Shown in pieces: positions 1 to 64,000 of a stretch of 64,000 bases of DNA; the first letter of the stretch is position 1, and the number at the start of each line of letters is the position of its first letter. The notes beneath the pieces are model-generated. The model was not told where the DNA came from. It did no database searches and was given only the letters and a program-made list of their open reading frames with translations. Source of the stretch: an uncultured bacterium. Its GTDB lineage: Bacteria; Edwardsbacteria; AC1; EtOH8. Where the stretch lies: positions 29,584 through 93,583 of the forward strand of contig CAZFJC010000009.1 in NCBI GenBank assembly GCA_964518765.1, in the 5' to 3' direction. The position numbers and the translations under genes were made by a program.

Positions 1-229
1 ATCAACATCAAGGAGACCATCTGGCCCATACACGGGGCGCTAGCCCAGCACGCCGCCAAAAACCACCGGTTGGCCGAGGCCCTGGAGCATTACCGGCAGG
101 TCCTGGCCATATTCAAGCAGTCGTGCCGCAACATCAATCAGCCCGAGCTAAAGAACTGCTACCTGTTCGAACCCAGGCGGCGCCAGCTGCTGCGGGACAT
201 CAAAAAGCTGAGGCAGGAGGTTTCCAAGA

Positions 230-246
<17 letters not shown>
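1..246 (+). CDS. 3' fragment of an unidentified protein-coding gene; its stop overlaps the next gene
   Basis: Open frame from the window edge to a TAG at 244-246; no recognisable motifs. Confidence 0.3.
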
Positions 247-1891
<1,645 letters not shown>

Positions 1892-1946
1892 CCTCCCATC
1901 TGCCCCTTGTCCCGCTCCTGACGGGCTGCCGTCCGTCCGGGCCAAG

Positions 1947-1982
1947 AAAAAGGGCCGGACCTCGACCGGCCCCTACGCTTTT
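1947..1982. terminator. GC hairpin GGGCCGG-N7-CCGGCCC flanked by an A-run and a T-run, between convergent genes (bidirectional terminator candidate)
   Basis: Perfect 7-bp stem at about 1952-1972; AAAAA upstream and TTTT downstream. Confidence 0.5.
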
Positions 1983-1994
1983 AAAGCGGCCAAG

Positions 1995-2627
1995 CTACGG
2001 CATTTTTATGGTGATCGACTTGATGGTCACGTTCTTCAGCGGCCGGTCCCTGGCATCCCGCGGCTGCTTGGCGATCTTGTCCACCACGTCCATTCCCGCC
2101 ACCACCTTGCCGAAGGGGATGAATCCCATGGCGTCCAGCCGGGCGCATTTGTCGTCCAGGTTGATGAAGAACTGCATGTCGGACTGGCTGTCGATGGGCT
2201 GCATCCGGGACGACGAAGCCATGGAGACCGTCCCCCGCAGGTTGGATAGCTTGCGCGGCTCGGCGTCCATCCTCTCCCCGCCGAAGCCATCGTTGGCCGG
2301 GTCGTTGTCCTTGGACAGCGGGTCGCCGCCCTGGATGACGAAGCCGGGCACCAAACGATGGAAGGTAGTGCCGTCGAACTCCTTGGCCAAAACCTTGTTG
2401 ACGAAGTTGGTGACCGTCTTGGGAGCGTCCTTGGGGTACAGTTCGATCTCGATCTGCCCGAAATCTGTATCCAGGATTACGGTCGGCTTTTCCATGATCT
2501 TCTGCATGTCCGGCTGGGCGGCCGAAGTCTGGCTTCCAGCCTGCTGCTTGGCGGCCTCCTCCTGCTGGCAGGCGGCCAAACCGATGGCCAGGACGATGGC
2601 CACAACGATCGATAACCCGTTCTTCAT
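1995..2627 (-). CDS. cyclophilin-type peptidyl-prolyl cis-trans isomerase, lipoprotein
   Basis: FHRLVPGFVIQGGDP cyclophilin motif; lipobox LAAC; SD AAGGAGGG before the ATG at 2627, so the ORF-track start (2756) is too long. Confidence 0.85.
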   Translation of the reverse strand: MKNGLSIVVAIVLAIGLAACQQEEAAKQQAGSQTSAAQPDMQKIMEKPTVILDTDFGQIEIELYPKDAPKTVTNFVNKVLAKEFDGTTFHRLVPGFVIQGGDPLSKDNDPANDGFGGERMDAEPRKLSNLRGTVSMASSSRMQPIDSQSDMQFFINLDDKCARLDAMGFIPFGKVVAGMDVVDKIAKQPRDARDRPLKNVTIKSITIKMP

Positions 2628-2713
2628 GATCCCTCCTTTTTGATGCATAGAAAAGCCCCGAGCGATTCCCGAGCCTGCCGTGGGATGGTCGTTCGGGGCG
2701 ATTTTAACCGGAT

Positions 2714-3529
2714 TTACTGGTTCTTGAGGCTGAAGGTGATCGGATACATGACCCAAACCCTGGTGGCCTTGCCTCCCGGGGCGATGGCTGGGGTGAAGAG
2801 CACGGTCTTGCCGGCCTCCAGTGCGGCCTCGTCCAGCACCGGATTGCCGGAGCTCTTGGCCAGTTCCACCCGCATCACTCGCCCATCGATGTCCAGTAGC
2901 AGCTGCAGATAGACCCGACCCTCGGCCTGGGCCCGCTTGGCTATTTCCGGATACTCCACCTTAGCATGTCGGATGACCTCCGGGTTCTTTTCCACCGCCA
3001 CGAAGGCGGTCCGGTCGGGTATGGCCGCGTCCACCACCATGGCGCCGGTTGCCCCCATATCGCCCGAGGTGGCGGCTCCGGCCGAGATGGCACCCAGCTC
3101 CGACTGGGTGGCCGCGGCTTCATCCACCGCCTGGTCGTCGGGTACCGGCGTAGGAATGCCCACCGTCGGGGCCGCCCCGGCCGCCCCGGCCACTTGGACC
3201 TGCTCCACCGAGGAGCCCGTCAGGGACGGCGGCGCCCCCAGCTGGCTGTAGGTGATGCGGACCATGGGCGCCTCCACCGGCGGCTTGTGGGACTCGATGT
3301 AAGCCCCGATGGCCAGGTAGCTCAGTCCACCCAAAACGATGGCCAGCCCGCCGACCAGGGTTATGAACAGCGACTTCTTGAGGTTCAGGGGCATGATCAC
3401 CTTTGAGCCCTTGACCCCGAAGCCCACCTCCGCCGTTTGGCGCGATTGGACCAGGACCACTATGGAGGCGATCAGGATTCCCACCAGGGAGCCGATCACC
3501 GGCAGGAAAATGTCTATGTTAGGCGACAT
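2714..3529 (-). CDS. tonB: energy transducer TonB (N-terminal TM anchor, Pro/Ala-rich linker, TonB_C domain)
   Basis: N-terminal hydrophobic anchor; C-terminal GRVYLQLLLDIDGRV...GGKATRVWVMYPITF is TonB_C-like. Confidence 0.8.
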   Translation of the reverse strand: MSPNIDIFLPVIGSLVGILIASIVVLVQSRQTAEVGFGVKGSKVIMPLNLKKSLFITLVGGLAIVLGGLSYLAIGAYIESHKPPVEAPMVRITYSQLGAPPSLTGSSVEQVQVAGAAGAAPTVGIPTPVPDDQAVDEAAATQSELGAISAGAATSGDMGATGAMVVDAAIPDRTAFVAVEKNPEVIRHAKVEYPEIAKRAQAEGRVYLQLLLDIDGRVMRVELAKSSGNPVLDEAALEAGKTVLFTPAIAPGGKATRVWVMYPITFSLKNQ

Positions 3530-3530
3530 C

Positions 3531-4241
3531 CTACCTCCCTCCTCTCTGCGGCGGTTTCTTGGGCCGGAGGTCCTTGACCGCCACTCCCTTCTTCAGGGCC
3601 TCCTCCACCAGCTTTAACTCCTCCTCCTTCTGCTCCACGATGGCGAAGCGGGCGATCTGGTTCTGCTGGATGGCGTCCATAGCGGCCACCACCTTGTCGT
3701 ACTGGCTGAGGCGGTTGACCTGGACCAGCACCGTGAACCGGCAGATCTTCTCGTCGCGCACCCGCTCCATGCTATCGCGGACGGTCTTGGGGATGTCCTT
3801 GGGCATGGCCTCGAAACGCTTGAGGAATTCCTCGCCCGATTCGTAGAACACCTGGGTGCGCCCGTCGATGTGCTGGGGCTGCTTCTTGATGTTGGCCAGT
3901 TTGGCTCGGGCCAGCAGCGAATCGAGCGAATCGACCTCTACCGGCTTGGGCGGGTCAACCGCCATGTTCTGGAGTATGGTCCCGTCCGGCATGATGTTCA
4001 GGATCATGACGCTGGATTCGGGGACCCCCTTCTCGGTGCCCTCCGGGTTCTCCGGCGGCAGGGTGATCTCGATGGCCTGGGGCTCCCGGAACCGGGTGGT
4101 GGTCATAAAGAAGATCACCAGCAGGAATCCGATGTCCACCATCGGAGTCATATCCAGAATGATGTTGGGCTTTCCCTTCCTTTTATGGAGGCCGCCTTTC
4201 TTTTTACCGCCCTCGGGGGCCCCCATGTCTACTGCGCCCAT
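3531..4241 (-). CDS. exbD: ExbD/TolR family biopolymer transport protein (second copy, long C-terminal extension)
   Basis: IILDMTPMVDIGFLLVIFFM signature; GGGAGG SD before the ATG at about 4241, which avoids overlap with the upstream exbD. Confidence 0.8.
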   Translation of the reverse strand: MGAVDMGAPEGGKKKGGLHKRKGKPNIILDMTPMVDIGFLLVIFFMTTTRFREPQAIEITLPPENPEGTEKGVPESSVMILNIMPDGTILQNMAVDPPKPVEVDSLDSLLARAKLANIKKQPQHIDGRTQVFYESGEEFLKRFEAMPKDIPKTVRDSMERVRDEKICRFTVLVQVNRLSQYDKVVAAMDAIQQNQIARFAIVEQKEEELKLVEEALKKGVAVKDLRPKKPPQRGGR

Positions 4242-4245
4242 GCCG

Positions 4246-5016
4246 TCACCTCCCTTCCTCGCCAAACACCGGCTTGGCACCAGCTTTCAGGTTGGTCACC
4301 AGGCTGAACCTGAGCATGTTGACGTCCTTCTTCTGTAGGATGGCCGTCAGGTCAAGCATTTTGCCCGATTGGCATTTCTTGTCCACCATCAGCACCATCA
4401 TCATCTTGGGATTGCGCATACGCTCGTCAACGATGGTCCGGGCCAGGTCTGCCAGCGGCAGCGGCTGGGCCGCCTCCTTGTCGGTGTAGTACCAAATTAC
4501 CATGCTGTCCACCCGGGCGGTGTACTGTTCCGGGGTAATCGAGGCCGTCTCCTGTTTGGCCGCCCGATTGATGAAGTTGCCCGGCCGCTGCACCTCCTTG
4601 ATGGCCAGCTCGGCCGCCCGGCCCCGTGACAGCGGTTTTCCCGGTGCCCCCACCACGTCTTTAAGCAGTTCCAGGGAGCCCAGGGAGATAATGGTCCCTC
4701 TGGCCTTTAGACCTTCCACCGAGAGGTCGGGCTCGGACGAGACCTCACGGATATCGTTGATCAGGGCCAGCAAACTGGTGGGACCGATGCTGTCAGCCAG
4801 CTCTTTGGCCTGGTCCGGATTGAGCACGTTGATCACCATGACGTTGGACTCGGGCACCTTGAAGGGCGACCTTGAGTCCGGCAACTCTACGCTGACCGTG
4901 GTCGGCGGCCTGGCATGGTAGGTGGACATGAAGAAGATCACCAGCAGGAAGGCGATGTCAACCATCGGGGTCATATCCAGGATGATCCTGGCCCGACGTT
5001 TCATCTTCACCGCCAT
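4246..5016 (-). CDS. exbD: ExbD/TolR family biopolymer transport protein (first copy)
   Basis: RIILDMTPMVDIAFLLVIFFMST N-terminal signature. Confidence 0.85.
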   Translation of the reverse strand: MAVKMKRRARIILDMTPMVDIAFLLVIFFMSTYHARPPTTVSVELPDSRSPFKVPESNVMVINVLNPDQAKELADSIGPTSLLALINDIREVSSEPDLSVEGLKARGTIISLGSLELLKDVVGAPGKPLSRGRAAELAIKEVQRPGNFINRAAKQETASITPEQYTARVDSMVIWYYTDKEAAQPLPLADLARTIVDERMRNPKMMMVLMVDKKCQSGKMLDLTAILQKKDVNMLRFSLVTNLKAGAKPVFGEEGR

Positions 5017-5017
5017 G

Positions 5018-5839
5018 TTATTTTTCTCCTATCACCAAGAGTTGGGTCATTTCGTAGACCGCCTCATCGGTTCCGAACTGGAACTGGGAGACCTTGTTCA
5101 TAAAGTAGTTGTTGGCCACGATGCCGCCGATGCCGTTGAAGAGGCCGCCGGCGGTGTTGATCAGAGCCTCGGAGATGCCCCGGGCCAGCTCCCCGGCGTC
5201 GGGGGCCCCAGCGTGGGCCATAGCCTGGAAGGCTCGAATCATGCCGATGGTGGTCCCGGTCAATCCGACCATGGTGCCAATGGAGGCGATGGTGGTCAGC
5301 ATGATCAGGTTCCTCTCCAAGAGCGGGGTCTCCAGCATGTTGGCCTCCTCGATGGCCCGCTGCAGCTCGGCCGTTTTCTTGTCCTGGCTGAGGTTGGAGT
5401 TCTGCAGGGCCAGATACTTCTCCAGCCCGGCCCGCAGCACGTTGGCGGTGGATCCCTTCTGCTGGTCGCAGGCCTCGATGGCCAGGGTGATGTTGCCGGC
5501 CCTCAGGTGCTCCCGGAACTCCTGCATGAAGACCGAGATGGGCTTGGCACCCCGGGCTCGTCCAATAGTCAGGGAGCGCTCGATGATGTAGGTGATCAGC
5601 AGAATCAGCAGGAGGATGAGGACGATGACCACCGGCCCCCCTTTCTGGATGTAGTCCGGCAGGGTCTTGAAGATGACGAAGGCCACCACCAGGCCGACCA
5701 CGTAGAGCAGGAAGGTAATTACCCCAGTTTTTTTGGAGAAGGCCAGGGCCAGCCCTAATCCCAGGGCCAGCACCGCGGGCAGGACGCCCATGATCAGGAT
5801 CTTCACTGGCATGGCCGCGTTGACGAGTTCCTTTAACAT
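5018..5839 (-). CDS. exbB: MotA/TolQ/ExbB proton-channel protein
   Basis: Three TM helices; GLTGTTIGMIRAF motif; AGGAGG SD. Confidence 0.9.
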   Translation of the reverse strand: MLKELVNAAMPVKILIMGVLPAVLALGLGLALAFSKKTGVITFLLYVVGLVVAFVIFKTLPDYIQKGGPVVIVLILLLILLITYIIERSLTIGRARGAKPISVFMQEFREHLRAGNITLAIEACDQQKGSTANVLRAGLEKYLALQNSNLSQDKKTAELQRAIEEANMLETPLLERNLIMLTTIASIGTMVGLTGTTIGMIRAFQAMAHAGAPDAGELARGISEALINTAGGLFNGIGGIVANNYFMNKVSQFQFGTDEAVYEMTQLLVIGEK

Positions 5840-5933
5840 CGCTTCAATGTTCCTCCTAGCTGTTGGTTTTGGAATTAGTGGCTCTGGGTAGAGCCGGTTT
5901 TTTATTGATTGGTTCGCTCCCGATGGCGTCGGG

Positions 5934-7415
5934 TCACCAGACCTCGATCTTGGGCTTCATGGCCTGCTCCAGCTCCCGAGCCGTCCGGTTGCCCGGATCC
6001 TTCTTGCGGATCTCGGCGATCATGGCCTTGGCCTTGGCGATATAGCCCCGGTCATTGAACTTCTGCCCGATGAAGACGTAGTGCTGGGCGATGGCCTCCA
6101 GTGGCTGGATCCTGTCCGGGGCCAGCTTCCTGGCTTCCTCGAAGGCCTGCACCGCCTGCAGGTAAAGCGATTTGGCCTCGGAGCCGGCCGATTTCAGCCT
6201 CTGGCCCTTGAGCGAGTAGCTGTAGCCCAGGTTCATGTACACCCCGTAGGCGGTCCTGGGATTGACCTTGATCCTTTTCTGATACCACTCGATGGCCTTG
6301 TCGTAGTCCCCACTCATATAATAGGCGGTCCCCATAACATAGTAGGTGTCCTCGACCTTGGCCGGGTCCAGCTCACAGCGCTTCTCGTAGCAGACGATGG
6401 CCTGGCTCAGGTACTCCTTGGCCCGCACCGTGTCCTTGGCCTCCTGCAGGGCGCCGGCCGCCTTGACGTACACCTGCCCAGCCTCGAACCAGCGGTCGGC
6501 GTCAACCGGCGACAGGTTCAGGGCCTTCTGGAAGGCCTCCAGTGACTGGGGGTACATCTTGCCGTCTCGATAGAAGGTGGCCAGAATGTACCAGGCCCCG
6601 TCGTTATTGGGATCGATGCGCACCGCCTTCTCGGCTACGGCGATGCCCTCGCGGAACAGGGTGGTGTCCTTTTGCATCTGGTAGGCCTTGGCCAGCAGGA
6701 AGTATCCCGCCGCCTCCCTGGGCTCCAGCTCGGTGTAGCGTTTGAAATGGGATGCCGCCTCCTGATATTTGCCCGTCTCGAAATAGACGTTGCCCAGGTC
6801 GATGTGGGCATCGGCCAGGTTGGGGTCCAGCTGCAGGGCCCTCTGATACTCGGACATGGCATCGGACATCATCCGCTTACGGTAGGAGAGGTTGGCTAGC
6901 CCGTTGTGAGCCGCGGCGTTGTTGGGGTCCATCTGCAACACCTGGCGGAAGGATTCGCCGGCCGTGTTCAGGTCGCCCTTGTCCAGCATCACCTTACCCA
7001 GCCGGTAGCGGAGGTCGGGATCGTTGGGGTTCTTCTGCAGCAGCTGGTTATAGAGCTGCTGGGCCTCGTCCAGCTTCCCGGCCCGGTGATAGACCCTGGC
7101 CAGGGTGCGCTGGGCCTCGGAATGCTTGTACTGGACCGCCACCTTGAGATGGCCGATGGCTTCGTCGTACATCCCCCTGTCGGCGTAGAGCCTGGCCAGC
7201 AGTAACTGGGCCTCCTTGAGCTTGGGCTTGGCGGCCAGCGCCTGCTTAAGGAGGTCGATGGCCTGGTCCGGTTTGTCCGAACGGTCGGCGGCGATCGCCT
7301 GCTGGTAAAGGTCCTCGGCCTTGGGCTTAGCCGCCTCCACCGAATGGGCGCAGCCTAATGCTAGAGCGGCCGCCCAACAGGAGATTATCAGGATCCTCAT
7401 CAGCCTCTTGTGCAT
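5934..7415 (-). CDS. TPR-repeat lipoprotein (periplasmic or outer-membrane associated)
   Basis: Signal and lipobox LALGCA; many 34-residue TPR repeats (Y/A/L/G pattern). Confidence 0.8.
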   Translation of the reverse strand: MHKRLMRILIISCWAAALALGCAHSVEAAKPKAEDLYQQAIAADRSDKPDQAIDLLKQALAAKPKLKEAQLLLARLYADRGMYDEAIGHLKVAVQYKHSEAQRTLARVYHRAGKLDEAQQLYNQLLQKNPNDPDLRYRLGKVMLDKGDLNTAGESFRQVLQMDPNNAAAHNGLANLSYRKRMMSDAMSEYQRALQLDPNLADAHIDLGNVYFETGKYQEAASHFKRYTELEPREAAGYFLLAKAYQMQKDTTLFREGIAVAEKAVRIDPNNDGAWYILATFYRDGKMYPQSLEAFQKALNLSPVDADRWFEAGQVYVKAAGALQEAKDTVRAKEYLSQAIVCYEKRCELDPAKVEDTYYVMGTAYYMSGDYDKAIEWYQKRIKVNPRTAYGVYMNLGYSYSLKGQRLKSAGSEAKSLYLQAVQAFEEARKLAPDRIQPLEAIAQHYVFIGQKFNDRGYIAKAKAMIAEIRKKDPGNRTARELEQAMKPKIEVW

Positions 7416-7442
7416 CTTGCCTTCCTTTATATTGATATTGCG

Positions 7443-8378
7443 TTACTGCTTGATAATCACCGGCATGGTGGCCGGGACCAATCCTTGCTGTGCCACCAGC
7501 TTCTGCCCCTCGGCCGAGGAAACGAAGGAGATGAAACCGTTGGCCAGGCTTGACATGCCCTGGCTGAAGGTCTTCTCCACCGTCTCGTTGACGTACAGGT
7601 AGACCGGCCTGGTCAGGGGGTATTCGCCCTCGTTGACCGTCTTCTGGTTGGGCGGCACATAACCCCGCTCCCTGCCGAAACCGATACTGACCGCCCTGAT
7701 GCCTTTTTCCCGGACAGGAGGCCAGGTGTCCCAACTCTGGAAGAGGGCGGCCATGGTCACCAAACCCACCGCGCTGGGATGCTCCCTGACCAGCTCCACC
7801 GCCTGGGCGGTGGTGGAGCAGGGGTAGGACTTGGCGGCGAAATCGGCTCCTCTCAGCACCCGGTCACGGAAGAACTCGTAGCCGCCCAGGTTGGGGGCTG
7901 GATAAACCGGGACAATCTTGCCCGGCCTTCCTCCAACCTTTGACCAGTCGGCTATCCGGCCGCCGAAGATGCCGGCCAGTTGGTCGATATCCAACCTTTC
8001 GACCGTGTTCGATTTGTGAACGATGACCGCCAGCCCGTCGAGGGCGATCTTGTAGCCCTTGGGCTGGCCACCGTTGGCCCGGATGATGGAATCCTCCTGG
8101 GCCGTCAGCTCCCGGGTCATGACCGCGATGCGCGCCCGGCCATCGTTGAGGGCGGCAATGCCGGCCTTGGAGCCGCCGCCGTCTATCACGATCTCTGCCT
8201 TGGGGTAAAGCTGCATGAAAGCCTGGGACTGGCGACGCATTAGCTTCAAGGTTGCGTCGGATCCCTTGACCAGAATCCGACCCTGGGTCTGCGTCTCCTC
8301 AAGCTTCGGGGCCTGGGCTTGGCAGCCCAAGGCGGCCGCCGCCAGAAAAGCCAAGGTTAAGTTCTTAACTTCCCGCAT
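7443..8378 (-). CDS. PstS-family phosphate-binding periplasmic lipoprotein
   Basis: Lipobox LGCQA; GSDATLKLM...IVIDGGGSKAGIAAL type-2 PBP motifs; start at MREVKNL. Confidence 0.75.
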   Translation of the reverse strand: MREVKNLTLAFLAAAALGCQAQAPKLEETQTQGRILVKGSDATLKLMRRQSQAFMQLYPKAEIVIDGGGSKAGIAALNDGRARIAVMTRELTAQEDSIIRANGGQPKGYKIALDGLAVIVHKSNTVERLDIDQLAGIFGGRIADWSKVGGRPGKIVPVYPAPNLGGYEFFRDRVLRGADFAAKSYPCSTTAQAVELVREHPSAVGLVTMAALFQSWDTWPPVREKGIRAVSIGFGRERGYVPPNQKTVNEGEYPLTRPVYLYVNETVEKTFSQGMSSLANGFISFVSSAEGQKLVAQQGLVPATMPVIIKQ

Positions 8379-8391
8379 TTTCAACCTCTTA

Positions 8392-8420
8392 ATTATAAAA
8401 GCAATATTCCTGGTTGTCAA
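8392..8420 (-). promoter_or_regulatory. sigma70-like promoter TTGACA-N17-TATAAT (minus strand) just upstream of the PstS-like gene
   Basis: Exact consensus hexamers with 17-nt spacer; implies a very short leader. Confidence 0.4.
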
Positions 8421-8494
8421 GAGAAAATCATGCCTATTTTTATCGGTCCGCCGAAGACCGGGCTCCGGGCCGGGATGGGCCAAAAACACGGTAA

Positions 8495-8523
8495 TTGACA
8501 TGAGGCTATAAAGTTGGTATACT
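8495..8523 (+). promoter_or_regulatory. sigma70-like promoter TTGACA-N17-TATACT for uvrA
   Basis: Consensus -35, near-consensus -10, 17-nt spacer, about 90 nt upstream of the uvrA ATG. Confidence 0.5.
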
Positions 8524-8612
8524 TACGGATTGCCCCGTATTATCTACCGGCACCGGGGGACGAATATTCCGGGAAAATTGAGGATCAGCTGGAGGTCAGA
8601 TCGCACCGACCC

Positions 8613-11435
8613 ATGCCGCGCCAATCCATAATTATCAAGGGGGCCCGGGAGCATAACCTCAAGAACATCGATCTGGAGATACCCCGTGACCGGCTGGTGG
8701 TGATCACCGGCCTATCCGGATCGGGCAAGTCCTCCCTGGCCTTCGACACCATCTACGCCGAGGGTCAGCGCCGCTACGTGGAGTCGCTGTCGGCCTACGC
8801 CCGACAATTCCTGGGCCTGATGGAGAAGCCGGATGTAGACTTCATCGACGGCCTGTCGCCGGCCATCGCCATCGAGCAGCGCTCCGCCTCCAAGAACCCA
8901 CGCTCCACCGTGGGCACGGTCACCGAGATCCACGACTACCTGCGGCTGCTGTTCGCCCGGGTGGGCCGGCCCCACTGCCCCAAGTGCGGCCGCCCCATCA
9001 GCTCCCAGACGGTCCAACAGATCACCGACGACATCGTCTCCCGGCCCGAGGGCACTCGGGTCCAGATTCTGGCCCCCATGGTGCGCAGCCGCAAGGGCGA
9101 GTACCGGGAGCTTTTCGACCGCCTGCGCCGCCAGGGGTTCGTCCGCGCCCGGGTGGACGGCCATGCCGTCGAGGTGGACTCGGCCCCGGCCCTGGACAAA
9201 AACCGCAAGCACCGCATCGAGGCGGTGGTGGATCGGCTGACCCTGGGGCCTAAGTCCCAAAAAAGGGTGGCCGACTCGGTGGAGATCGCCCTGAAGCTTT
9301 CCGATGGCCTGGCCACCGCAGTCTACGATGATCGGGAGGAGGTCCTCTACTCCGAGAAGCTGGCCTGCCCCGAGTGTCAGGTGTCGCTGGGCGAGCTCTC
9401 GCCCCGGATGTTCTCCTTCAACAGCCCCTTCGGCGCCTGCCCGGCCTGCTCCGGCCTGGGCACCAAGATGGAGATCGACCCCGAGGCCCTGGTGCCCAAC
9501 CCCGACCTGACGGTCAACGAGGGGGCGGTCTCGGCCTGGGGCGACCCCATGAACCACTGGATCGGCACCCAGCTGGAGGCGGTGGCCGAAGCCTACGGCT
9601 TTTCTCTGGACACCCCCTGGAAGGACCTGCCCCCCAAGGCCCGGCAGATAATCCTAAACGGCACCGACCGGGAGATCAAGGTCCGCTACCAGTCCGAGGA
9701 CAGATCCAACGTCTACCAGTTCTCCCGCAAGTTCGAGGGCGCCATTCCCAACCTGATGCGCCGCTACCGGGAGACCGACTCCGACTATGTCCGCTACGAC
9801 ATCGAAAAGTACATGTCGGTCCAGCCCTGCCCGGCCTGCGGCGGCGCCCGGCTAAAGCCCGAATCCCTGGCCGTCAAGCTATCCGACCGCTCCATCCATG
9901 AGATTTCGCGGCTCTCGGTAAAGGAGGCTAAAAAATTCTTCGGCAACGGGCTAAAGCTTTCGGAGAAGGAACGGACCATCGCCCGCCAGGTGCTCAAGGA
10001 GATCAACGCCCGGCTGGGCTTCCTGTCCGACGTCGGGCTGGATTATTTGACATTGGACCGGTCGTCCGAATCCCTGGCCGGAGGCGAGGCCCAGCGCATC
10101 CACCTGGCCACCCAGATCGGGGCCTCGCTCACCGGGGTCCTCTACGTGCTGGACGAGCCGTCCATCGGCCTGCACCATCGGGACAACGTCCGCCTTTTAA
10201 ACACCCTGATGCGCCTGCGCGATCTGGGAAACACAGTGCTGGTGGTGGAGCACGATCGGGACACCATGCTGGCGGCCGACTGGCTGGTCGACCTGGGCCC
10301 CGGGGCCGGAGAGAAGGGCGGCCAGGTGGTGGTGGCCGGGCCGCCAAAAAAGGTGGTGGCCTGCCCCGAATCGCTGACCGGGCTCTACTTGGCCGGCAAG
10401 CGCAGCATTCCGGTCCCGAAGAAGAGGCGGCCCGGCCTGGGCAAGCACCTGGTGGTCTGCGGCGCCGCCGAGAATAATCTGAAAAAGATTGACGTCCCCT
10501 TCCCTTTGGGCAAGCTGGTCTGCGTCACCGGAGTCTCCGGATCGGGCAAGAGCACCCTGGTCAACGACATCCTCTATAGGGCTTTGGCCCAGCACCTGAA
10601 CCGCTCCCGCACTCAGCCTGGCAAACATTTACGGATCGACGGCCTGGAGCATATCGACAAGGTCATCAGCATCGACCAGAGCCCCATCGGCCGCACCCCG
10701 CGCTCCAACCCGGCCACCTACATAGGACTGTTCACCTACCTGCGCGAGCTGTTCTCGCTGACCCACGAGGCCAAGATGCGGGGCTACAAGGTGGGCCGGT
10801 TCTCCTTCAACGTCAAGGGCGGGCGCTGCGAGGCCTGCGAGGGCGACGGCATCGTCAAGATCGAGATGCACTTCCTGCCCGACGTCTACGTCCCCTGCGA
10901 AGTCTGCAAAGGCAAGCGCTATAACCGGGAGACCTTGGAGGTGCAGTACAAGGGCAAGAACATCTCCGAGGTGCTGGAGATGACGGTGGACCAGGCGGCC
11001 GAGTTCTTTGCCAACATCCCCAAGATCGCCAGAAAGCTTTCGACCCTGGCCGATGTCGGCCTGGGCTACATCCACCTGGGCCAGCCGGCCACCACCCTCT
11101 CCGGCGGCGAGGCCCAGCGGGTGAAGCTGTCGGCCGAGCTGTCCAAGATCGCCACCGGCCGCACCCTGTACATACTGGACGAGCCCACCACCGGCCTGCA
11201 CTTCGAGGACGTCAAGATGCTGCTGGCGGTGCTGCAGCGCCTGGCCGACAAGGGCAACACCGTCATCGTCATCGAGCACAACATGGACGTCATCAAGTCG
11301 GCCGACTGGATAGTGGACCTGGGGCCCGAGGGCGGGGACCAGGGCGGGACGGTGGTGGCCCAGGGAACGCCGGAGCAGGTGGCCGCCTGCGCGAAATCAT
11401 ACACCGGCCAGTACTTGAAGAAAGAATTGGCCTAG
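8613..11435 (+). CDS. uvrA: excinuclease ABC subunit A
   Basis: Two ABC ATPase modules ([20 protein letters not shown]), zinc-finger CxxC pairs, LSGGEAQR signatures; GGAGG SD before the ATG at 8613. Confidence 0.95.
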
Positions 11436-11445
11436 TCGATCCCAA

Positions 11446-11491
11446 TAAAAACAGAGAGCTCCGCTTTAAGATGGAGTTCTCTCTGTTTTTT
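11446..11491. terminator. bidirectional rho-independent terminator between convergent uvrA and queG
   Basis: Stem ACAGAGAGCTCC / GGAGTTCTCTCTGT flanked by an A-run and TTTTTT. Confidence 0.7.
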
Positions 11492-11500
11492 CTTATGTTA

Positions 11501-12535
11501 TCATTCTCGACTTAACTTACTAAGCGCCCACTCCGCATGCTCCCTTACCTCCGGGCTGCGGCTGTTCCTGGCGGCCTCTTCCAGGGCCGGGACGGCGGCC
11601 CGGTCGCCGATGTTCCCCAATGCCACGGCCGCGTTGCGCTGGATGGCCCCGAAGCTCACCCAGCTTTCGGCCATCTGGTTGCCGCTATATCTTTTACGGA
11701 AATCCCTTTCGTCCATCCCCAAAATCGGTATCAGCGGCAGGCTGGGGCCCACCCGGCCGCAACTAGATTTTTTATTTGTCGGCCTGGCCTTTTTATTCAG
11801 CGGACAGGCGTCCTGGCAGATGTTGCACCCATATAGCCGGTCGCCCCAAAACTTTCTGACCTCCTCGGGAAGAGTCATCTGCCGGCTGGACATCCACTGC
11901 AGGCACCGGCTCGAATCCACCACCCCGGGCTCCACGATGGCCCCGGTGGGGCAGGCGTCCACGCAGGCCCAGCAGTCGCCGCAGCCGTCCGGCACCGGTT
12001 CGTCCGGCTCCAAATCTAGGCCCGAGACCAGCAGGCCGAGGACAATCCAAGAACCGAACTCGGAGGTGGTGATCAACCCGTGCTTCCCGTACCACCCCAC
12101 CCCGGCCCGCGCCGCCAGCGGTTTCTCGGCCAGCCTGCCGTTGGAAAATATCTTACACTGTAATAAACCGCCCAGCTCTTTTTCCAACCTGCCGGCTACG
12201 GCTTTGAGCCTGTCCCTGGTGTCCTGGTAGTAGTTGCTCCAATCGTAGCGGGCTATTCGTCCGTGCGGCTCGCCGGGCTTGCCCAGCGATTCCGGGCCGG
12301 ACTCCAGGTAGCAGTTGGCCACGACCAGGACCGACCTGGCGCCGGGGAGTTCGGAGCTTGGATCGAACCTTGGCTCGATGCCCTCGACATCCCAGTTGGG
12401 CTTGAGCCCCCGTTTCACCTGCTTTCTGGCCCGCTCCAGAGCCCCGGTGTCCTGCCCGGCCGGGGCGATACCGGCCGCGTCCAGCCCTGCCTCCAGGGCC
12501 AGTGACTTGACGAAGACCGCACTTATCCGCTTCAC
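11501..12535 (-). CDS. queG: epoxyqueuosine reductase
   Basis: Two 4Fe-4S ferredoxin motifs (CGDCWACVDACP, CNICQDACP); C-terminal HEAT-like repeat. Confidence 0.85.
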   Translation of the reverse strand: MKRISAVFVKSLALEAGLDAAGIAPAGQDTGALERARKQVKRGLKPNWDVEGIEPRFDPSSELPGARSVLVVANCYLESGPESLGKPGEPHGRIARYDWSNYYQDTRDRLKAVAGRLEKELGGLLQCKIFSNGRLAEKPLAARAGVGWYGKHGLITTSEFGSWIVLGLLVSGLDLEPDEPVPDGCGDCWACVDACPTGAIVEPGVVDSSRCLQWMSSRQMTLPEEVRKFWGDRLYGCNICQDACPLNKKARPTNKKSSCGRVGPSLPLIPILGMDERDFRKRYSGNQMAESWVSFGAIQRNAAVALGNIGDRAAVPALEEAARNSRSPEVREHAEWALSKLSRE

Positions 12536-13548
12536 GAGCCTGACTTCATTCTTTCGATCTCCTCAGCCAGGCTTTGCCAGATCCGCCGGTGCTCCGCCGC
12601 TTTCTCCCCGTCTCCGGACGCCTCATACGCCTTGGCGTAGGCCTGGTGCAGGGCGATCCTCAGCTTCCGATCGCCGATCTTGGGCTCCAGCATCCTGGCC
12701 AGAGACAGCAGCTCCAAGCTCTCATTGACGTGTTCCGGGTCGGCCAGCATCTCGGCGGTGTGCACCAGGGCCGCCATCTCGGTGGCCACGTCGTCCACCT
12801 CCCGGGCTATCTCGATGCTTTTCCCCCAGACCTCCATGGCCCGCTCCTTCTGGCCCATGTCCCGGTAGGAGAGCCCCATATCGAACCAGGTGGCGGCCTC
12901 GGCCTGGCGGTTGCCGTACTCGGGGAAAACGGCCAGGGCCTGGCGGCAGCAGTCCAGCGCCTTCTGGGGCTGGCCGCCGGTACGGTAGATGCTGGAGAGG
13001 TTGATCAGGGTCATGGTGGCGTATTGCACCTCGCCCAGCTCCCGGAACAGGACCAGCGCCTGCTGGTAGTATCCGGTGGCCTGGTCTTCCAGGCTCATGG
13101 CGTAATGGACGTTGCCCAGGTTGTTGAGGGCCGAGGCCTGCATCAGCCGGTCCCCGGATTCACGCGATTTTTCAAGCACCTCGGTGTACGAGGAGGCCGC
13201 GGCCTGCAGGTCCCCGGTGCGTCGGTGTATGTTGCCGATGATGTTGGCCACCCTCAGCGCCTTGGCTTCGTCCTTCAGCTCGTGGAAGAGACGCAGGGTC
13301 TCCCTCTCGTCCTCCATGGCCCGGCCGTGCTCCGAGACCAGCAGGTAGCAGTTGCCCCTGGTCCTGAAGGCCTCGGCCAGGCCCCTCTGGTACTCGAGGC
13401 GGCGCGACAGCTCCAGGGCCCGGTCGCACAGCTCGATGGCGCCCCGCGGGTCCTTCTCCCTCAGCTCCACCGCCAGCCGGTTCATCAGGTCAGCCTTGGC
13501 CGGGCCGTCGGCCATGGCCTCCAATTTGGTTTTCAGCTCAGGCTCCAC
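12532..13548 (-). CDS. cytoplasmic TPR-repeat protein, paralog of 17339..18388
   Basis: No signal peptide; N-terminal MxxELxxKLxAMxDxPxKADLM motif; TPR_10/12-like repeats. Confidence 0.8.
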   Translation of the reverse strand: MEPELKTKLEAMADGPAKADLMNRLAVELREKDPRGAIELCDRALELSRRLEYQRGLAEAFRTRGNCYLLVSEHGRAMEDERETLRLFHELKDEAKALRVANIIGNIHRRTGDLQAAASSYTEVLEKSRESGDRLMQASALNNLGNVHYAMSLEDQATGYYQQALVLFRELGEVQYATMTLINLSSIYRTGGQPQKALDCCRQALAVFPEYGNRQAEAATWFDMGLSYRDMGQKERAMEVWGKSIEIAREVDDVATEMAALVHTAEMLADPEHVNESLELLSLARMLEPKIGDRKLRIALHQAYAKAYEASGDGEKAAEHRRIWQSLAEEIERMKSGS

Positions 13549-13563
13549 TTGCCGTTCCCGCCC

Positions 13564-14439
13564 TCAGCTCCCGACGGCCATCGGCAGGGTGAAGCTGATG
13601 CCCGTGCCCTCGCCCACCCGGCTCTTGACCGATATCCTACCACCATGCGCCGTCACGATGGCCTTGACGATGGACAGCCCCAGACCCATCCCGGTCTGGC
13701 GCCTGGCGGCATCGGTGCTTTCCACCTGGAAGAAGCGGTCGAAGATCCTGGGAATGGCTTCCTCGGGGATGCCGATGCCGGTGTCTGTAACCACGATTAC
13801 CACCTGTCCCTCGGCGGGGCTGGCCTCGGCCGTTACCCTTATGATTCCCTTCTCGGTGAACTTGATGGCATTCACCAGCAGGTTATCCAGCACCTGGGCG
13901 ATGCGGCCCCGGTCGGCGTTGACGGCGACATCCTCTGCCACCTCGGCGACGGCCTCGAGCCCCTTCCTCTCCAACATCACCCTCTGCCCCCCCAGCACCT
14001 CATCTACCAAGGGCTTGAGCGGGAACGGCTCTGGGTCCACCGTCAGCTTGCCGGACTCCAGCCTGGTGAAATCCAGCAGGTCCGAGATCTGCCGGTGAAG
14101 CTTCTTAAGGCTCCGCGACATAGCATCCACCGCCCTGGCCTGCTCGTCGGTGAGCGGCCCCAGCTTGCCGCTCTGCAGGTACTCGTTATATCCTAGCAGG
14201 ATGGTCAGAGGGGTCTTCAGCTCGTGGGAGACGGTGCCGATGAAGTCGCTCTTGAGGCGGTCTAGCTCCAAAAGCTCCAGGTTGGACTGGTTGAGCCGAT
14301 CGTAGGCCGCTGACATGTCCTCCAGCTCCCTCTCTAGCCTGTCCAGCCTGGCCCTCAGGGCGTCGCCTTCTTGAGGCCGGGGATCGGCGGGCCCACTTCC
14401 GCCTGAAGCGACATTTGAATTGGGTATACCTTTCCTCAT
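13564..14439 (-). CDS. soluble sensor histidine kinase with only a coiled-coil N-terminus (no sensor or TM domain)
   Basis: H-box VSHELKTPLT; N, G1, G2 boxes (DTGIGIP, GLGLSIV); no TM segment. Confidence 0.9.
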   Translation of the reverse strand: MRKGIPNSNVASGGSGPADPRPQEGDALRARLDRLERELEDMSAAYDRLNQSNLELLELDRLKSDFIGTVSHELKTPLTILLGYNEYLQSGKLGPLTDEQARAVDAMSRSLKKLHRQISDLLDFTRLESGKLTVDPEPFPLKPLVDEVLGGQRVMLERKGLEAVAEVAEDVAVNADRGRIAQVLDNLLVNAIKFTEKGIIRVTAEASPAEGQVVIVVTDTGIGIPEEAIPRIFDRFFQVESTDAARRQTGMGLGLSIVKAIVTAHGGRISVKSRVGEGTGISFTLPMAVGS

Positions 14440-15792
14440 CTATTTCGCTCCCGGCCCTTGGGCCAGCCTTTTCAGCCTGAGCCTTATCCGGCGCAAACCT
14501 TCCCAGATGCGGCCCAGAACCTCCCTCTCCGCCCCGGGAAACTTGATGATAATCTCGGGGAAATCGTCATTGCCCAGGTGGTCCGGCGGACTTTTGGGCT
14601 CCTCCCTGGCCTCCCGCAGGCATAGGGCGTGCTCGGCCATCTGGTTGAACTCGCGGCAGACGTTCTCCGCCTTCAGCCTCAGGCTCCTAGCCTGATCTTC
14701 CCTGACGCTGGCCGCCAAGCTTTCGCCGCCATCGGCCGCGGATTCGCCCCCAAACCGGTGCAGCTCGTACTCCTCGATATTGGACGAAAGCATCTCCACC
14801 AGGCTCCCGAAGTACCGGAAGCGGAACTGCAGGGCTCCAGCCAGGTCGCCCCTGGCCTCGTGGTTGTCGGCGAACTCCTGGTAGAGGGACCGCAGAACGT
14901 TCTGGTCTCCCAGCTTCTCTGCTAGGGGCAGGGCGTGTTCGGCATACTCCAGGGCGGTGTCCAGCTCGTTGGTCAGGTTCTTGAGCTTGGCCAACAGGGT
15001 CATAACGTAGACCTCCATGACGGCGTTGCCGCCGTCGACCGCCAGGTCCATGGCCTTCATCAGGCATTCGTAAGATTGGTTGTATTCTCCGGAGTCGCGG
15101 TGGAGGTTGGCGATGTTGATCCAGCTGTGCACCTGGGAGAAGCGGTCTCCTATCTGCTGGCGGATGGCCAGGCTTTCCTTGAGGTGCTCCATGGCCCCCT
15201 GCCGGTCCCCCAGCGTCTTCATACATAGCGCGATGTTGCTCAGAGCGTGGGCCACGTTGCGGCTGTCCCCGACCCTCTCCAGGATCTCCAGGCTCCGCTG
15301 GAAGTGCTCCAGGGCCTTTTCGTTGTCGTCCAGGCTCCGGAAGGTCAGCCCGATATTGTTGATGACATAGGCCCGGATCATCTCGTCATCCGAACCAGCT
15401 AGGATCTCCAGCGCCCTCTGGAAGTGCTCCAGGGCTACCCCCAGGGCCCCCATCCTGGTGTAGGCCAGCCCGATGTTGTTCAGACACCTGCCGGCCTCGC
15501 GGGCATCCCCCAGCTCTCGATACATGGCCAGGGCCTGCAGGCCGCAGCTGACCGACCGGGGATAATCCCCCAGCTGCTCGTATATGGCGCCTGTTATCCT
15601 GGTGGCCGAGGCCAGGCTCTGGCTGAGCTGTAGCCTTTGGCTGAGCTGGGACGCCTTCTCCGCCTGGGCCAGGGCCTGAATAGGGTCGGTGCTCTGGTAG
15701 AGCCCGGCCAGTTCGATCAGCAGATCGGCCCGCTCCGGCGAATCGGGAAGGTTTTCGAGGATTGCTTGGATTTCCTGTATTCGGTTTGACAC
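14440..15792 (-). CDS. cytoplasmic TPR-repeat protein, translationally coupled to the histidine kinase
   Basis: N-terminal LPDSPERADLL motif shared with the two flanking TPR paralogs; at least 8 TPR-like repeats; stop abuts the HK start. Confidence 0.8.
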   Translation of the reverse strand: MSNRIQEIQAILENLPDSPERADLLIELAGLYQSTDPIQALAQAEKASQLSQRLQLSQSLASATRITGAIYEQLGDYPRSVSCGLQALAMYRELGDAREAGRCLNNIGLAYTRMGALGVALEHFQRALEILAGSDDEMIRAYVINNIGLTFRSLDDNEKALEHFQRSLEILERVGDSRNVAHALSNIALCMKTLGDRQGAMEHLKESLAIRQQIGDRFSQVHSWINIANLHRDSGEYNQSYECLMKAMDLAVDGGNAVMEVYVMTLLAKLKNLTNELDTALEYAEHALPLAEKLGDQNVLRSLYQEFADNHEARGDLAGALQFRFRYFGSLVEMLSSNIEEYELHRFGGESAADGGESLAASVREDQARSLRLKAENVCREFNQMAEHALCLREAREEPKSPPDHLGNDDFPEIIIKFPGAEREVLGRIWEGLRRIRLRLKRLAQGPGAK

Positions 15793-15794
15793 TG

Positions 15795-17342
15795 CTAGTT
15801 GGCGTGTTTTTTTGCTTTGGTTTCCATTACCAATAAAGCACGCTGCTCCCAGTATGTCAGCCCCATGGATCGGAATTCCTCAGCCGATCGGTTGAGCTGC
15901 TTGTTCGCTTCTTCTTCATCGCCACACCTTGCCAGCATGGTCCCCCATCTCAATATAACGTGCGCTGCCAGGTAAGGCCGTTGACATGAACGGTACAAGC
16001 TGGCTGCCTGGCTGTAACATTCGCCGGCTCCGGCGGCCTCGCCGTTGTGTTCATTATAGATTCCCTGGGCTTCGAACCATCTGGCCTGTTTATATGGCGA
16101 GCCAGAGCCGACGGCCTCATCCACCCCCATCCAAATCTCCTCGCGGGCTGTCGCCTGTTCGCCTAGGTGGATCCTGGCTATGGCCAGAAAGCGCTTGGCC
16201 TCATCCTTTATCGGTGAAGTATCACGCATTCCAACAAGCCGCAACGCCTTCTCAAAGGATCCTTTGGCGGCGGCATAGTCGCCCTTGACCATCTGGGCCT
16301 CCCCTTTCATGAGAAGATAGCCTGCGGTCTGCTCATCTCCTCCCTTGTCTTTTATGATCTTTTCGGCTTCCTCCAGGATTTCCAGGGCAGCAGCCCCATC
16401 GCCCTTCATACAGAACAGCTTTCCCCGGGCCGCAATGTTTTCCGCCTCTTCCTTACGGAACCCCATTTGGCGGAAAAGGTCTCGCGACTGCTCATATGAT
16501 GACATGGCCCCGTCGATCCGGCCTAGGCAGGTCAGAATGTTCCCGATGCCGTTCAGGCTGAAGGCTTGACCATGGATGTCCCCGATATGCCTCTGCAAAC
16601 TCAAAGCGCGTTCGAATAGGGAAAGGGCTTGCTTCAGCAGTTCCTGGTCCTGTAGTATTATCCCTAAGTAGTACAGACATTTCGCCTGCCCCCCGATGTT
16701 GCCGATCTGCTCGTGCAGATACAGGGAACTCTCGAACAGCTTCTGTGCCTCATGGCTGTTCCCCAGCTCGTACTGGCTGGCGCCCATATTGTACAGGGTG
16801 GAAGCCTCGCCCAGCCGGTCATTCAGCCGTCGCCTTATATTCAGCGATTCCCCGTCGCATTCGTCCGAAAGCCGGTGTTCCCCGCGGCAAAAGTGAATCA
16901 TGCCGATGTTGTGCAAAGCCATGGCCACGTTCCGCTCGTCACCCAGGCTTTGGAACAACTCTTTGGATCGTTGCAGGGTTTGCATGGCGTCATCAAACAT
17001 CCTCCGGTCCTTGAGGATGACGCCCAGGTTGTTCAGGCAGGTTGCCTGGCCGTATTTGTCGCCGGACTTCTGCCTGAGTATTAGGGCGCGCTCTATATGT
17101 CGTCGCGACTGGTCGAATTCGCCGACGTTATAGAGCACGGTCCCGATGCAGTTGAGGCTGGCTGCCTCCCGGTCTTCTTTGTTCAATACCTGGGCTACTT
17201 TTAGGCTTCTTTTGGCCTCGGCCAGGGCCCTTCTACTTTCCCCGGTGATTTTCAATACTTCCGCGATTCCTATCAGCAGGCCATGGAAAACCTCAGCCTG
17301 ATCAGATCTCCCCCGGAATCGATCTTCTCCTTTCGTGTTCAT
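15795..17342 (-). CDS. cytoplasmic TPR-repeat protein (515 aa)
   Basis: Repeated LxNxGxxxxxxGxxxxA TPR_12-like units; no signal peptide. Confidence 0.8.
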   Translation of the reverse strand: MNTKGEDRFRGRSDQAEVFHGLLIGIAEVLKITGESRRALAEAKRSLKVAQVLNKEDREAASLNCIGTVLYNVGEFDQSRRHIERALILRQKSGDKYGQATCLNNLGVILKDRRMFDDAMQTLQRSKELFQSLGDERNVAMALHNIGMIHFCRGEHRLSDECDGESLNIRRRLNDRLGEASTLYNMGASQYELGNSHEAQKLFESSLYLHEQIGNIGGQAKCLYYLGIILQDQELLKQALSLFERALSLQRHIGDIHGQAFSLNGIGNILTCLGRIDGAMSSYEQSRDLFRQMGFRKEEAENIAARGKLFCMKGDGAAALEILEEAEKIIKDKGGDEQTAGYLLMKGEAQMVKGDYAAAKGSFEKALRLVGMRDTSPIKDEAKRFLAIARIHLGEQATAREEIWMGVDEAVGSGSPYKQARWFEAQGIYNEHNGEAAGAGECYSQAASLYRSCQRPYLAAHVILRWGTMLARCGDEEEANKQLNRSAEEFRSMGLTYWEQRALLVMETKAKKHAN

Positions 17343-18388
17343 GATTGACTATCCCTTTCGGGTTCGCTCTCTCCTCCCCACCCGCCCTGCTGCCTCAAGT
17401 CACGTTCCATCCGCTCGGCCATCGCCAGGAAGCTCTCAGCCTTGGCCCCGTGGCCCATCTGCCTCCAGGCATCAGCATACGCCTTTTGTATAGTAATTAG
17501 AAGCCTCTTATCCCCCAATCCCGCGCTCTGGGCGTTGGCCATGTCTAGCACCTCCAACGCCTCCTCGGCCTTGCCGTCGGCCAGCATCAGGGTGGCGGTG
17601 CTGGTTAGGGCCGATACCTCGGTCTCCAAGTCCCCCACCTCCCTGGCCATTTTGATGCATTTTTCCCACTCGTCCATGGCCTGCACCGGGTCGCCCATAT
17701 CTCGATAGATGTTACCGGCCACGTGGTGGGCCGAGGCCGCCCCGGCCTTGTCACCGTACTCCATCATGATTTTAGCCGCCCCCAGGCTGTTTTCTAAGGC
17801 CGGCTCGAAATCGCCCGATTCCCGGTAGAGGTCGGCCAGGTTGACCATGGCTCCGGCAATGAACCGCTGTTCCCCTAACTCCTGGTATCCCTCCAGCCCT
17901 TGGAGGAAGTACTTGAGGGCGCCCTGGCTGTCTCCCATATATTGGTGGACGATTCCCAGGTTGTTTAAGGCCGAGGCCGCCAGCAGCTTGTCACCTATCA
18001 TGTTTGCGACCATTTGGACGTGCTGGTAGCTCTCGGCCGCCTTCCGGTAGTCCCCTAGGTGCCGGTGGATGCAGGCGATCTGGTTCTCCATCCGGCAGGC
18101 CCTCGCCTCCTCGCCCAGTTTGCGCAGCAGGCCCAGGGATTCCAGCCCGTGCTTCAGCGCCTCCCGGTGGCGGGCCAGCACTATCTCGCAGAAGCTTAGT
18201 ATGCCCAGGCCGTAGGCCCTCCCCATCTCATAGTCCAGGCGCTCCGAGGCTGCCAGCGATTCCCGGCACAGCTCGGCCGCCTCGGCCGGCCGGCTGTCCG
18301 AGAGTTCGGCCGCCATCTTGGTCATCAGGTCGGCCTTCTCCGGCGAGTCCGGCATGGCCGACAGTTTCTGCTGGAGCTCCTTGTCCAT
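17339..18388 (-). CDS. cytoplasmic TPR-repeat protein, paralog of 12532..13548
   Basis: MDKELQQKLSAMPDSPEKADLM N-terminal motif; collinear similarity to the 12532..13548 protein. Confidence 0.8.
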   Translation of the reverse strand: MDKELQQKLSAMPDSPEKADLMTKMAAELSDSRPAEAAELCRESLAASERLDYEMGRAYGLGILSFCEIVLARHREALKHGLESLGLLRKLGEEARACRMENQIACIHRHLGDYRKAAESYQHVQMVANMIGDKLLAASALNNLGIVHQYMGDSQGALKYFLQGLEGYQELGEQRFIAGAMVNLADLYRESGDFEPALENSLGAAKIMMEYGDKAGAASAHHVAGNIYRDMGDPVQAMDEWEKCIKMAREVGDLETEVSALTSTATLMLADGKAEEALEVLDMANAQSAGLGDKRLLITIQKAYADAWRQMGHGAKAESFLAMAERMERDLRQQGGWGGESEPERDSQS

Positions 18389-18412
18389 GTAACGCTTTTT
18401 CCGCCTGGTTCT

Positions 18413-18441
18413 ATTTTACTATCGGACGGCCGCAAAAGCAA
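18413..18441 (-). promoter_or_regulatory. candidate sigma70 promoter TTGCTT-N17-TAAAAT for the TPR-HK operon
   Basis: Hexamers with 17-nt spacer about 25 nt upstream of the first TPR gene ATG. Confidence 0.35.
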
Positions 18442-18475
18442 GAAAATAAGAAGCCCGGGTCGATAAACCCGGGCT
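18442..18475 (-). terminator. rho-independent terminator downstream of the acyl-CoA dehydrogenase gene
   Basis: Stem AGCCCGGGT / ACCCGGGCT followed by a U-rich tract on the minus strand. Confidence 0.6.
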
Positions 18476-18493
18476 TTCCTGGCCGCTCGTCCC

Positions 18494-19654
18494 TTATTCC
18501 TTGGAACCGGCCGCCTCCTTGATGAGGTTGGAGGCGATGACCGTCCGCTGGATCTGGTTGGTGCCCTCGTAGATCTGGGTGATCTTGGCGTCGCGCATCA
18601 TCTTCTCCACCGGATATTCCTTCATATAGCCGTAGCCCCCCAGCACCTGGACGGCGTTGGTGGTCACCTCCATGGCCACGTCCGAGGCGAAGCACTTACA
18701 CATGGCGCTCTCCTTGGAGTACTTCTTCTCCCCGGCGTCGATCATTCGGGCGGTGGCGTAGACCAGGGCCCGGGCCGCCTCCAGCTTCATGGCCATGTCT
18801 GCCAGCAGGAATTGCACTCCCTGGAAGGCTGAGATCGGCTTGCCGAACTGCTCTCGCTCCCTGGAGTACCTGACGGCCTCGTCCAGCGCCCCCTGGGCGA
18901 TGCCCACCGCCTGGGCGGCCACCCCGGGGCGGCTGCGGTCCAGCGTTCCCATGGCCACCATAAAGCCCATGCCCTCCTTCCCCAGGATCTGGCTTTTGTG
19001 CACCCGGCAGTCCTCGAACACCAACTCCCGGGTGGCCGAGGCCCGGATGCCCATCTTATTCTCCTTCTTGCCGAAGCTGAAGCCCGGCGTTCCCTTCTCC
19101 ACGATGAAGGCGGTGGCCCCTCGACTGCCCTTGGAGCGGTCGGTCATGGCCACCACCGAATAGACCTCAGCCTCGCCGCCGTTGGTGATCCACTGCTTGG
19201 TGCCGTTGAGCACGTAGTGATCACCTTCGCGCATCGCCGTGGTCTGGATGCCGCCGGCGTCAGAGCCGGCGTTGGCCTCGGTCAGGGCGAAGGCCGCCAG
19301 CCGTTTGCCCTTGGCGATGTCCGGCAGGTACTTCCTCTTTTGCTCGTCGGTGCCGTAGAGGATAATGGGAAAGGTTCCCAGGCCGGTGGCAGCGAAGGAC
19401 AGGGAGATGCCGCCGCAGAAACGCGACAGCTCCTCGGTGGCGATGGCCATCTCGGTGACCCCCCCGCCCAAACCGCCGTACTCGGCCGGGATGTAGACCC
19501 CGCAGATGTCGGCCTCGGCCAGCACCTTGACGATCTCCCAGGGGAACTCCCCGGTCTCGTCGTAATGCTCCCGCACCGGCTTGATCTTCTCCGCCCCTAT
19601 CTTGTGGCAGAGGTCCTTGATCATCTTCTGCTCTTCGGTCAGAAAGTAGTTCAT
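18494..19654 (-). CDS. acyl-CoA dehydrogenase (short/medium chain, butyryl-CoA DH-like)
   Basis: 386 aa, collinear ACAD fold motifs (ends YEGTNQIQRTVIA). Confidence 0.9.
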   Translation of the reverse strand: MNYFLTEEQKMIKDLCHKIGAEKIKPVREHYDETGEFPWEIVKVLAEADICGVYIPAEYGGLGGGVTEMAIATEELSRFCGGISLSFAATGLGTFPIILYGTDEQKRKYLPDIAKGKRLAAFALTEANAGSDAGGIQTTAMREGDHYVLNGTKQWITNGGEAEVYSVVAMTDRSKGSRGATAFIVEKGTPGFSFGKKENKMGIRASATRELVFEDCRVHKSQILGKEGMGFMVAMGTLDRSRPGVAAQAVGIAQGALDEAVRYSREREQFGKPISAFQGVQFLLADMAMKLEAARALVYATARMIDAGEKKYSKESAMCKCFASDVAMEVTTNAVQVLGGYGYMKEYPVEKMMRDAKITQIYEGTNQIQRTVIASNLIKEAAGSKE

Positions 19655-19734
19655 GGTAAGCCTCCTCTACTCATGGTCGTGGCGAAAGCCGCTTCCTGAA
19701 TTACTGGAGAAGCGGTCGCGGTCAGTCTTTTCTT

Positions 19735-20550
19735 TTATCCTCGCACCGGCCTCGTCCGCCCCTTTTGGGGCTTGGCGGCGCCCAGTGCCTCATCCTTTAG
19801 CCGGTCCAGCGCTTGGCGGGCGGCCATCTGCTCGGCCTCCTTCTTGCTGCGGGCGGCAGCCAGGCCATAGCGCTTGCGGTCCAGTTTCAGCTCCACCTCG
19901 AACAGGCGCTGATGGCGCGGCCCGCTCTCCGCCTTCAGGTGGTAGCGGGTGCTGCGACGGTCGCCGTGCGACTGCATATGCTCTTGGAGCATCCCCTTGA
20001 AGTTGAGGTGGGCGCTGTCGGTTATCAGGTGGTCTATCCGCCACAGGAAGCTCTGCTTCAGGAAATGCCGTACCGCCTCCAGGCCCCGGTCCAGGTAATA
20101 GGCGCCCAGCAGCGATTCCATGGCGTCGCCCAACACATTATCCTTGTTGCGCCCCCCGGAGGCGTGCTCTTCCGAGGACATCTCCAGCATCTCGCCCAGA
20201 CCCAGCTCCCGGGCCACCCCGGCCAGTACCTTCTTGCTGACGATCAGCGACTTTATCTCGGTCAGCCTGCCCTCGTCTTCGGAGGGCCGGGTGCGGTAGA
20301 GATGCTCGCAGACAATCAGGCCCAGCACCGAGTCACCCAGAAGCTCCAGCCTTTCGAAGGACTCTAGGTGGCTGGGGGCAGCCGAGCGGTGCCGCAGGGC
20401 CAGCAGATAGAGTTCGGGGTTGCGGATGCCCCAGCCCAGACGATCCCTGATCTTACGCAGGGCCTCGCGCCGGGAGTGGGGCAGGTCCCTACCCTTCAGT
20501 CCCAGGATTCTTCTTATCAAAAAGCCACCGCTATCACCCTTCCGGGTCAA
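19735..20550 (-). CDS. rnc: ribonuclease III
   Basis: ERLELLGDSVLGLIV catalytic signature; C-terminal dsRBD; overlaps fabF by 4 nt. Confidence 0.85.
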   Translation of the reverse strand: MTRKGDSGGFLIRRILGLKGRDLPHSRREALRKIRDRLGWGIRNPELYLLALRHRSAAPSHLESFERLELLGDSVLGLIVCEHLYRTRPSEDEGRLTEIKSLIVSKKVLAGVARELGLGEMLEMSSEEHASGGRNKDNVLGDAMESLLGAYYLDRGLEAVRHFLKQSFLWRIDHLITDSAHLNFKGMLQEHMQSHGDRRSTRYHLKAESGPRHQRLFEVELKLDRKRYGLAAARSKKEAEQMAARQALDRLKDEALGAAKPQKGRTRPVRG

Positions 20551-21785
20551 TCCAGTTTCCTCACCGCCAAGCAGGCGTTATGCCCGCCGAAACCGAAGGA
20601 GTTGGACAAGGCCGCCCGGATGTTCGCCTGACGCGGCCGGTTGGGCACATAGTCCAGGTCGCACTCCGGGTCGGGCGTTTCGTAGTTAGCAGTGGGGTGT
20701 ATCAGAGAGTTAGCCATGCACAGCACCGTGGCCACCAGCTCGATGCCCCCGGCCGCGCCCAGCAGATGGCCGGTCATGGACTTGGTGGACGATATGGCCA
20801 CCTTCCCGGCCCTGTCTCCGAACACCGACTTGATGGCCGCTGTCTCGTACTTGTCGTTGAGGTCGGTGGAGGTCCCATGGGCGTTTATGTAGTCAACCTC
20901 CTCTGGCTTCAGCCCGGCGGTGGCCAGCGCTCTCCTCATGGCCCGGGCCGCTCCCTCTCCCCCAGGGGCCGGAGCGGTGATGTGATGGGCGTCAGCGGTA
21001 GCCCCGTAGCCAGCCAGCTCCGCATAGATCCTGGCCCCCCGCGCCCTGGCGTGCTCCATCTCCTCCAGGATGACGATACCGGCGCCCTCGGCCATAACAA
21101 AGCCGTCCCGGTCCTTATCGAAGGGACGGGAGGCTTTCTCCGGCTGGTCGTTTCGGGTGGAGAGCGCCCTCAGAGCGCAGAACCCGGCCAGGGCCAGAGG
21201 GGTGATGGGTGCCTCGGCCCCGCCGCATATGACGGCGTCGCTCTCCCCCAGGACGATGCTACAGTAGCCCTCGCCGATGGCATGGGAGGCCGAGGCGCAG
21301 GCCGAGACGGTAGCGAAGTTGATGCCCTTGGCCCCGCAGTCCATGGAGATTCGTCCGGCGGCGATGTCCGAGATCATCATGGGCACGAAGAACGGGGACA
21401 CCTTGTCTGGACCGTGCTCCATAAGCTTACGGTGCTGATCCTCCCAGGTCTCGGTGCCGCCGATGCCGGAGGCGATGATCACCCCCACCCGGTCGGCCGC
21501 CTCGCCTTCGACCTTAAGCCCGGAGTCGGCCAAGGCCTGCTTGTAGGCGGCCATGGCGTAGTGGGTGAAGCGGTCCATGCGACGGACCTCCTTACGGTCT
21601 ATGTAGGCCGCCGGATCGAAATTCTTGACCTCGCCGGCTATTCTAGCCGAGTACCTGGAGGTGTCGAAGCGGGTTATCAGGCCGACGCCGTTCCGGCCCG
21701 CCTTTAGGCTTTCCCAGAAATCGGCCACATTGTTGCCCACGGGCGTCACTACCCCCAGACCGGTTATCGCCACACGACGTTTCAT
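20547..21785 (-). CDS. fabF: beta-ketoacyl-ACP synthase II
   Basis: KAS-II thiolase fold; active-site C (ATVSACASASHAIGE) and HGTSTxxND, GHLLGAAG motifs. Confidence 0.95.
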   Translation of the reverse strand: MKRRVAITGLGVVTPVGNNVADFWESLKAGRNGVGLITRFDTSRYSARIAGEVKNFDPAAYIDRKEVRRMDRFTHYAMAAYKQALADSGLKVEGEAADRVGVIIASGIGGTETWEDQHRKLMEHGPDKVSPFFVPMMISDIAAGRISMDCGAKGINFATVSACASASHAIGEGYCSIVLGESDAVICGGAEAPITPLALAGFCALRALSTRNDQPEKASRPFDKDRDGFVMAEGAGIVILEEMEHARARGARIYAELAGYGATADAHHITAPAPGGEGAARAMRRALATAGLKPEEVDYINAHGTSTDLNDKYETAAIKSVFGDRAGKVAISSTKSMTGHLLGAAGGIELVATVLCMANSLIHPTANYETPDPECDLDYVPNRPRQANIRAALSNSFGFGGHNACLAVRKLD

Positions 21786-21815
21786 ATGTTAAATATCCTG
21801 CATTGATTGTCTGCC

Positions 21816-21843
21816 GGGGCGCCGCGCTATGGCGTGGCGCCCC
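21816..21843. other. GC stem-loop GGGGCGCC-N12-GGCGCCCC in the acpP-fabF spacer (partial terminator or processing site)
   Basis: 8-bp perfect stem; no U-run. Confidence 0.3.
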
Positions 21844-21867
21844 TCTATCGGAAATTTCTATTCGATG

Positions 21868-22113
21868 TTACCCCTGCTTCTCGGCCAGCTTCTTCTCGAT
21901 GTAGCTGATGGCTGCCCCGACCGTGGTCAGTTTCTCGGCTTCCTCGTCCGAGATCTCCATGCCAAACTTCTCCTCCAGGGCCATCACCAGCTCCACCGTG
22001 TCCAGCGAGTCGGCCCCCAGGTCCTCGGTGAACGAGGCCTCCGGGGTCACCTGGGACGCGTCCACGCCCAGCCGGTCGATGATGATCTTCTTGACGTCGT
22101 CTACTACTGCCAT
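21868..22113 (-). CDS. acpP: acyl carrier protein
   Basis: [17 protein letters not shown] phosphopantetheine-attachment motif; AAGGAGG SD before the ATG at about 22113. Confidence 0.9.
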
Positions 22114-22282
22114 GGGGTTCACCTCCTTTGTTTGGGATTTTGTTTGGTTGGTAATTTGCTATACTTATATACTATTAATCTTGTTGTCGTTCCGAGTTCA
22201 GTTCCTGCTCAGCCATCGAAGGTTCTTTGCCGGATGCTTCGGCAGTCGAACAAAACGCCGTCCGCAGCATGACGGAATCCAA

Positions 22283-23023
22283 TCACATCACCAGCCCGCC
22301 GTCCACCTGGATCACCTGCCCGGTGATATAGGCGGCCGCGTCCGAGGACAGGAAACAAACTAGTTCGGCCACATCCTCAGCCGTGCCGAACCGGGCCAGG
22401 GGGATGGCCTTGAAGTAGGCCTCCTTGACCTCGTCCGAGAGCCTGTCGGTCATGGCCGACTGGATGAAGCCCGGGGCCACCGCGTTGCAGGTGATGTTGC
22501 GCGAGGCCAGCTCCTTGGCCACCGACTTGGTCAGCGAGATGAGCCCGCCCTTGGAGGCCGCGTAGTTGGTCTGGCCGGCGTTGCCCATCAGGCCGACCAC
22601 CGAGGAGATGTTGACGATGCGGCCGGAACGCTGCTTCATCATGATCCGGGTGACGGCCTTGGTCATCAGGAAGGCGCCCTTGAGGTTGACGTCCAGCACC
22701 AGATCCCAGTCCTTCTCGTCCATCCGCATCATCAGGTTGTCGCGGGTCACCCCGGCGTTGTTTACCAGAATGTCCAATGTCGGGAATGTCTCGGTGGCCT
22801 TCTTGACCAACTCGGCCACCTCGGCCGCGTCGGCCACGTTGCACTTGACGGCCAGCGACTTGACCCCCAGGCCCTCGATCTCCCTGGCGGCCGCCTCGGC
22901 CGCCACCAGGTTGACGTCCGAAACCACGATGTTGGCCCCGGCCCCGGCCAGCTTCAGGGCGATGGCCCTGCCGATGCCCTGGGCGGCTCCGGTGACGACG
23001 GCGGTCTTATCCTTCAAATTCAT
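22283..23023 (-). CDS. fabG: 3-oxoacyl-ACP reductase
   Basis: SDR family; TGAAQGIGRAIA NAD(P)-binding motif; YxxxK catalytic motif. Confidence 0.9.
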   Translation of the reverse strand: MNLKDKTAVVTGAAQGIGRAIALKLAGAGANIVVSDVNLVAAEAAAREIEGLGVKSLAVKCNVADAAEVAELVKKATETFPTLDILVNNAGVTRDNLMMRMDEKDWDLVLDVNLKGAFLMTKAVTRIMMKQRSGRIVNISSVVGLMGNAGQTNYAASKGGLISLTKSVAKELASRNITCNAVAPGFIQSAMTDRLSDEVKEAYFKAIPLARFGTAEDVAELVCFLSSDAAAYITGQVIQVDGGLVM

Positions 23024-23955
23024 TTCTTTATCGTCCCTAATGTCTCAGCCAAAGTCTTCGAGTCCTCGACGTTGTGGACGGTGACCTCGGGGGCGATCTT
23101 CTTCACCAGCCCCTTTAGCACCCGGCCCGGGCCGCACTCCACCATAGTGGTCACTCCAAGCGAGGCCATGTGCTTGACCGACTCCTCCCAGCGCACCGGC
23201 TTCTTCACCTGCTCGATCAGCAGCTCCTTGATGGTCCGCGGGCTTTGCACCGGCTCGGCCACCACGTTGGCGATGACCGGACACTTCGGCTCCTTTATCT
23301 CCACCCGCTCCAGGGCCTGCCTCATCCCGTACTGGGCGATGTCCATCAATTCAGAATGGAAGGCCCCCGAGACCTCCAGCTGGACGGCCCGCTTGGCCCC
23401 CTTGGCCTTGGCCAACTCCATGGCCTTGAGAACCGCCTCCACCTCTCCGGAGATGACCGTCTGGTCGGCCGAGTTGAAGTTGGCCGCCTCCACGATGCCG
23501 TGCTCCCGGGCCTCGTGGCACAGCCGCTCGACCTCGGCCGGCGAAAGGCCCAGCACCGCCGCCATGGTCCCAGGCTGGATATCCCCGGCCACCGCCATCA
23601 GGCTGCCGCGGATGCGCACCAACCGCACCGCGTCCTCGAGCGACAGGGCCCCGGCCGCCACTAGGGCCGAGTACTCGCCCAGGCTGTGCCCGGCAGTGTA
23701 GTCGAAACTGACGCCCTCTCGCTCCAGCAGCCGGAAGGCGGCCACCGAGTGGATGAGGATGGCCGGCTGGGCGTTGTGGGTCATGCGCAGCTCGGCCGGG
23801 GTGCTCTCGAAGGAAAGCTTGGCGATGTCGAATTTCAGGGCCTGGTTGGCCCGGTCATAGCACTCCTTGGCCAAAGGGTGGTTCTCGAAAAGGTCCTTGC
23901 CCATGCCTACGTACTGGGCCCCCTGCCCGGGGAAGATAATGGCCGTTTTTGGCAT
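23020..23955 (-). CDS. fabD: malonyl-CoA:ACP transacylase
   Basis: FPGQGAQYVGMG and GHSLGEYSA active-site motifs. Confidence 0.9.
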   Translation of the reverse strand: MPKTAIIFPGQGAQYVGMGKDLFENHPLAKECYDRANQALKFDIAKLSFESTPAELRMTHNAQPAILIHSVAAFRLLEREGVSFDYTAGHSLGEYSALVAAGALSLEDAVRLVRIRGSLMAVAGDIQPGTMAAVLGLSPAEVERLCHEAREHGIVEAANFNSADQTVISGEVEAVLKAMELAKAKGAKRAVQLEVSGAFHSELMDIAQYGMRQALERVEIKEPKCPVIANVVAEPVQSPRTIKELLIEQVKKPVRWEESVKHMASLGVTTMVECGPGRVLKGLVKKIAPEVTVHNVEDSKTLAETLGTIKK

Positions 23956-24047
23956 AATAGAAATCCCTTTGTTAATAGCAAATCCCTGAAAACTAAAGAC
24001 TGGATGTTGAATCCTGAGCTCTTCCTTCTGAATTCAGTTTTCAGTCT

Positions 24048-25028
24048 TCACCAGCGGATAAGCACCGCGCCCCAGGTGAACCCGGCCCCGAAGGCCACCA
24101 GCAGGACGATGTTTCCCGGCTTGATGCGGCCGGTGCGCACCGCCTCGTCCAGGGCGATGGGGATGGAGGCGGCCGAAGTGTTGCCGTACTTATGGATGTT
24201 GACGAACACCTTCTCGATGGGCAGTTCGAAGTGGCGGCCGATGGCCTCGATGATGCGGTTGTTGGCCTGGTGGGGGATGAGGACGTCCAGCCTGTCCTTG
24301 GGGATCCCGGCCCTCTCCAGCACCTTGTCGGCGGCATCGCTCATCTTGCGCACCGCGTGGGGGAAGACCTTGTTGCCCTCCATCTTTACCACGTGCATCC
24401 TGCCGTCCACCGTAGCGTGCGAGGCCGGGTTGAGGCTGCCTCCGGCGGGCTGGTAGAGCAGGTCGCCCAGGGAGCCGTCGGCCGCCACGAAGGTGGAGAG
24501 CATCCCCCGGTCCTCCTCGGTCCATCCCAGCACCGCCGCCCCGGCCCCGTCGCCAAAAAGGACGCAGGTGGCCCGGTCGGTCCAGTCGGTGATCTTGGTC
24601 AGCTCCTCCACCCCGATCACCAGCACCTTGCGTCCGTGGTCGTTCTCCACCAGGCTCCGGCCCAGCTCCAGGCCGTAGATGAACCCGGTGCAGCCGGCCG
24701 CCAGGTCGAAGGCGGCCGCTTGGGAGGCCCCTAGCCTAGTCTGCACCAGGCAGGCGGTCGAGGGGAAGGGCATGTCCGGGGTGATGGTAGCGACGATGAT
24801 GAAGTCCAGCTCCTCCGGTTTGACGCCCGAGGCCTCCAGGGCGTTCTTGGCCGCCCCCAGGGCCAGGTGAGAGGAGGGGGTCTTCTCGTCCGAGATCCGC
24901 CTCTCCTTGATGCCGGTACGCTGGGTGATCCACTCGTCGCTGGTCTCGACCATCTTCTCCAGGTCGGCGTTGGTAAGCACTTTGTCGGGCAGGCATGAGC
25001 CGGTGCCCAAAATGGCGACATGTCCCAT
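24048..25028 (-). CDS. fabH: 3-oxoacyl-ACP synthase III
   Basis: KAS-III; AAGCTGFIYGL active-site Cys; C-terminal NSFGFGG-like fold. Confidence 0.9.
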   Translation of the reverse strand: MGHVAILGTGSCLPDKVLTNADLEKMVETSDEWITQRTGIKERRISDEKTPSSHLALGAAKNALEASGVKPEELDFIIVATITPDMPFPSTACLVQTRLGASQAAAFDLAAGCTGFIYGLELGRSLVENDHGRKVLVIGVEELTKITDWTDRATCVLFGDGAGAAVLGWTEEDRGMLSTFVAADGSLGDLLYQPAGGSLNPASHATVDGRMHVVKMEGNKVFPHAVRKMSDAADKVLERAGIPKDRLDVLIPHQANNRIIEAIGRHFELPIEKVFVNIHKYGNTSAASIPIALDEAVRTGRIKPGNIVLLVAFGAGFTWGAVLIRW

Positions 25029-26174
25029 CTATTCCTCCACTTTCCCGAAATCCTTTACCTGTTGCCTAATGTGCTCGTTGACCCGGTGGGCCACGCAGCG
25101 GTAGGCCACCAGAACCGCATTCTTGATGGCCTTGGCGGTGGAGCGGCCGTGGCAGATGATGCAGACGCCGTTGACCCCCAAAAGCGGCGCCCCGCCGTAC
25201 TCCTCGTAGTCCAGGTCCTTGGCGAACCGCTTCAGGGCGGGCTTGATGAGCATCCCCCCCAGCTGGGCGAAGATGCTGGTGTAAACATAGCGCTTGATGG
25301 ATCCGAAGAACATGCGGACCACGCTCTCGGCGAACTTGAGGATGACGTTGCCGATGAACCCGTCGCAGACCACCACGTCGGCCGAGCCCCGCAGGATGTC
25401 CTTGCCCTCGATGTTGCCGATGAAGTTGAGCTTGCTGTCCAGCAGCAGCTGGTGGGTCTGCTGGATACGGTCGTGGCCCTTGCTGGCCTCCTCGCCCACC
25501 GACAGCAGCCCCACCTTGGGGTGCGGCTTGTCGAAGACGTAGCGGGCGAAGGACGTGCCCATGGCGGCGAACTGAAGCAGCTGCTGGGGCCTGCAGTCCA
25601 GGTTGGCCCCCACGTCCAGGATGATGCAGCCGCCCAGCTCGGTGGGCATGAAGCTAGCGATGGCCGGCCGGGATACCCCCTCCAGACGTCCCAGGGTTAG
25701 CAACGAGCCGGCCATGACCGCCCCGGTGCTTCCCGATGAGATGAAAGCCTCGGCCTCCCCCTGCTTTTGCAGGCGCAGGCCCACCAGTATCGAGGAATCC
25801 CTCTTGTTGCGCAGGGCCTCGGTGGGCGTCTCGTGCATATCGATGCTCTGGGAGGCATGCACTAGCCGCACCCCGTACTTGTTCAGATCGTCCTCCTTGT
25901 ACTCGGCCTTGCCCACGCCGGTGGCCAGCTCGGTCCTGATGGCCACCTCGTCACCCACCAGAATCACCTGGTAGCGGCCCCTGGCGATACGGGCCGCCTC
26001 GATTGCTCCCTCGATGTTGGGGGCGATGCCGTTGTCCCCGGCCATGGCATCCACCGCTATACGAATCGGGCCGCTGAAACCGTTCTCGACCGGTTGGTTC
26101 AGCCCAGCCCCGGCGGTGAGCTCACCAACCTTGCGCCTCTCGGTCTTCCTCTGGCTGGTGGACCTGGTCTGCAT
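25029..26174 (-). CDS. plsX: phosphate acyltransferase
   Basis: IRIAVDAMAGDNGIAP PlsX signature; start codon uncertain because the ORF-track start gives a longer-than-usual N-terminus. Confidence 0.85.
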   Translation of the reverse strand: MQTRSTSQRKTERRKVGELTAGAGLNQPVENGFSGPIRIAVDAMAGDNGIAPNIEGAIEAARIARGRYQVILVGDEVAIRTELATGVGKAEYKEDDLNKYGVRLVHASQSIDMHETPTEALRNKRDSSILVGLRLQKQGEAEAFISSGSTGAVMAGSLLTLGRLEGVSRPAIASFMPTELGGCIILDVGANLDCRPQQLLQFAAMGTSFARYVFDKPHPKVGLLSVGEEASKGHDRIQQTHQLLLDSKLNFIGNIEGKDILRGSADVVVCDGFIGNVILKFAESVVRMFFGSIKRYVYTSIFAQLGGMLIKPALKRFAKDLDYEEYGGAPLLGVNGVCIICHGRSTAKAIKNAVLVAYRCVAHRVNEHIRQQVKDFGKVEE

Positions 26175-26193
26175 GCTGGCAGTTCGAAAAACG

Positions 26194-26376
26194 TTAGACT
26201 TCCTTTATTTGGACTATCTCCCGTCCCCCATAGTAGCCGCAGTGGGGGCAGGCCCGGTGCGGCATCCGAGGCTGCTTGCAATGGGAGCACTGCACCAGGT
26301 TGGGGGGCGTCAGCTTCCAGTTGGCCCGCCGCTTGTTGGTGCGGGAGTTGGAGTGTCGCCTCTTGGGAACAGGCAT
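26194..26376 (-). CDS. rpmF: 50S ribosomal protein L32
   Basis: MPVPKRRHSNSRTNKRRA..CxxC...CxxC; classic L32. Confidence 0.9.
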   Translation of the reverse strand: MPVPKRRHSNSRTNKRRANWKLTPPNLVQCSHCKQPRMPHRACPHCGYYGGREIVQIKEV

Positions 26377-26417
26377 TGCTATATCTCCTTAGTAATATGT
26401 TACGCCGCTCCGGCTGT

Positions 26418-27095
26418 TTACTTTTCGAGGTAGGACACCGGACAATTGAGCATCGGGTGCTGGGTGGGCGCCAGGTTGAGGGCCCTCCTGAGCTTGTCGG
26501 CCTCCATCGAGGCCCGCGGCCTGGTGGCCAGGCCGGCCCCGGCGCAGAAGAGAGCGATGTTCTGGGAGACGATTCCCGCGTCCTCAGCCGCCCACACCAT
26601 CTTCAGGGAGTCGTCGCCGTGGCGGAATCTGGAGACGTCGGAGACCAGCAGGCAGACGGCCGGGGCCCCGGCGAACTTGTCCTGCCGCCCTGCGGCCAGG
26701 GGGCGGAAGTCGCCCTTGGCCACCGGCTCCAGCTGGTGCCCGGGGGCATCGTAGCGGTAGGCCCCCTCCTCCAACAGCAGGTAAACATCGATATCTTGGG
26801 CGTTCATGGCCGAGGGAGCCGTCCTCTTGCCGCTATGGGGCCGGTTGACCCCGTTGGCCGCCCACAGCAGGTCGGATAGGTCCTGGAGGCTTAGTTTTCT
26901 ACCGCCGAACTCCTGGGCCGAGGCCCTGGCCTCCAGCGCCCGCATCACCGTCAGCCCCCGGTCCAGCCGGGGTGGCTTGAGCTTGACGGATTCGAGCTTC
27001 TGGGCGCTACTGGCTCCGCTCATGAAGATCAAGGAAATGGACAGGACTACTATTTTAATATGGAAACGATTTTCCCCGACAAAGGGCAAGTTCAT
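26418..27095 (-). CDS. nitroreductase-fold (SagB/ThcOx-type dehydrogenase-like) protein with a predicted signal peptide
   Basis: N-terminal hydrophobic segment; nitroreductase-like fold motifs. Confidence 0.55.
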   Translation of the reverse strand: MNLPFVGENRFHIKIVVLSISLIFMSGASSAQKLESVKLKPPRLDRGLTVMRALEARASAQEFGGRKLSLQDLSDLLWAANGVNRPHSGKRTAPSAMNAQDIDVYLLLEEGAYRYDAPGHQLEPVAKGDFRPLAAGRQDKFAGAPAVCLLVSDVSRFRHGDDSLKMVWAAEDAGIVSQNIALFCAGAGLATRPRASMEADKLRRALNLAPTQHPMLNCPVSYLEK

Positions 27096-27127
27096 GGATT
27101 CCTGGCTTCCTTATTTAGCCCCTGGAA

Positions 27128-28108
27128 TCAGATCTCGGCGCTGTCAAGGATCTCCAGCACCAGCCGATCGTAGTCCATGCCCTCGGCAGCGGCCTCGGCC
27201 GGCAGATCCGAGAGGTCGGTCATCCCCGGCAGGGTGTTGACCTCCAGCACCCAGGGCGTTCCGGAACGGTCCACGATGGCATCCACCCGCGACCAGCCCC
27301 GGCAGCCCAAAGCACGGTGGGCAGCCACCGCCGTCTCCTGGACCTTGCGGTAAAGCGCGCCAGGCAGGCGGGCCGGCACGTGGAACTCGGTCAGGCCCGG
27401 GGTGTACTTGGCCTTGAAATCGTAGAACTCGCTCTTGGAGACCAGCTCCAGCACCGGCAGGGCCCGGGACCCGGAGTCGGTGCCTAATACCCCGGTGGTC
27501 ACTGCCATCCCCGACACGTAGCGCTCCACTATGGCCTGGCCGTACTTCCTGAGGACGGCCCTGGCGTCCCTCTCGGCCTGCGCCGGCGTCTTGGCGATGG
27601 TGACCCCCAGGGAGGACCCCTCGGCCGCCGGTTTAATCACCACCGGCAGGCCCAGCATCTCCAAGCAGTGCTCGGGATCGACTTTTTCATCACGGTACCG
27701 ACCCAGCCAGCAGTAGTTGGGGGTGGGGATGCCCGATTCCTGGAATATCTTCTTGGAATAGCCCTTGTGCATGGCCAAGGCCGAGGCCAGCACCCCGGAG
27801 CCGGTGTAGGGTATGCCCATCATCTCCAGCAGCCCCTGGATGGTTCCGTCCTCCCCGAACGGCCCGTGGAGTATGATGAAGGCGACCTCCACCTTTTGCT
27901 TGACCAGCTTCTGGGCGATATCCCGACCGACATCGATGCCTACGGCATCCAGCCCCTGTCGCTTGAGCGCCGCCAGCACGTTCTTGCCCGACCTTAAGCT
28001 GACCTCCCGCTCCCCGGACCAGCCGCCCATCAACACCCCGATCCGCTTTTGGGCGAAGCGCCGCTTGATGGCCGTATATCGTTTGGTGTTCATATAGACT
28101 GCCCGCAA
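27128..28108 (-). CDS. ddl: D-alanine--D-alanine ligase
   Basis: IGVLMGGWSGEREVSLRSG N-terminus; ATP-grasp motifs. Confidence 0.9.
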   Translation of the reverse strand: MRAVYMNTKRYTAIKRRFAQKRIGVLMGGWSGEREVSLRSGKNVLAALKRQGLDAVGIDVGRDIAQKLVKQKVEVAFIILHGPFGEDGTIQGLLEMMGIPYTGSGVLASALAMHKGYSKKIFQESGIPTPNYCWLGRYRDEKVDPEHCLEMLGLPVVIKPAAEGSSLGVTIAKTPAQAERDARAVLRKYGQAIVERYVSGMAVTTGVLGTDSGSRALPVLELVSKSEFYDFKAKYTPGLTEFHVPARLPGALYRKVQETAVAAHRALGCRGWSRVDAIVDRSGTPWVLEVNTLPGMTDLSDLPAEAAAEGMDYDRLVLEILDSAEI

Positions 28109-28157
28109 AAACGCAAAAGGGATATCCGTTCGTGCGTTTCGCGTTTTTCGCTGGGGA

Positions 28158-28874
28158 TCAGCTTATAAGTTCCTTGATGTCGCGCACCGCCCGATCCAGG
28201 CCCACCATCACCGCCCGGGCCACGATGGCGTGTCCGATGTTCAGCTCTACTATCTCGGGTACGGACGCGATATCCCTGACGTTGTGGTAATCCAGCCCGT
28301 GGCCGGCATGCACCTCCAAACCCAGGGAGCTGGCCAGCTTCGCCGCTTGGACAATGGCTTCGAGTTCTGCTTTCCGTTTTCTGCCTTCTGATTTGGAGTA
28401 GGCGTCGGTGTTGATCTCCACCGCCTGTCCCCCCAGCCTCTTGGCCTGTTTGATCTGGAACGGCTCGGCCTCCACGAAGAAGGTCACCGATATCCCGGCC
28501 GCGGCCAGCTTTCTGGCGATGGGCGCTGTTCTTTTTCCGACCTTCACCAGGTCCAGACCGCCCTGGGTGGTCACCTCGTCGGGCCGCTCCGGCACCAGGC
28601 AGACCGCGTCCGGCCTGACCCTGAGGGCGATGCGCAGCATCTCCTCGGTGGCCGCCATCTCTAGGTTGAGGTGGGTGCGGACGGTCTGGCGCAACAGCTC
28701 CAGGTCGCGATCCTGGATGTGCCGCCGATCGGAGCGGAGGTGAACGGTGATGCCATCGGCCCCGGACAGGGTGGCCACGGCCGCCGCCGCCACCGGATCC
28801 GGGTCGTGGGCCTTCCTGGCCTGCCGCAGGGTGGCCACGTGGTCTATATTGACGCCCAATCTGACGGTACGCAT
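28158..28874 (-). CDS. pdxJ: pyridoxine 5'-phosphate synthase
   Basis: LGVNIDHVATLRQAR signature; TIM-barrel motifs; start taken at MRTVRLGVN. Confidence 0.85.
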   Translation of the reverse strand: MRTVRLGVNIDHVATLRQARKAHDPDPVAAAAVATLSGADGITVHLRSDRRHIQDRDLELLRQTVRTHLNLEMAATEEMLRIALRVRPDAVCLVPERPDEVTTQGGLDLVKVGKRTAPIARKLAAAGISVTFFVEAEPFQIKQAKRLGGQAVEINTDAYSKSEGRKRKAELEAIVQAAKLASSLGLEVHAGHGLDYHNVRDIASVPEIVELNIGHAIVARAVMVGLDRAVRDIKELIS

Positions 28875-29028
28875 TCTTTCCGATCCGCTAATGGACACGA
28901 ATGGGCACTAATCAGTGCATACTTTATGGACATTCGTGGCGAAAGACCTTGGCAACAATAAACCACGGCTTCTAGCCTTTGCAGATTTTTACTGCATCCG
29001 CCAAAGACCGTGGTTTATGGGGCCCGGG

Positions 29029-29319
29029 CTACTTTTTGATGATGGCCCAGGGTAGAAGCACGCAGTAACCCAGCACCAGGAGGATCGGGGCCGCGTTCAT
29101 GGCCAGCCAGCCGTAGGTCCCGCCCTTGAAAGGGTGGATGAAGGGGAATCCGCCCCCGAAGACCGGGCTGGACAGGAAGATGAACCCTAGGACGATGGCC
29201 GCCAGGGCCAGTCCGAAGAGGAGGAGATTCTTCTTCCCGAACCCGATCGGTGTCTCGGCCACCGCCGCCTTGCGCTGCTGGGCTCTCTCCTTCGAGGCGA
29301 TCTTTGATTTTTTAGCCAT
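29029..29319 (-). CDS. small membrane protein (two TM helices), unknown function
   Basis: 96 aa; basic N-terminus followed by two hydrophobic helices. Confidence 0.5.
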   Translation of the reverse strand: MAKKSKIASKERAQQRKAAVAETPIGFGKKNLLLFGLALAAIVLGFIFLSSPVFGGGFPFIHPFKGGTYGWLAMNAAPILLVLGYCVLLPWAIIKK

Positions 29320-29411
29320 AATAATAGATAATAAGTATACTAAATTTTAAGGCCTATTGTCAACCTTGCGCCGGCCGCGATTTACCTAATAGCGTATTGC
29401 CTTCCAATGGA

Positions 29412-31199
29412 TTAGCTTTCGGAGGGCTTCCGGATCGCCAGGCCCAGCTCCTCGAGCTGCCTGGGGTCGACCGCCGACGGTGCCCCCTCCATCAGGCCCG
29501 AGCCCGAGGTGGTCTTGGGGAAGGCGATAACGTCCCGGATGCTCTCCGATCCTGTCATCAGGGCCACCAGCCGGTCCACACCCGGCGCGATGCCGCCGTG
29601 GGGCGGCGCGCCGCACTCGAAGGCCTCCAGCAGGAACCCGAACTTTTTCTGGGCCTCCTCCGGAGAAAGCCCCACCACCCTCATCACCCGCTCCTGGATG
29701 TCCCGGCGGTGAATGCGGATCGAGCCCGAGGCCAACTCGGAGCCGTTGCATACCAAGTCGTAGAGCTGCCCCAGCACCTTGCCGGGGTCGGTCTCCAGGT
29801 ACTGCAGGTGATCCTCCCTGGGCATGGAGAACATATGGTGCTCGGCCTCCCAGGCCTTGGCCTCCTCGTTGTACTTGAATAATGGGAAATCGGTGATCCA
29901 GCCGAAGGCGTACTGTTCCTTGGGAATCATATTCAGCTGCTTGGCCAGCTCCAGCCGCAACGCCCCCAAAGCCTGGCAGGCTTTTTCCGGCTTATCGGCC
30001 ACGATGAGGACAGTCCTCTCCTCCCCGCCGCCGGCCGCCTGCAGGATGCCCTCGGCCGCCCCGCCCATGATGTGCTTGGCGATTGGCCCCTCCAGCTTTT
30101 CGGCCGTGCCCCGCAGCCAGGCCAGGCCCGAGGCGCCCAGGGATTTTACCAGGGCGGTGTGCCTGTCCACCTGGCTGCGGGAGAGCACCGCCGGGACGCA
30201 CAGGCACTTGGCCGCGCCGCCGGCCTCGATCACCTTGCGGAACGGCTCGAAATCGGACCGGCCGGCCGGTTCGGTGACGTCGACTATCTCCAGGCCGAAA
30301 CGCATGTCAGGCTTGTCCGAGCCGAACCGGGCCATGGCCTCGGCATAGGTCAGCCTGGGGAACGGAGTCTGAATGCTGACCCCGAAAACCTCGGCCAGCA
30401 CCTTCGAATACATCTCCTCCACCAGGGCGAAGACGGCCTCCTGGTCGGCGAAGCTCAACTCGATGTCTATCTGCGAGTGCTCGGGCTGGCGATCGGCCCT
30501 CAGGTCCTCGTCGCGCAGGCAGCGGGCGATCTGGAAATATTTATCGAACCCGGCCACCATCAGGATCTGCTTGTAGATCTGGGGCGACTGGGGCAAAGCG
30601 TAGAATTTGCCCGGCTGGGTGCGGCAGGGCACCAGGTAGTCCCGGGCGCCCTCGGGCGTGCTGCGGGTTAAAAGCGGGGTCTCTATCTCCAGGAAGCCCC
30701 GCTCATGAAGGAACTTACGTATTTCGAATAGGAATTTGTGCCTGAGCTCAATTTTCCTGGCCAGAGACGGCCGCCGCAGGTCCAGGTAGCGGTGCTTGAG
30801 CCTGAGCTCCTCCGAGGCGTTGGTATTATCCTCGATGGCGAACGGCGGCACTTTCGACTCGTTCAAAACCTTCAATTCCTTTACCAACACCTCGACGTCG
30901 CCGGTCGGCATCCTGGGGTTGGCCTGGCCCTGCGGCCGCTCCCGCACCACCCCTTTGACCGCCACCACGAACTCGGAGCGCAGCTCCGCGGCCCGGTCCG
31001 CCAGCTCCTTGTCGGCGGTGGGGTCGAAGACGGCCTGTACCACTCCGTAGCGATCGCGCAGGGTGACGAACAGCAGCCCGCCGAAATTGCGGGAGTGGTG
31101 CACCCAGCCGAAAAGGGTCGCCTCCTTGCCGGCGTCGGATTTGCGAAGCTCGCCGCAGGTGTGGGTGCGGGACCAGGCTGATAAGGAATCGAGTTTCAT
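29412..31199 (-). CDS. aspS: aspartate--tRNA ligase
   Basis: [10 protein letters not shown]-terminus; OB fold; class II motifs; [14 protein letters not shown] motif 3. Confidence 0.95.
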
Positions 31200-31200
31200 A

Positions 31201-32001
31201 TTACTCTTTTCTGAGCGAGAAATTCACCGGATACATTATCCATACTCGCACCGGCTTTCCGCCAGGCGCTAAAGCGGGGGTGAACAACATCTGTTTGCAT
31301 GCGTCAACAGCTGCCTTGTCCAGCAAAGAACTGCCTGAACTCTTTTCCACCTCGGCACGCATTACCTTTCCGTCCAGATCTAGAAGCAAGGTCAGATACA
31401 CTTTTCCCTGGATGCCGGCCGCTATGGCTTTTTCTGGGAAAACAACTTTAGCGTTCCTGATGATTTCAGGTTCTTTTTCAATGGGAACGTATGCGCCTTT
31501 ATCCGGTATTTCTTTAATTTCCGACTCCAAAGGGCTTTTTATTATCATCCTATCGAGTATGTTTTCTTTTTCCTTTTCATGAAGATACGTGCTATCGATT
31601 TTTCTAGTACTATCTTTTTTCCCCAGATAAGATGGTGTTGCGACCATGTCATTCTTTTCGTTACCTTTTTTTATCTGCCTTAAAGGCACATCCCATACTA
31701 AATCTTTTCCTCTTTCCAATTCGTAGCTGAAGTTATAAAGCTGGTATCCTTCTTTTCTCATCTGCGCTTTATAAAAACCAGATTTTAACTTAAGGGTACA
31801 AGGCGTTACCCCCATCTTCTTACCCAGTATTATAACATCAGCCCCCAATGGATCGCTTATAAAAACCATTGTGCAAATCATCGCAGCATCGGTAATCTTC
31901 CTGGAGCTTGGTGTTGCTTTTTCCCTCGCCTCTTTTGAAAGCTTGGCTTGCGCCACTGCCACAACAACCAGTAAAATGATAGCCAATAAACGTTTTTTCA
32001 C
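31201..32001 (-). CDS. secreted PEGA-domain plus TonB_C-domain protein (TonB C-terminal domain paralog without an N-terminal TM anchor)
   Basis: Signal peptide [19 protein letters not shown]; PEGA motif [18 protein letters not shown]; C-terminus similar to the TonB at 2714..3529; the gene is conspicuously AT-rich. Confidence 0.65.
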
Positions 32002-32022
32002 GTGCTCTGCCTTTTGGGTGCT

Positions 32023-32373
32023 TTAGTTGCTTTCATCCCAAACCTCGTAGGCCCTCCGCAGGTGCGGTATCACTATCGACCCGCCCACCACCAGGGCCAC
32101 GTTCATCACCTCGTCGAACTCGGCCTGGGTGACCCCGGCCTTTTTGCACTGCAGCACGTGGTAGGTGACGCAGTCCTGGCAGCGCAGCACCAGCGAGGCA
32201 CACAGCCCCAGCATCTCCTTGGTCCTAGCCGGCAGGGCGCCGTCCTTGTAGGCCGCCTCGTCCAGGTTGAAGAACCGCTTAAGGCCCAGGTGGCCCGAGG
32301 CCAGCACCCGCTTGTTCATGCGTGAGCGGTACGCCTCGAAATCCTTAATCTTATTTGCCATTTTTCGCCGCAA
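32023..32373 (-). CDS. carboxymuconolactone decarboxylase / AhpD-like family protein
   Basis: CxxC-containing AhpD core (CQDCVTYHV). Confidence 0.7.
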   Translation of the reverse strand: MRRKMANKIKDFEAYRSRMNKRVLASGHLGLKRFFNLDEAAYKDGALPARTKEMLGLCASLVLRCQDCVTYHVLQCKKAGVTQAEFDEVMNVALVVGGSIVIPHLRRAYEVWDESN

Positions 32374-32389
32374 AAAACGTACTTGGTTG

Positions 32390-32815
32390 CTATTGTTGCC
32401 ATTTATCGGGACCTAACCCCTCTATCCCCTTCCCTCGAGGGAAGGGGCGGGGTAATGTTAGTCTCTTATGATAATTCATGATTTTCTTTAAAACTCTCTC
32501 AAGGTCATTCACAACCTCATCGTTGCTGAAACGCCAGACGACGATGTCCTGGGTCTTTATTATCCTGTCCCTTTCCCTATTGTAATCCTTCTGCTTTTCA
32601 TGAACCCCGCCATCTATCTCTATCACCAATTTCAATTTGCTGCAATAGAAATCAGCAATAAAACCATCGATTATCTGCTGCCTGCGAAAATGCAGGCCAT
32701 TTAACCTATTATCCTTGACTGCAAGCCAAAAAGCATTTTCCGCCGGAGTCATTGACTTTCTATACTTTTGGGCCAGAGCCAGTTTGGTCCGAGTATATCG
32801 CTGATTGCGGATCAT
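32390..32815 (-). CDS. DUF559 (Vsr/PD-(D/E)xK-like endonuclease fold) protein, AT-rich; its C-terminus reads through a GC palindrome
   Basis: DUF559-like motifs (DFYC..KLVIEIDGGVH); the last ~15 codons are encoded by the flanking repeat. Confidence 0.65.
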   Translation of the reverse strand: MIRNQRYTRTKLALAQKYRKSMTPAENAFWLAVKDNRLNGLHFRRQQIIDGFIADFYCSKLKLVIEIDGGVHEKQKDYNRERDRIIKTQDIVVWRFSNDEVVNDLERVLKKIMNYHKRLTLPRPFPRGKGIEGLGPDKWQQ

Positions 32816-32881
32816 TTTTCTTACCTATCCCCCTGACCCCCTTCCCTCGAGGGAAGGGGGAGTAAAAGGGGGTTAGGTTCT
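32408..32881. mobile_element. small cassette of about 470 bp: imperfect terminal inverted repeats GGACCTAACCCCT...CCCCTTCCCTCGAGGGAAGGGG flanking the DUF559 gene (MITE-like or selfish-endonuclease element)
   Basis: Left 32408-32447 and right 32827-32881 are inverted copies; each contains a perfect 22-24 nt palindrome with a CTCGAG core; the interior is AT-rich, unlike the flanks. Confidence 0.4.
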
Positions 32882-32898
32882 TGAAAGCCTGCAATGCT

Positions 32899-34197
32899 TT
32901 ACCGAGAACGAGCAATGGCCGACTGCAGGTATTTCCCCAAACCTTCGCACTCCACCTTCTCCTGCGAGTTGGCTTTCAGATCCTTCACTATATAATTTCC
33001 GGACGATACCTCATCCTCCCCGATTATCACCGCGAACCGGCTGCCCTTCTTGTCGGCGTACTTGAGCTGCTTGCCCAAAGCGGCCTCCCCGGCGAATACA
33101 TCGCAATTTATCCCGGATTTGCGGATTTCTTCCGCCGCCTCCAGGGCAGCCCGGGCCGCCCCCTTTCCGAAGTGGCAGACGACTACCGGGGCCGCCGGAT
33201 CCTCACCCCCCTTTCCCAGCTCGGCCAGGGCAGCTGTCATCCTATCTATACCGAACGAGGCCCCGGTGGCCGGGACCTGTGTACCCGAGAAGATGCCGAT
33301 CAGCCCGTCGTAGCGACCGCCTCCGGCTATGGAGCCGATCTTGGGCTCCTCCAATTTGACCTCGTACACCGGTCCGGTGTAGTACCCCTGTCCCCGGGCC
33401 AAGCTGGGGCTGAATTGGATCTTCTCTCCAAGGTGGCCGACCAAGTTCAAGAGCTCCTCCATCTCGGCCAGCCCCTTTTTGCCGGCCTCGGTGCCGCCGA
33501 TCATCTTTCCCAGCTCCGCCAGCATGGCCCCGGCTTCACCCGACACCATGATGGCTTTGAGCACGTCTCCGGCCTTGGGGATGCCCCGCCGCTCCAGCTC
33601 GGCCGCCACTCCGTCCTGGCCCACCTTGTCCAGCTTGTCGATGGCGATGATGGCGTCCTTGGACTTGTCCGGCGGCACCCCGGCCGCCTCCAGTATCCCC
33701 TGGAGGACCCGGCGGTGATTTACTACTACTTTATAGCGTTCAAAGCCTGCCTCCCTGGTCCCCTCGTCCAGCACCGAGATCACCTGGGCGTCGGCCAGCA
33801 TGGAGTCCGAGCCCACCGCGTCGAAATCGCACTGGGTGAATTCCCGGTAGCGCCCCTTCTGGGGCTTCTCTGCCCGCCACACCCTCTGAATCTGGTACCT
33901 CTTGAACGGCTTGGGCAGGTCGGGATAGGCGGCCACCACCCGGGCCAGGGGAACGGTTAGATCGTAGATCAGACCCACATGCCGGTCGCCGTGGTCGCGA
34001 AAGTCGTACATCAGCATCTCCGACTCACCGCCCTCCTTGCCGGCCAGGGTGGAGTGGTATTCCAGCGAGGGCGTCTCCAACGGTTCGAACCCGTGGCGCT
34101 GGAACACGCCCTGGATGGCGTCCAGCACCTTGAGGCGGAGCGCCATCTCCCGCGGCAGCAGGTCGCGGAAGCCGGAGAGGACCTGGGGGGCCTTCAT
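32899..34197 (-). CDS. hisS: histidine--tRNA ligase
   Basis: GFRDLLP N-terminus; class II motifs; C-terminal anticodon-binding domain. Confidence 0.95.
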   Translation of the reverse strand: MKAPQVLSGFRDLLPREMALRLKVLDAIQGVFQRHGFEPLETPSLEYHSTLAGKEGGESEMLMYDFRDHGDRHVGLIYDLTVPLARVVAAYPDLPKPFKRYQIQRVWRAEKPQKGRYREFTQCDFDAVGSDSMLADAQVISVLDEGTREAGFERYKVVVNHRRVLQGILEAAGVPPDKSKDAIIAIDKLDKVGQDGVAAELERRGIPKAGDVLKAIMVSGEAGAMLAELGKMIGGTEAGKKGLAEMEELLNLVGHLGEKIQFSPSLARGQGYYTGPVYEVKLEEPKIGSIAGGGRYDGLIGIFSGTQVPATGASFGIDRMTAALAELGKGGEDPAAPVVVCHFGKGAARAALEAAEEIRKSGINCDVFAGEAALGKQLKYADKKGSRFAVIIGEDEVSSGNYIVKDLKANSQEKVECEGLGKYLQSAIARSR

Positions 34198-34565
34198 GGT
34201 GCCGGCTCCACAGTTTTTCTGAAGAATCTTATATGACCAATTATCATACCCGCCATCAAACCCGCGGCATTGAAAAAGAAGTCGGATAGGGAGACCGTCC
34301 TGCCCGGTATGATCTTCTCATGGAGCTCGTCGGCGGCGCCTACCGCCAGGCCGGCCGCGGCTACGGCTATCCAGACGGCCGTGCCTCCCCACTCAGCCAT
34401 CCTCACCGTCCTCAGGCAGAGTATGGCCCAGACCGCGTAAACGGCGAAGTGGAACACCTTGTCGGCGTTCGGCCATTTCGACGTGTCCAGGTTCGGGATG
34501 GAGGTGGCGGCCATCATCAGCCCCAGCCACAGCACCGGAGGCGCCCAGGCGGACAGCCTCTTCAC
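34194..34565 (-). CDS. VanZ-like family membrane protein
   Basis: Four hydrophobic helices; the C-terminal part is VanZ-like; GTG start at about 34565 chosen because the long ORF-track N-terminus (low complexity, R/G/P-rich) looks like overprinting. Confidence 0.45.
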   Translation of the reverse strand: MKRLSAWAPPVLWLGLMMAATSIPNLDTSKWPNADKVFHFAVYAVWAILCLRTVRMAEWGGTAVWIAVAAAGLAVGAADELHEKIIPGRTVSLSDFFFNAAGLMAGMIIGHIRFFRKTVEPAP

Positions 34566-35029
34566 CTTTGCTCCCCGCCCTCGACCTCGGCGAATACCTT
34601 GAGGACGTCGTCCCCGCTCCTGGCGGCCAACAGCCTGGCCCTCACCTCCTCGCGGTTCAGGAGCCGGGAGACCAGGGCCAGGGCCTTGACGTGGTCGGCC
34701 ACGATGTTCTGGGGTGTGGCCAGGAAGAAAAATATCTGCACCGGCAGGCCATCCAGGGAGCCGAAGTCCACCGGGCTCTTGGCCAGGCCGAAGCATCCGG
34801 CCATACGCTTGACGCCACGGGTCCTACCGTGAGGTATGGCCACCCCCTTACCGATGCCGGTGGACATCAACCCCTCCCTCTCCATGGCCGAGGCGGTCAG
34901 CTCGGCCGCGCTTTCGGCGATGCCGGCCTTGGCCATCAGGCCCGCCAGCTCTGAGATGATGGCCTCTTTGCTGGTGCCCTCTAGGGGGATCTTTATGCAG
35001 TCCTTACCTAGGATGTCGTCGATCTTCAT
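34562..35029 (-). CDS. ptsN: PTS EIIA (fructose/nitrogen type, PtsN-like) regulatory protein
   Basis: EIIA-2 fold; phosphorylatable His in the GKGVAIPHGR context. Confidence 0.8.
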   Translation of the reverse strand: MKIDDILGKDCIKIPLEGTSKEAIISELAGLMAKAGIAESAAELTASAMEREGLMSTGIGKGVAIPHGRTRGVKRMAGCFGLAKSPVDFGSLDGLPVQIFFFLATPQNIVADHVKALALVSRLLNREEVRARLLAARSGDDVLKVFAEVEGGEQR

Positions 35030-35131
35030 CGAAACCTCCGTCAGCTGATCCGATTTTCTTTTCCTGTCAGGCGAAAAACTATTTTCTGCTGAGCGCGGCC
35101 GTACCCGACACGGTATCGCTTCTGCCGCCGG

Positions 35132-36153
35132 TCAGCAGATCCTGGGTAGGTATTCGCCCTCCAGCATCAAAAGCGGCCGCCTGGTGCCGATGGCGGTCCT
35201 GAGCACCACGTCGCTCGGCCCCTCTTCCGCCCAGCCGATGACGGCGGCCCCAGAGCCAAGAGGATTTTTATGAATTTCCTCCCAGACCGCCGCCGATTTC
35301 TCCGGCGCCACCGCCGCCACCAAACGGCCCTCGCAGGCCAGGTAGAGCGCGTCCAGCCCCAGCATCTCGGCAGCCGCCCGCACCTCGTCCCTCACCGGTA
35401 TCGCCCGTTCGTCTATCTCCAGGCGCACCCGAGACTGCCCGGCCAGCTCGTTGAGGGTGGTGGCCAGGCCGCCCCGGGTGGGGTCGCGCATAGCCCTGAC
35501 GCCGCCGGCCAGGAGCATGGCCTTGGCCAGGGGCCAAAGCGGGGCCACGTCGCTTTCCAGTAATCCGCTCAACCCCAGTCCCAGCCTGGCGTTCATCACT
35601 GCTGCCCCGTGGTCGCCCACCGGCCCGCTTATGATGATGGCGTCCCCCGGCCTGATGGCCGAGCCCGACACCATGGCGTCCCGTTCGATGGCCCCGATCC
35701 CCGAGGTGTTGATGAACAGCCCGTCGCAGGCCTGGCGCTCCACCACTTTGGTATCCCCGGTGACGATGGTGACGCCGGACTCCGCGGCGGCGCCGGCCAT
35801 GGAGTCGGCCACCCTCTCCAGCTCTCTGACCGGGAAACCCTCGCCGATGATGAAGGAGGCGGAGACCCACCGCGGCCTGGCCCCCTTGGCCGCCAGGTCG
35901 TTGACGGTGCCGCACACCGCCAGCCGCCCGATGTCGCCGCCCGGAAAGAATAGCGGCTTGACCGTGTAGGAGTCGGCGGTGAAGGCCAACCGTTGCCCCG
36001 GATCGGGAGCCGGCAGCTCGGCCGCGTCGTCCCCCTGCTCCAGGGCCGGGTTGGCGAACCTGGAACGGAATATCCCGGCTATCAGCCGGTGCATCAAAAG
36101 GCCTCCCGACCCGTGGGCCAGGGTTATTCTGTCGCCCAGGTCTCCCATCACCA
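35132..36153 (-). CDS. hypE: hydrogenase maturation factor HypE (AIR-synthase-like)
   Basis: MVMGDLGDRITLAHGSGG N-terminus; C-terminal ...PRIC cysteine; the longer ORF-track start overlaps hypD and is rejected. Confidence 0.85.
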
Positions 36154-36167
36154 TTTTGCCGGCCTTT

Positions 36168-37268
36168 TCAACTTTTCCTACGCCCCAAACCGTATTTGTA
36201 CCAGGCGGCGCAAGCCCCCTCGGAGGAGACCATACAGGGGCCCACCGGGCTCTCCGGGGTGCAGCGTTTGCCGAACAGCCCACACTCGTCCGGCTCGATG
36301 GCCCCCATCATCACCTCTCCGCATCGGCAGCCCTGCGTTTCGGTGGCCGTGACGGTGCCCGTATCGAAAATTCTCGAGGCGTCGAAGCTTCCGTACTGCT
36401 TCCGAAACGCTAGACCCGATTCCGGCACCCGGCCTATAGCCCTCCAATCTGAATCGACCGCCATGAACACACTGTCCAAAAGCCTTAGGGCCTCGGGATT
36501 ACCCCCTTCGGGCACGCCCCGGACATACTCGTTTACTATGGCGGCCGGCTTTACGCCCGAGATCATCTCCAGCAGCAACACCACCGCCCCCAGGATGTCC
36601 AGCGGCTCGAAGCCGGCGATGGCCCCGGGCCGGCCGTGTTTTTTTACTATAAAATCGTAGGGTAGACTGCCGATGATGGCGGAGACGTGGCCCGGCAGGA
36701 GGAATCCGTCGATGCGCACCGCCGGCGATGATAGCACCAGCTCCAGAGCCGGGGGCACCAGTTTGAAGGCCGGATATACAAGGAAGTTCTTCAGATCCCG
36801 CCTTTCGGCCTCCAGCACCGCCGCCGCCGCGGTGGGCGAGGTGGTCTCGAACCCTACCCCGGCGAATACTATTTTTTTGCCGGGCGTGGCGGCCGCCAGC
36901 TCCACCGCATCCAGGCAGGAGTAGACCACCCGGATGTCGGCGCCTTCGGCCCTGGCCTGGGCCAGGCTGCCCCGGGAGCCGGGGACCCTGACCATGTCGC
37001 CGAAGGTGCAGAACACTACGTTGGGATCTCTGGCTATGGCCACCATCCGGTCGATGTCGCCCTGCGGGGTGACGCACACCGGACAGCCCGGCCCCGATAT
37101 CAGCTTCACCTGGGGCGGCAGCAGGGACCTGAGGCCGAACCTGGCGATGGCCATGGTGTGCGTCCCGCACACCTCCATGATGGCCGCCGGGGCCGTCGCC
37201 AGCTCCTTTATCCTGCCAGCCAGACGGGCGGCCAGCCCGGGGTCGGAAAAGCGCTCCGGAGCCATCAT
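36168..37268 (-). CDS. hypD: hydrogenase maturation factor HypD
   Basis: CGTHT, GPGCPVC and FxxxGFETT-like motifs. Confidence 0.9.
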   Translation of the reverse strand: MMAPERFSDPGLAARLAGRIKELATAPAAIMEVCGTHTMAIARFGLRSLLPPQVKLISGPGCPVCVTPQGDIDRMVAIARDPNVVFCTFGDMVRVPGSRGSLAQARAEGADIRVVYSCLDAVELAAATPGKKIVFAGVGFETTSPTAAAAVLEAERRDLKNFLVYPAFKLVPPALELVLSSPAVRIDGFLLPGHVSAIIGSLPYDFIVKKHGRPGAIAGFEPLDILGAVVLLLEMISGVKPAAIVNEYVRGVPEGGNPEALRLLDSVFMAVDSDWRAIGRVPESGLAFRKQYGSFDASRIFDTGTVTATETQGCRCGEVMMGAIEPDECGLFGKRCTPESPVGPCMVSSEGACAAWYKYGLGRRKS

Positions 37269-37489
37269 CAGGAGATGGTGATGCCGGTTTCCTCCAGCAG
37301 GCGGTAGGTCTCCTCGGCCTCGCGCTCGTCGATGCGCTGTATGGCGAAGCCGGCGTGCAGCAGCACGTACTCCCCCACCTTGGCGTCTGGCAACAGGGCC
37401 AGGCCGATGCGCCGCTTGAGCCCCCGGATGTCGGCCTGGGCCCGGTCGCCGTCAATGGATTCGATTCTGGCCGGAATTGCTAGGCACAT
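37268..37489 (-). CDS. hypC: hydrogenase maturation chaperone HypC/HupF
   Basis: MCLAIP N-terminus (conserved Cys2); 73 aa. Confidence 0.85.
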   Translation of the reverse strand: MCLAIPARIESIDGDRAQADIRGLKRRIGLALLPDAKVGEYVLLHAGFAIQRIDEREAEETYRLLEETGITIS

Positions 37490-37496
37490 TGAAGAA

Positions 37497-39821
37497 CTAT
37501 GATCCGTCTGCTTTTCGGTTTCCGGGATAAGACATTAGCGATAAGGCCGTCACCTGCCCCAGGGCCAGCCCGCCGTCGTTCGACGGAACCTGATGGTGGA
37601 TGAGCACGTGGTATCCGTTAGAACGGAGCCTCTCCCAAAGCCTCTCCAGCAGCAGGCGGTTCTGGAAGACCCCGCCGGACAGGGCCACGGTCCTGCATCC
37701 GGTACGTAATTTTATATTATCGCACATGGCTGCGGCAAAGTCAACGACAGTGTTCTGAAACCTGGCGGCGCAGACCGCGGTCGGGGTCGCATTTCCCATG
37801 TCGGCCGCCAGATCCCCCCAAAGCCTTTCCAGCTTGACCTGCCACGGGCCGGCGGCGGCGTCCAGGATGTCGTACCCGTACGACTCCCGGCATCCCTCGT
37901 CGGCCGCCGCCTCCAGGGCCATGGCCGCCTGGGCTTCGAAGCTTATATGGCGGCAAAGCCCCAGAGCGGCGCTGGCCGCATCGAAGAGCCGGCCCAGGCT
38001 GGAGGTCCAGGCCAGGTTGGCCCCACTCTCTATTTGCCTTCGGACCGCCTCAAGCTCGACCTCCGGGATCCCGGCCAGATATCCTGGGCGGCCAGGGCCT
38101 TTCAGGCTATGATGATAGGCGGCTGCTATCCGCCAGGGGTGTCTGATGCAGGCCTCGCCCCCGGGCAGCGGAAGATACTCTAAATGGCCGAGCCTGTCGA
38201 TCCTCTCTCCGTCGAAGTGAAGGAACTCCCCCCCCCAGATCCGGCCGTCGGCTCCGTAGCCGGTGCCGTCGAAGATCACTCCGATAGCCGGCCCCTGGTG
38301 TCCGTTGTCGGCCAGGACGCTCAGCAGGTGGGCGTGGTGGTGCTGGATAGCGGCCGCCTCAATCCCCAGGCTTTTGGCCCAGCGGGTGGTCAGGTAGTCG
38401 GGATGCAGGTCGTGGGCCACTGCCTGCGGCTCGATCCTGAACCAACGGCGGTACTTCTGGTACATCTCCTCTAGAAATTCCATGGTCTCCAGGCTGTCGG
38501 CCTCGCCAATATGCTGGCTGAGGAAGGCGGTTTGCCCCTGGGCCAGGCAGAAGGTGTTCTTCATCTGTCCGCCCACCGCCAGGCAGGGGACGACGGACCT
38601 GGGCAGCGGCACCGGGTTGGGGGCGTATCCCCGCGAATGCCTGACTATCTGGGCTACAACGTCTGCGCCTTCCTCCCTGCGGCCGCTGGTTTGAAAAACG
38701 ATGGAGTCGTCGTTGCGGTTGACGATCTCTCTGTCGTGCATCAAAAACAAGCCGGCGATTCCTCCCAATCTCTCCAGGGCCTGTCGGTTGTCGGCTGTGA
38801 TCGGCAAGTCGAGATCATTGCCTGAGGTCATCACCAATATCCAGCCCTTGGCGTCGATCTCCTCCAGCTTGCGGAACAGCAGGTGATGGAGTGGTGTATA
38901 GGGCAGCATCATGCCTATATAGCGGTTTCCCGGTGAGACTTGCTGCCCCGGTCCCCAGCCATCCTCCTTCCGGCAGAGGACGATGGGCGCTTGGGGCGAA
39001 CCCATGAGCTTTGCCTCGTGCTCGGTGATAAGGCAGGCGCGGCGGGCGGATGGCAGCAAACCGGCCATCAGGGCCAGCGGCTTGTGGGGCCGTCGCTTGA
39101 GCTCCCGGAGCCAGGCGACGGCCTTCTGGTTTTCGGCGTCGCAGCAGAGATGGAAGCCTCCCAGCCCCTTGACGGCGGCGATGCCGCCCCCGGCGACATG
39201 CTCGGCGGCAGCCCTTAGGGCCGCCGCTTGCTCGGCTAAAACCTTGCCGGTGCGGTCGCAGGCCCATATCTTGGGGCCACAAGCCGGGCAGGCATTGGGC
39301 TGGGCGTGGAAGCGCCGGTCGGCCGGGTCCTGGTACTCCCCTAAACATTCCGGACACATGGCGAATGGTGCCATGGTCGTGGCCGAACGGTCGTAGGGAG
39401 TGGCAATGATGATGGATAGCCTGGGCCCGCAGTTGGTGCAGTTGATGAAGGGATAGCCGAATCGCCGGTCGGCCGGATCCTCCATCTCTCTTAGGCAATC
39501 ATCGCAGACGGCGATGTCCGGGGAGATTCTGGTTGCCCCTGGTCCGGTGGCGCTATCTCGGATAACGAAGCCCTGGCGCCCTCCCGGGGTAATCTCGTCG
39601 ACCGAAATGGAATCGATCACCGCCTGCGGCGGCCTGCCATTGCGAAGCACCTGTTCAAAGCTTTCCAGCCGGCCCTGTTCGCCCTCGACCTCGATAGTAA
39701 CCCCGGCGCTGTCGTTCTCCACGAAACCTGCCAGGCCGTTCTCCTTGGCCAGCCGGTAGACGAACGGTCTGAAGCCCACCCCTTGGACTATCCCTTTGAT
39801 ATGAAATCGCTTCGCCTTCAT
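37497..39821 (-). CDS. hypF: carbamoyltransferase HypF
   Basis: Acylphosphatase domain, two CxxC zinc-finger pairs, YrdC-like and Kae1-like domains; start at MKAKRFHIKGIVQGVGFRP fits the promoter position. Confidence 0.9.
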   Translation of the reverse strand: MKAKRFHIKGIVQGVGFRPFVYRLAKENGLAGFVENDSAGVTIEVEGEQGRLESFEQVLRNGRPPQAVIDSISVDEITPGGRQGFVIRDSATGPGATRISPDIAVCDDCLREMEDPADRRFGYPFINCTNCGPRLSIIIATPYDRSATTMAPFAMCPECLGEYQDPADRRFHAQPNACPACGPKIWACDRTGKVLAEQAAALRAAAEHVAGGGIAAVKGLGGFHLCCDAENQKAVAWLRELKRRPHKPLALMAGLLPSARRACLITEHEAKLMGSPQAPIVLCRKEDGWGPGQQVSPGNRYIGMMLPYTPLHHLLFRKLEEIDAKGWILVMTSGNDLDLPITADNRQALERLGGIAGLFLMHDREIVNRNDDSIVFQTSGRREEGADVVAQIVRHSRGYAPNPVPLPRSVVPCLAVGGQMKNTFCLAQGQTAFLSQHIGEADSLETMEFLEEMYQKYRRWFRIEPQAVAHDLHPDYLTTRWAKSLGIEAAAIQHHHAHLLSVLADNGHQGPAIGVIFDGTGYGADGRIWGGEFLHFDGERIDRLGHLEYLPLPGGEACIRHPWRIAAAYHHSLKGPGRPGYLAGIPEVELEAVRRQIESGANLAWTSSLGRLFDAASAALGLCRHISFEAQAAMALEAAADEGCRESYGYDILDAAAGPWQVKLERLWGDLAADMGNATPTAVCAARFQNTVVDFAAAMCDNIKLRTGCRTVALSGGVFQNRLLLERLWERLRSNGYHVLIHHQVPSNDGGLALGQVTALSLMSYPGNRKADGS

Positions 39822-39851
39822 GTTGAAAATCCGCCTAGTGGCGGATTCATA

Positions 39852-39880
39852 ATTATACGACTGTCCAAACAAAATTTCAA
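39852..39880 (-). promoter_or_regulatory. near-consensus sigma70 promoter TTGAAA-N17-TATAAT for the hypFCDE operon; the leader contains the palindrome CCGCCACTAGGCGG
   Basis: Hexamers with exact 17-nt spacing, about 30 nt upstream of the hypF ATG; 14-nt palindrome 39831-39844 lies in the 5' UTR. Confidence 0.55.
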
Positions 39881-39946
39881 CCGGGTCAGGAAGGTTATAT
39901 CCGCCCCTTGCATAAGCGCCATGTTTGTGGTTTTTTGGGGGGAATT

Positions 39947-41278
39947 ATGCAAGAAAGGCGCTCACCGACAGCCCCTCCGGGCGAGCCGGCGCGCAGCCAG
40001 CGGATCTCCATCCTCGAGGGCTCGCTGGCCTCGGTCCACATTGCCGTGACCCTGAGCTCCCTGGTGACCGCCTACGCCCTGATGCTCGGGGCCAACGACT
40101 TCCACCTGGGCCTGCTCTCGGCCGTGGGCGCGGCCGGCTCGCTGGGGGCGCTGGCCGGCAACTGGGCCGCTGAACTGGCCGGCGGGCGAAAGCGGATGGT
40201 GGTGGCCGCCGCCGTGTCCGGCCGGTCGCTGTGGGCCGTCCTCTGCGTCCTGCCGTACCTGCCGGTGCTCCCGGGCTGGAGGCTGCCGGCGTTCTTCCTC
40301 ACCATACTGTTATCCAACCTGCTGGCCAACGCCGCCAACAACGGATGGCTTTCCTGGATGACCGACCTGGTGCCCCTGGAGCAGCGGGGGTGGTTTTTTG
40401 GGCGGCGCAACACCATCCTGGGCACGGTCTCCATGGCCACCACCTTCGCCTCGGGCAAGGCCTACGACTGGTTTAAGGCGGTGGGAAGGCAGGAGCAGGG
40501 ATTCGTCGTCATCATCGGCCTGGCCGTCCTGTTCGCCCTGGCCTCGGGGCTGATGCTGTCCAGGCAATGGGACCCGGGTTCGCGACGGAACCAGTCTCCC
40601 CTACCACACCGCATGTTCCGGACGGCTTTCGCCGACAGTAGGTTCCGTCCCCTGCTCCTGTTCTTCATCTTCTGGTCCCTCTCCACCTCGGTGGCCGGCC
40701 CATTCTTCGGCGCCCATATGATAAAGAACCTGCGCATGCCCTTGGGCATCATCGCCGTCTACTCCATCATCGCCGGCGTCGTCAACCTAGTCTTCCAGCC
40801 CCTCTGGGGCCGGGCCATCGACCGCATCGGCAACAAGCCGGTGTTGGTGTTCAACATGCTGGGCATCTTCTTCCTGCCCCTGTTCTGGCTGTTCGCCGGC
40901 CCTGACTTCTACCTTCCCATCTGGATCGACGCCTTCCTGACCGGCATCTTCTGGCCCGTCTTCGGCCTAGCCGCCTTCAACCTGCTGCTGCTTTCGGCCC
41001 CGGAAAGCGACCGCCAATCCTACCTGGCGGTACAGAGCGTCTGCACCGGCCTCAGCGTCTTTGCGTCCTCGCTGGCCGGTGGGGCCTTGGCCAAGTGGCT
41101 GGGCGGGGTCCATCTGGCCTTCCTGGGCCAGAGATTGGTAAATTTCCACCTTCTTTTCGCCCTGTCCTCCCTTTTGCGGTTGGCGATGCTGCCGGTAGTC
41201 CCGCGCCTGCCCGAGAAAAAGGCGGGGACGGTGGGGGCGCTGCTGGACCTTTTGGCAACAAGGCCTCTCAGGCCTTGA
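39947..41278 (+). CDS. MFS transporter (12 TM)
   Basis: Multiple hydrophobic helices; MFS-like R/K loop motifs; GGGGGG-type SD before the ATG at 39947. Confidence 0.8.
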   Translation: MQERRSPTAPPGEPARSQRISILEGSLASVHIAVTLSSLVTAYALMLGANDFHLGLLSAVGAAGSLGALAGNWAAELAGGRKRMVVAAAVSGRSLWAVLCVLPYLPVLPGWRLPAFFLTILLSNLLANAANNGWLSWMTDLVPLEQRGWFFGRRNTILGTVSMATTFASGKAYDWFKAVGRQEQGFVVIIGLAVLFALASGLMLSRQWDPGSRRNQSPLPHRMFRTAFADSRFRPLLLFFIFWSLSTSVAGPFFGAHMIKNLRMPLGIIAVYSIIAGVVNLVFQPLWGRAIDRIGNKPVLVFNMLGIFFLPLFWLFAGPDFYLPIWIDAFLTGIFWPVFGLAAFNLLLLSAPESDRQSYLAVQSVCTGLSVFASSLAGGALAKWLGGVHLAFLGQRLVNFHLLFALSSLLRLAMLPVVPRLPEKKAGTVGALLDLLATRPLRP

Positions 41279-41355
41279 GCGAGAGCCTGCGCTCCGGGGT
41301 GATGGTGGTACGAAGGCTGGGACGAAAATGACCGGGGACTCAAATACTGACTAGA

Positions 41356-41388
41356 AGAGGCGACCGTAGACGGCCGCCTCTTTTTCTT
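41356..41388 (+). terminator. rho-independent terminator for the MFS gene
   Basis: Stem AGAGGCG / CGCCTCT with a 12-nt loop, followed by TTTTTCTTG. Confidence 0.6.
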
Positions 41389-41414
41389 GTTGAAAAGTTT
41401 TCATCTAAGCTAAT

Positions 41415-41496
41415 CCCTTTCCCCTTCCCTCCCTTCACCGGCCAAGCTTGCTGTCATCCTTAGGGCAGACTCTGGGAAGGGTCAGGGGTTAGGTCC
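41415..41496. repeat. solo copy of the GGACCTAACCCCT/CCCTTCCC terminal-repeat family (no cargo)
   Basis: GGGAAGGGTCAGGGGTTAGGTCC matches the reverse complement of the DUF559-element end; CCCCTTCCC half-site; interior CTGTCATCCT resembles the 62.7 kb repeat ends. Confidence 0.35.
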
Positions 41497-41501
41497 CAAG
41501 C

Positions 41502-42026
41502 CTACTGCAAACTGCGGTTGCCCCCCTCGGTCTGCACTACCCAATCGAAGGAGAGGGTGATGGAGGTATACTTGCCGTTCTGATTGAGCCCGATGATGGA
41601 TAACCGCCCGTAGTGGGGCACGGCGTCGGTCTTGACGAAATAGCTCTGCCCCAGGACCGCCAGAGCCGAGGTGTTATAGCCGTCGTCCGGAGCCGTGGTT
41701 CCGCTTCCCTCTTGTATGCCGTTGGCCTCGATGAGGCAATTCTGCTGGTCCGGGGATACTATGCTTATCTTGCCGTAATTGTATCCCCCCGAACTGAAGG
41801 TGTAATCGGACCTCCATCCGTTTGTTGCCGAGATGGTCCTGCTGGCCGTTCCGGTGATGACCGTGGTCGCCGGCGCCTCCACCGGGCTCTTGGAGCAGCC
41901 GGCCAGCAGCAAGCTCAGGGCCAACCCGACGGCTACGACAGCGAGTATGCCTAAAAAGGTCGCCCAGGCCCTCCTTCTCCTGGCCGGTGGTCGGGGATAA
42001 CTGCTATTTTCTAATAGTGTTATCAT
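41502..42026 (-). CDS. lipoprotein of unknown function
   Basis: TM/signal segment with lipobox LLLAGCS; Ser/Thr/Gly-rich. Confidence 0.5.
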   Translation of the reverse strand: MITLLENSSYPRPPARRRRAWATFLGILAVVAVGLALSLLLAGCSKSPVEAPATTVITGTASRTISATNGWRSDYTFSSGGYNYGKISIVSPDQQNCLIEANGIQEGSGTTAPDDGYNTSALAVLGQSYFVKTDAVPHYGRLSIIGLNQNGKYTSITLSFDWVVQTEGGNRSLQ

Positions 42027-42060
42027 TGATTGCTTCGATCTCCCTCAAATATTATCTCCG

Positions 42061-43566
42061 TCAGAACTTCCATTCCCACGCGGCCTTCATGCCGCGGAAG
42101 GACGGCTCGAAGCGGCAGAAGCCGCCGGAGCAAACCAGCCCACCCTTGGTCTGCCCGACCGAGAGTTTCAGATGATACCTGTCCTGCCCCCAGGCCAGGT
42201 CGATCCCGACCTCACCCCACCTCCTCTGGTTTTCGTACTCCGGCAACCTCTTGGTACAGAGCTCGGCCTCGCCATAAATATAGGCCAAGCCCATAGGCGA
42301 CCATTTGGCCTGGGCGGTCAGGCTGTAGAACTCGAGGTCCTGATCGATGTAATGGTTGCGGTACTGGTCGCCCCCCAGTCCCAGCATGATGGATCGGCCC
42401 TGGCCGTAGGTGAGGATGGCCTCGGCCGAACCGCCTCGGAAATAGCGCCGCTTGATGTCCGGTTGGAGGTTGCGCTCCAGGCGCGACCGCGCCTCGGCCA
42501 CCAGGCTAAGGCCGGCGCTGGCCTGCCATTTGGCCTCCAGGTAGTAGTCCCGCCACTTATAGCGCCCCAGCGAATCTCCGGGGAACTGCGGCAGGTAGGC
42601 CCAGCGGTACTCATGGCGGGAACGGGCCCAGGAGTGGCTGGCGATTATGTTCAGTCCGGACCAGGGCGAGGCGGTGGCCTCGGCCTGGAAGCCCTGCTCG
42701 TCGTAGCCTGAATTCAGAAGCCCGCCGTCGCGGTTGGCCGGAGGCGGTGTGTTGAACCCGGCGTTGAAATCCCGGTAGTCCTTGGCCTCAAGCGCCAGTC
42801 CCAGCCCGGGCAGGGCCAGCGAGACGGAGGCGAACCCGGCCTGGCCCTTGATGTCGTCGGCCTCGGTCCAGCCGGCGGTGGCGTCTACCAGCCGGCCATA
42901 GGTGTGACGGACGTCGAACTCGGCGTAGGCCTCCAGCGGTCCGAGGCCCGCCCTGATGGTGCCCCCGAATATCTCCTCCACCGGCATGCCCAGCACCCCG
43001 GCCTGACCCGGCAGGGCGGCGTTGGATCGCAGATAGACAGCCCCAACGCGCCATCCCCTGACAATGCCGATCTCGGCCTGTCCCCCGGCCACCATCCTGG
43101 ATGTGTCCCTGACGGCGTACTCCCTAAGCCACCCCCCCAGTAGCCTCAGCTCAAAAAGGTCGCCCAGGCCGGCCGAGAAGTCGGCGCCCTCCAGGTCCCG
43201 GTCGGTGCCGGTGCGGCGCTCCTCCACGCAGTTAAGAGCCAGGCCCTTCCCCAGCACCGCCGGGAAATCCCCGACGGTGGCCGAGCCCAGCTTGGTGTTA
43301 AGCTTCAGGCTCTTTTTCGAGATGCCCAGATACCGGGCCGTGTCCTCCCAAGCCTCATGGTCCAGCTCGTATCTCAGGAAAGCCTCTATCTCCAGGTTGT
43401 TGTTCATAGTCTCCCAGGCCCGCAGGTCCAGGGCCTGCGCCAGGCTCATGGCGTTGCCGGGCTGGGCCGACCACAGTTTTGACTGGCTGGCGCCGGAAAG
43501 GTCCCAGGCCAGGGCCGCCGGTCCCGCGGCCAGGACGGCTGAAAGAAAAACAAGCTTTCTCATCAC
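42061..43566 (-). CDS. predicted outer-membrane beta-barrel protein
   Basis: Signal peptide; alternating amphipathic strands rich in Y/W/G; C-terminal ...WEWKF with terminal Phe. Confidence 0.55.
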   Translation of the reverse strand: MMRKLVFLSAVLAAGPAALAWDLSGASQSKLWSAQPGNAMSLAQALDLRAWETMNNNLEIEAFLRYELDHEAWEDTARYLGISKKSLKLNTKLGSATVGDFPAVLGKGLALNCVEERRTGTDRDLEGADFSAGLGDLFELRLLGGWLREYAVRDTSRMVAGGQAEIGIVRGWRVGAVYLRSNAALPGQAGVLGMPVEEIFGGTIRAGLGPLEAYAEFDVRHTYGRLVDATAGWTEADDIKGQAGFASVSLALPGLGLALEAKDYRDFNAGFNTPPPANRDGGLLNSGYDEQGFQAEATASPWSGLNIIASHSWARSRHEYRWAYLPQFPGDSLGRYKWRDYYLEAKWQASAGLSLVAEARSRLERNLQPDIKRRYFRGGSAEAILTYGQGRSIMLGLGGDQYRNHYIDQDLEFYSLTAQAKWSPMGLAYIYGEAELCTKRLPEYENQRRWGEVGIDLAWGQDRYHLKLSVGQTKGGLVCSGGFCRFEPSFRGMKAAWEWKF

Positions 43567-44723
43567 GGCACCTCCACGTGGAACCTGGCGGCCGCGCTGT
43601 CGGATGGAGACGATTGCGGCTTGACCGTCAACACCGCTGTGCTGCGGCCGGAACCGTAGGGGGTAATATGAACCTCAAGGCTGGTTAACGAGTCGCTGGC
43701 TGGTATGTACCATTTCAGGGGAAGGGGGTAACAGAACTGCCGGTCGCAAATAGTGGCCAAGAGAGTCTCCGGGACCGCCAGGGATTGTGGCAGGTCGATT
43801 ATCATAGTGTCCGCCATATTGCCTATATTCCTGATGGTGAAGGGAAAGGATACCAGGCTGTTGGCCTGTCCGTCCAGTAGGGTGTCGGCCGCCGCCAGCT
43901 GAATGGCGTATTCAGCTTGGAATAGCTTTACCCAGGCCGACTGCAGCAGCTCGCCGGTGGTTTCGTCTTGCACTATGGCCGTCAGGCCCAGCCTCTCCTG
44001 CACCCATGACGGCTCCAAGGCGATCGAGCCGTTCCTGGTATGCTGTGACCCGGGCTCCAGCGAAAAGACCTCCCCGGGGTTGTCGGGGTCCAGCCTCCTG
44101 GCCACCAGGCGGTGAAGGCTAACGCCGTTCGGCGCGGCGTAGCTGATGGAATCCTCCACCAGGACCAGCAGCAGCCTCAGGCCGCCAATACGGTCTTCGA
44201 TCTCGGAGCTGACGGTAACGCTGTAGGACACCGAGGCCGCACCCAGGCCGCCGTTTAAAGTGATGCTCACCGGGCTGCTTTTCCGGAGCCTGGCGATTGC
44301 CGCCGAGCGATATTCGGATAGTAGGTTGGGCACCGCCCCGGCCACCCGGGCCACGCCGTCACAAACGAACACCGGCGGGGCCGACACCCCGTAGTGCGCG
44401 AAGCGCTGTTCTGTCTGGGCCGTCCCGAAGGGGTCCAGGGGCGATCCGAAGGTCGGATGGTACTCGATCAGAGTCAATGAATCGCCCAGCTCCTCCGCCA
44501 GAGACTCGGCCGCCTGGTCGGCGGCCGGACAGTTGGTGCACCAGGTGGCGGTGAACATCTCGACGACAACCCTCCTGGGCACCCCCACCTCGGCATCCCC
44601 GGTAGCCGCCACCGGCAGTCTCTTGCCACAGGCAGCCAGAACAAGAAGGCAGAGGGCAGAAACCAGAAAAGGTCCGTTCGCTTTCTGCGATTTTGCCTTG
44701 GATGATCGTGATTTTCCCATCAT
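43563..44723 (-). CDS. thioredoxin-fold (Omp28-like) lipoprotein, WCTNCP motif
   Basis: Lipobox LAACG; VVVEMFTATWCTNCP...GDS region paralogous to the two downstream T9SS proteins. Confidence 0.6.
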   Translation of the reverse strand: MMGKSRSSKAKSQKANGPFLVSALCLLVLAACGKRLPVAATGDAEVGVPRRVVVEMFTATWCTNCPAADQAAESLAEELGDSLTLIEYHPTFGSPLDPFGTAQTEQRFAHYGVSAPPVFVCDGVARVAGAVPNLLSEYRSAAIARLRKSSPVSITLNGGLGAASVSYSVTVSSEIEDRIGGLRLLLVLVEDSISYAAPNGVSLHRLVARRLDPDNPGEVFSLEPGSQHTRNGSIALEPSWVQERLGLTAIVQDETTGELLQSAWVKLFQAEYAIQLAAADTLLDGQANSLVSFPFTIRNIGNMADTMIIDLPQSLAVPETLLATICDRQFCYPLPLKWYIPASDSLTSLEVHITPYGSGRSTAVLTVKPQSSPSDSAAARFHVEVP

Positions 44724-45250
44724 TCGGCCTGTCCTTTCTTACTGGGCTCGCAACTAGCGCTGTCTGGCTCGGACCGTTTGATCAGTTTTCTTATCTCACC
44801 TTCCAGCAGCGCCTCGTCGCCCTCCTTGAAGCCGAAATGGCTCCAAACAATCCTCCCCCCCTTGTCCAGGATGAATGATCCCGGAACATCCCTTAGCCCG
44901 AACTTGCGCATGGCCTGCTGCTCTGGGTCCATGGCCACCGGGAAGTCGTGGCGGTTGCCGGCCAGAAAGGCTTTGACCTTGCCCTGGTCCTTGGCCTCGT
45001 TGACACAGATACCCAGAAAGCCGATGCCGCTGTCGGCGTAGGCCTCATAAAGCTTCTGGAAATGCTTGAGCTCTCGGCAGCAGGGCTTGCACCAGGTGGC
45101 CCAGAAGCTGACGACCAGGGGGCGGCCCTGAAAACGATCGGACAATTCCAGCCGCTTGCCGTCCAGATCCTTCAGCCTGACGCTCAGCCCCTGGCCGGGG
45201 GCGGCAGCCGCCATCGCCATCATGGCGGCCAGTGGGAAGAGTCTTCTCAT
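44720..45250 (-). CDS. TlpA/ResA-like periplasmic thiol-disulfide oxidoreductase
   Basis: Signal peptide; VVSFWATWCKPC thioredoxin CxxC motif. Confidence 0.85.
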   Translation of the reverse strand: MRRLFPLAAMMAMAAAAPGQGLSVRLKDLDGKRLELSDRFQGRPLVVSFWATWCKPCCRELKHFQKLYEAYADSGIGFLGICVNEAKDQGKVKAFLAGNRHDFPVAMDPEQQAMRKFGLRDVPGSFILDKGGRIVWSHFGFKEGDEALLEGEIRKLIKRSEPDSASCEPSKKGQAE

Positions 45251-45320
45251 CTCGTTCTCCGTTTAATTTCGGGGCGCCGTTCCCCGCGGATCGGCGCCCC
45301 TTCTTTTTATAGAACGGTTA

Positions 45321-47291
45321 TTACCGGATTATGGCCAGCTTCCTGGTGGCGGTGTAGTTCCCGGTCATCAGTCGGTAGAAATAGACCCCATTGGCCACAG
45401 GTTTTCCCGATCTGTCCTTTGTGTCCCAGACCACCGTATGCGTGCCTTCCGGCCTCCCGCCCTCGAACAAGGGTCTGACCAATTTGCCAGATACGTCAAA
45501 TACTCCTAGCGACACGTGGGTGGATGCTGTCAGGCTGTAAGAGATCTTCACGACGCCCCTGGCCGGGTTGGGGCTTGCGGGCATCAGCATCACCCTCGGC
45601 CGCAAAGGCGTCGGCGGCTCGCCCTCGACCCCGGTCGTCAACTCGGAATACCTGATCTCGTTGACGTTGTAGACCTCCTTGGTGGCCATGTTCTGCACGT
45701 AGACGATGAAGAACAGTCGGCCCTTGTTCCAGTTCGCGTGCAACGTGAAATCTATGTCCTGGGAGGACAGTCCGTTGCCTATGGTCATCGGGGTCCCCGA
45801 GGCGCTGGGCAGGATGGTCCTGACGAACTCCCGCATGGAGTCGCAGTGGGGGTTGGCCGTGGGCGACGGCCAGACGCAATACTTGCTCTCCTCGGTGATG
45901 ACCATCCGGAGGTTGCCGTTTATCGGGACGCCGCCGGGGTAATCGATCTCCGCGTGGATGCTGCCGGTGTTCCCGTTCTGGGTCCCGCTGAGGGTGATGT
46001 CGAAGGGCGATCTGTAGGCTTTGCGCTCGTTGAACTTGGCCCGGTGATCGCTGTACACCGACGACCAGCCGCCGACTATCTTGTCGCCGCCGTCCCAAAC
46101 CGTGGTCGGGTATCCTCCGATGTCCCCGTAGAAGTTCATGATGTTGGCCGATTGCACCGTGTAAAAGCTGTCCTGGCTGGTGCTGGGATGCAGGCCGGCC
46201 ACGATTATCGAATCCCCCGATTCCTCCCTGAGCTGTTCCAGCGAGTTCTGGACGTACGGGCAGTATCCGCACCACTGGGCGGTGAAGTCCTCGACGTACA
46301 CCCGGCGGCGGCGGTTGTAGGAGTTGACGTCCGTCTTGGTGGTGTCGTTAGAGGGCACCTGGTCTATGCCCAAGGAAGTGTAGGCGATGACATTGTAGAG
46401 ATTGCCGATGGCCGGGGTCCATGACGGAAAGTCTGCCGTCTGCGTGCCGCCGCTGGCCAGGTCGGTTACCGTTTGGTCCTCCTGGTAAACGGTCACCCCT
46501 GCCGAATCGATCCTCACGGTCGCCGTGAAGGTCTCCGTGTTGCTGCCGTTGTTCTTCACCTCTACCTGGGGCGCCACCGGGTCCATCAGCTGTCCCAGCG
46601 GGGCATTGATCGCCGACACCAACACATCGTGGTCCGCCAGCTGTCCGGTGACCTGGATGTTGTCCAGATACAGCTCGTTGCCGAAGGCGGTATGAGCCCT
46701 GAACAGCACCTTGTTCGTGCCCACCGGAAGGGCGTATCGCTTGGTCGCCCACTGGCCGGCGTTCGGCACGAACTGGCTGGATGTGGCACCGCCTGTGTTC
46801 AGAGGTCCCGTGTACCCCCCCTTCAAACCAATCAGCTTTGTCCAACTTGACCCAGCGTTGCTAGAGGTCCATATGGTGAGTGAATCTACATATTGCGATG
46901 GATTGGTATTATAGGATGCGTAGGCGTGGTCGAATATGAGCGAATCCCCGGCGACCGATGGCCAGAATTCGGTGGTTATCATGTCCTGGGTGCCGGAGCT
47001 GATGTTGTAGAAATCGGCCCGGGCGGCGGCGATTCCTGAGCCGTACCCGCTGCACCCCTCGTAACGGCCCCACAGGGCCGCGCTTCCGGCCAGCGACCAC
47101 CCGGCAGGGGGGAAGATCGCCGGCTCGAAATCCTCGACAAAATTGCCCTTGGGGATGCTGGCGCCTTCCTGTAACGGCGTGAACAGGTCGAACTGACCGA
47201 CAATGCCGTTAACTCGCGCTGGTTTTTCGGCCAAAGCTACCGTTCCGATCATGCCGACCAGCAACAACGCGACCAAACCATTTCTCGTCAT
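45321..47291 (-). CDS. secreted multidomain protein: N-terminal beta-rich domain, CARDB/Ig-like domain, thioredoxin-fold Omp28-like domain (WCGYCP), T9SS C-terminal sorting domain
   Basis: Signal peptide; EDFTAQWCGYCP; C-terminal ...GKPVANGVYFYRLMTGNYTATRKLAIIR is a typical Por/T9SS CTD. Confidence 0.7.
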   Translation of the reverse strand: MTRNGLVALLLVGMIGTVALAEKPARVNGIVGQFDLFTPLQEGASIPKGNFVEDFEPAIFPPAGWSLAGSAALWGRYEGCSGYGSGIAAARADFYNISSGTQDMITTEFWPSVAGDSLIFDHAYASYNTNPSQYVDSLTIWTSSNAGSSWTKLIGLKGGYTGPLNTGGATSSQFVPNAGQWATKRYALPVGTNKVLFRAHTAFGNELYLDNIQVTGQLADHDVLVSAINAPLGQLMDPVAPQVEVKNNGSNTETFTATVRIDSAGVTVYQEDQTVTDLASGGTQTADFPSWTPAIGNLYNVIAYTSLGIDQVPSNDTTKTDVNSYNRRRRVYVEDFTAQWCGYCPYVQNSLEQLREESGDSIIVAGLHPSTSQDSFYTVQSANIMNFYGDIGGYPTTVWDGGDKIVGGWSSVYSDHRAKFNERKAYRSPFDITLSGTQNGNTGSIHAEIDYPGGVPINGNLRMVITEESKYCVWPSPTANPHCDSMREFVRTILPSASGTPMTIGNGLSSQDIDFTLHANWNKGRLFFIVYVQNMATKEVYNVNEIRYSELTTGVEGEPPTPLRPRVMLMPASPNPARGVVKISYSLTASTHVSLGVFDVSGKLVRPLFEGGRPEGTHTVVWDTKDRSGKPVANGVYFYRLMTGNYTATRKLAIIR

Positions 47292-47364
47292 GGTCCCTCC
47301 CCCTTTGTTCTTTGGTTGGTTTTTAAGAGCGGCTTATACGTTGAAAAGATTCATTGCCACCTGA

Positions 47365-48417
47365 TCACTCAAGATGCGTTATCCTGATGATCTGAACCGA
47401 GGAATGGGCTTCGAGGCGGCAAAGGACCATGCCCCGGGGCAAGGCCCTGGCGTTGAAGTGAACCCGGTGCTCCCCGGCCTCCCGCCACCCCAGGTCGATT
47501 CTCCCCAGCCGGCGGCCGTCGATGCCGTAGAAGCCGGCGGTGGCCCATCCCGGCCTGGATACCGAGAACCGCAGGGTGCCCTTATCCCGAAGAGGATTGG
47601 GGTGTATGTCCGCCGACAGGATCCCCCTTGGCCGGGGCCCGGGCGGAGGAACTGAGGTCACCCCGGCCAGCTGGTCCAAGCCTATTCGGGCAGACTGGAG
47701 GATGGCTCCAGCAGGCGCCTTGGCCGCCCCGGCCAACCCCTCGGCCAAGGCCATGAATTCGATCCGCCCCGCAGCCCAGTCCGGTGAGAGCTGGAAGGGA
47801 AAGGCCAAGGAGGTGTCGGCGCCCGGTGCCAGTAGCAGCTGCGGCCCGTCGAAACCCGGCAGCATGCCGCGCAGCACGTCATAGACGCTGTCGCCGCCGC
47901 CCCAGGGGCGGTAGATGGCCCGTTCGATTACGGCCACCCGCAGCCTGGCTATCACCGTGTCGGACGCAGGGTTGGAGGCGACGCAGGTTAGCTGGCCGAT
48001 TCTCTCAGTAGTGTCCGCCCACCCGCCCAGGGCCAGGGCCGCCCCGGGCTCCACTATTTTCCTCTTGTCGAAGGCGTTCCGGTAGCCCCAATAGGTGGCG
48101 GTGTCCGCGTAGTACTGGTCGAATATCCCGTCGAACCAGGTGGTCGGGGTTCCCGTCACCGAGTAATAGGCGGCCAAGGACTCGGCCTCGGGGATCTTGT
48201 AGAGGTCATAGTAGTGGACGCCGACGACGCACAGGGAGTCACCGACCTCGGACTTCAACCGCTCCATGGCTAGGGCCGCCCCCCCGCAGGGCCCGCAGGA
48301 GACGGCGGTGAAGTGCAGCGCCGCCACTTGGCGCAGATCGCCGGCCTGGGCCTGGCTTAAGGACAAAACGGCCATTAGGAGGATGGCGGCCGCGAAGCTT
48401 CCGGCCGATATATGCAT
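47365..48417 (-). CDS. secreted thioredoxin-fold (CGPC) protein with T9SS-like C-terminal domain
   Basis: Signal peptide from MHISAGSFAAAILLMAVLSLSQAQA; FTAVSCGPCGG; C-terminal ...GMVLCRLEAHSSVQIIRITHLE CTD-like. Confidence 0.6.
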   Translation of the reverse strand: MHISAGSFAAAILLMAVLSLSQAQAGDLRQVAALHFTAVSCGPCGGAALAMERLKSEVGDSLCVVGVHYYDLYKIPEAESLAAYYSVTGTPTTWFDGIFDQYYADTATYWGYRNAFDKRKIVEPGAALALGGWADTTERIGQLTCVASNPASDTVIARLRVAVIERAIYRPWGGGDSVYDVLRGMLPGFDGPQLLLAPGADTSLAFPFQLSPDWAAGRIEFMALAEGLAGAAKAPAGAILQSARIGLDQLAGVTSVPPPGPRPRGILSADIHPNPLRDKGTLRFSVSRPGWATAGFYGIDGRRLGRIDLGWREAGEHRVHFNARALPRGMVLCRLEAHSSVQIIRITHLE

Positions 48418-48506
48418 GTTCAGCCTAATGTCCACAGTACTAGTTATCCAGGTGCGGTTGACCACCCCTGTTTCCCTTCCTTGACAAGGAGGGGAGCATG
48501 GGGAGG

Positions 48507-49925
48507 TCAGCAATCGTAGTACAGCTGGAACTCGTAGGGATGCGGCCGCCTGCCCAGCTCCTCGACATCTTTCGATTTCAGATCGATCCAGACCTCAATC
48601 AGGTCCTGGGGAAAGACTCCTCCCTCCAGGAGGAACTGGTGGTCCTTCCGCAGGGCCTCCAAGGCCTCTCCCAGCGAGGTGGGCAGGGTGGGTATTTTGT
48701 CCAGGTCGGCCTTGGACAGGCTGAACAGGTCTTTGTTAAGCGGCCGCCCTGGGTCCAGCTTCCGCTTGATGCCGTCGATGCCGGCCATCAGCATGGCGGC
48801 GAAGGCCAGGTAGGGGTTGCAGGTGGCGTCCGGCGGCCGGAACTCGTAGCGGAAATTCTTGGGGTCGGTCAGGTAGCCGGGGATGCGCACCGCCGCCGTC
48901 CGGTTGCCTACCGAATAGGAGGCCTTAATCGGCGCCTCGTAGCCCGGCACCAGCCGCCGGTAGGAGTTGGTGGAGGGATTGGTGAAGGCCAGCAGGGCCG
49001 GGGCGTGGTGCAGCAGGCCGCCCAGGTAATGGAGGGCCGTCTCCGACATGTTGACCAGCCCGCCCTTCTTGTAGAAGATGGAGTGCCCGCCCCGGGCCAG
49101 GTACTGGTGGACGTGCATGCCGTTGCCCGGCTCCCGGTAGAGCGGCTTGGGCATGAAGGTGGCCGTCAGCCCGGCCTTGATGGCGGCGTTGCGCACCAGG
49201 TGCTTGACCATCATGGTCCGGTCGGCCATCCTGGTCAGGGTGTCGAACATGACCTCGATCTCCACCTGGCCGGCTCCGCCCACCTCGTGGTGGTGGTACT
49301 TGACCGGGATGCCGCACCGCTCCAGGGTGTGGCAGATGTCGGAGCGGAAGTCGAAGAAACGATCGTGGGGGGGGGCGGCGTGGTAGCCGCCCTTGTAGGG
49401 TATCTTGTAGGCCAGGTTGGGCCCCTCGTCCCTTCCGGTGTTCCAATGGGCGCTGGACGAGTCCACTCGGAAGAAGCAATCGTGCGCCTGGTTGTCGTAG
49501 CGCACCGAATCGAAAAGGTAGAACTCGAACTCCGGACCCCAGAAGCTCTCGGTGGCATATCCCGTCTTCAGCAGGTGCCTCTCGGCCTTCTCGGCGATGG
49601 CCCGGGGGTTGCGGACGAATTTTTCGCCGGTGGCCACATCGATGACGTCGCCGATGAAGGTCAGGGTAGGCCTGGCGGCGAAGGGGTCGATGACGGCCGT
49701 CTCCGGGATGGGGATGACGATCATGTCGCCGGCCTTGACCTGGGTGAACCCGGCCACGCTGGAGCCGTCGAAGCCGATGCCCCGCCCCCGCTCGAACAAA
49801 GCGGGCCTGAGCTCGTGGGCCGGCACCGTTATCTGGTGCCACTTACCCAGCAGGTCGCCGAACTTGACGGCTACGAACTCCACCTTGTTCCTGGCAGCAG
49901 AGTTGAATATCTTTTTCAGGTCCAT
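48507..49925 (-). CDS. glnA: glutamine synthetase type I
   Basis: 472 aa; GS beta-grasp and catalytic motifs; adenylylation-region Tyr context. Confidence 0.95.
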   Translation of the reverse strand: MDLKKIFNSAARNKVEFVAVKFGDLLGKWHQITVPAHELRPALFERGRGIGFDGSSVAGFTQVKAGDMIVIPIPETAVIDPFAARPTLTFIGDVIDVATGEKFVRNPRAIAEKAERHLLKTGYATESFWGPEFEFYLFDSVRYDNQAHDCFFRVDSSSAHWNTGRDEGPNLAYKIPYKGGYHAAPPHDRFFDFRSDICHTLERCGIPVKYHHHEVGGAGQVEIEVMFDTLTRMADRTMMVKHLVRNAAIKAGLTATFMPKPLYREPGNGMHVHQYLARGGHSIFYKKGGLVNMSETALHYLGGLLHHAPALLAFTNPSTNSYRRLVPGYEAPIKASYSVGNRTAAVRIPGYLTDPKNFRYEFRPPDATCNPYLAFAAMLMAGIDGIKRKLDPGRPLNKDLFSLSKADLDKIPTLPTSLGEALEALRKDHQFLLEGGVFPQDLIEVWIDLKSKDVEELGRRPHPYEFQLYYDC

Positions 49926-49954
49926 CTCAGCCTCACTTTCCTGTGTTTCCGGCT

Positions 49955-50407
49955 TCAGTCGCTGTTGAGCACCGTCCGTCTGATGATGGATTCCACCTTC
50001 CTTACCTGGCGGATTGACCTGGGGATGACCAGCACCGTGCAGAATCCGCCGATGGTGCCGATGATCTCCGGCCGATGCATCTGCTCTATGTAGCGGGCTA
50101 CCCCCGGAGCCCTTCCGGACAGGGTGTGGATAACCACCATGGACTCGTTTCTCCTGATGGCCAGCACCTCGTAGCCCAGCAGCCGGTCGATATGCCGGCC
50201 GGTCTCGCCCTCGTCCATCTGGTAGCGCGGACCGTCCGGGGTCATGGCCCGGATAACCCCCATCTCAGCGAAATCGCGGCTGAGGGTGGCCTGGGTCACC
50301 CTGATGCCGGTGGCGGCCAGGGCCTTCACCAGCTCTTCGTAGCTTGATATCGGCCGCTCGGCCAGTATCTTCTTGATCAGGTTCTGCCTTTTGGACTTGG
50401 CTATCAT
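49955..50407 (-). CDS. argR: arginine repressor
   Basis: Winged-helix N-terminus (KRQNLIKKILAERPISSYEELVKAL...ATLSRD); C-terminal oligomerisation domain GTIGGFCTVLVI; GGAG SD. Confidence 0.85.
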   Translation of the reverse strand: MIAKSKRQNLIKKILAERPISSYEELVKALAATGIRVTQATLSRDFAEMGVIRAMTPDGPRYQMDEGETGRHIDRLLGYEVLAIRRNESMVVIHTLSGRAPGVARYIEQMHRPEIIGTIGGFCTVLVIPRSIRQVRKVESIIRRTVLNSD

Positions 50408-50438
50408 CTTCTCCGACTTACTAGCGTTTCGATTGTTT

Positions 50439-50467
50439 AGTATACAACTCGCCCCACTCCATGTCAA
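50439..50467 (-). promoter_or_regulatory. sigma70 promoter TTGACA-N17-TATACT for argR
   Basis: Consensus -35 and near-consensus -10 about 30 nt upstream of the argR ATG. Confidence 0.5.
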
Positions 50468-50473
50468 TACCCT

Positions 50474-50512
50474 TTTGCATAAAATTACATTTTTTTATCG
50501 CTTTTATGCAAA
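50474..50512 (-). promoter_or_regulatory. tandem ARG-box-like operator (TTTGCATAAAATTACATT + TTATCGCTTTTATGCAAA) abutting the argR -35 (autoregulation candidate)
   Basis: Two 18-bp imperfect palindromes approximating TnTGAATwwwwATTCAnw, separated by about 2 bp; the only AT-rich patch locally. Confidence 0.45.
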
Positions 50513-50532
50513 GCCCTCCGTCGCCGGCCGCT

Positions 50533-50554
50533 AAAAAAAAGCCCCCCAGGGGCG
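50533..50554 (-). terminator. rho-independent terminator after thiL
   Basis: Stem GCGCCCCTGGGGGGC followed by UUUUUUUU on the minus strand. Confidence 0.6.
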
Positions 50555-50571
50555 CGCCTCCTAACCCTTTT

Positions 50572-51606
50572 TTAGAAATGACGGTAGCCCTCGGACCGAA
50601 GGCTCCTCAACCTGCCGTCGCGGCCAACCATCCAGACCCCCCGCCCCTTAGCAGCCTGGCCGATGATGGAGCAACTCGTCCCCATGGCCGTTATCATGGC
50701 CTTGGCCCTGGCGGCGTCGCTCGGTGCCAAGGTAAAAAGCAGTTCGTAGTCCTCGCCGCCGTTGAGGCAGTAGTCCATCGGTACACCTCCCAGCCGACGA
50801 GCGACGGCCAGGGCCTCGGGGGCCACCGGCAGCGCCCCCTGGTCGATAATGATGCCGACCCGGCTCTCCCGTGACAGGTGCCATAGCTCGGAGGCCAGCC
50901 CGTCCGAGATGTCGATCATACCGCCGAGCTTGAATCTCCGGGCCAGCGCCATACCCTCGTTGACCCTCGGCTCCGGCCTAAGGTGCTTTTTGATCAATCT
51001 CGATTTTTGAATTTTCAATTTTGAATTAAGAAGCTCCAGCCCCGCCCGGCTGCCCCCCAAGGAACCGGTGACCAGCACCGCGTCCCCGGGCCTGGCCCCT
51101 GACCTGAGCCCCATCCTCCCCCTCCGGCATTGGCCGATGACTGTCAGGGTGATCGAGAGCTCGCCGCCCAGGACGATGTCGCCCCCGACGACGGCGACGC
51201 CGAACCTTCCAGCCAGGCGCCGCATGCCTCGGTACAGTAGTTCGACGTCTCGGTCCGTCTGCCGCCGCGTCAGGGTCAGCGCTGCCAGCGCCAGCAGTGG
51301 CCGTCCCCCCATGGCCGCTACGTCGGAGAGGTTGGCCGCCATCGCCTTCCAGCCCAGGTCGCCGTAGTCGAAGTAGCCAAGGTCGAAATGCCTCCCCTCG
51401 ACCAGGGTGTCGGTGGTGGCCACCCCAACATATCCCCGGGGCAGGCGGAAGGCGGCGGCGTCGTCGCCGATGCCGAGCAACACGCTGCCTCCGGGTTTCT
51501 TCTGTCCGGCACGGATCCTATCGATCAGCCCGAACTCGCCGATTTCGGAAATGCTCTTTACCACCAAGGCGCAAAGACAGAAATAATTCCATGATAAACC
51601 TGCCAA
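50572..51606 (-). CDS. thiL: thiamine-monophosphate kinase
   Basis: AIR-synthase-related fold; GEFGLIDRIR N-terminal motif; the start (TTG at 51606, or the GTG at about 51564) is uncertain. Confidence 0.8.
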   Translation of the reverse strand: MAGLSWNYFCLCALVVKSISEIGEFGLIDRIRAGQKKPGGSVLLGIGDDAAAFRLPRGYVGVATTDTLVEGRHFDLGYFDYGDLGWKAMAANLSDVAAMGGRPLLALAALTLTRRQTDRDVELLYRGMRRLAGRFGVAVVGGDIVLGGELSITLTVIGQCRRGRMGLRSGARPGDAVLVTGSLGGSRAGLELLNSKLKIQKSRLIKKHLRPEPRVNEGMALARRFKLGGMIDISDGLASELWHLSRESRVGIIIDQGALPVAPEALAVARRLGGVPMDYCLNGGEDYELLFTLAPSDAARAKAMITAMGTSCSIIGQAAKGRGVWMVGRDGRLRSLRSEGYRHF

Positions 51607-51630
51607 CCCGGGAATCCGTCGACCGGCACT

Positions 51631-52416
51631 CTACTCAGCGTATAGATCCGGCCGACGATCCCGGAACAGGTCGTTGCGCGGCGTCATCCGCTTGTCCAGA
51701 GCCCGGGCCGGATCGATCTTTGCGATCCTGACGCACTCTACATTTTCCCCGGCCGAGGCCAGCACCCTCCTGTCCGGACCGCAGATCAGGCTCTGTCCGA
51801 TGAATCGCAGGTCCTGTCCGCCGCGCCTTTCGCGCCCGGTGCGGTTGGCGGTGACGGTGTACACCCGGTTCTCCAGGGCCCGCACCGGCATCGAGGCCGG
51901 ACAGTGCGGCAGCACCAGGTTGGAGGGATGGCAGATGACCTGGGCGCCCTGAAGGGCCAGGGCCCGGGCGGCCTCGGGAAAGATCCAGTCGAAGCAGATC
52001 ATCAGTCCGATCCTGACCGCCCCCAGCTTGAAGACCCGGAATCCGGTGTCGCCCGGGGAGAACCATTTCTTCTCGTTCCAGAAGAGGTGCGTCTTGCGGT
52101 AGAGACCGATCAGTCCGGTGGGCGTGACCAGGGCCGCCGAGTTGTAGAGCCTGCCGCCGTGGTTTTCTGCGAACCCGACCGCTAGCGCTACCCTTTCCTG
52201 CCGGACCAGCCTTTTCAGGAACATCATGGAAAGCCCGTCGGCCGGCTCGGCCAGATCCCGAGCCTCGCCCCTGGAGGCGAAGCAGTAACCGGTGAGGCAG
52301 AGCTCTGGCAGGACCAGCAGGTCGGCCCTTTTGCCAGTGACCAGCCGCTCGATAGCGGCCAGGTTTTTCCTCACCTGGCCGAAGGCGGGGGCGAACTGGA
52401 CGAATCCGATCTTCAT
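51631..52416 (-). CDS. carbon-nitrogen hydrolase (nitrilase superfamily) protein
   Basis: MKIGFVQFAP start; E-K-C catalytic triad contexts (VLPEL, ..RKTHLF, CFDWIFPE). Confidence 0.85.
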   Translation of the reverse strand: MKIGFVQFAPAFGQVRKNLAAIERLVTGKRADLLVLPELCLTGYCFASRGEARDLAEPADGLSMMFLKRLVRQERVALAVGFAENHGGRLYNSAALVTPTGLIGLYRKTHLFWNEKKWFSPGDTGFRVFKLGAVRIGLMICFDWIFPEAARALALQGAQVICHPSNLVLPHCPASMPVRALENRVYTVTANRTGRERRGGQDLRFIGQSLICGPDRRVLASAGENVECVRIAKIDPARALDKRMTPRNDLFRDRRPDLYAE

Positions 52417-52570
52417 ATCCTAGATACGATTAACCTCAACCTGAGACCCTCTCCCTCTCCTCTCCCCCGGAGGATCTTGCCCGAATCTTCCGAGTCTTTC
52501 CTCCCCCCTCGATCCATCAGATTCCCCGAAAACAAGGCAGGCCGCTGTTTTCTGAGTTTTTCCCCTGGTC

Positions 52571-53548
52571 TTACCTTATCGTGTAGGCCGAGCTCAGATG
52601 GGCCTGGGCCGCCAGCTGGATCCTCCTGGCGGACTCCGCGATCTTGGCGCAGAACCCGGCCCCAATGGTCGGCCTAGCCTCCAGCTCCTTCTGTTGCGCC
52701 ATGATGGCCTCCTGGAGGTCGTACATTTCGCCGATCAATTTGTACTGCGCCTGGCCCCTCTCCTTCTGGGCCTCGACAGCTGTCCGCCAGTCGAGGGCGA
52801 TGGGCTTGAAGCAGCGCCCCAGGTAGTCGTAGAGAATGTCCTCGTGCCTGTCCGGCGACGAACCTTGGACTTCGGCTCCGAACCTGTCGGCCGCCTTGAC
52901 GAACTCCTCCAGGGCCGCCCGGGTCCGGTTGAGCAGGTCGAGGATGGCCACCGCCTGCTTGCCGTCCCACTTGGCCAGGCTGTCAGCCAGGAATGGCCGG
53001 CCTCTGGCCTCCAGCTCGGCGCATAGGGCATCGCGGCCGATCCGAAGGTCCACCTGGGATCGTATCATCTCGAACACCTGGGTTTTAGTCCGGTCCAGGC
53101 CCCCGGAGGGATCCAGAATGCTGAATTCCATTCCATCGGTGGCGTAGACCACCACCGCATGGCTGCGTCTGACCTCTCCACGCTGGCGCAGCGCCTCGTA
53201 TCCCGGCGACGGCAGGATATGGCTGGGGACGGTGGACATGAAGGGCACCTCCAGCGATAGGAGTCGGTCGGCCTCTTTGAGGAACTCCTGTCGGCCCTTG
53301 AGCGCCGGACGGGCCAGCATCAGCCGGTGCTTTTGCAGCATGCTATTGAAGACTTCGGGAGACTGGTCCTCGATACCGGCCACGAAGTAGCCGCCGCCTC
53401 CCGGCTCGTAGCGCACCCGGTAGGGCATCTTGGACTCGGTGATGATGTCGTCGTCCTGCTTGTCGATGCCGTACCTCGATAGCAGCATCGCCAGGCTGGC
53501 GCAGGCGGAGCTGTTGTTGAAGTGCTGCTGTCTCCACTTTATATCCAT
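52571..53548 (-). CDS. BtrH_N (C39-peptidase-like) + DUF4872-like two-domain protein, unknown function
   Basis: N-terminal NNSSACASLAMLLSRYG resembles the catalytic-Cys region of BtrH_N/C39-like domains; helical C-terminal domain; 325 aa. Confidence 0.45.
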   Translation of the reverse strand: MDIKWRQQHFNNSSACASLAMLLSRYGIDKQDDDIITESKMPYRVRYEPGGGGYFVAGIEDQSPEVFNSMLQKHRLMLARPALKGRQEFLKEADRLLSLEVPFMSTVPSHILPSPGYEALRQRGEVRRSHAVVVYATDGMEFSILDPSGGLDRTKTQVFEMIRSQVDLRIGRDALCAELEARGRPFLADSLAKWDGKQAVAILDLLNRTRAALEEFVKAADRFGAEVQGSSPDRHEDILYDYLGRCFKPIALDWRTAVEAQKERGQAQYKLIGEMYDLQEAIMAQQKELEARPTIGAGFCAKIAESARRIQLAAQAHLSSAYTIR

Positions 53549-53567
53549 ACCTCCCCTCCGCTGCCTT

Positions 53568-54626
53568 TCACACGTTGAACTTGACGTTGATGACGTCCCC
53601 GTCCTTGACTACGTATTCCTTGCCCTCCAGCCGCACGTGTCCCTGCTCGCGCGCCCGGACGAAGGAGCCGGCGGCCGCCAGATGATCGTAGTGGACCACC
53701 TCGGCCCGGATGAATCCCCGCTCCATGTCCGAGTGGATGGTCCCGGCCGCCTGGGGCGCTTTGGTGCCGTTATCTATGGTCCAGGCCCGGCATTCGTCCT
53801 CGCCCACGGTGAAGAAACTGATCTTGCCCAGCATCCGGTAGGACTCCCGTATCATGCGGCTCAGGGCCGGCTCGTCTATCTTGAGCTCCTTCAGAAACCC
53901 CCTGGCCTCCTCCTCCGGCATCTGGGCGATGTCCATCTCTATCGGGCCGCACAGGGTGAAGGGCTGGCCGCCTGTCAGCTTCTCGAGTTCGCGCGCCCGC
54001 GGCTTGCAGTCGGCCGACTCAGCGTGGTTCAGCACCAGCATCAGCGGCTTCTCTGTCAGAAGCTGGAAGCTGCGGAGAAGCTTGGAGTCCTCGGGCGGCA
54101 GGCCCAGAGTCCGCACCGGCTGCTCGCACTCCAGGTGAACCCGGCAGCGCTCCAGCACCTCCAGCTCCCGGTCCAGGCCCGGCCGCTTGGCCTTTTTCAT
54201 GTCCGTTTTGACCCTCTCGATACGCCGCTCGATCATGCCCAGGTCGGAAAGCAGCAGCTCGGTGAACACGGTCTGGTAGTCCCCGGCCGGGTCGGCCGGT
54301 CCGGAGGCGCTGTCGAAGTCCCGCAGCACCAGGATGGCCGCCTCCACCTTGTGCATCTGCTCCAAAAACTCGGCCCCCAGCCCGCCCGAGGACGAGGCCC
54401 CCCTGGCCATCCCCCCGATGTCCACGTAGGTCACCGTAGCCGGGACCTTCTTTTTGGGGTTGTATATGTTGGTGAGAAAGTCCAACCTGGGATCGGGCAC
54501 TTTGACTACGCCGATGTGGACGGCCGGACCGGACGAGAATTCGCCCACCTTGGCCGAGGATCTGGTCAGGGCGTTGAAGATGGTGGTCTTGCCCGACTGG
54601 GGCAGGCCGATGATGCCTAGCTGCAT
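53568..54626 (-). CDS. ychF: redox-regulated ribosome-binding ATPase YchF
   Basis: GIIGLPQSGKTTIFNALT P-loop; TGS domain at the C-terminus. Confidence 0.95.
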   Translation of the reverse strand: MQLGIIGLPQSGKTTIFNALTRSSAKVGEFSSGPAVHIGVVKVPDPRLDFLTNIYNPKKKVPATVTYVDIGGMARGASSSGGLGAEFLEQMHKVEAAILVLRDFDSASGPADPAGDYQTVFTELLLSDLGMIERRIERVKTDMKKAKRPGLDRELEVLERCRVHLECEQPVRTLGLPPEDSKLLRSFQLLTEKPLMLVLNHAESADCKPRARELEKLTGGQPFTLCGPIEMDIAQMPEEEARGFLKELKIDEPALSRMIRESYRMLGKISFFTVGEDECRAWTIDNGTKAPQAAGTIHSDMERGFIRAEVVHYDHLAAAGSFVRAREQGHVRLEGKEYVVKDGDVINVKFNV

Positions 54627-54632
54627 ATCGCG

Positions 54633-54866
54633 TTATTCCTCGTCTTCAAACAGGTATTGCCTCCTTAAAAGCTGCCCGCCGAGCCGCAGCGCCCCGAAGC
54701 CTATCACCAGCCCGGTTATCAGCCAATACCGCTCGCCCAGCGGGTTGTGTTCCAGCAGGTAACGCATGGCCAGCAGGTAGGCCCCGAAGCCCAGGATCAC
54801 CAGGCTGGATCCGGTGCCGATCCACCAACGCACCAGGCGCTTCTTGCGCTCTATCTCGTCAAGCAT
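54633..54866 (-). CDS. small two-TM membrane protein, unknown function
   Basis: 77 aa; two hydrophobic helices. Confidence 0.45.
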   Translation of the reverse strand: MLDEIERKKRLVRWWIGTGSSLVILGFGAYLLAMRYLLEHNPLGERYWLITGLVIGFGALRLGGQLLRRQYLFEDEE

Positions 54867-54880
54867 AAACTTAAAACCTC

Positions 54881-54935
54881 TCCCTGTCTCCCTCCCCTCG
54901 AGGGGAGGGACGTCCGAGCAGGACAGGGAGAGGTC
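54881..54935 (-). terminator. nested GC palindrome (CTCCCTGTC..CTCCCCTCGAGGGGAG..GACAGGGAG) downstream of hppA; hairpin or terminator candidate related to the CCCTCGAGGG palindrome family
   Basis: Perfect 16-nt palindrome around a CTCGAG core inside a longer inverted repeat; no clear U-run. Confidence 0.35.
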
Positions 54936-54945
54936 CTCGGTTTCA

Positions 54946-57234
<2,289 letters not shown>

Positions 57235-57412
57235 GGGATTTCTCCGCTTTAGGTTAATCGGTTGTTAAACCATTGAGCCACAGATTCACGGGGATTTTCA
57301 TGAATCAAGGATCCATCATCGATATGGACCCGTCTAATGCGAGAGATCGTTTTTTCCGGCCTTATTGACATATTATATAATTTTAGCAGAAATATGCGCC
57401 GGGATGCAACCG

Positions 57413-57445
57413 AAAAAACGGCCGGGCCGCCCTTAGCGGCGGCCC
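57413..57445 (-). terminator. rho-independent terminator after the SPFH gene
   Basis: Stem GGGCCGCC / GGCGGCCC followed by UUUUUU on the minus strand. Confidence 0.65.
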
Positions 57446-57465
57446 GTGAACGTTCCGCGCCCGAA

Positions 57466-58353
57466 CTACTTGGTATCCAATATTATCGGCAGCCCGTCCT
57501 TGCCGGCCCCGATGATGACCACCTTGGCGTTGTCGGAGTGGGCCAGCTTCTCGGTGGCCTCGATGCCCTTCCACCGCAGCAGGGGCTCGGAGATGCCCTG
57601 GGCCACTATATTTTGAAAGTCGGCGATGCCCCGGGCCTCGATTCGTTTGCGCTCCGCTTCCTGTTTCTCCTTGGCCAGTATGAACTCCATCCTTTGGCTC
57701 TCCTGCTCGGCCTTGAGCTTCTCCTCGACGGCGTCGGTCACCTTGCGCGGCAGCTCGATCTTCCTCAACGGCGCCGTCTCCACCACCACCCCCCGCTCAC
57801 CTACCAGTTTCTTGAGGTCCTCGACGATCAGGTGCGATAGCACCTCCCGCTGCGAGGTGTAAAGGGCCTTGGCCTCGTAGCCGGCCGTCACCCCCCGGCA
57901 CACCGAGCGGAACTGGGGCTCCAGGATCACCTGGACGTAGTTGGCCCCTACCGTCTTGTAGACCTGGGCGGCCTTCTCTGGATCAAGGTGGAAGAGGATG
58001 CTGGCATCCAGCTTGACGGTCAGGCCCTCCTTGGAGGGCACGTCCATCACCTCGTAGACCTGCTGAGTCTTGATGGAGAACTTGACGATCCTGGCCAACG
58101 GGTTCCTGATGTTGATCCCCGACTTAAGGGTGCCTGACGACACCCGCCCGAAGAAATCCACCACCCCCACGTGCCCGGCCGGGATGACGGTGAAGAACTG
58201 GAGCAGAGCGATGAGACCGAAGGCCGCCGCCACGGCCGCCGAGGCCATCTTGGATCCCCTGTAGGCCTCGTTGTACTGTTTGACCTTGATGCCGGCCTGC
58301 CTCCAGTAGAAGAAGGCTAGGCCGGCGATGATCAGGGAAAGGATGAACAGCAT
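57466..58353 (-). CDS. SPFH/band-7 (prohibitin/HflC-like) membrane protein
   Basis: N-terminal TM helix; PHB domain; C-terminal coiled coil. Confidence 0.85.
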   Translation of the reverse strand: MLFILSLIIAGLAFFYWRQAGIKVKQYNEAYRGSKMASAAVAAAFGLIALLQFFTVIPAGHVGVVDFFGRVSSGTLKSGINIRNPLARIVKFSIKTQQVYEVMDVPSKEGLTVKLDASILFHLDPEKAAQVYKTVGANYVQVILEPQFRSVCRGVTAGYEAKALYTSQREVLSHLIVEDLKKLVGERGVVVETAPLRKIELPRKVTDAVEEKLKAEQESQRMEFILAKEKQEAERKRIEARGIADFQNIVAQGISEPLLRWKGIEATEKLAHSDNAKVVIIGAGKDGLPIILDTK

Positions 58354-58428
58354 GGCGTTTTCTCCATTTATATTATATAGCTGGCTTTACAATGTTCACT
58401 CTCGAGAGGAGAAAGCGGGTGTCCGGGC

Positions 58429-58844
58429 CTATCTGACGGCCTCGACCAACCCGAAAACCTTCAGCAGCTCTGGGGACCAGGTGGCTAGGGTATCCCCGCC
58501 CGTCTTATTGAGCTCGGCAGCCGCCAGGTTGTAGTCCCTCAGCATCCGGCGTTGGTCCAGCATGCAATCGATCAGACGCTTCCGGCCCCACCGCTTCTCC
58601 ACCATGACCGACATCCGGTGGCCGACCGTGTACCACGGCCCCCGGACGCCGCCATCGCCCGCGGCGATAGGCCCTCCAGGGTTTTTTGGTAAATGGACTC
58701 CAGGCTGGACATCCCTATATGGTACCTCTTGTGGGCCACCGTGTTCTCGAAAGCGGGTTTGGTCATGGCCGTGTCCAAATAGAGGAAGACGTACGGGTCG
58801 GTGGACATCTCGTAGACGAAGCTGTTGGAAAAAGGCTTGATCAT
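58429..58844 (-). pseudogene. hypothetical gene disrupted by a -1 frameshift at a G5/T6 homopolymer near 58650-58690 (or a sequencing error); the product would be about 139 aa
   Basis: The N-terminal frame (MIKPFSNSFVYEMSTDPYVFLYLDTAM...) and the C-terminal frame (...PWYTVGHRMSVMVEKRW...LLKVFGLVEAVR) join if one G is added to the GGGGG run. Confidence 0.4.
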
Positions 58845-59051
58845 GGGGTAAACTTTGGCCTTTATCCTGGCTCCGGTGGTCCCTAGGTCCGCTTTCCTCC
58901 ACTCCTCCAGGGTCCTGGCCAGCCCCGGCGCCCTACGGGTCAGGTCTTAGGAGAGCACGAAGCGACTGAAGTCTTCGTTCGAAAACTTGAATGTGGGCAC
59001 CTTGAATCTATCTCCTATTTCGTGCACACGCTTCCTGAACCGTAGGTGGGG

Positions 59052-59264
59052 CTAGCAGGAGAACAGCCTTTGCCACATGGCCGAGTCCGGCTCCGCCCCC
59101 GCCCCCTCGGCCCTGACGATGGCCAGGGCGGCCTCGGCTTCTTCGGCATTGAAGATGATTTGAACGTCGGGGTTCCCGGTCCTCTGCTGGGAGGCGCACG
59201 ACAGCAGCAGGAGCGGTGTCAGAAGGGTCAGTACCGGCAAGGCCCCGATCAGGCGATGTTTCAT
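59052..59264 (-). CDS. small lipoprotein, unknown function
   Basis: Signal and lipobox LLLSCAS; 70 aa. Confidence 0.45.
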   Translation of the reverse strand: MKHRLIGALPVLTLLTPLLLLSCASQQRTGNPDVQIIFNAEEAEAALAIVRAEGAGAEPDSAMWQRLFSC

Positions 59265-59295
59265 GTTGATATCTTTCTGGCTTGATTGGCTATTT

Positions 59296-60573
59296 TCATT
59301 TATCCGCTTCCGTCTTGACCACTCTCCCCCCGACCACTGTCAGTGCTGTACGGCCCTTGAGCTTCCAGCCGGCGAAAGGCGTGTTGCGGCTTAGTGATTG
59401 GAACCGCTCAGGGTCCACCGTCCACTCGGCCGCCGGATCGAACAGGGTGATGTCGGCCGGCCGGCCGACCTCCAGGCTCCCGCCCGAAAGCCCGAGTATC
59501 CTCCTGGGGTTTAATGACATCTTCTCGACCAGCTGCGACAAGGTCAGCACGCTTTTTCCCACTAGAAAACTCAGGCAAAGGCCCAGGGCCGTCTCCAGGC
59601 CGATCAGACCGCAGGGCGCCTGGTCGAACTCCACCTCCTTCTCCTCGGCGGAGTGGGGGGCGTGATCGGTGGCGATGCAGTCGATGGTGCCGTCGCGAAG
59701 CCCCTCGATCACGGCCTCCACGTCCTTCTGGGTCCTGAGCGGCGGATTGACCCTAGCCATCTCGTTGTAGCCGATGACCGCCTCCTCGGTCAGGCAGAAG
59801 TAATGGGGGCAGGTTTCGGCGGTGACCCCGATGCCCTGCCTCTTGGCCTGACGGACCACCTCCACCGTCTCGGCGCAGGAGACGTGGGCGATGTGCACCC
59901 GGCCCGAGGTCAATGCCGCCAGCTGGCAGTCGCGGTAGGCCATCGAGGCCTCGGCGGCGTTGGGGATGCCGCGCAGCCCCAGCCTGGTGGCCAGCGGCCC
60001 CTCGTTCATGAAGCCGTCGGCCGATAAAAACCTGTCCTCGCAGTGGGAGATGACCGGGATGCCGAATATCCGGCAATAGTCCAGGGCCCGTCGCATCAGG
60101 TTGGAGTCGGTGAGAGGTTTCCCGTCGTCGGAGACGGCCACCGCCCCGGCCTTGACCATGTCGCCGATCTCGGCCAGCTCCAGACCCTCCAGCCCCTTGC
60201 TGATGGCCCCCACCGGATGGACCCGACAATAGGGCGTCTCCAGAGACCTGATGAGGTCGATCATCCCCTGGTTGTCAAGAACCGGCTGGGTGTTGGGCAT
60301 GCAGGCTACGGCGGTGAAGCCGCCGGCCGCCGCCGCCCTGGAGCCGGACTCCACCGTCTCCTCGTCCTCCCGGCCCGGCTCCCGCAGGTGGACGTGCATG
60401 TCGCACAGCCCGGGACAGACCACCAGCCCCCTGGCATCGATCGCCTCGTCGGCCTTGCCGTCGGCGGCGCCGATGTTTGTGATCACCCCGCCGGCTATCT
60501 GGATGTCGGCCACCCTGTCGATGCCATTCTGAGGATCTATTAACCGGCCGCCCCTGATGACGATCGTCAGCAT
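59296..60573 (-). CDS. pyrC: dihydroorotase (alternative upstream start at 60621 would add a 16-aa extension)
   Basis: Canonical N-terminus MLTIVIRGGRLIDP; HxH metal motif DMHVHLREPG; the upstream in-frame ATG at 60621 has a strong AGGAAGG SD and overlaps the pyrB stop. Confidence 0.85.
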   Translation of the reverse strand: MLTIVIRGGRLIDPQNGIDRVADIQIAGGVITNIGAADGKADEAIDARGLVVCPGLCDMHVHLREPGREDEETVESGSRAAAAGGFTAVACMPNTQPVLDNQGMIDLIRSLETPYCRVHPVGAISKGLEGLELAEIGDMVKAGAVAVSDDGKPLTDSNLMRRALDYCRIFGIPVISHCEDRFLSADGFMNEGPLATRLGLRGIPNAAEASMAYRDCQLAALTSGRVHIAHVSCAETVEVVRQAKRQGIGVTAETCPHYFCLTEEAVIGYNEMARVNPPLRTQKDVEAVIEGLRDGTIDCIATDHAPHSAEEKEVEFDQAPCGLIGLETALGLCLSFLVGKSVLTLSQLVEKMSLNPRRILGLSGGSLEVGRPADITLFDPAAEWTVDPERFQSLSRNTPFAGWKLKGRTALTVVGGRVVKTEADK

Positions 60574-60586
60574 TGGGCCGTTGTTT

Positions 60587-60614
60587 TCGGATTTCAGATT
60601 TCGGATTTCGGATT
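60587..60614. repeat. heptanucleotide microsatellite (TCGGATT)x4, one TCAGATT variant, at the pyrB-pyrC junction
   Basis: Four tandem 7-mers lie between the two candidate pyrC starts. Confidence 0.7.
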
Positions 60615-60622
60615 TGTTCATC

Positions 60623-61579
60623 TTAGCCTTCCTTCCTGGTGGCCTCGGCCACCGCCGCCACCTCGCCGCCGGTCAGCAGGTAGAGCACCGCCATCCGCAC
60701 CGCCACCCCATTGGTCACCTGGTCCAGGATGACCGATCTTGTCCCGTCGGCCACCTTAGGGTCTATCTCGACGCCGCGGTTCATGGGCCCGGGGTGCATA
60801 ATGGTGACGTCGGGCTTGGCCCCTTTCAGCCGTTCCTCGGTGACGCAGAACAGGCGGGAGTATTCGCGCAGGGTGGGCAGCAGGCCCTTCTTCTGGCGCT
60901 CCAGCTGGAGCCTCAGGATGTTGACCACATCGGCCCACTCCAGGGCCTCCTCGAGTTTATAGAAGATCTTGACCCCCAGCTCTTCGATGCCGATGGGTAT
61001 CAGGGTGGACGGCCCGCAGACCGCCACCTTGGCTCCCAGCTTGGTCAGGCCGTGGATATTGGAGCGGGCCACCCGGGAGTGGGTGACGTCGCCTACTATC
61101 AGCACGTTCAGGCCCGAAAGCTTGCCCCGCCTCTCCCGCATGGTGAACATATCCAGCAGCCCCTGGGTGGGGTGGGCGTGCTGGCCGTCGCCGGCGTTGA
61201 CCACCCCGGCCTTTATCCGCCGGGCCAGGAAGTGGGGGGCCCCGGAGGACGAGTGGCGGATGACCACCAGGTCTATCTTCATGGCCTCCAGGTTTCGGGC
61301 CGTGTCCAGCAAAGTCTCGCCCTTGGTGACCGCCGAGGTCTTGGGGGAGATGTTGACGGTGTCGGCCATCAGCCTCTTGGCGGCCATGTCGAAGGAGCTG
61401 GAGGTACGGGTGGAGGGCTCGAAGAACATGTTGACCACGGTCCTGCCGCGGAGGATGGGCACCTTCTTAATAGGCCGGTCCAGCACCTCCCGGAAGCTCT
61501 TGGCCGTGTCCAGCACCATGTTTATCTCACCGGCCGAGAGCGACTCCAGATCCAAAAGGTCCTTTCTATTCCACTTCAT
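60623..61579 (-). CDS. pyrB: aspartate carbamoyltransferase catalytic subunit
   Basis: STRTR carbamoyl-phosphate-binding motif; HPxQ and HPGP motifs. Confidence 0.95.
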
Positions 61580-62120
61580 CCGCCTTCTCCTTGATGATCA
61601 CCTTCACCTCCCCGTCCTCCTCCATAGTCTTCACCCCGATGATCTCCTTCTGCGAGGTGGGCACGTTCTTGCCCACGTAGTCGGCCTTGATGGGCAGCTC
61701 CCGGTGGCCCCGGTCGATGAGCACCGCCAGCTCCACCCGCTTGGGACGGCCGAAGTCCAGGATCTCGTCCAGGGCCGCCCGCACCGTGCGCCCGGTGTAG
61801 AGGACGTCGTCCACCAGCACCACCACCTTGTTGGTGACGTCGTGGTTGAGCTCGGTCTGGTTGACCACCGGCTGGTGGGCGATGGTTTGCAGGTCGTCGC
61901 GGTAGAAGGTGATGTCCAGGGCGCCGTATGGCACCTCGGTCTTCTCGATCTCCCCGATCATCCTGGCTATCTTGCGCCCCAGGCTGTCGCCCCGGCGCTT
62001 GATGCCCACTATCAGCAGGTCCTGGGTTCCCTTGTTCTTCTCTACGATCTCGTGGGCGATGCGGGTCAGGGCTCGCTCCACCGATTTGGCGTCCATGATG
62101 ACCGCCTTCTGTTTGGTCAT
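61566..62120 (-). CDS. pyrR: bifunctional pyrimidine operon attenuation regulator / uracil phosphoribosyltransferase
   Basis: PRTase motif [13 protein letters not shown]; about 180 aa; first gene of the pyrR-pyrB-pyrC arrangement. Confidence 0.9.
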
Positions 62121-62344
62121 GGTCCCCTCCGTATGTTAAATTAATATTACTGCTCAGGTCCCGCACTTCGATATGCCCGCCGGGTCTCGAAGATCACCTG
62201 GTTCAAACATAAGTACAGCCGCCGATGGCCGAGTAAGCCGCCGTCTCGATACGCCCGCTATCGGCGGACTACTCGACGTGAGGCTGTATCGAGGCCAGGT
62301 AGCCGTATCGTTATCCGGCGGACAATGCAACGACGGCCGGGCAA

Positions 62345-62380
62345 GAAAAAAGCCCCCGGCTCCCTTGGGGAACCGGAGGC
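62345..62380 (-). terminator. attenuator terminator in the pyr leader
   Basis: Minus-strand RNA GCCUCCGG-N13-CCGGGGGC followed by UUUUUUCUU, about 230 nt upstream of the pyrR ATG. Confidence 0.6.
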
Positions 62381-62418
62381 TTCTTTATGTGATTTGGAGA
62401 TCGGCATCATGGTCCTTT

Positions 62419-62436
62419 CTGACCTCACGGGATCAG
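62419..62436 (-). promoter_or_regulatory. PyrR-binding (anti-antiterminator) stem-loop CUGA-UCCCGUGAGG-UCAG in the pyr leader
   Basis: The loop matches the UCCNGNGAGG core of the conserved PyrR recognition motif and lies just upstream of the attenuator. Confidence 0.55.
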
Positions 62437-62459
62437 ATTTAAAGGTAACAACTATGGTT

Positions 62460-62488
62460 ATTATACCCTAGATCGGACGGGATGTCAA
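62460..62488 (-). promoter_or_regulatory. perfect-consensus sigma70 promoter TTGACA-N17-TATAAT for the pyr operon
   Basis: Exact hexamers and spacing, about 340 nt upstream of pyrR, in front of the PyrR box. Confidence 0.55.
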
Positions 62489-62504
62489 GGGTAAAGGAAG
62501 CCCC

Positions 62505-62639
62505 TCAGCCCGGCTCCCTTTTCACTGGCTCCCGGCTTTGTTTGACGACGGCCGCCCAAGCCGCCAGCGCCGCGGCCAGCATGGCCGCCGCCAGCCCGCC
62601 CAGCACCCACAGGCCTTTGTTGTTATTGGATGATTGCAT
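62505..62639 (-). CDS. possible small (44 aa) single-TM protein
   Basis: ATG with a hydrophobic core (GLWVLGGLAAAMLAAALAAWAAVV); below the ORF-track cutoff; the pyr promoter lies immediately 3' of it. Confidence 0.3.
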   Translation of the reverse strand: MQSSNNNKGLWVLGGLAAAMLAAALAAWAAVVKQSREPVKREPG

Positions 62640-62698
62640 AACGGTTTGACAGCGATTGGTTTTTCGGTTGGTCGAAAAGGGTGACGGGGTCAGGTCTG

Positions 62699-62911
62699 CT
62701 TGTCATCCTGAGAAGGCCCCTCGCCCTGCTGGTTGAAGGATGACGCTAGTAGTCACCCATTCGACTTGTCACGCAAAGCGCCGGGCTCAGGGTGACAGGG
62801 CGCTTCGTTCTCTGTCATCCTGAGATGCCTTGCCTGCCCGACAGATTGAAGGATGACTCTGTATGTCACCCGTTCGGCTTGCCGGGCACGATGCCATACT
62901 CAGGATGACAG
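62699..62911. repeat. two tandem copies (period about 112 bp) of a roughly 100-bp element with 13-bp terminal inverted repeats CTGTCATCCTGAG...CTCAGGATGACAG and a conserved core GTCACCCRTTCGRCTTG (MITE-like or structured RNA)
   Basis: Conserved blocks interleave with equal-length variable blocks in both copies; the internal GGATGAC can also pair with the 5' GTCATCC. Confidence 0.5.
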
Positions 62912-63246
62912 ATTAAAGTCCGATACCCGGTTCGCTCGGGCCAACGAAATGCGCCATATAAGAATACACCCGTACCTTTTGAAAATCAAGAAAAATGTTC
63001 GGGTGTTTTCCCGCCCCCTATTATCTCCATGCTGCTGGAGGGAAAAACACTTTTGTAACAATATTGCATCCATCTGCAATATTTTTCATCTGCGCCCTCC
63101 GGCGACCGTTGCTACCCATAAATGTATATTATTGCCGGGAAAGATGTTACATAACGGCATCAGTCGCGGGCATAAAAAATGCAATATAGACGGGAAATGC
63201 CGGTCCATTCATTAGCATACTATCTATTTCCCGAGAAAGGACATCC

Positions 63247-64000
63247 ATGCGTCATAACATTCGCGCGCTGACCGCCACCCTGTCCCTTCTTTTGGCGGTT
63301 CCGGCCCTGGGGGGTGAGTTATATCATGTGGTCGAATTCGACACGGGGAACTTGGTTTTCCAGAAAAACGGAGGGTACGACGTTGTAGGGCTTGTTGACG
63401 TTCCATCTTTCGGCCCCTCGGGCGCGCCGCGCCTGCCGAGGCTGGTCCAGCAGATCTCCATCCCGGCCGGAGCCGTGGTCACCGGGGTCGAGGTGGCCTC
63501 GAGTGATGTCATCGAGCTAGAGGGGACCTACGACGTGATCCCGGCCCAGAAGTCGGTGCCCCTGCCCATGCCGGGAAAGACGTTCGACATAAAGACGGTC
63601 GAGCCCGACCTGGCCATATACGACCGGAACGCCCTGTATCCGGAGAGGCAGGCCGAGGCCCTGTCCACCGGCAGTTTGGGCGGCTACCGCATCGGGCACG
63701 TGGCGGTCAATCCGGTGAGGTACAACCCGGCCACCAAGAAGCTTTACCTGGCCCGGAGCCTGACCCTCAGGATCAGCTATCGGGAAAATTGGGCCGAGGG
63801 CACCATCCCCACGGCCAGCCAGCAGGCGCTGTTCGGCTCGCAAGCCAGGGCCCTGGTGGCCAACCCCGGGGACGTGGACCGCTTCGCGCCGCGGGTGGAG
63901 AGGCGGGCCTCCAAGGCGCTCCCGGCCGGCGAGTACCGCTCGGTCATCATCTCCGGGCTGGCGGCCTACGACACGGTCTTCGCCCGGCTGGCGGCCTGGC
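63247..64000 (+). CDS. N-terminal part (signal peptide plus propeptide-like domain) of a gingipain-like peptidase family C25 protein; continues beyond the window
   Basis: Signal peptide MRHNIRALTATLSLLLAVPALG; C25 N-terminal-domain-like motifs (RIGHVAVNPVRYNP..KKLYLARSLTLRISY); open to the window end; the upstream region is AT-rich. Confidence 0.55.
   Translation, partial: MRHNIRALTATLSLLLAVPALGGELYHVVEFDTGNLVFQKNGGYDVVGLVDVPSFGPSGAPRLPRLVQQISIPAGAVVTGVEVASSDVIELEGTYDVIPAQKSVPLPMPGKTFDIKTVEPDLAIYDRNALYPERQAEALSTGSLGGYRIGHVAVNPVRYNPATKKLYLARSLTLRISYRENWAEGTIPTASQQALFGSQARALVANPGDVDRFAPRVERRASKALPAGEYRSVIISGLAAYDTVFARLAAW

Follow-up and report, generated by a model that had tools for sequence, protein, structure and literature searches.

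Gene content and organization of the TPR/HK locus

A cluster of six genes, all on the minus strand and in the order TPR4, TPR3, TPR2, HK, TPR1, and queG, is present in a 64-kb stretch of DNA (hereafter the window) from an uncultured bacterium of the candidate phylum Edwardsbacteria. All six ORFs of the original prediction were found, and so was their tight packing: TPR4 and TPR3 overlap by 4 nt, as do TPR1 and queG, gaps of 2 and 15 nt separate TPR3 from TPR2 and HK from TPR1 respectively, and the TAG stop codon of TPR2 abuts the ATG start codon of the histidine kinase gene (HK) exactly as described, with GGGAG 8 nt upstream. The interval 12532-18441 had been given as including queG, which actually lies outside it (11501-12535, minus strand). 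An intrinsic terminator past the upstream acyl-CoA dehydrogenase (ACAD) gene (18476-18451, minus strand; an 11-bp stem with seven GC pairs, followed by a T-run) is strong and sets the upstream limit of the cluster, while its downstream limit, where uvrA and queG converge, is a terminator-like hairpin (11453-11482, plus strand), and the terminator scan listed no minus-strand terminator within the cluster. The six genes make up a single operon with terminators at both ends. Its last gene, queG, encodes epoxyqueuosine reductase (TIGR00276, E = 1.6e-76, above the cut-off) and in most related loci follows the TPR island; it is probably co-transcribed with the TPR and HK genes, yet stands outside their proposed signalling function.

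The cluster genes are under purifying selection, with dN/dS of 0.19-0.33 for HK and 0.20-0.25 for the TPR genes. No hydrophobic stretch of transmembrane strength was found in any of the cluster proteins, all of which are predicted to be cytoplasmic. As originally noted, the window contains no response regulator: no REC domain, nor any GGDEF or EAL domain or second kinase, was found within the 64 kb. A PADLOC search for known anti-phage defence systems identified none, matching just a generic TPR model and, marginally, two others.

HK (13564-14439, minus strand) encodes a protein of 291 aa with Pfam matches to HisKA (residues 63-130, E = 1.4e-18) and HATPase_c (residues 176-288, E = 9.4e-32), and nothing else. 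A motif scan located, on the minus strand, the H box SHELKTP (14209-14229), N box DNLLVNAIKF (13858-13887), G1 box DTGIGI (13768-13785), F box FDRFF (13729-13743), and G2 box GMGLGL (13675-13692), i.e., the full set of a class I (HisKA) kinase. The usual sensor or transmission domain (TM, HAMP, PAS, or GAF) is absent from its N-terminus, which agrees with the earlier description of a kinase without TM or PAS/GAF. Instead, residues 1-26 form a disordered G/P/S-rich tail and residues ~27-62 a coiled-coil stub with a clean heptad pattern, and a PAS or GAF domain would not fit into the 62 residues ahead of HisKA. The closest sensor-bearing relatives of the HK core are TM-HAMP kinases, not TPR kinases, and next after the nearest paralogous kinase, of the HAMP type, come a receiver of 127 aa and an EAL protein.

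The family search proposed with the original prediction gave Pfam matches to TPR_12, TPR_10, and TPR_MalT in the four TPR proteins, and the structure search led to LGN/Pins. TPR1 (12532-13548, minus strand; 338 aa, GTG start) is modelled by AF2 (pLDDT 94) as an eight-repeat, LGN/Pins-like superhelix in which the TPRs span residues 3-336, and Foldseek aligned it to LGN/Pins with TM scores of 0.82-0.86 and an rmsd of ~3 Å at 19-24% sequence identity. TPR2 (14440-15792, minus strand; 450 aa; AF2 pLDDT 88, pTM 0.81) has eight TPRs at residues 2-313, followed by a C-terminal module of three confident long helices (residues 317-450; 14443-14844, minus strand) that is lineage-specific, as only its own orthologs were found among 1.84 billion representative proteins. 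Both proteins are confidently modelled as LGN/Pins-type peptide-binding superhelices (AF2, Foldseek), and kinesin light chain TPRs in complex with a leucine zipper are among the structural matches too. Beyond its orthologs, TPR2 is best matched by TPR arrays that carry a fused HisKA/HATPase, GGDEF, adenylate/guanylate cyclase, or SpoIIE domain.

The other two TPR proteins were assigned as TPR_12-type by Pfam. TPR4 (17339-18388, minus strand; 349 aa, cytoplasmic) is a paralog of TPR1, as had been claimed (39% identity over 333 aa, E = 3e-65). TPR3 (15795-17342, minus strand; 515 aa) has an atypical base composition (GC 55%, GC3 0.67 vs. GC3 of 0.79-0.90 in neighbouring genes) and only 28-33% identical relatives in related loci, at other positions; it is probably a late arrival in the operon. 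The N-terminal motif said to be shared by three of the TPR proteins is real and kept in the orthologs of TPR1, TPR2, and TPR4, but is looser than written, reading MPDSPEKADLM in TPR4, LPDSPERADLL in TPR2, and MADGPAKADLM in TPR1; TPR3 lacks it.

Related loci in the candidate phylum

All loci compared belong to one candidate phylum, where synteny extends to the flanking genes; therefore, the conserved adjacency of TPR2 and HK is weak as independent evidence. Within this scope, TPR2 is the TPR gene that most consistently adjoins the kinase. Its ortholog lies directly upstream of an HK ortholog in three further lineages (L017, L014/L159, and L080; 58-67% identity), among which the remainder of the island varies. 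TPR2 and HK have diverged in parallel (TPR2/HK identities of 65/64%, 67/65%, and 58/60%), while TPR1 stays at ~86%. The window, L014, and L017 all have the two as separate genes, which lie in different reading frames in L014 and L017. The HK ortholog of L080 (60% identity) is one ORF in which four TPR_12 matches are combined with a coiled coil, HisKA, and HATPase_c; a membrane segment is absent. This fusion is sister to all short kinases in a tree that is unable to polarise fusion vs. fission. No REC domain was found within 8-10 kb of the HK orthologs in L014 and L159.

In another relative (L010/L011/L021), a gene encoding a cytoplasmic TPR-GGDEF cyclase sits between TPR2 and TPR1, at the position of the kinase. 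The L011 cyclase consists of TPR_12 and GGDEF with an intact GGEEF motif. Beside the TPR-GGDEF gene is a 70-aa ORF that aligns to HK residues 5-62 (E = 5e-5), probably a remnant of the kinase N-terminus.

The kinase is missing at about half of the related loci that retain TPR2, TPR1, or TPR4 (L079/L160, L163, L164, and L003-L006); therefore, the TPR proteins also function independently of this kinase. Conversely, L007 contains the kinase with no TPR2 ortholog. TPR1 is the most conserved and most widespread of the TPR genes, with orthologs 54-87% identical, some of them at kinase-free loci, and TPR4 has 61-80% identical orthologs in L017, L095, L160, L163, and L164, with pseudogenised copies in L007 and L080. 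The number of TPR genes per locus ranges from one to six, with up to six in the kinase-free L163 and L164. These variable numbers, together with the atypical composition of TPR3 and its absence from relatives, do not fit the earlier notion of a conserved four-TPR hub. The synteny check suggested with it had a divided outcome, as the TPR2-HK pair recurs in three lineages while orthologs of TPR1, TPR4, and TPR2 also occur at loci without the kinase.

Possible relationship between the TPR proteins and the kinase

The recurring TPR2-HK adjacency, the fusion in L080, the replacement of the kinase by TPR-GGDEF, and the signalling-enzyme relatives of TPR2 together point to a functional link between the TPR proteins and the kinase. 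In this respect the original prediction is backed; descent from TPR kinases is not supported, given the TM-HAMP kinases that are the nearest sensor-bearing relatives of HK. With the balance about even in our judgement, the locus may represent a cytoplasmic signalling module specific to the lineage of Candidatus Edwardsbacteria-like bacteria, with the TPR proteins as input and the kinase as output. The soluble eight-repeat TPR proteins would then act as input or partner modules of a truncated HisKA kinase, with TPR2 as the leading candidate partner and possibly TPR1 as another. The kinase retains only a dimeric signalling-helix stub and has no domain with which to sense a signal itself, and the TPR proteins may set its autokinase/phosphatase balance in trans, either by contacting its N-terminal tail or coiled coil or by assembling together. 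The phosphoryl group would pass to a response regulator encoded elsewhere, perhaps, as no more than a weak guess, a single-domain receiver linked to c-di-GMP turnover. In this scheme we infer that the TPR proteins and the kinase touch physically, in which direction regulation runs, what the TPR grooves bind, and which regulator is involved. The comparisons of sequence and gene order suggest that the TPR proteins are detachable input modules of the kinase, i.e., a variation on known designs rather than a new type of system.

Alternatively, the TPR genes and the kinase may be neighbours only, which we regard as rather unlikely, though deserving of weight. The TPR genes would form a fast-evolving paralog island with a kinase-independent function, e.g., scaffolding or protein-protein adaptation, and HK would be an unrelated orphan controlled by, e.g., heterodimers or cross-talk with other kinases, metabolites acting on its catalytic domain, or its expression level. 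This would agree with the highly variable island content, including the pseudogenised TPR4 copies, and with the persistence of TPR genes at so many kinase-free loci; moreover, the ACAD and queG-uvrA flanks are conserved too, so that the adjacency could be inherited rather than selected. It accounts poorly, however, for the fusion of the orthologous kinase to TPRs in L080, the TPR-GGDEF gene at the same position, the predominance of input modules of signalling enzymes among TPR2 relatives, and the TPR2 stop that abuts the HK start. The L080 fusion bears on another explanation as well, in which the kinase is the leftover of such a fusion after deletion of its sensor, an unregulated basal kinase/phosphatase in the process of being lost. 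In the tree, the fusion splits off before the other orthologs; the short kinases start with a G/P-rich tail of low conservation, directly ahead of the coiled coil; and the kinase has been lost in several lineages, with its probable N-terminal remnant in L010. Nevertheless, we consider such decay improbable: the kinase is under the purifying selection noted above, its catalytic residues are invariant in all orthologs (64-89% identical), at least four diverged lineages retain the short form, and the direction from fusion to fission is not given by the tree.

The likeness to Rap/RNPP proteins in the original prediction fared worst. On such a reading, the TPR proteins would be quorum-sensing proteins that respond to imported peptides by dephosphorylating or sequestering the regulator of the kinase. 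The size of 338-349 aa and the all-TPR_12 make-up do resemble Rap proteins, and Rap structures are present low in the Foldseek lists, but with TM scores of 0.58-0.65 (RapH 0.65, pLS20 Rap 0.58-0.62) and an rmsd of 6-7 Å they fall well behind LGN/Pins. TPR1 consists of TPRs throughout and lacks an N-terminal three-helix bundle or HTH, and profile searches gave no match to RapH_N or an RNPP family. No Phr-type peptide gene fits in gaps of 0-15 nt or overlaps. This explanation is largely refuted, and we give it hardly any probability.

Comparison with known TPR and kinase systems

The closest known system to the TPR/HK locus is RcbA/RcbB of Vibrio vulnificus, in which RcbA, a TPR protein that stands alone, relieves the repression of the TPR-GGDEF protein RcbB by a contact between their TPRs (PMC12282931). 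Like RcbA, TPR2 is a stand-alone cytoplasmic TPR protein whose C-terminal region is structured and whose gene adjoins that of an output enzyme, here directly upstream of HK, and the TPR-GGDEF downstream gene in L010, L011, and L021 reproduces the rcbAB architecture, where L080 instead has TPR-HK. In contrast, the output in the window is a histidine kinase rather than a diguanylate cyclase, three extra TPR paralogs are present in the operon, and the TPR proteins have eight repeats rather than seven. Further, HK has neither TPR nor GGDEF, unlike the L011 protein with both and the L080 TPR-HK with TPR only. Because the kinase in the window lacks a TPR domain of its own, an RcbA-style TPR-TPR contact cannot apply directly, although the logic may be analogous, with a kinase in place of the diguanylate cyclase. 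More tentatively, and with the weight of our judgement somewhat against it, the locus could be a plug-in platform where RcbA-like TPR partners control interchangeable outputs (a bare HisKA kinase, a TPR-fused kinase, or TPR-GGDEF) at one position, via TPR-TPR or TPR-coiled-coil contacts. If so, the recently described control of c-di-GMP synthesis by TPR partners would extend to two-component phosphorelays, and a TPR input module would work on a kinase in trans via the signalling-helix stub alone.

FimS of Porphyromonas gingivalis is a TPR-containing sensor histidine kinase (PMC11053733). In FimS and the Bacteroidota TPR-TM-HK proteins, a TPR_12-type array likewise serves as input to a HisKA/HATPase core, and TPR2 and HK together (741 aa) are of the size of these fusions (690-780 aa). 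However, FimS-like kinases carry both parts in one polypeptide, as does L080, whereas these are separate genes in the window; they also have a periplasmic TPR domain flanked by a signal peptide or TM1 on one side and another TM on the other, whereas the system in the window is entirely cytoplasmic, and the HK core has no specific kinship to theirs. The auxiliary-sensor/kinase pairs HnoX-HnoK and NosP-NahK (PMC8846402) fit the architecture of the locus. In them, a soluble kinase receives input from a separately encoded protein of the same operon, as the kinase here may do from the TPR proteins, and their regulators, encoded elsewhere, feed c-di-GMP turnover. Their sensor, however, takes up a small gas ligand and belongs to the haem H-NOX or FIST proteins, and they contain neither a TPR protein-interaction module nor a paralog array.

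Two structural counterparts, LGN/GPSM2/Pins and kinesin light chain, share the eight-repeat TPR_12 superhelix with a groove that binds extended peptides or coiled coils. They are eukaryotic polarity and transport scaffolds unlinked to two-component signalling, and the likeness, at the low sequence identity given above, is structural. LGN is auto-inhibited through its own C-terminal motifs, a possible parallel to the C-terminal helices of TPR2.

Organization of the operon and its kinase

The original prediction described six tightly coupled minus-strand genes, and all six are present on that strand: four TPR-protein genes, TPR4 (17339-18388, 349 aa), TPR3 (15795-17342, 515 aa), TPR2 (14440-15792, 450 aa) and TPR1 (12532-13548, 338 aa); a histidine kinase gene (HK, 13564-14439, 291 aa) between TPR2 and TPR1; and the epoxyqueuosine reductase gene queG (11501-12535), with a TIGR00276 match above the cut-off. 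Genes overlap by 4 nt at the TPR4/TPR3 and TPR1/queG junctions, and gaps of 2 and 15 nt separate TPR3 from TPR2 and HK from TPR1, respectively. The predicted abutment of TPR2 and HK was also borne out, as the HK ATG directly adjoins the TPR2 TAG stop, with GGGAG 8 nt upstream. A strong minus-strand intrinsic terminator (18476-18451) lies 3' of the upstream acyl-CoA dehydrogenase (ACAD) gene, a hairpin (11453-11482) lies between queG and the convergent uvrA, and the terminator scan listed no minus-strand terminator within the cluster. Because of the tight junctions, these flanking elements and the lack of an internal terminator, the six genes look like one operon. The TPR2 and HK ORFs are in the same frame in the window, with one TAG between them; read-through of this stop to give a TPR2-HK fusion was rejected as a conserved mechanism, since the corresponding genes in two related loci (L017 and L014) are in different frames, with gaps of 13 and 35 nt respectively. 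The NCBI gene model of TPR1 (327 aa) starts from an ATG inside the gene; in favor of the upstream GTG used here are 11 extra residues that resemble the TPR4 N-terminus and orthologs of 338-339 aa.

Pfam searches found TPR_12, TPR_10 and TPR_MalT in the four TPR proteins and only HisKA and HATPase_c in HK, and no hydrophobic segment of transmembrane strength occurs in any protein of the cluster, in agreement with the earlier description of HK as a sensor-less kinase with a coiled coil alone. Residues 1-26 of HK form a G/P/S-rich tail, and residues 27-62 form a helix with clean a/d heptads (L28, L32, L35, L39, M42, Y46, L49, N53, L56) that continues into the H-box SHELKTP. A cryptic sensor domain was considered and rejected, as these 62 residues are accounted for by the disordered tail and the heptad helix, which aligns with the linker after the HAMP domain of paralogous kinases. 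The catalytic boxes are complete, and are invariant across orthologs of 285-299 aa that share 64-83% identity over their full length and are confined to metagenomic bins that are labeled Candidatus Edwardsbacteria or are related to it. Purifying selection acts on the short kinase (dN/dS 0.19-0.33 between orthologs). Beyond the orthologs, HK is closest to TM-HAMP kinases of 500 aa from the same phylum (45-50% identity), and none of the best 120 HK matches (0/120) is a TPR fusion. The nearest HK paralog, a TM-HAMP kinase of 506 aa, shares an operon of L077 (788-9231) with five SBP_bac_5 solute-binding protein genes in tandem; genes for a receiver of 127 aa and an EAL protein come after it.

The original prediction also held that the window contains no response regulator; our search of the 64 kb turned up neither a second kinase nor any receiver, EAL or GGDEF domain. 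Another one-component-style regulator in the window is a sigma-54 enhancer-binding protein (230-1891), which has a GAF input domain and lacks a receiver.

Relationships and predicted structures of the TPR proteins

The 338- and 349-aa proteins, TPR1 and TPR4, are paralogs as had been proposed (39% identity, E 3e-65), and TPR2 is a remoter member of the same family (27% identity). The N-terminal motif ascribed earlier to three of the four TPR proteins is common to TPR1, TPR2 and TPR4 and is kept in their orthologs; TPR3 does not carry it. TPR3 is probably a late addition to the operon: its counterparts in related loci are only 28-33% identical and lie at different positions. TPR3 has 55% GC and a GC3 of 0.67, compared with 0.79-0.90 in every neighboring gene, and it is missing in the otherwise similar L017 and L014, which together point to a recent insertion or transfer. 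Elsewhere in the window, a low-GC patch (31201-32815) between the aspartyl- and histidyl-tRNA synthetase genes encodes a TonB_C and PEGA protein (GC3 0.44) and a 141-aa ORF (GC3 0.51). A 493-aa TPR protein of another class (TPR_11/TPR_19/TPR_16; 5934-7415) adjoins a PBP_like_2 gene and a TonB/ExbD cluster, and the same arrangement flanks uvrA in L007.

The AlphaFold2 model of TPR1 (pLDDT 94) is an eight-repeat superhelix spanning the whole protein, and that of TPR2 (pLDDT 88, pTM 0.81) has eight repeats followed by long helices at residues 317-348, 356-394 and 420-445. The top structural match of both models is LGN/GPSM2/Pins (TM-score 0.82-0.86 and rmsd about 3 A for TPR1), with kinesin light chain, including its leucine-zipper complex, lower in the lists. 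Rap proteins are much weaker matches (TM 0.58-0.65, rmsd 6-7 A), and the proposed likeness to Rap/RNPP modulators was not upheld; membership in that family is ruled out by fold, domain content and gene spacing. The C-terminal module of TPR2 has conserved positions among orthologs, and a search of 1.84 billion representative proteins for a wider family returned only these orthologs. A HAMP remnant was considered there, as "EFNQMAEH" resembled HAMP AS2, and was discarded after profile-profile comparison with the HAMP kinases gave a 7% probability. A defense system was likewise dismissed, since PADLOC returned generic TPR matches only.

Fused, split and swapped versions in related loci

The loci compared here all belong to a single candidate phylum, in which flanking synteny is conserved. 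Among the closer relatives, one flank consistently has fabF, rnc and ACAD and the other queG, usually with uvrA, and the island between ACAD and queG differs among loci. The window and L001 share the order TPR4-TPR3-TPR2-HK-TPR1, L017 has TPRx-TPR4-TPR2-HK-TPR1, and L014 and L159 retain TPR2-HK only; three further lineages (P0242-P0244) probably share the TPR2-HK-TPR1 order. L007 has the kinase without TPR2, in a cluster of TPRx, a TPR4 pseudogene fragment, HK, TPR1 and a TPR3-like gene. The kinase is absent from L079 and L160 (TPR4-TPR2, then queG), from L163 and L164 (five to six TPR genes, TPR2 and TPR1 among them), and from the remoter L003-L005 and L006 (TPR1 or TPR1-TPR4 adjoining uvrA). 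Overall, TPR2-HK adjacency is seen in four diverged lineages, with similar divergence rates of the two proteins (TPR2/HK identities of 65/64%, 67/65% and 58/60%), and the kinase is missing in roughly half of the lineages retaining TPR2, TPR1 or TPR4. In L014 (12080-14275), L159 (11408-13603) and L160 (10411-12591), the place held by uvrA in the window is occupied by a gene convergent to queG, which encodes a 726-731-aa protein with TPR and BTAD (SARP-type activator) matches.

L080 contains a broken TPR4 gene (split into several ORFs), TPR2, and a TPR array and kinase in one ORF. This uninterrupted ORF of 577 codons (L080:8084-9814, FWPV01003423.1) ends at the contig end, beyond which lie its C-terminus and the downstream genes. 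It has four TPR_12 matches followed by HisKA (397-464) and HATPase_c in Pfam; no membrane segment was found in it, and its cytoplasmic TPR array of roughly 330 aa is joined by a long coiled coil to a kinase part 60% identical to HK of the window. Array and coiled coil are joined in a similar way in the L011 TPR-GGDEF protein described below, and the fusion accordingly seems genuine, not an artifact of assembly. In a neighbor-joining tree, the short kinases as a whole have the fused form as their sister, and the HAMP kinases branch outside this group; the tree thus gives no polarity between fusion and fission.

In L010, L011 and L021, which contain two TPR fragments, TPR2, a 70-aa ORF, a TPR-GGDEF gene and TPR1, a cytoplasmic TPR-GGDEF protein of 600 aa holds the position of the kinase between TPR2 and TPR1 (cyclase at L010 4637-6436 and L011 3241-5049, with the same arrangement in L021). 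Its GGEEF motif is intact with an RxxD motif immediately upstream, and the L011 protein starts with a related form of the TPR N-terminal motif. The 70-aa ORF just upstream (L010 4273-4485) matches HK residues 5-62 and ends where the H-box would start (31% identity, E 5e-5 for the pair), and by this alignment is probably a kinase remnant.

A possible TPR input to the kinase

Outside its orthologs, TPR2 best matches TPR arrays joined to HisKA/HATPase, GGDEF, adenylate/guanylate cyclase, SpoIIE, CHAT or STAND modules, and among the 55 distant TPR2-like loci in reference genomes about 13 encode TPR-kinase fusions. Most of these kinase fusions have a signal peptide and a membrane helix, which places their TPR domain in the periplasm, as in FimS (PMC11053733); a membrane segment is absent from several GGDEF fusions and from two TPR-HisKA proteins. 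Unlike in the FimS-like proteins, no membrane segment occurs in the window cluster or the L080 fusion. The most economical reading is that cytoplasmic TPR arrays of this family are an input or partner module for signaling enzymes. HK of the window would then receive TPR input in trans, possibly at its N-terminal tail, at its coiled-coil stub, or by assembling with the last, amphipathic helix of TPR2. Only the operon of the paralogous HAMP kinase and the cyclase replacement hint at a c-di-GMP output.

Among documented systems, RcbA/RcbB of Vibrio vulnificus comes closest (PMC12282931): the gene for its stand-alone TPR protein RcbA (aot11_00230) precedes that for the TPR-GGDEF protein RcbB (aot11_00235), which RcbA de-represses through TPR-TPR contact. 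TPR2 followed by TPR-GGDEF in L011 has the same architecture, TPR2 followed by TPR-HK in L080 is its kinase version, and the window would be a further derivative in which the enzyme lacks a TPR domain. HnoX-HnoK and NosP-NahK, each an auxiliary sensor and a kinase with the regulator encoded elsewhere (PMC8846402), are functional analogues. Our literature search for bacterial cytoplasmic TPR proteins regulating histidine kinases yielded TPR partners of plant ethylene receptors, as well as unrelated accessory proteins, and no direct bacterial precedent.

The original prediction of a TPR-HK signaling hub stands in part: the L080 fusion, the cyclase replacement and the TPR2-HK adjacency make a TPR-kinase link likely, but a fixed hub of four TPR proteins does not agree with the varying TPR complement of the island and the frequent absence of the kinase. 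Alternatively, the TPR genes and the kinase may be functionally separate neighbors, or the kinase may be the decaying leftover of a TPR-HK fusion like that of L080. Both alternatives retain substantial weight, because synteny is conserved within this single phylum, the kinase is dispensable in many lineages and persists without TPR2 in L007, and the RcbA mechanism requires a TPR domain on the partner, which HK does not have; contact between TPR protein and kinase is what we infer. The dispensability of the kinase also means that the TPR proteins must have kinase-independent roles.

Neither TPR input modules nor the control of kinases by accessory proteins is a new principle, and RcbA/RcbB is the first dissected case we found of bacterial TPR arrays controlling fused kinases, cyclases or phosphatases. 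The chief interest here is that one orthologous system occurs naturally in fused, split and swapped versions, with the kinase TPR-fused, stripped of TPR amid stand-alone TPR proteins, or exchanged for a TPR-cyclase. These variants, from an uncultured phylum, form a comparative set for asking if TPR input works in cis, in trans or in both ways, and which part of the kinase receives the signal. As for the organism itself, the window also encodes a protein of 656 aa (45321-47291) in which FlgD_ig is combined with a C-terminal sorting domain of type IX secretion, consistent with an FCB-group affiliation.

Follow-up and report, generated by a model that had tools for sequence, protein, structure and literature searches.

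The window, a 64-kb stretch of DNA from an uncultured member of the Edwardsbacteria, carries an intact DUF559 gene between two G/C-rich palindromic repeats, and DUF559 genes from more than ten phyla were found to be associated with repeats of the same kind. The window repeats fit the published class of BoxC, PIT or intrastrand triplex motif (TM) repeats and are therefore not new. The pairing of gene and repeat across many phyla, including in E. coli, may link DUF559 to this long-known orphan repeat class, and the physical and phyletic link gives DUF559 and the TM repeats each a testable role. A search of the literature returned nothing relevant that connects DUF559, Vsr or ycjD with palindromic repeats, MITEs or triplexes.

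The DUF559 gene and the repeats of the window

The DUF559 ORF lies on the minus strand at 32390..32815 and encodes a protein of 141 amino acids with a Vsr-fold, PD-(D/E)xK-like domain at residues 12-114. The Pfam profile PF04480 matched these residues with E=1.2e-32 (112.5 bits against a cut-off of 20.6), and a sequence search paired the protein with PDB entry 3hrl at E=1e-15. The NCBIfam model PRK09767 scored 59 bits, below its equivalog cut-off of 218, and besides DUF559 the domain scan yielded a weak match to REase_MTES_1575 alone, with no transposase domain. Foldseek aligned an AlphaFold model of the protein (pLDDT 76) with 3hrl at E=2e-7 and an rmsd of 2.1 Å, and with the homing endonuclease I-Bth0305I (3r3p) at E=3e-4, with a TM-score of 0.70 on the target and 21-22% identity. 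All 27 columns invariant in an alignment of 25 sequences are retained, including D55, E66, D68 and H72. By profile, modelled fold and these acidic and histidine residues the ORF is assigned to the DUF559 (PF04480) family of Vsr-fold nucleases, with catalysis predicted. The earlier note had recognised a DUF559 ORF of Vsr-like endonuclease fold and had proposed folding the protein and looking for nuclease residues, and the database matches, the model and the conserved residues bear this out. DUF559 is a very large family that includes YcjD of E. coli and is still annotated as of 'unknown function'; we know of no enzymology for any member.

The gene has a GC content of 0.42 against 0.62 in the remaining window, a deficit of 21 points, which agrees with the AT-rich gene in flanks of about 62% GC described previously. 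It is situated, as had also been stated, between a CMD/AhpD-like gene (32023..32373) and hisS (32899..34197), all three on the minus strand. No promoter was detected for the DUF559 gene by a promoter scan.

The cassette spans 32409-32880 (472 bp). The left repeat, downstream of the gene, begins with an outer arm GGACCTAACCCC at 32409..32420, the minus-strand reading of which, GGGGTTAGGTCC, is a 'third-strand' block mirroring the G-rich hairpin arm. It continues with a perfect 22-nt palindrome CCCCTTCCCTCGAGGGAAGGGG at 32426..32447, formed by a pyrimidine arm followed by a purine arm around a CTCGAG centre, and with a degenerate inner arm CGGGGTAATGTTAG at 32448..32461, which was read from the sequence and contributes weak extra pairing in the DNA fold. 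This repeat offers 9 permitted purine-motif triads with one mismatch allowed. The right repeat, upstream of the gene, consists of an inner C-rich arm ACCTATCCCCC at 32823..32833, which ends 9 nt before the ATG and gives 10 triads on this side, a perfect 24-nt palindrome CCCCCTTCCCTCGAGGGAAGGGGG at 32837..32860, which contains the 22-nt CCCCTTCCCTCGAGGGAAGGGG at 32838-32859, and an outer G-rich arm or third-strand block GGGGGTTAGGTTC at 32868..32880, which ends 19 nt past the hisS stop and likewise gives 10 permitted triads. The perfect palindromes of 22-24 nt with a CTCGAG core noted earlier are thus both present. Both flanking units are longer imperfect hairpins, and the right unit (32823-32878) folds as DNA at -19.8 kcal/mol (z = -3.15). 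As had been noticed, the last codons of the gene are supplied by the left repeat: residues 119-141 (LTLPRPFPRGKGIEGLGPDKWQQ) are a read-through into this repeat plus 16 nt past it.

The outer arms are mutually inverted, with GGACCTAACCCC at 32409-32420 on the plus strand and GAACCTAACCCC at 32869-32880 on the minus strand. Arms stand on either side of the right unit, so that a direct and an inverted reading of the pair fit about equally well. The bracketing by inverted repeats that had been proposed therefore holds for the outer arms; the pair as a whole is equally direct, and no fixed cassette bounded by inverted repeats was found across loci. No target-site duplication flanks 32409/32880, and an Rfam scan of 31000-34500 returned no relevant family.

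Five elements of this repeat class occur in the window, the two flanking ones and three solo, and the palindrome core pattern has 3 matches against 0.02 expected by chance. The solo element at 41410..41496 is intergenic and ends 6 nt from the stop of a minus-strand ORF (41502..42026). It comprises a stem CTAATCCC.. / CCCTTCCC, a 44-nt loop, GGGAAGGG, TCA and GGGGTTAGGTCC, and is the weakest member because its fold z-score is just -0.8. The earlier note had listed it (as 41415-41496) as a cargo-less copy of the cassette end; the outer arm (41485-41496) and the CCCTTCCC/GGGAAGGG stem are indeed shared, and the 44-nt loop sets it apart. A second element, overlooked at that stage, lies at 48460..48508 and abuts the stop of a minus-strand ORF (48507..49925). 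It is made up of GACCACCCC, the hairpin TCCCTTCCTTGaCAAGGAGGGGA and GGGGAGGTC, with 8-9 triads on both sides of the hairpin (48473) and a fold z-score of -3.49. The third, at 54876..54934, is found 12 nt from the stop of a minus-strand ORF (54946..57234) and comprises ACCTCTCCCTGTC, the palindrome TCCCTCCCCTCGAGGGGAGGGA (54889-54910), an 11-nt bulge and GACAGGGAGAGGT, with a fold of -23.6 kcal/mol (z = -4.62) and 9-10 triads beside the palindrome. A related palindrome had been reported at about 54890 and proves to be nested in this longer hairpin.

Repeat class and its association with DUF559 genes

BoxC/PIT/TM repeats were described by Bachellier et al. in the 1990s and by Hoyne, Maher et al. 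in 2000, and have been catalogued first in E. coli, from the 1990s on, and later in hundreds of genomes; to our knowledge they have been given neither a function nor an origin, nor has any mobilising activity been tied to them. They are dispersed, intergenic, G/C-rich even in AT-rich hosts, often found as inverted pairs and associated with variable loci. Like the window repeats, BoxC, PIT and TM_ECO have a pyrimidine-rich arm, a short loop, a purine-rich arm and a mirroring G-rich block (G*G and T*A triads). The window variant differs from TM_ECO in its loop-less CTCGAG palindrome, its TTAGGT-type block and its longer second loop (5-7 nt against 3 nt). A TM was defined by a C-rich arm, a loop, a G-rich arm and a second G-rich block fitting purine-motif triads (G*G, A*A, T*A). 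By the triad rules, 192 of 268 hairpins had a suitable third block next to them, against 19 of 268 with random flanks. Triplex formation has been demonstrated for TM_ECO alone, in vitro, and DMS footprinting in vivo gave no protection (Holder et al. 2015, PMC4666352). The same survey reports that mobility functions had never been found in the vicinity of TMs. Published TM work describes no associated gene or mobility function, whereas the repeats described here bracket a nuclease gene.

The earlier note would have given up its reading had the repeats been unique to this locus and had relatives carried the gene without them; the repeats have solo relatives in the window, and the identical 22-mer occurs in at least 120 metagenome stretches. 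Of 80 metagenome loci that carry this 22-nt palindrome exactly, 78 had no DUF559 gene nearby, which is expected of solo copies, yet indicates that the repeats need no gene in cis.

The survey covered 88 loci (1.17 Mb) with 90 DUF559 genes and 268-280 C-arm/G-arm hairpins, from hosts that included Cyanobacteria, Chloroflexota, Planctomycetota, Armatimonadota, Spirochaetota, Bacteroidota, Edwardsbacteria, Peribacteria and others. Of such hairpins, 197 lay no more than 250 nt from a DUF559 gene (4.31/kb), against 83 in the 1.13 Mb of flanks elsewhere (0.074/kb), a 58-fold enrichment. The sample may favour repeat-flanked genes, as the query used to rank its 80 genome loci still contained the repeat-encoded tail. 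Other hairpins were not enriched near DUF559 (1.03 against 0.94/kb). With a tail-less query, all 7 distinct plasmid loci recovered (cyanobacterial or rhizobial) carried C-arm/G-arm hairpins. Under a strict rule, C-arm/G-arm hairpins accompanied 48 of the 75 genes with enough flank on both sides and a further 15 on a single side, while significant flank-to-flank repeats were present at 66 of 73 genes (approximately 90%). The layout was direct at 29 loci, inverted at 27 and palindrome-only at 10; outer arms were inverted at 35 of 56 loci, and third blocks pointed outward or inward depending on the locus. A transposon with fixed terminal inverted repeats was rejected, as direct layouts are no rarer than inverted ones. 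Among the metagenome loci examined, one TM pair flanks an IS481-type transposase and another lies in rnpA-yidD-yidC spacers, and no second gene family associated with TM pairs was found.

A reading of the palindromes as ordinary terminators or generic REP-like filler that sits here by coincidence, or as parts of an integron-type cassette with attC sites, is contradicted by the enrichment and by the variability of the arms, and is considered very improbable. At all four repeat sites of the window a stop codon precedes the repeat by 0-20 nt, as it would with terminators, but the two-sided enrichment across phyla argues against coincidence, and the window elements were not scored as intrinsic terminators because they have no T tract, and are not terminator-like. 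The core consensus of attC is RYYYAAC ... GTTRRRY, and the arms ACCTAAC / GTTAGGT fit it by eye. However, the AAC/GTT arm positions vary at other loci (CT, CA, AT, CAT), which attC does not tolerate and for which reason this reading was rejected, and the neighbours are housekeeping genes (hisS, aspS-like) with no cassette array or integrase.

In E. coli K-12, ycjD has a decayed motif at its end and is positioned 168 nt upstream of the repeat listed as TM_ECO #9 in the published table. In Enterobacter asburiae, a homolog with 62% identity occupies another locus and ends in a complete pair of type B and type A TMs. Across a spread of sampled E. coli genomes, carriers of the ycjD locus had 14-30 TM-like places (mean 22, n = 37) and genomes lacking it 2-20 (mean 9, n = 22; Mann-Whitney p = 8e-10), a contrast that also follows phylogroups and so reflects few independent events. 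The named YcjD homologs among the best 120 clusters came from Escherichia, Shigella, Enterobacter, Kluyvera and others, with none from Salmonella. This distribution matches that published for TM_ECO, which is abundant in E. coli and Enterobacter asburiae/cloacae and absent in Salmonella (PMC4666352). The single E. coli TM polymorphism examined, TM_ECO #6 between adk and hemH, is a block replacement, not a clean insertion, in which an unrelated 51-nt block of TM-less strains stands where other strains have the 155-nt TM-bearing block, and is silent on the mechanism of insertion.

Placement, mobility and a possible partnership

The closest homologs, with 70-72% amino acid identity, sit in unrelated gene contexts, three assemblies break just past the DUF559 gene, and DNA similarity between species stops at the element borders. 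At another locus a TM-DUF559-TM block interrupts a PglX methylase ORF that is continuous in two homologs (61-64% amino acid identity), and the same ORF also holds TM-only insertions. Together with the GC deficit, these comparisons lend support to evolutionary mobility of the gene-plus-repeat unit, and the window cassette between hisS and the AhpD-like gene looks like a comparatively recent acquisition. Within genera DUF559 genes keep their synteny and are stable, and those of one genome have diverged (paralogs share at most 72% DNA identity), which gives no sign of recent bursts; the comparison of loci revealed no near-identical gene copies at different positions, and no target-site duplication was visible at the flanked loci. 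Of the mobile or homing mini-element and REP-like palindrome family proposed in the earlier note, it stands that a nuclease gene travels with a palindrome family, also beyond the window; homing and transposition are no more than candidate modes of its movement. The comparison of the region upstream of hisS in relatives that had been suggested yielded no empty site for the window locus, since exact look-ups of the DUF559 and AhpD-like proteins returned 3 short contigs, all with the cassette.

One reading of this placement is that DUF559 is a free-standing selfish gene akin to homing endonucleases, for which the TM repeats are mere landing sites spread by an unrelated route; it would cleave repeats that have no gene and be copied into them during repair. 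After DUF559 itself the fold is closest to I-Bth0305I, and the gene always lies between duplicated repeat parts that include a hairpin, as if copied into one. Solo two-hairpin elements with a spacer exist (for example at locus L048), and the PglX cassette alongside TM-only insertions and the non-syntenic homologs would also fit. Nevertheless, no filled and empty pair of otherwise identical sites was found among the loci examined, copies per genome are few and divergent despite hundreds of available targets, and the lower TM counts of ycjD-less E. coli are left unexplained. Phage records (2 of 50,697) and plasmid records (9 of 72,556), moreover, hardly ever contain the gene, which also led to the rejection of phage or plasmid vectors as carriers. 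Such a selfish gene is regarded as unlikely.

Alternatively, DUF559 might be a host-beneficial repair nuclease that processes the TM hairpin or triplex and relieves replication blocks, with flanking repeats that are regulatory or merely accumulate at the place of its production and nothing that is mobile in its own right. Gene GC follows host GC across the family (r = 0.87), orthologs are syntenic within genera, the family is chromosomal rather than phage- or plasmid-borne, and its fold relative Vsr is a repair nickase. TMs also stall polymerases in vitro and mark unstable loci (PMC4666352). What such a role fails to explain is the two-sided nesting in repeats at approximately 90% of loci, the close homologs in unrelated loci, the strong compositional anomaly of the window gene and the cassette that interrupts another gene, and it is judged quite unlikely.

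The reading preferred here, to which we give an even chance, is that the window is one instance of a widespread DUF559-TM partnership in which the nuclease acts on and maintains its repeats, by analogy with RAYT and REP. The association itself is observed, whereas the action of the protein on the repeats, and its manner, are inferred. DUF559, as a small Mg-dependent endonuclease of Vsr fold, would recognise TM repeats, either as duplex sequence or as an extruded hairpin or triplex, and would nick or cut them. Host break repair, through gene conversion from other copies, fill-in or illegitimate joining, would then copy, replace and reshuffle the repeats, and might thereby sustain the solo copies as a family, in the way RAYT sustains REP/REPIN elements. 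The gene itself would persist, and occasionally move, by virtue of lying between two copies of its own substrate: the flanking copies could serve as homologous arms when the gene is copied into other repeat sites, and if they recombined with each other the gene would be deleted and a solo repeat left behind. We know of no strand-transfer or ligation activity for a Vsr-fold nuclease of about 115 amino acids. The layout that is not fixed, the lack of a target-site duplication and the up to 20 TM-like places in E. coli without ycjD weigh against such a partnership.

The link predicts a substrate for YcjD in a model organism, namely the 23 TM sites of K-12, and offers a cause for the instability observed at TM loci. 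It would also explain the common P-x-P...G-x-G tails and the in-frame inserts that TM repeats add to annotated proteins.

Comparison with known systems

The Vsr repair endonuclease belongs to the same fold superfamily, and many homologs are called 'very-short-patch-repair endonuclease' in JGI annotation. The window ORF falls in a different Pfam family (DUF559, not Vsr), no match to the Vsr profile was listed for it, and its neighbours, HisRS and a CMD-family protein, include no adjacent cytosine methyltransferase of the Dcm type; assignment to a Vsr repair system was rejected on these grounds. I-Bth0305I and other Vsr-like (EDxHD) homing endonucleases have the same catalytic fold and a similar logic of small selfish genes. 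These enzymes reside in phage group I introns or inteins and have extra DNA-binding domains, whereas the DUF559 gene is free-standing, chromosomal and bracketed by repeats.

As in MITEs, outer inverted arms of 11-60 nt enclose the gene at approximately half of the loci, and gene-less arm-hairpin-arm derivatives are far more numerous. In contrast to MITEs and insertion sequences, there is no DDE, serine or tyrosine transposase, no target-site duplication and no constant layout; membership of these classes was rejected since direct layouts are as common and both duplication and transposase domain are lacking.

In the REP/REPIN-RAYT system, too, the gene for a DNA-cleaving enzyme is flanked by a short palindromic repeat that is elsewhere scattered in many copies without a gene; the system is chromosomal and stable at short evolutionary range, and has divergent paralogs with different repeat subtypes per genome. 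REPs have no third (triplex) block, and RAYT is an HUH/Y1 transposase that performs cleavage and joining on single-stranded hairpins, whereas DUF559 is a predicted hydrolytic nuclease of Vsr fold. As the DUF559 gene is flanked by repeats but has no HUH/Y1 (IS200/IS605-like) transposase, the system may be REP-RAYT-like in its working and is not a member. It is possible, at somewhat less than an even chance, that DUF559 is the missing enzymatic partner of BoxC/PIT/TM repeats, an independently evolved second symbiosis of the REP-RAYT kind, based on a Vsr-fold nuclease with recognition of DNA that forms hairpins or triplexes and extending from E. coli (YcjD) to cyanobacteria and candidate phyla, and the cause of the instability reported for these repeats. 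If so, a hydrolytic Vsr-fold nuclease would join the few enzymes by which dispersed repeats of bacteria are maintained.

The DUF559 gene and repeats of the window

The DUF559 ORF (32390..32815, minus strand) encodes 141 amino acids with similarity to Pfam PF04480 over residues 12-114 (E = 1.2e-32) and to the solved DUF559 protein 3hrl (E = 1e-15). As the earlier note had it, the gene lies between hisS upstream (32899..34197, minus) and a CMD/AhpD-family gene downstream (32023..32373, minus), is AT-rich (42% GC against 62% for the remainder of the window) and is bracketed by palindromes. The perfect 22-nt palindrome CCCCTTCCCTCGAGGGAAGGGG occupies 32426-32447 on the left and 32838-32859 on the right, where it reaches 24 nt when taken at 32837-32860; the window has three matches to its core pattern, where chance would give 0.02. 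An outer arm, GGACCTAACCCC (32409-32420), lies outside the left palindrome and its inverse, GGGGGTTAGGTTC (32868-32880), outside the right. The right unit has an inner arm, ACCTATCCCCC (32823-32833), and the entire unit is predicted to form a hairpin of 56 nt (-19.8 kcal/mol, z = -3.15). The left unit encodes the final 23 codons of the ORF, in agreement with the claim that the repeat supplies its last codons. The units were not terminator-like in a terminator scan, and no target-site duplication was visible around the cassette, deletion of which (32409-32880) would leave approximately 54 nt from the hisS stop to the start of the next gene.

Two genes downstream of the cassette, a TonB_C/PEGA-domain gene (31201-32001) is also strongly AT-rich (36-45% GC); since the AhpD-like gene of 62% GC stands between them, it may represent a second foreign segment.

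Three gene-less relatives of the repeats, or solos, each lie a few bases past a stop codon. The observation of the earlier note is thereby confirmed, with two corrections. The cargo-less copy reported at 41415..41496 is a related element (41410-41496), although only loosely similar, and that at 54876-54934 also stands, but a further copy at 48460-48508 had been missed. At all four places in the window that carry repeats, the stop codon of a minus-strand gene is 0-20 nt upstream (32880-32899, 41496-41502, 48507-48508 and 54934-54946), which suggests that the repeats prefer, or are tolerated at, gene 3' ends.

DUF559 is still of "unknown function" in Pfam and NCBIfam. An alignment of 25 homologs contains 27 invariant positions, all present in the window protein. 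The AlphaFold model (pLDDT 76, the repeat-encoded tail disordered) best matches 3hrl (E = 2e-7), followed by the catalytic domain of the Vsr-like homing endonuclease I-Bth0305I (3r3p, E = 3e-4); the predicted fold agrees with the Vsr-like assignment made earlier, and D55, E66, D68 and H72 are among the invariant positions. In many homologs of unrelated lineages the C-terminus is a tail such as PTPPSPRGEGLREGS or PSPGLPGEGQG, translated from CCCC...GGGG palindromes; this gave the first hint that the pairing of gene and repeat is general.

Association of DUF559 genes with triplex motifs

The pairing was assessed at 80 loci with homologs 38-54% identical, one genome per species, from Cyanobacteria, Chloroflexota, Planctomycetota, Armatimonadota, Spirochaetota, Bacteroidota, Edwardsbacteria, Raymondbacteria, Peribacteria, Margulisbacteria and others. 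Hairpins with a pyrimidine and a purine arm (stem ≥9, ≤1 mismatch, loop ≤6) numbered 197 within 250 nt of 90 DUF559 genes (4.31/kb) and 83 in the other 1.13 Mb (0.074/kb), a 58-fold enrichment, whereas all other hairpins, taken together, were not enriched near the genes (1.03 vs 0.94/kb elsewhere). Among 75 genes with enough flank, such hairpins were present on both sides of 48, on one side of 15 and on neither side of 12, several of which carry looser versions; flank-to-flank similarity was significant in 66 of 73 genes. The query used to rank these loci included the repeat-encoded tail and could favour repeat-flanked genes, therefore independent samples were checked. All seven distinct plasmid loci obtained with a tail-less query carry such hairpins (two each in Picosynechococcus, Synechocystis and Pseudanabaena, one in Sinorhizobium), and ycjD of E. 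coli K-12 and its Enterobacter asburiae homolog are likewise paired. The association is solid, and the proposal that a nuclease gene travels with a REP-like palindrome family holds generally. That the pairing is coincidental, or that the units are terminators or attC sites, is contradicted by the enrichment statistics and by the variability of the arms, and is very improbable. The link was not found in the searchable literature and appears to be undescribed so far.

The sequence CCCCTCGCCCCTCTGGGGAGAGGGTTAGGGTGAGGGG after E. coli ycjD was recognised as BoxC, as the literature confirmed. BoxC/PIT elements are "intrastrand triplex motifs" (TMs) of the pattern CCCTCNCCC N3-6 GGGNGAGGG N3 GGGNGAGGG, with 3610 copies in 262 proteobacterial genomes, 23 copies in K-12 (five as inverted pairs) and numerous G/C-rich motifs in Microcystis, Anabaena and Nostoc (Holder et al. 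2015, PMC4666352). That study reported raised variability at the K-12 TM loci, states explicitly that no mobility function, be it a transposase, an integrase or another, was seen near TMs, and does not mention ycjD beside the numbered copy TM_ECO #9 (PMC4666352). The latter (1,351,239-1,351,204) follows ycjD on the same strand at a distance of 168 nt. The arms of the flanking units are the third-strand blocks of TMs: 192 of 268 hairpins adjoin a block that follows the triad rules of the purine motif at 8 or more positions, against 19 of 268 with random flanks, and in the window both flanking palindromes and two solos pass as well. Because the pattern matches published TMs and the third blocks pass this test, the repeats belong to the BoxC/PIT/TM class; the REP-like family of the earlier note is indeed dispersed, but was already known.

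In a typical unit, GACCTnnCCCC forms the outer arm and GGGGnnAGGTC the closing arm, with one to three hairpins between them (CCCCTTCCCT...AGGGAAGGGG, CCCCTCTCCT...AGGAGAGGGG and the like). At 35 of 56 loci the whole gene is enclosed by inverted outer arms, for example of 16-19 nt in loci L016, L067 and L075 and of roughly 60 nt in L065. The gene is flanked by direct repeats of complete units, 85-200 nt long, in cyanobacteria and several others. Overall, flanking repeats were direct in 29 cases, inverted in 27, palindrome-only in 10 and absent in 7, so that the inverted-repeat cassette is one of several layouts. Outward-facing third blocks are commoner than inward-facing ones, both orientations existing; constant across layouts is a hairpin-containing segment duplicated on either side of the gene. 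Many loci also have gene-less units in their flanks.

The exact 22-mer of the window was found in at least 120 metagenome stretches, and 78 of the 80 listed have no DUF559 gene nearby. Most are a near-invariant asymmetric unit, AACCTAACCCCTAA-palindrome-AACAATCGCG (L090-L169, soil contigs), implying a very large, recent family in some abundant soil lineage, whose cognate DUF559 gene, if any, was not found. On one soil contig (L139:645-1738) an IS481-type DDE transposase ORF (675..1616, minus) lies exactly between two inverted copies of the 22-nt palindrome with arms, as though an insertion sequence had been inserted into a TM pair.

Evidence for and against movement

Homologs closest to the window protein (70-72% identity) occupy unrelated neighbourhoods, and three assemblies break directly after the DUF559 gene. 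DNA similarity among the cyanobacterial species compared extends over the unit, from about -190 to +115 relative to the domain, and ends there. In phylogroups A/B1/C of E. coli, ycjD has sapF and fabI as its neighbours, and other phylogroups carry eefRABCD at that place (PMC12817139); the Enterobacter homolog lies between yggW-like and yggN-like genes. On Pseudanabaena galeata plasmid pPg_02 (L222:1047-5912), a 1621-aa PglX-type methylase ORF holds an in-frame TM pair-DUF559-TM pair and two further in-frame TM-only inserts; PglX homologs of Aulosira and Azospirillum are uninterrupted, carrying none of these inserts. TM-DUF559-TM cassettes were observed inside or beside defence loci (DUF499/DUF1156, BREX PglX) of cyanobacterial plasmids (L222, L088, L089, L217 and L218). 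The interpretation in the earlier note is partly supported, in that the unrelated neighbourhoods speak for movement of the gene with its repeats, but homing is unproven; a homing-type gene that is only parasitic on TM repeats, to which the structural match with I-Bth0305I might also point, is a rather unlikely reading.

Against recent activity, DUF559 orthologs are syntenic inside genera, within-genome paralogs are divergent with differing arm types, and gene GC follows host GC (r = 0.87, with a mean difference of -6 points). With -21 points, the window gene is among the most deviant. Phages and plasmids almost lack the family. A host repair nuclease acting on hairpin or triplex structures could be expected to show such synteny, less so the unrelated neighbourhoods, and is slightly less probable still than the parasitic gene.

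Among complete E. coli genomes, 3378 of 5426 carry ycjD. In a spread sample of 59, TM-like places numbered 14-30 (mean 22) in the 37 with the ycjD locus and 2-20 (mean 9) in the 22 without it (Mann-Whitney p = 8e-10), a contrast that follows phylogroups and therefore represents few independent events. In the best 120 clusters out of 2697 hits, the YcjD homologs that bear a name come from Shigella, Kluyvera, Enterobacter asburiae and E. cloacae among others, with none named Salmonella; this parallels the published TM_ECO distribution, weakly since only those 120 are covered. Between the ycjD stop and intact TM_ECO #9 of K-12 (L210:7250-7410) stands a partial duplicate, about 50 nt long, of the 3' end of ycjD, with GGGTTAGGGG after it; it appears to be what remains of a second copy or of a recombination event. 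The sole E. coli TM polymorphism examined was a block replacement rather than an insertion: in the adk-hemH spacer (L211:380-540), the 155-nt TM_ECO #6 block of K-12, a form found in about 2900 of 5426 genomes, is swapped in O157:H7 and ECO20 (L212, L213) for an unrelated 51-nt block with a hairpin of its own.

A possible nuclease-repeat partnership

The reading we favour, with about even confidence, is a partnership of DUF559 nuclease and TM repeats resembling that of RAYT and REP, its mechanism inferred. The nuclease would recognise TM repeats and nick or cut them, after which host repair would copy and reshuffle them. The gene would be kept by its position between two copies of its own substrate: recombination of identical palindromes would delete it and leave a solo unit, and conversion in the opposite direction would copy it into a repeat site. 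Variable layout, the lack of target duplication, the E. coli block replacement and the fact that, to our knowledge, no joining activity is known for this fold count against any mobilisation model. The gene-repeat link is testable in E. coli K-12.

Candidatus Edwardsbacteria DeMMO3_1 (L013, L036) carries three divergent DUF559 paralogs, each with a different arm type (GACCTCACCCC; GAACACACCCCT; GACCCCTCCC / GGGGTTGGGTC), much as RAYT paralogs are accompanied by distinct REP families.

Follow-up and report, generated by a model that had tools for sequence, protein, structure and literature searches.

A TlpA/DUF6029 gene cluster with thioredoxin-like proteins of the HBP35/Omp28 superfamily as a candidate cell-envelope thiol:disulfide relay

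The closest solved structure to the thioredoxin-like proteins considered here is that of HBP35 (PG0616/PGN0659; PDB 5y1a) from Porphyromonas gingivalis. Exported by the T9SS and anchored to the cell surface via A-LPS, HBP35 reduces insulin, and mutation of C48 and C51 abolishes this activity (PMC2907840, PMC3120885). The non-thioredoxin part of the protein binds hemin and supports growth under limiting hemin, and no physiological role is established for the thioredoxin domain (PMC2907840). The HBP35/Omp28 superfamily is large (about 9,900 cluster representatives), and T9SS tails occur in half of the nearest of these. The HBP35 gene of P. gingivalis adjoins ahpC and is not known to lie beside genes for TlpA or DUF6029 proteins. 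In the known DsbD/CcdA pathways, TlpA-type proteins (TlpA, ResA, CcmG) pass electrons to specific envelope clients.

Within a 64,000-nucleotide stretch of an Edwardsbacteria genome (the window), we confirmed six ORFs, all on the minus strand, as the earlier note had it when it placed a TlpA, a predicted outer-membrane barrel and a lipoprotein beside three thioredoxin-like paralogs. By descending coordinates, they encode paralog C (350 aa; 47365..48417), paralog B (656 aa; 45321..47291), a TlpA/ResA-like protein (176 aa; 44720..45250), paralog A (386 aa; 43563..44723), a DUF6029 barrel protein (500-501 aa; 42061..43566), and a small lipoprotein (174 aa; 41502..42026). Stop and start codons meet in 4-nt overlaps at the junctions of paralog A with the TlpA gene (ATGA) and with the DUF6029 gene (GTGATGA); as read from these overlaps, translation of paralog A is coupled to that of TlpA upstream and of DUF6029 downstream. 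Promoter and terminator scans of the cluster were uninformative, terminator-like sites being no commoner than in shuffled sequence. The flanking genes are the housekeeping genes glnA, argR, thiL, and hypF.

The small lipoprotein has a lipobox (LAGC, residues 41-44, nt 41895-41906, by pattern inspection) and no significant match to Pfam or NCBIfam. Its homologs adjoin the cluster in close relatives (loci L003 and L016), are found 4-5 kb further downstream in two loci (L005 and L011), and are absent from the other loci; this protein is thus peripheral and only loosely tied to the cluster.

Three thioredoxin-like paralogs

The three paralogs have a common E-F-TA-CxxC...GDS...H block, and both a three-way alignment and pairwise BLASTP bear out their proposed kinship. 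The invariant residues are F57, T58, A59, C62, C65, G80, D81, S82, and H89 (numbering of paralog A). The active-site motifs read FTATWCTNCP in paralog A (CTNC at nt 44529-44540), FTAQWCGYCP in paralog B (CGYC at nt 46260-46271), and FTAVSCGPC in paralog C (CGPC at nt 48286-48297), so that each has Cys-x-x-Cys and no selenocysteine (Sec) in the motif. BLASTP gave 4e-20 over 224 columns for A against B, 4e-23 over 306 columns, C-terminal tail included, for C against B, and 2e-9 for C against A (C being taken as 382 aa in these comparisons). By these scores, the likeness lies far beyond chance.

In structure models, the CxxC domain is predicted to adopt a thioredoxin fold joined to an Omp28-type beta-sandwich. 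In the predicted thioredoxin part, the first helix that follows strand 1 of a beta-alpha-beta core bears the CxxC at its N-terminus. Pro117, present in all three paralogs and in every member of a 19-sequence family alignment, sits before strand 118-121 and is a candidate for the cis-Pro opposite the active site. The beta-sandwich has the fold of P. gingivalis Omp28 (2r2c), and the combination of an FTAxWCxxCP-type site with this sandwich gives an overall fold like that of 5y1a. The fold likeness agrees with the Omp28-like assignment of the earlier note, while every score against the curated Omp28 models lies under its threshold: the three paralogs reached 24.1, 24.5, and 15.2 bits with PF11551 (Omp28; cutoff 34.9), 40.1, 44.2, and 16.5 bits with NF033782 (Omp28; 150), and 81, 69.9, and 12.5 bits with NF045500 (Omp28-related selenoprotein; 200). 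A match to DUF1223 (PF06764; PDB 2axo, Atu2684) is likewise below the Pfam cutoff (24.6 vs 30.7), and that proteobacterial family, unlike the window proteins, has no T9SS or lipoprotein context.

The paralogs differ in their envelope-targeting signals and accessory domains. Paralog A is a predicted lipoprotein, as previously proposed, with the lipobox LAAC at residues 29-32 (nt 44628-44639, by pattern inspection); its HBP35/Omp28-like module (43914-44591) is followed by an extra C-terminal beta-sandwich domain (43566-43913), and it has no T9SS C-terminal sorting domain (CTD). In paralog B, a signal peptide precedes an N-terminal beta domain (46617-47228), a CARDB-like domain (46386-46568), the HBP35/Omp28-like module (45624-46325; Omp28 E 2.7e-5, Omp28_seleno E 1.1e-22), and a type A T9SS CTD (45324-45590). 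The protein matches PDB thioredoxins at 1.7e-4. The CARDB match, to one of the two additional domains ascribed to this protein, falls just under threshold (E 4.5e-4, 20.8 bits vs 22.7). The CTD of paralog B passes the curated thresholds of TIGR04183 (36.7 bits vs 23) and PF18962 (Por_Secre_tail; 33.5 vs 27); the protein also matches Pfam FlgD_ig (35.6) and scores 1.4e-28 with a custom HMM that we built from 37 other CTDs of related loci. CTD-bearing ORFs are frequent in those loci (37 CTD segments).

Translation of paralog C from 48417 yields a plausible SPI-type signal peptide, MHISAGSFAAAILLMAVLSLSQAQA|GD. Its HBP35/Omp28-like module (47659-48348) has weak matches to curated models (Pfam Omp28 E 0.019, NF033782 E 0.0038), and an ortholog with the identical motif is found in L003. 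The divergent CTD-like tail (47368-47616) matches no Pfam or NCBIfam model; it aligns with the CTD of paralog B in BLASTP, and the extreme C-terminus matches the custom HMM over the whole model (E 4.7e-6). The earlier claim that both proteins end in T9SS sorting domains is thus secured by curated models for paralog B, whereas the tail of paralog C is recognized by the custom HMM only.

HBP35 contains FTAEWCGYCP, a motif in common with the window paralogs, at a sequence identity of only about 14%. It is encoded by a single gene, whereas the window has three paralogs, one of which is a lipoprotein inside a TlpA/DUF6029 operon and another of which has additional N-terminal domains. The cluster had been called something other than a standard described module. 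Because HBP35 was already described with a matching motif and T9SS export, the T9SS-thioredoxin part has a precedent and does not amount to a novel module type; for the operon of TlpA, DUF6029, and an Omp28-like lipoprotein, all members of known families, we found no description in the literature.

TlpA, the DUF6029 barrel and their conserved neighborhood

The TlpA protein exceeds the thresholds of AhpC-TSA (81.8 bits vs 26, 5e-23) and Redoxin (76.3 vs 26.6, 2.7e-21) and contains WCKPC at residues 53-57 (nt 45080-45091) after an SPI-type signal peptide without lipobox. Scores against the equivalog models are under cutoff both for ResA (NF002854; 90.4 vs 170, 1.2e-25) and for TlpA (46.2 vs 230). 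By these family matches it is a TlpA/ResA/DsbE-type periplasmic thiol:disulfide oxidoreductase, in agreement with its first description.

The DUF6029 protein has a signal peptide and passes the PF19494 threshold (57.1 bits vs 27), as do its distant syntenic homologs (33-79 bits). Its AF2 model (pLDDT 76.4) shows a plug-less barrel with about 24 strands, which fits the outer-membrane barrel predicted earlier, and the C-terminal residue is aromatic (F). Against the PDB, Foldseek returned generic barrels only (Cir, FimD, BtuB, LptD, AlgE), and published HHpred results link DUF6029 to Wzi-type polysaccharide barrels (PMC9603273). The family-wide motif KGGLVCSGGFCRFEPSF contains a Cys pair, C479/C484 (nt 42115-42132), on the loop that leads into the final strand, within a hairpin (residues 476-487) modeled at pLDDT below 50. 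The second Cys is kept in 49 of 49 loci, though it lies outside the main search pattern. In the literature searched, DUF6029 was not found in a redox setting.

A genome scan seeded with the DUF6029 C-terminal motif, by which motif-less members may have been missed, for example in Bacteroidota, where the genes around them could be others, placed TlpA upstream of DUF6029, either adjoining or with the lipoprotein only between, in 42 of 43 assessable loci. These loci come from TA06/UBP2, Edwardsbacteria, WOR-3, Stahlbacteria, Latescibacterota, and Hydrothermia MAGs, and DUF6029 identity falls to 20-26% across at least six candidate lineages with the TlpA linkage kept. No TlpA homologs were found elsewhere in these roughly 16-kb loci. 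Three word-indexed homolog searches, even with a divergent 11-sequence DUF6029 profile, retrieved 17-20 close relatives only and no Bacteroidota DUF6029 contexts.

An Omp28/HBP35-like lipoprotein gene adjoins the TlpA-DUF6029 pair in most loci: in all nine TA06/UBP2-type loci it separates the two, and among 25 assessable WOR-3-type loci it immediately precedes TlpA in 23. Four loci (L025, L040, L052, and L055) have TlpA and DUF6029 without any Omp28-like gene. The T9SS-tagged paralogs differ among relatives in number and architecture. The conserved core is therefore TlpA, DUF6029, and the lipoprotein, none of them T9SS-dependent, and the co-conservation by which the cluster was to be judged extends well outside close relatives. 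Gene order persists across several candidate phyla whose proteins are only 20-40% identical.

In 28 WOR-3-type loci, DUF6029 is followed by a gene for a NapH-like membrane polyferredoxin, and in 13 of these a GltD-like NAD(P)H oxidoreductase gene comes next, whose product partly resembles putative selenate reductase subunits of the YgfK type as well as a 'dicluster near Sec' family. With NapH-like and GltD-like queries, phmmer matched no window ORF; both genes are absent from this lineage.

Selenocysteine at the CxxC site

The lipoprotein genes of 23 WOR-3-type loci have an in-frame stop at the codon of the first CxxC cysteine (...LFTEDG-U-GFC...), which is a TGA read directly in 22 loci and a stop at the same position in L019. 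The protein is conserved on both sides of the TGA, and an 8-bp hairpin with compensatory changes in five of its eight pairs starts 10 nt downstream. Six T9SS-CTD paralogs in five loci have a TGA at the identical CxxC site. An alternative genetic code was ruled out, as TGA is an ordinary stop in the surrounding frames; it is excluded as well by the recoding of a single site and by the covarying hairpin after it. The in-frame TGA accordingly reads as selenocysteine at the first CxxC position.

The Cys- and Sec-containing lipoprotein families are homologous (hhalign 99.8%, E 3.7e-28, 235 columns). The Sec-lipoproteins score 23-33 bits with NF045500, a wide miss, and thus form a separate branch. 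This alternation of Cys and Sec at the leading CxxC residue makes a catalytic role for the thioredoxin motif in the HBP35/Omp28 superfamily very probable. From these genes, some FCB-group bacteria appear to have exported selenoproteins in the outer membrane and, via T9SS, on the cell surface, which raises the question of how Cys/Sec sites stay reduced outside the cell. Literature searches that combined selenoprotein with Omp28 or with T9SS, or WOR-3 with type IX secretion, yielded nothing relevant, and the selenoprotein families treated in one preprint do not include an Omp28/HBP35-like one.

Candidate relay, alternatives and known counterparts

The recurring TlpA/DUF6029/lipoprotein trio points to a real cell-envelope redox system, and on balance we lean toward reading the window cluster as a thiol:disulfide oxidoreductase relay ending in outer-membrane and surface thioredoxin-like proteins. 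The observations behind this reading, drawn from sequence and model data, are the families and folds, the operon structure, the cross-phylum co-conservation, and the Cys/Sec interchange. In such a relay, (i) soluble periplasmic TlpA would regain its electrons from an inner-membrane donor encoded outside the window, (ii) TlpA would keep the CxxC of the outer-membrane lipoprotein reduced, (iii) the lipoprotein would work with the plug-less DUF6029 barrel encoded directly downstream, with which both it and TlpA may associate, and (iv) paralogs B and C would be exported by T9SS, displayed on the cell surface like HBP35, and would reduce or isomerise disulfides of extracellular or surface substrates. 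The direction of electron flow, the surface location, and the redox activity of these proteins are thus presumptive. Neither CcdA/DsbD nor another electron donor was found among the 30 window ORFs scanned with Pfam. The same scan showed no T9SS machinery genes, so we infer T9SS export from the sorting domain alone. The metal-handling role suggested as another option in the earlier note was dropped, as no metal-binding family or motif was found.

A system confined to the periplasm, which we regard as doubtful, would have the periplasm-facing lipoprotein and TlpA reduce a small oxidised compound of sulfur or selenium, a small disulfide, or peptides linked by disulfides, any of which would enter via a DUF6029 channel, with the T9SS-tagged paralogs acting independently. 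The large plug-less barrel with its generic transport-barrel and Wzi-type likeness, the four loci that lack an Omp28-like gene, and the selenate-reductase similarity of the GltD-like protein all agree with this. However, T9SS-tagged paralogs with the identical catalytic motif, in Cys and Sec forms, recur beside the core in distant lineages, which argues that they belong to the system, and the most conserved barrel element is an outer-side Cys-pair hairpin rather than a constriction of the usual porin type. The hairpin could instead be the client itself: LptD needs Dsb enzymes for its own disulfides, and TlpA and the lipoprotein might be a private reductase or isomerase for the C479-C484 bond, given that the Cys pair is invariant and the TlpA-DUF6029 pairing essentially obligatory. 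Yet a C-x4-C hairpin disulfide would hardly require its own isomerase, still less a selenoenzyme with NapH-like and GltD-like electron-input genes, and the T9SS-exported paralogs would be left unexplained; we consider such a maturation role quite improbable.

Hemin binding by HBP35, the nearest solved structure, and its aid to growth at limiting hemin (PMC2907840) would fit paralogs whose main task at the surface is adhesion or the binding of heme or other ligands, as has been suggested for HBP35 and Omp28, with a minor or structural CxxC and with TlpA and DUF6029 being unrelated. Replacement of the first Cys by Sec in homologs of equal operon position is unexpected for a structural or dispensable Cys, and strict adjacency to TlpA and DUF6029 is hard to square with unrelated processes, which makes this explanation unlikely. 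That unrelated envelope genes simply lie together in this lineage is compatible with the housekeeping flanks and with the unstable linkage of the 174-aa lipoprotein, but the stop/start codon overlaps and the gene order kept across candidate phyla already contradict chance, and we give it very little credence.

DUF6029, so far without known function, gains a context from these loci: an obligatory TlpA neighbor and usually a CxxC/UxxC lipoprotein too. If the trio does move reducing equivalents over the outer membrane, this would be a new envelope function. Like the TlpA/ResA/CcmG proteins of DsbD/CcdA pathways, the window TlpA is a standard secreted thioredoxin-fold reductase with WCxPC; it differs from them in that the presumed client is an HBP35/Omp28-kind outer-membrane lipoprotein, the partner gene encodes an outer-membrane barrel, and the system is neither cytochrome c maturation nor copper-chaperone. 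The WOR-3-type operon has NapH-like and GltD-like genes where the known pathways have CcdA/DsbD.

More tentatively, and with considerable reservation, TlpA, the plug-less DUF6029 barrel with its outward Cys hairpin, and the CxxC/UxxC lipoprotein could constitute a thiol/selenol-disulfide conduit across the outer membrane that recharges T9SS-displayed thioredoxin-like proteins, some of which would be selenoproteins. In WOR-3-type organisms, NapH-like and GltD-like inner-membrane proteins would feed it. Such a conduit would share the layout of the MtrCAB porin-cytochrome complexes but pass electrons by disulfide exchange. MtrCAB combines a large barrel that lacks a plug with a redox protein of the periplasm and an outer-membrane lipoprotein that has a redox centre of its own. 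Its composition parallels that of lipoprotein, TlpA, and DUF6029 by analogy only: there is no homology, and the redox centres here are Cys/Sec pairs rather than hemes. The WOR-3-type gene order of lipoprotein, periplasmic protein, and barrel mirrors mtrC-mtrA-mtrB. If this proposal is true, the trio would give the outer membrane its own counterpart of DsbD, and a route that keeps catalytic Cys/Sec reduced outside a diderm cell would be known for the first time.

Gene organization and protein families of the cluster

Six ORFs, all on the minus strand, lie within positions 41502-48417 of the window. In transcription order, these are: (i) paralog C (47365-48417), 350 aa as counted from the ATG that yields a proper signal peptide, (ii) paralog B (45321-47291; 656 aa), (iii) a TlpA-like gene (44720-45250), (iv) paralog A (43563-44723; 386 aa), (v) the DUF6029 gene (42061-43566), and (vi) a small ORF (41502-42026; 174 aa). 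Operon coupling is seen in the overlapping stop and start codons of TlpA and paralog A (ATGA) and of paralog A and DUF6029 (GTGATGA); the other genes are spaced 34-73 nt apart. The cluster lies on a metagenomic contig, of which two public assemblies contain identical copies. Housekeeping genes flank the cluster: glnA, argR, and thiL at one end, and an MFS transporter and hypF at the other. A Pfam scan of 30 other window ORFs detected no genes for T9SS, CcdA/DsbD, or cytochrome maturation.

Several neighboring gene groups were also observed. HypF and the divergently oriented MFS transporter border the cluster (37497-41278); the position of the MFS gene is retained in six related loci, and hypC, hypD, and hypE come next in relatives. 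A histidine kinase (13564-14439) sits among four tandem TPR_12 paralogs at 12532-18388 (12532-13548, 14440-15792, 15795-17342, and 17339-18388). At 2714-8501, a TonB, ExbD, ExbD, ExbB set with no adjoining TonB-dependent receptor precedes a TPR protein and then a periplasmic binding protein of the PBP_like_2 type.

The earlier note had described, from the sequence alone, six same-strand genes including three Omp28-like paralogs with a common CxxC block, one of them a lipoprotein and two with T9SS tails, together with a TlpA-type oxidoreductase and a predicted outer-membrane barrel. This observation was confirmed, with a qualification for one of the tails. The three-way alignment of the paralogs contains invariant F-T-A, C..C, G-D-S, and H (pairwise BLASTP E-values 4e-20, 4e-23, and 2e-9). 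Paralogs A and B match NF045500, 'Omp28-related selenoprotein' (2.4e-19 and 1.1e-22), and Pfam Omp28 (~3e-5), in each case below the curated cutoff, and paralog C has only weak matches to curated models. Paralog A has a lipobox (LAAC), as does the 174-aa protein (LAGC). The TlpA-like protein clearly belongs to Redoxin/AhpC-TSA and carries a WCKPC motif, and the barrel, at 57.1 bits, exceeds the cutoff of 27 for DUF6029. Paralog B scores above the cutoffs for type A sorting domains (TIGR04183, 36.7 bits vs 23; PF18962, 33.5 vs 27), whereas its proposed CARDB-like domain is a sub-threshold match. The tail of paralog C is undetected by public CTD models, yet it aligns to the CTD of paralog B, and its extreme C-terminus matches over the full model length (E 4.7e-6) a custom HMM, based on 37 unrelated CTDs taken from related loci, which among the window ORFs finds paralogs B and C only.

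The proposed thioredoxin fold was supported as well: HBP35 is the top Foldseek match, and by sequence the family profile finds thioredoxin 1fo5 at 6.8e-8 and HBP35 at 8.2e-6, the HBP35 alignment spanning VLEVFTAEWCGYCP, the block that it shares with paralog B. Because of the HBP35 matches by structure and profile, the paralogs are members of the HBP35/Omp28/DUF1223 superfamily. With a profile made from the three window domains, 9,901 cluster representatives were retrieved at E<=1e-3, and the number falls to 2,892 at E<=1e-10; among the 149 nearest, 72 carry a CTD at their end and ~26 begin with a lipobox-like sequence.

Cross-phylum synteny of TlpA, DUF6029, and the lipoprotein

Relatives of paralog A with 71%, 42%, and 40% identity keep the order glnA, Omp28-like/CTD genes, TlpA, lipoprotein, DUF6029, MFS, while their CTD-bearing paralogs differ in number and architecture. 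A DUF6029-profile scan of one genome per species yielded 49 loci of ~16 kb, as sampled by patterns for C-terminal DUF6029 motifs, so that motif-less members, possibly in Bacteroidota, lie outside this sample. The loci belong to MAGs labelled as TA06/UBP2, Edwardsbacteria, WOR-3, Stahlbacteria, Latescibacterota, Hydrothermia, and, in one case, 'Deltaproteobacteria', and their gene content was determined by searching six-frame ORFs with the window proteins. In agreement with the co-conservation expected earlier, a same-strand TlpA homolog is located immediately 5' of DUF6029, or with nothing but the lipoprotein in between, in 42 of the 43 loci with enough upstream DNA; in the sole exception, L048, the barrel gene is present as a fragment only. 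No second TlpA homolog was found elsewhere in these loci by the six-frame search. All nine TA06/UBP2-type loci have the arrangement of the window, in which the Omp28/HBP35-like lipoprotein gene is flanked by TlpA and DUF6029. Two loci encode tandem 232-aa T9SS-CTD proteins, one to three in number, immediately upstream of TlpA and DUF6029 (L056:3615-6165; L051:955-1653); these proteins lack both a recognisable N-terminal family and a CxxC.

The AlphaFold2 model of DUF6029 (mean pLDDT 76.4) is a barrel of ~24 strands with no plug domain and a C-terminal Phe. The most conserved element of the family, KGGLVCSGGxCR-x-E-x-PF, includes an invariant Cys pair, C-S-G-G-x-C (residues 479-484; window 42115-42132); even loci retrieved by a pattern without these residues retain the second Cys, the Arg, and the Gly after it. 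The Cys-pair segment is modelled as a short low-confidence hairpin in the loop preceding the last strand. Since outer-membrane barrels have the end of their C-terminal strand on the periplasmic side, the model would place this loop on the outer side or folded into the lumen.

In WOR-3-type loci, with the lipoprotein gene upstream of TlpA, additional redox genes follow the barrel. A NapH/NosR-like membrane polyferredoxin (Fer4_5, 8e-16; TIGR02163, 7e-16) is encoded 110-334 nt after DUF6029 in 28 loci, and 13 of them next encode a GltD-like NAD(P)H flavoprotein that carries Fe-S motifs (NF009410, 6e-102); the 28 loci comprise L017 (9507-10310), L038 (9341-10159 and 10134-11720), and 26 more. Thus, in WOR-3-type organisms, redox components predicted for the inner membrane, the periplasm, and the outer membrane are encoded in one operon. 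Both genes are absent from the window and from the TA06/UBP2-type loci.

Putative selenocysteine variants of the lipoprotein

The WOR-3-type lipoprotein gene, of ~240 codons (...FCS(D/E)AP...) and immediately upstream of TlpA, contains a single in-frame stop exactly at the first Cys of CxxC (...VLAELFTEDG-TGA-GFC...) in 23 of the 25 assessable loci. The codon was read directly as TGA in 22 of the 23; in L019 a stop occupies the same position. These genes, within L017-L047 (e.g. L026:6360-7073 and L047:6480-7190), are read as UxxC, and protein conservation continues on both sides of the stop. Starting 10 nt after the TGA, there is a conserved 8-bp hairpin, closed by a GGA loop, that shows compensatory changes in 5 of 8 pairs and fits a bacterial SECIS element. 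A TGA is found at the same site (RVVVCEELYSEG-TGA-PTC) in six CTD-bearing Omp28-like ORFs with signal peptides from five WOR-3-type loci (L017:3330-4317; L030:3270-4256; L032:3270-4294; L033:2080-3094 and 3280-4267; L035:5340-6399), which makes them candidate T9SS-exported selenoproteins. Five database representatives of the superfamily (P0093, P0115, P0124, P0138, and P0180) start just past the expected CxxC position, as expected if their gene calls were truncated at a Sec UGA; another, P0063, is an SxxC variant.

Profile-profile comparison matches the window lipoprotein family to the Sec-lipoproteins with 99.8% probability (E 3.7e-28); the 235 aligned columns begin at the signal peptide and extend through the whole beta-sandwich. 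Interchange of Cys and Sec at a single position classically marks a redox-catalytic residue, and on this ground the CxxC of the window proteins should be read as an active site. The Sec forms reach only 23-33 bits against NF045500, far under its cutoff, and therefore constitute a branch outside that model. The linker after the lipidated Cys (window 44580-44627) is also conserved in the alignment, as CS(D/E)APxVxFPEPTxR in Sec forms and CGK(R/D)LP in Cys forms, and could be a sorting signal or a barrel contact.

Proposed envelope relay and its alternatives

The likeliest mechanism, which we consider somewhat probable, is that the cluster encodes an envelope thiol:disulfide relay. In the direction of electron flow that we infer, the lipoprotein CxxC site would be reduced by periplasmic TlpA, itself supplied by a presumed electron donor, and the lipoprotein would act with the DUF6029 barrel, or at it, presumably in a physical complex. 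The same chemistry would be carried to the cell surface by the T9SS-exported paralogs, as proposed for HBP35. HBP35 is an experimentally characterised T9SS cargo, surface-attached to anionic LPS, in which C48 and C51 are needed for insulin-reducing activity, hemin is bound via the C-terminal part, and the physiological role of the thioredoxin domain is still unknown (PMC2907840, PMC3120885).

With this precedent, HBP35-like ligand binding might be the main role of the paralogs, which we find improbable. The DUF6029 model matches only generic barrels in PDB, and a published HHpred observation ties the family to Wzi-type barrels (PMC9603273); a reductase pair confined to the periplasm, with DUF6029 as an uptake channel, is unlikely, though the likeliest of these alternatives. 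Dedicated maturation of a disulfide in the barrel, which bears the invariant Cys pair, is less probable still than ligand binding, and a chance neighbourhood, set beside the TlpA-DUF6029 adjacency, is scarcely credible.

The interpretation of the earlier note, a T9SS-exported thiol-redox or metal-handling system outside the standard described modules, is partly supported: the thioredoxin fold, the relationship to Omp28, the T9SS tail, and the co-conservation hold up. T9SS export concerns the accessory paralogs and not the whole cluster, and metal handling found no support. A T9SS-exported thioredoxin-fold protein is in itself not new, given HBP35, but the conserved operon of TlpA, DUF6029, and the Omp28/HBP35-like lipoprotein is new relative to the literature searched, as are the invariant Cys hairpin of DUF6029 and the putative selenocysteine versions of the operon, T9SS-tagged ones included.

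A further, rather unlikely possibility is that reducing power might be relayed across the outer membrane by disulfide exchange, in an organization like that of MtrCAB. As in that system, a barrel would be combined with a redox protein in the periplasm and a lipoprotein on the outside, and WOR-3-type loci share the gene order; the comparison is one of analogy, not homology.

Follow-up and report, generated by a model that had tools for sequence, protein, structure and literature searches.

What are the two blocks of about 100 nt that stand in tandem next to a pyr operon promoter in this DNA, and do they serve that operon? The window, that is, the whole 64,000-nt (64-kb) stretch analysed here, came with a preliminary description that saw in them two adjacent copies of a common block structure with MITE-like, reverse-complementary ends. 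The common structure is indeed present, with the blocks at the positions given below. Two tandem units of ~97 nt, W1 and W2, share their ends (TGTCATCCTGAG/CTCAGGRTGACA) and a conserved core, the blocks running in the order TGTCATCCTGAG, TTGAAGGATGAC, a 7-nt centre, GTCACCCRTTCGRCTTG and CTCAGGRTGACA, and a repeat search finds a direct repeat of 76 nt (71% identity, spacing 113). The ends are reverse complements as described, and at W2 they make up a perfect inverted repeat of 14 nt, counting the flanking base pair on each side (62811-62824 / 62899-62912). The pair and its parts are the following.

62675 to 62700, no strand assigned: probable remnant of a third copy, consisting of a right end AAAAGGGTGAC and a spacer GGGGTCAGGTCTGCT; compare ...CAGGGTGACAGAGTCTTGTCTGCT before the second copy in the metagenomic contig L122
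62701 to 62797, no strand assigned: unit W1, a palindromic repeat dimer with two inverted arms; covariance model 114 bits
62701 to 62712: W1 terminal block TGTCATCCTGAG
62733 to 62744: W1 block TTGAAGGATGAC
62745 to 62751: W1 7-nt centre
62752 to 62768: W1 block GTCACCCATTCGACTTG
62786 to 62797: W1 terminal block CTCAGGGTGACA
62701 to 62744, plus strand: W1 left arm, closed by 8 bp between TGTCATCCT (tag plus terminal box) and AGGATGAC (inner box), which enclose a 24-nt segment
62752 to 62797, minus strand: W1 right arm, reading TGTCACCC...GGGTGAC on the minus strand, with a stem of its own, ACCC/GGGT and not ATCC/GGAT
62798 to 62812, no strand assigned: spacer of 15 nt between W1 and W2, GGGCGCTTCGTTCTC
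62813 to 62910, no strand assigned: unit W2, the second palindromic repeat dimer; covariance model 111 bits
62813 to 62824: W2 terminal block TGTCATCCTGAG
62846 to 62857: W2 block TTGAAGGATGAC
62858 to 62864: W2 7-nt centre
62865 to 62881: W2 block GTCACCCGTTCGGCTTG
62899 to 62910: W2 terminal block CTCAGGATGACA

Since the stretch at 62675-62700 resembles the right end and spacer that precede copy B of L122, it suggests that a third copy of the unit may once have stood to the left of W1.

Folding reveals how a unit is built. Each forms one long imperfect hairpin on either strand, in RNA folding and with DNA parameters alike: W1 reaches -46.7 kcal/mol on the plus strand and -46.4 kcal/mol on the minus strand (z -4.6 and -4.4), and W2 reaches -51.1 and -58.8 kcal/mol (z -6.6 and -8.7). 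The ~22-nt and ~17-nt stretches that appear variable pair with each other within each copy, the pairing sequences differing between W1 and W2; they thus form the middle of a long stem, and the earlier idea that loops vary while stems are conserved does not hold. Each arm is a stem-loop as well, with a closing stem of 7-8 bp around 24-27 nt and no CCA tail; in W1, GTCATCCT pairs with AGGATGAC and GTCACCC with GGGTGAC. The left-arm hairpin of W1 has a folding energy of -6.8 kcal/mol as DNA; folding a unit into the long hairpin gains 11-23 kcal/mol over folding its two arms separately. The right arm of W1, whose stem is unlike the ATCC/GGAT of the left arm, is the partner in a "heterodimer". Each unit is therefore a head-to-head dimer of two ~45-nt arms that each start with (C/T)GTC-AT; every arm is a stem-loop in which a terminal GTCAYCC box pairs with an inner GGRTGAC box, and the inverted arms also zip into the long hairpin.

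The preliminary description already pointed out that the 5' GTCATCC can instead pair with an internal GGATGAC, and comparison supports this. In place of the window's GTCATCCT/AGGATGAC, copy A of L122 reads GTCATCCC/GGGATGAC: in the left arm a T>C change is compensated by A>G. The wider family described below covaries in the same sense. In a family alignment, 95.7% of cells are paired and 18 of 29 pairs show compensatory changes, with none of 500 shuffles as good, although the alignment was fitted to the covariance model and includes both strands of the palindromes. Within the right arm of family copies, an outer GGGT goes with an inner NCCC in 24 of 24 cases and an outer GGAT with NTCC in 112 of 115. 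This covariation is independent of the long hairpin, indicating that the arms are separate stem-loop units and that many elements are heterodimers like W1.

The proposal that further copies should be sought also proved fruitful, although not in the window, where W1 and W2 are the only copies. The terminal 12-mer, with at most one mismatch, occurs in the 64-kb window in the four unit arms and at 41452 only, the 17-mer core has no occurrence there outside W1/W2, and the unit covariance model, run over the 64 kb with filters off, returns W1 and W2 and no other real copy. A family scan for exact matches to GTCATCCTGAG-N60-90-CTCAGGRTGAC, with one genome per species, yields at least 120 loci in more than 10 phyla. 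Among the matches listed are Bacteroidota, Acidobacteriota, Alphaproteobacteria, Chloroflexota, Verrucomicrobiota and Gemmatimonadota, as well as Planctomycetota, Armatimonadota, Patescibacteria, Firmicutes and Actinobacteria. The ends define a large family of palindromes of 80-112 nt; all matches listed are imperfect ones of 82-112 nt with the order GTCATCCTGAG, variable segment, CGAAGGATC, variable stem-loop, GATCCTTCG, variable segment, CTCAGGATGAC. Very similar to the window type is a subtype from Alphaproteobacteria, TCGAAGGATG...CCCTTCGAGG...CTCAGGGTGAC, and a covariance model made from four window-type copies only recovers family members across phyla, with E down to 6e-7. Family copies form tandem arrays and nested half-sites and lie between co-directional genes in 54 cases, convergent genes in 24 and divergent genes in 11. 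On viral contigs the element is rare (17 loci), and so are GIY-YIG homologues (6). A literature search by sequence, with GTCATCCTGAG and CTGAGCGAAGCGAAG variants, returned unrelated primers only, and the motif is mentioned neither in the RepRanger paper nor in a 2024 MITE survey.

One kind of gene is found between the arms of this family. A motif and phmmer scan identified small, single-domain GIY-YIG genes (PF01541) that are flanked by family arms in five lineages from at least three phyla, in one of them in decayed form.

L019, Hymenobacter glaciei: arm at 4083, gene 4131-4433, dimer 4433-4533
L096, Fimbriimonadaceae MAG: dimer 2636-2747, gene 2799-3122, dimer 3143-3246
L165, viral contig: perfect arms 1424-1478 and 1621-1673 enclosing a decayed gene that keeps MPYYV... 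and ...REKQLKGW...NPKWSDL
L187, Spirosoma oryzicola plasmid: gene (protein WP_232563592.1) preceded by a full element TGTCATCCCGAGGAACGAGGGATC...GGGATGACA
L188, Planktothrix agardhii plasmid: gene (protein WP_083616022.1) flanked on both sides by an AT-rich version TGTCATTCTGAGTGAAACGAAGAATC...CATTCAGGATGACA, with nested half-sites

The encoded proteins lead to a known system. A tblastn search with the Fimbriimonadaceae protein against plasmid records, some of which are mislabelled chromosomes, matched 37 records, and the protein is 52% identical (E 2e-18) to the product of an N. gonorrhoeae gene that carries canonical NTS repeats CGTCATTCCCGCGCAGGCGGGAATCTAG on both sides, which is the NTS-ssnA-NTS layout. 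NCBIfam has no family name for the GIY-YIG proteins, and their PDB matches are distant UPF0213 relatives only. SsnA is a single-domain GIY-YIG protein of 94 aa that binds and cuts ssDNA at tagged hairpins (NTS/SRM) and is inactive on dsDNA and RNA; cleavage needs the three nucleotides before the palindrome, while binding needs a C after it. The ssn genes typically lie between their own repeats, and many Ssn-repeat pairs are expected (Nat Commun 2025, PMC11893778). In other bacteria, then, the family is physically linked to Ssn-family genes, including a decayed-gene intermediate. One observation counts against the nuclease link: on contigs of Afipia and other Alphaproteobacteria, another hairpin repeat, of the TGTCCCGGA type, stands on either side of the closest GIY-YIG homologues, and the GTCAYCCTGAG element is 1.3 kb from the gene. 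Neither the 64-kb window nor ~150 kb of relatives' loci contain a GIY-YIG ORF, so that a cognate nuclease in this organism is putative.

How close, then, are the elements to known repeats? Like Ssn repeats, the window arms carry an HGTC-W-Y tag (TGTCAT at the outer ends, TGTCAC on the minus strand in the right arm of W1), the units are hairpin-forming and oriented, and the family shows the repeat-ssn-repeat layout at the five loci listed above. Unlike them, the family stem is CCTGAG...GAAGG as against TCCCGCG...CGCGGGA in NTS, the interior of a window arm measures 24 nt as against a loop of 3-5 nt, the elements are mostly ~100-nt inverted dimers, and an ssn gene is absent from the 64-kb window. 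The published SRM pattern, HGTCWYN(0-2)YYVSBRHN(0-5)WNVSBRGN(0-2)RNCYNB, matches NTS, used as a control, but neither strand of W1/W2 nor a general-type arm. The C after the palindrome that is critical for SsnA-NTS binding (PMC11893778) is missing in the window arms, where GGATGAC is followed by G or T and GGGTGAC by T or A, whereas the general type reads GGAT-C. The GTC of a window arm is complementary to the inner GAC, and hence the tag need not be unpaired. The main text of PMC11893778 does not contain the family motif.

A second group of repeats, the CGTC-tagged REPs, have the tag CGTC, TGTC or CCTC and a stem beginning with AT; most are arranged as "HH" dimers that bear their tags at the outer ends, many of these being heterodimers, and their spacers of 20-100 bp have complementary ends; no dedicated transposase is known for them, and they were reported without RAYT association (Di Nocera et al. 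2013, PMC3733652). The elements share with them the CGTC or, in the window, TGTC tag on the outside of an inverted dimer, the stem starting with AT, spacers of this kind, the lack of a known dedicated transposase, the arrangement as HH dimers and heterodimers (in W1, ATCC/GGAT on the left and ACCC/GGGT on the right) and a preference for convergent and unidirectional gene pairs. CGTC-1 to CGTC-4 have stems of 8-9 bp, loops of 4-5 nt and a CCA tail, for example GTCATTCCCGCGAAAGCGGGAATC (PMC3733652), and on these text descriptions the window arms, which have none of the three, are set apart; a general-type family element may nevertheless equal one of the families of that paper. The elements thus lie outside the formal sequence definitions of both Ssn-related repeats and CGTC-REPs. 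In their genetic linkage they resemble both Ssn repeats and CGTC-REP dimers, and they would putatively work like these.

The pair is a genuine feature, though of an ordinary kind, and belongs as a diverged member to a class of Ssn-linked repeats that is very widespread and poorly catalogued. W1 and W2 are probably gene-less copies of this palindromic DNA repeat, linked to an Ssn nuclease elsewhere and present at pyr as passengers. It is conceivable that a cassette of the form arm-ssn-arm loses its gene and leaves a palindrome of ~100 nt, as a deletion derivative or as a solo repeat dimer, and the decayed-gene intermediate on the viral contig suggests such a route from nuclease cassettes to palindromes. 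The elements would act at the level of DNA and not RNA: when the DNA becomes single-stranded in replication, transformation or repair, the arm hairpins could serve as recognition sites for a cognate Ssn-type nuclease, and the elements might persist and multiply as selfish or domesticated repeats. Such repeats would extend the partnership of Ssn nucleases and hairpin repeats to a class that the published search pattern misses, with concrete candidate enzyme-substrate pairs in Hymenobacter glaciei, Spirosoma oryzicola, Planktothrix agardhii and the Fimbriimonadaceae MAG, and in genomes and MAGs of many phyla the family would account for short ORFs that are spurious and for intergenic blocks whose "conservation" is puzzling.

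A bolder scenario, which we regard as possible but rather doubtful, is that the GTCAYCYGAG...GAAGGAT palindromes are the non-autonomous form of a pan-bacterial mobile cassette whose sole gene encodes an Ssn-type ssDNA nuclease. The Ssn enzymes would then be the mobilising or copy-controlling enzymes of a class of hairpin-ended elements that may insert without target duplication, often into existing palindromes or as an extension of them. The window-type arms, with heterodimer stems and no C after the palindrome, would represent a diverged lineage that might have its own cognate nuclease or might be retained by the host for a local purpose. If this were true, it would define a hairpin-ended, Ssn-driven class of elements not previously described as such. 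No clean empty site was found for the elements, and mobility is putative.

Why, then, does the pair stand next to pyr? The surroundings of the units are as follows.

61566 to 62120, minus strand: pyrR; pyrB and pyrC also lie on the minus strand, downstream of the promoter
62400 to 62449, minus strand: PyrR-binding leader
62460 to 62488, minus strand: pyr operon promoter, a perfect TTGACA-17-TATAAT, given as context and outside the repeat element
62505 to 62639, minus strand: ORF of 44 codons, probably not a gene, given as context
63248 (start), plus strand: gingipain-like ORF on the other side of the units

The neighbours named in the preliminary description are there in part as described. The promoter is perfect and the 44-codon ORF exists, but the ORF lacks an upstream Shine-Dalgarno sequence and is not conserved in relatives, being absent from L122, L123 and L131. 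The suggested link to the promoter fares worse, since the upstream distance from the -35 box to the units exceeds 200 nt, which puts them outside the pyr transcript, and since they are missing from this place in the closest relatives, whose pyr genes show 86-90% nucleotide identity.

Of the other explanations, the one that fares best, while still unlikely, is that the pair is a DNA element local to the pyr region: an upstream operator array, an insulator or terminator against read-through, or a recombination hotspot. The window has two identical counterparts among Logan contigs, and a metagenome scan with the window-type core, a very specific query, returned one diverged contig, L122 (FWPV01028176.1). 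There, too, the tandem pair stands a short way upstream of a pyr promoter and PyrR leader, and beyond the pair come a terminator, a comEA-like gene and ftsZ. Between the window and L122 the boxes within the pair are nearly invariant, while the mid-stems and flanks have diverged; this recurrence, with boxes that surpass the flanks in conservation, makes a local role conceivable. In two relatives, L131 and L138, it is the pyr 5'UTR that contains family elements. What lies upstream of pyr varies as well, the adjacent gene in almost every relative and the gene order in every one, which would also suit a local element. However, the pair is absent upstream of pyr in the contigs obtained from PyrR homologues (L123-L125, L127, L130, L131-L136 and L138-L140), and these closer relatives, whose pyr genes are 84-90% identical to the window in nucleotide sequence, have the promoter and PyrR leader intact. 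As none of them carries the pair, a deep alignment of the window subtype cannot be built, and its lack in the closest relatives makes a pyr function unlikely. Moreover, the hairpins are not followed by T-runs (across the family there is no enrichment on the sense strand, 6 of 36), the upstream gene in the window is divergent, so that there is no read-through to block, and the family adjoins unrelated genes in many phyla. Judged from these comparisons of sequence, the pair is not a conserved component of pyr regulation and in all likelihood plays no particular part in the expression of pyr; it would be a passenger in the promoter-distal part of the intergenic region.

Could the units instead work as RNA? 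The preliminary description raised the possibility of a structured RNA, and one can imagine an sRNA or cis-regulatory ncRNA that switches between the long hairpin and two shorter ones. The fold z-scores are strong (-4.4 to -8.7), covariation backs the long hairpin and the arm hairpins alike, and in co-directional contexts G-U outnumbers A-C on the sense strand (81 vs 58 pairs, 17 vs 7 elements), a difference that is not significant. Yet both strands fold about equally well, as is expected of a DNA palindrome, and no promoter-like or terminator-like site brackets the units, which lie outside the pyr transcript and are absent from the pyr locus of the closest relatives. The Rfam scan suggested earlier gave no match to the units, either at gathering thresholds across the window or, among relevant families, at E<=10 in 62400-63250, and no Rfam family overlaps the elements in 18 family loci. 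Above all, the family flanks the gene of a DNA nuclease, and SsnA is inactive on RNA (PMC11893778). We therefore consider an ncRNA decidedly improbable, and advise that the window pair be annotated neither as an sRNA nor as a riboswitch nor as a pyr regulatory site.

The label "MITE-like" is apt in that the units are non-coding, non-autonomous palindromic repeats. In its classical sense of an element derived by deletion from an IS with a DDE transposase and mobilised in trans via its terminal inverted repeats, the term MITE is another matter and has a slim chance of being the right description, even though terminal inverted repeats of 12-14 nt, an intergenic size of ~100 nt and many family copies would fit it. 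No target-site duplication is found at W1/W2 or in 109 of the 120 listed family copies; instead, the flanks tend to lengthen the palindrome, which extends into unique flanking sequence by at least 4 bp in 16 of the 120 and by up to 48 bp. Nor does clustering of ORFs around the 120 listed family loci yield any recurrent neighbour gene, including a transposase, the sole gene found between arms being that of the GIY-YIG nuclease. Least probable of all, and very improbable in itself, is that these are REP/REPIN elements mobilised by a RAYT (TnpA-REP, an IS200/IS605-like Y1 transposase): they do resemble REPINs and BIMEs as REP-like hairpins in inverted dimers that fold as two hairpins or one long one, cluster in tandem, prefer gene 3' ends and persist for long in intergenic DNA, but the tag is (C/T)GTC (TGTC in the window) and not GTAG, the family goes with a GIY-YIG nuclease and not with an HUH Y1 transposase, CGTC-type REPs were reported without RAYT genes (PMC3733652), and ~1.1 Mb of family loci contain neither a recurrent Y1 transposase family nearby nor an arm-flanked RAYT.

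Beyond the pair, two lesser candidates lie in the window.

41452 to 41490, plus strand: possible decayed solo arm, TGTCATCCTTAG - 12 nt - GAAGGGTC; a weak call
22181 to 22278, plus strand: possible decayed element of a sister subfamily, TGTCGTTCCGAG...CGAAGGTTC...CGCAGCATGACGG; the next-best match of the model (16.9 bits, E 0.074)

The first corresponds to the CTGTCATCCT fragment that had been noticed at 41451; the fragment is present, but as a decayed arm it is a weak candidate that does not fold and is not matched by the unit covariance model in the 64-kb window. The second is similar at its right end to the element that L138 carries in its pyr 5'UTR.

The pair of palindromic units W1 and W2 lies upstream of the pyr promoter in the window, and pyrR-pyrB-pyrC lie downstream of this promoter, a PyrR-binding anti-antiterminator and a terminator-like hairpin, all on the minus strand:

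62340-62488, minus strand: complete pyr control region (promoter, PyrR-binding element, terminator-like hairpin)
62488..62460, minus strand: perfect sigma-70 promoter
62400-62449, minus strand: PyrR-binding anti-antiterminator, an RF00515 match that is partial, stopping at the edge of the queried range
about 62345-62385, minus strand: terminator-like hairpin with T-run

Almost every relative has a different gene directly upstream of the pyr promoter (L123, L127, L130, L131, L138 and L140, compared with window 62900-64000): the gene there is gingipain-like in the window, whereas the relatives carry comEA-like/ftsZ, PPIase/TonB-ExbD, TPR/TrkAH, small ORFs or an EamA gene. Judged by gene order, the region upstream of the promoter is apparently a rearrangement breakpoint. 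Elements of the family also occur within the pyr 5'UTR of relatives (L131, L138 and also L139), placed after the PyrR attenuator terminator and ahead of the pyrR start codon:

L131, 780-885: right half of a family element
L138, 2085-2200: AT-rich family copy, CGTCATTCTGA...GAAGAATC...GCATGACGG

The L138 element is similar to the right end of a candidate located elsewhere in the window, one of two that may be decayed copies:

22181-22278, plus strand: decayed-looking element of a sister subfamily; covariance model of the unit, 16.9 bits, E 0.074 (borderline)
41452-41490, plus strand: candidate decayed solo arm; TGTCATCCTTAG, 12 nt, then GAAGGGTC

With its block order TGTCGTTCCGAG...CGAAGGTTC...CGCAGCATGACGG, the first looks like a decayed element of the sister subfamily. 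The second sits between convergent ORFs and could be a decayed solo arm; at 41452-41490 no fold was found and the covariance model gave no match. On a diverged contig (L122), a right end and a spacer stand ahead of copy B of the tandem pair; AAAAGGGTGAC and GGGGTCAGGTCTGCT, at 62675-62700 in the window, resemble them, which suggests that the window array once held a third copy.

Tandem arrays, in which whole elements alternate with a spacer of about 55 nt at a period of about 150 nt, are also present in Thermoanaerobaculia and in one Planctomycetota MAG (L079 6750-7140; L100 5972-6420; L101 755-1151; L054). The flanks within these arrays are identical, and they therefore appear to have grown by duplication of whole units. 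Unique flanks prolong the palindrome in Hymenobacter and other Bacteroidota (L046 1-200; L055, L073, L078, L083, L111), by as much as 48 bp in L046, and these extensions frequently have an A-run to one side with a T-run to the other. It looks as if these elements are centred in pre-existing palindromes or bidirectional terminators, or nested within other palindromic repeats.

An Aminivibrio MAG (L034 3200-4850) carries a HicB-like antitoxin gene surrounded by nested half-sites, and in a Verrucomicrobia MAG (L036 5221-5716) a left and a right half-site stand 485 nt apart with a small ORF between them; thus the arms can bracket cargo other than ssn, the small GIY-YIG nuclease gene. Close GIY-YIG homologues lie between phage portal/terminase genes or adjoin rpoD (L166-L175, Afipia-like, and L176-L185), flanked by a hairpin repeat of a different type, GTGTCCCGGAYGCGG...CCGGGAC, and look like another Ssn-repeat pair. 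On two viral contigs (L160/L161, 1300-2000), a GIY-YIG gene is flanked by CGTCACCCCGGACNTGTTCCGGGG repeats; these are classic CGTC-type REPs, and the published Ssn-related repeat pattern (SRM) does not match them either. Planktothrix agardhii plasmid p1 (L188, record 18450-19516) holds a repeat-flanked ssn homologue in a defence island, with a type IIL MmeI-like restriction-modification gene on one side of it and drmA, which encodes the DISARM helicase, on the other.

Known RNAs occur near two family elements: Rfam Flavo-1 RNA 64 nt away in Flavobacterium (L035 1661-1911), and the sRNA BjrC1505 about 300 nt away in a Methyloceanibacter MAG (L017 2043-2574).
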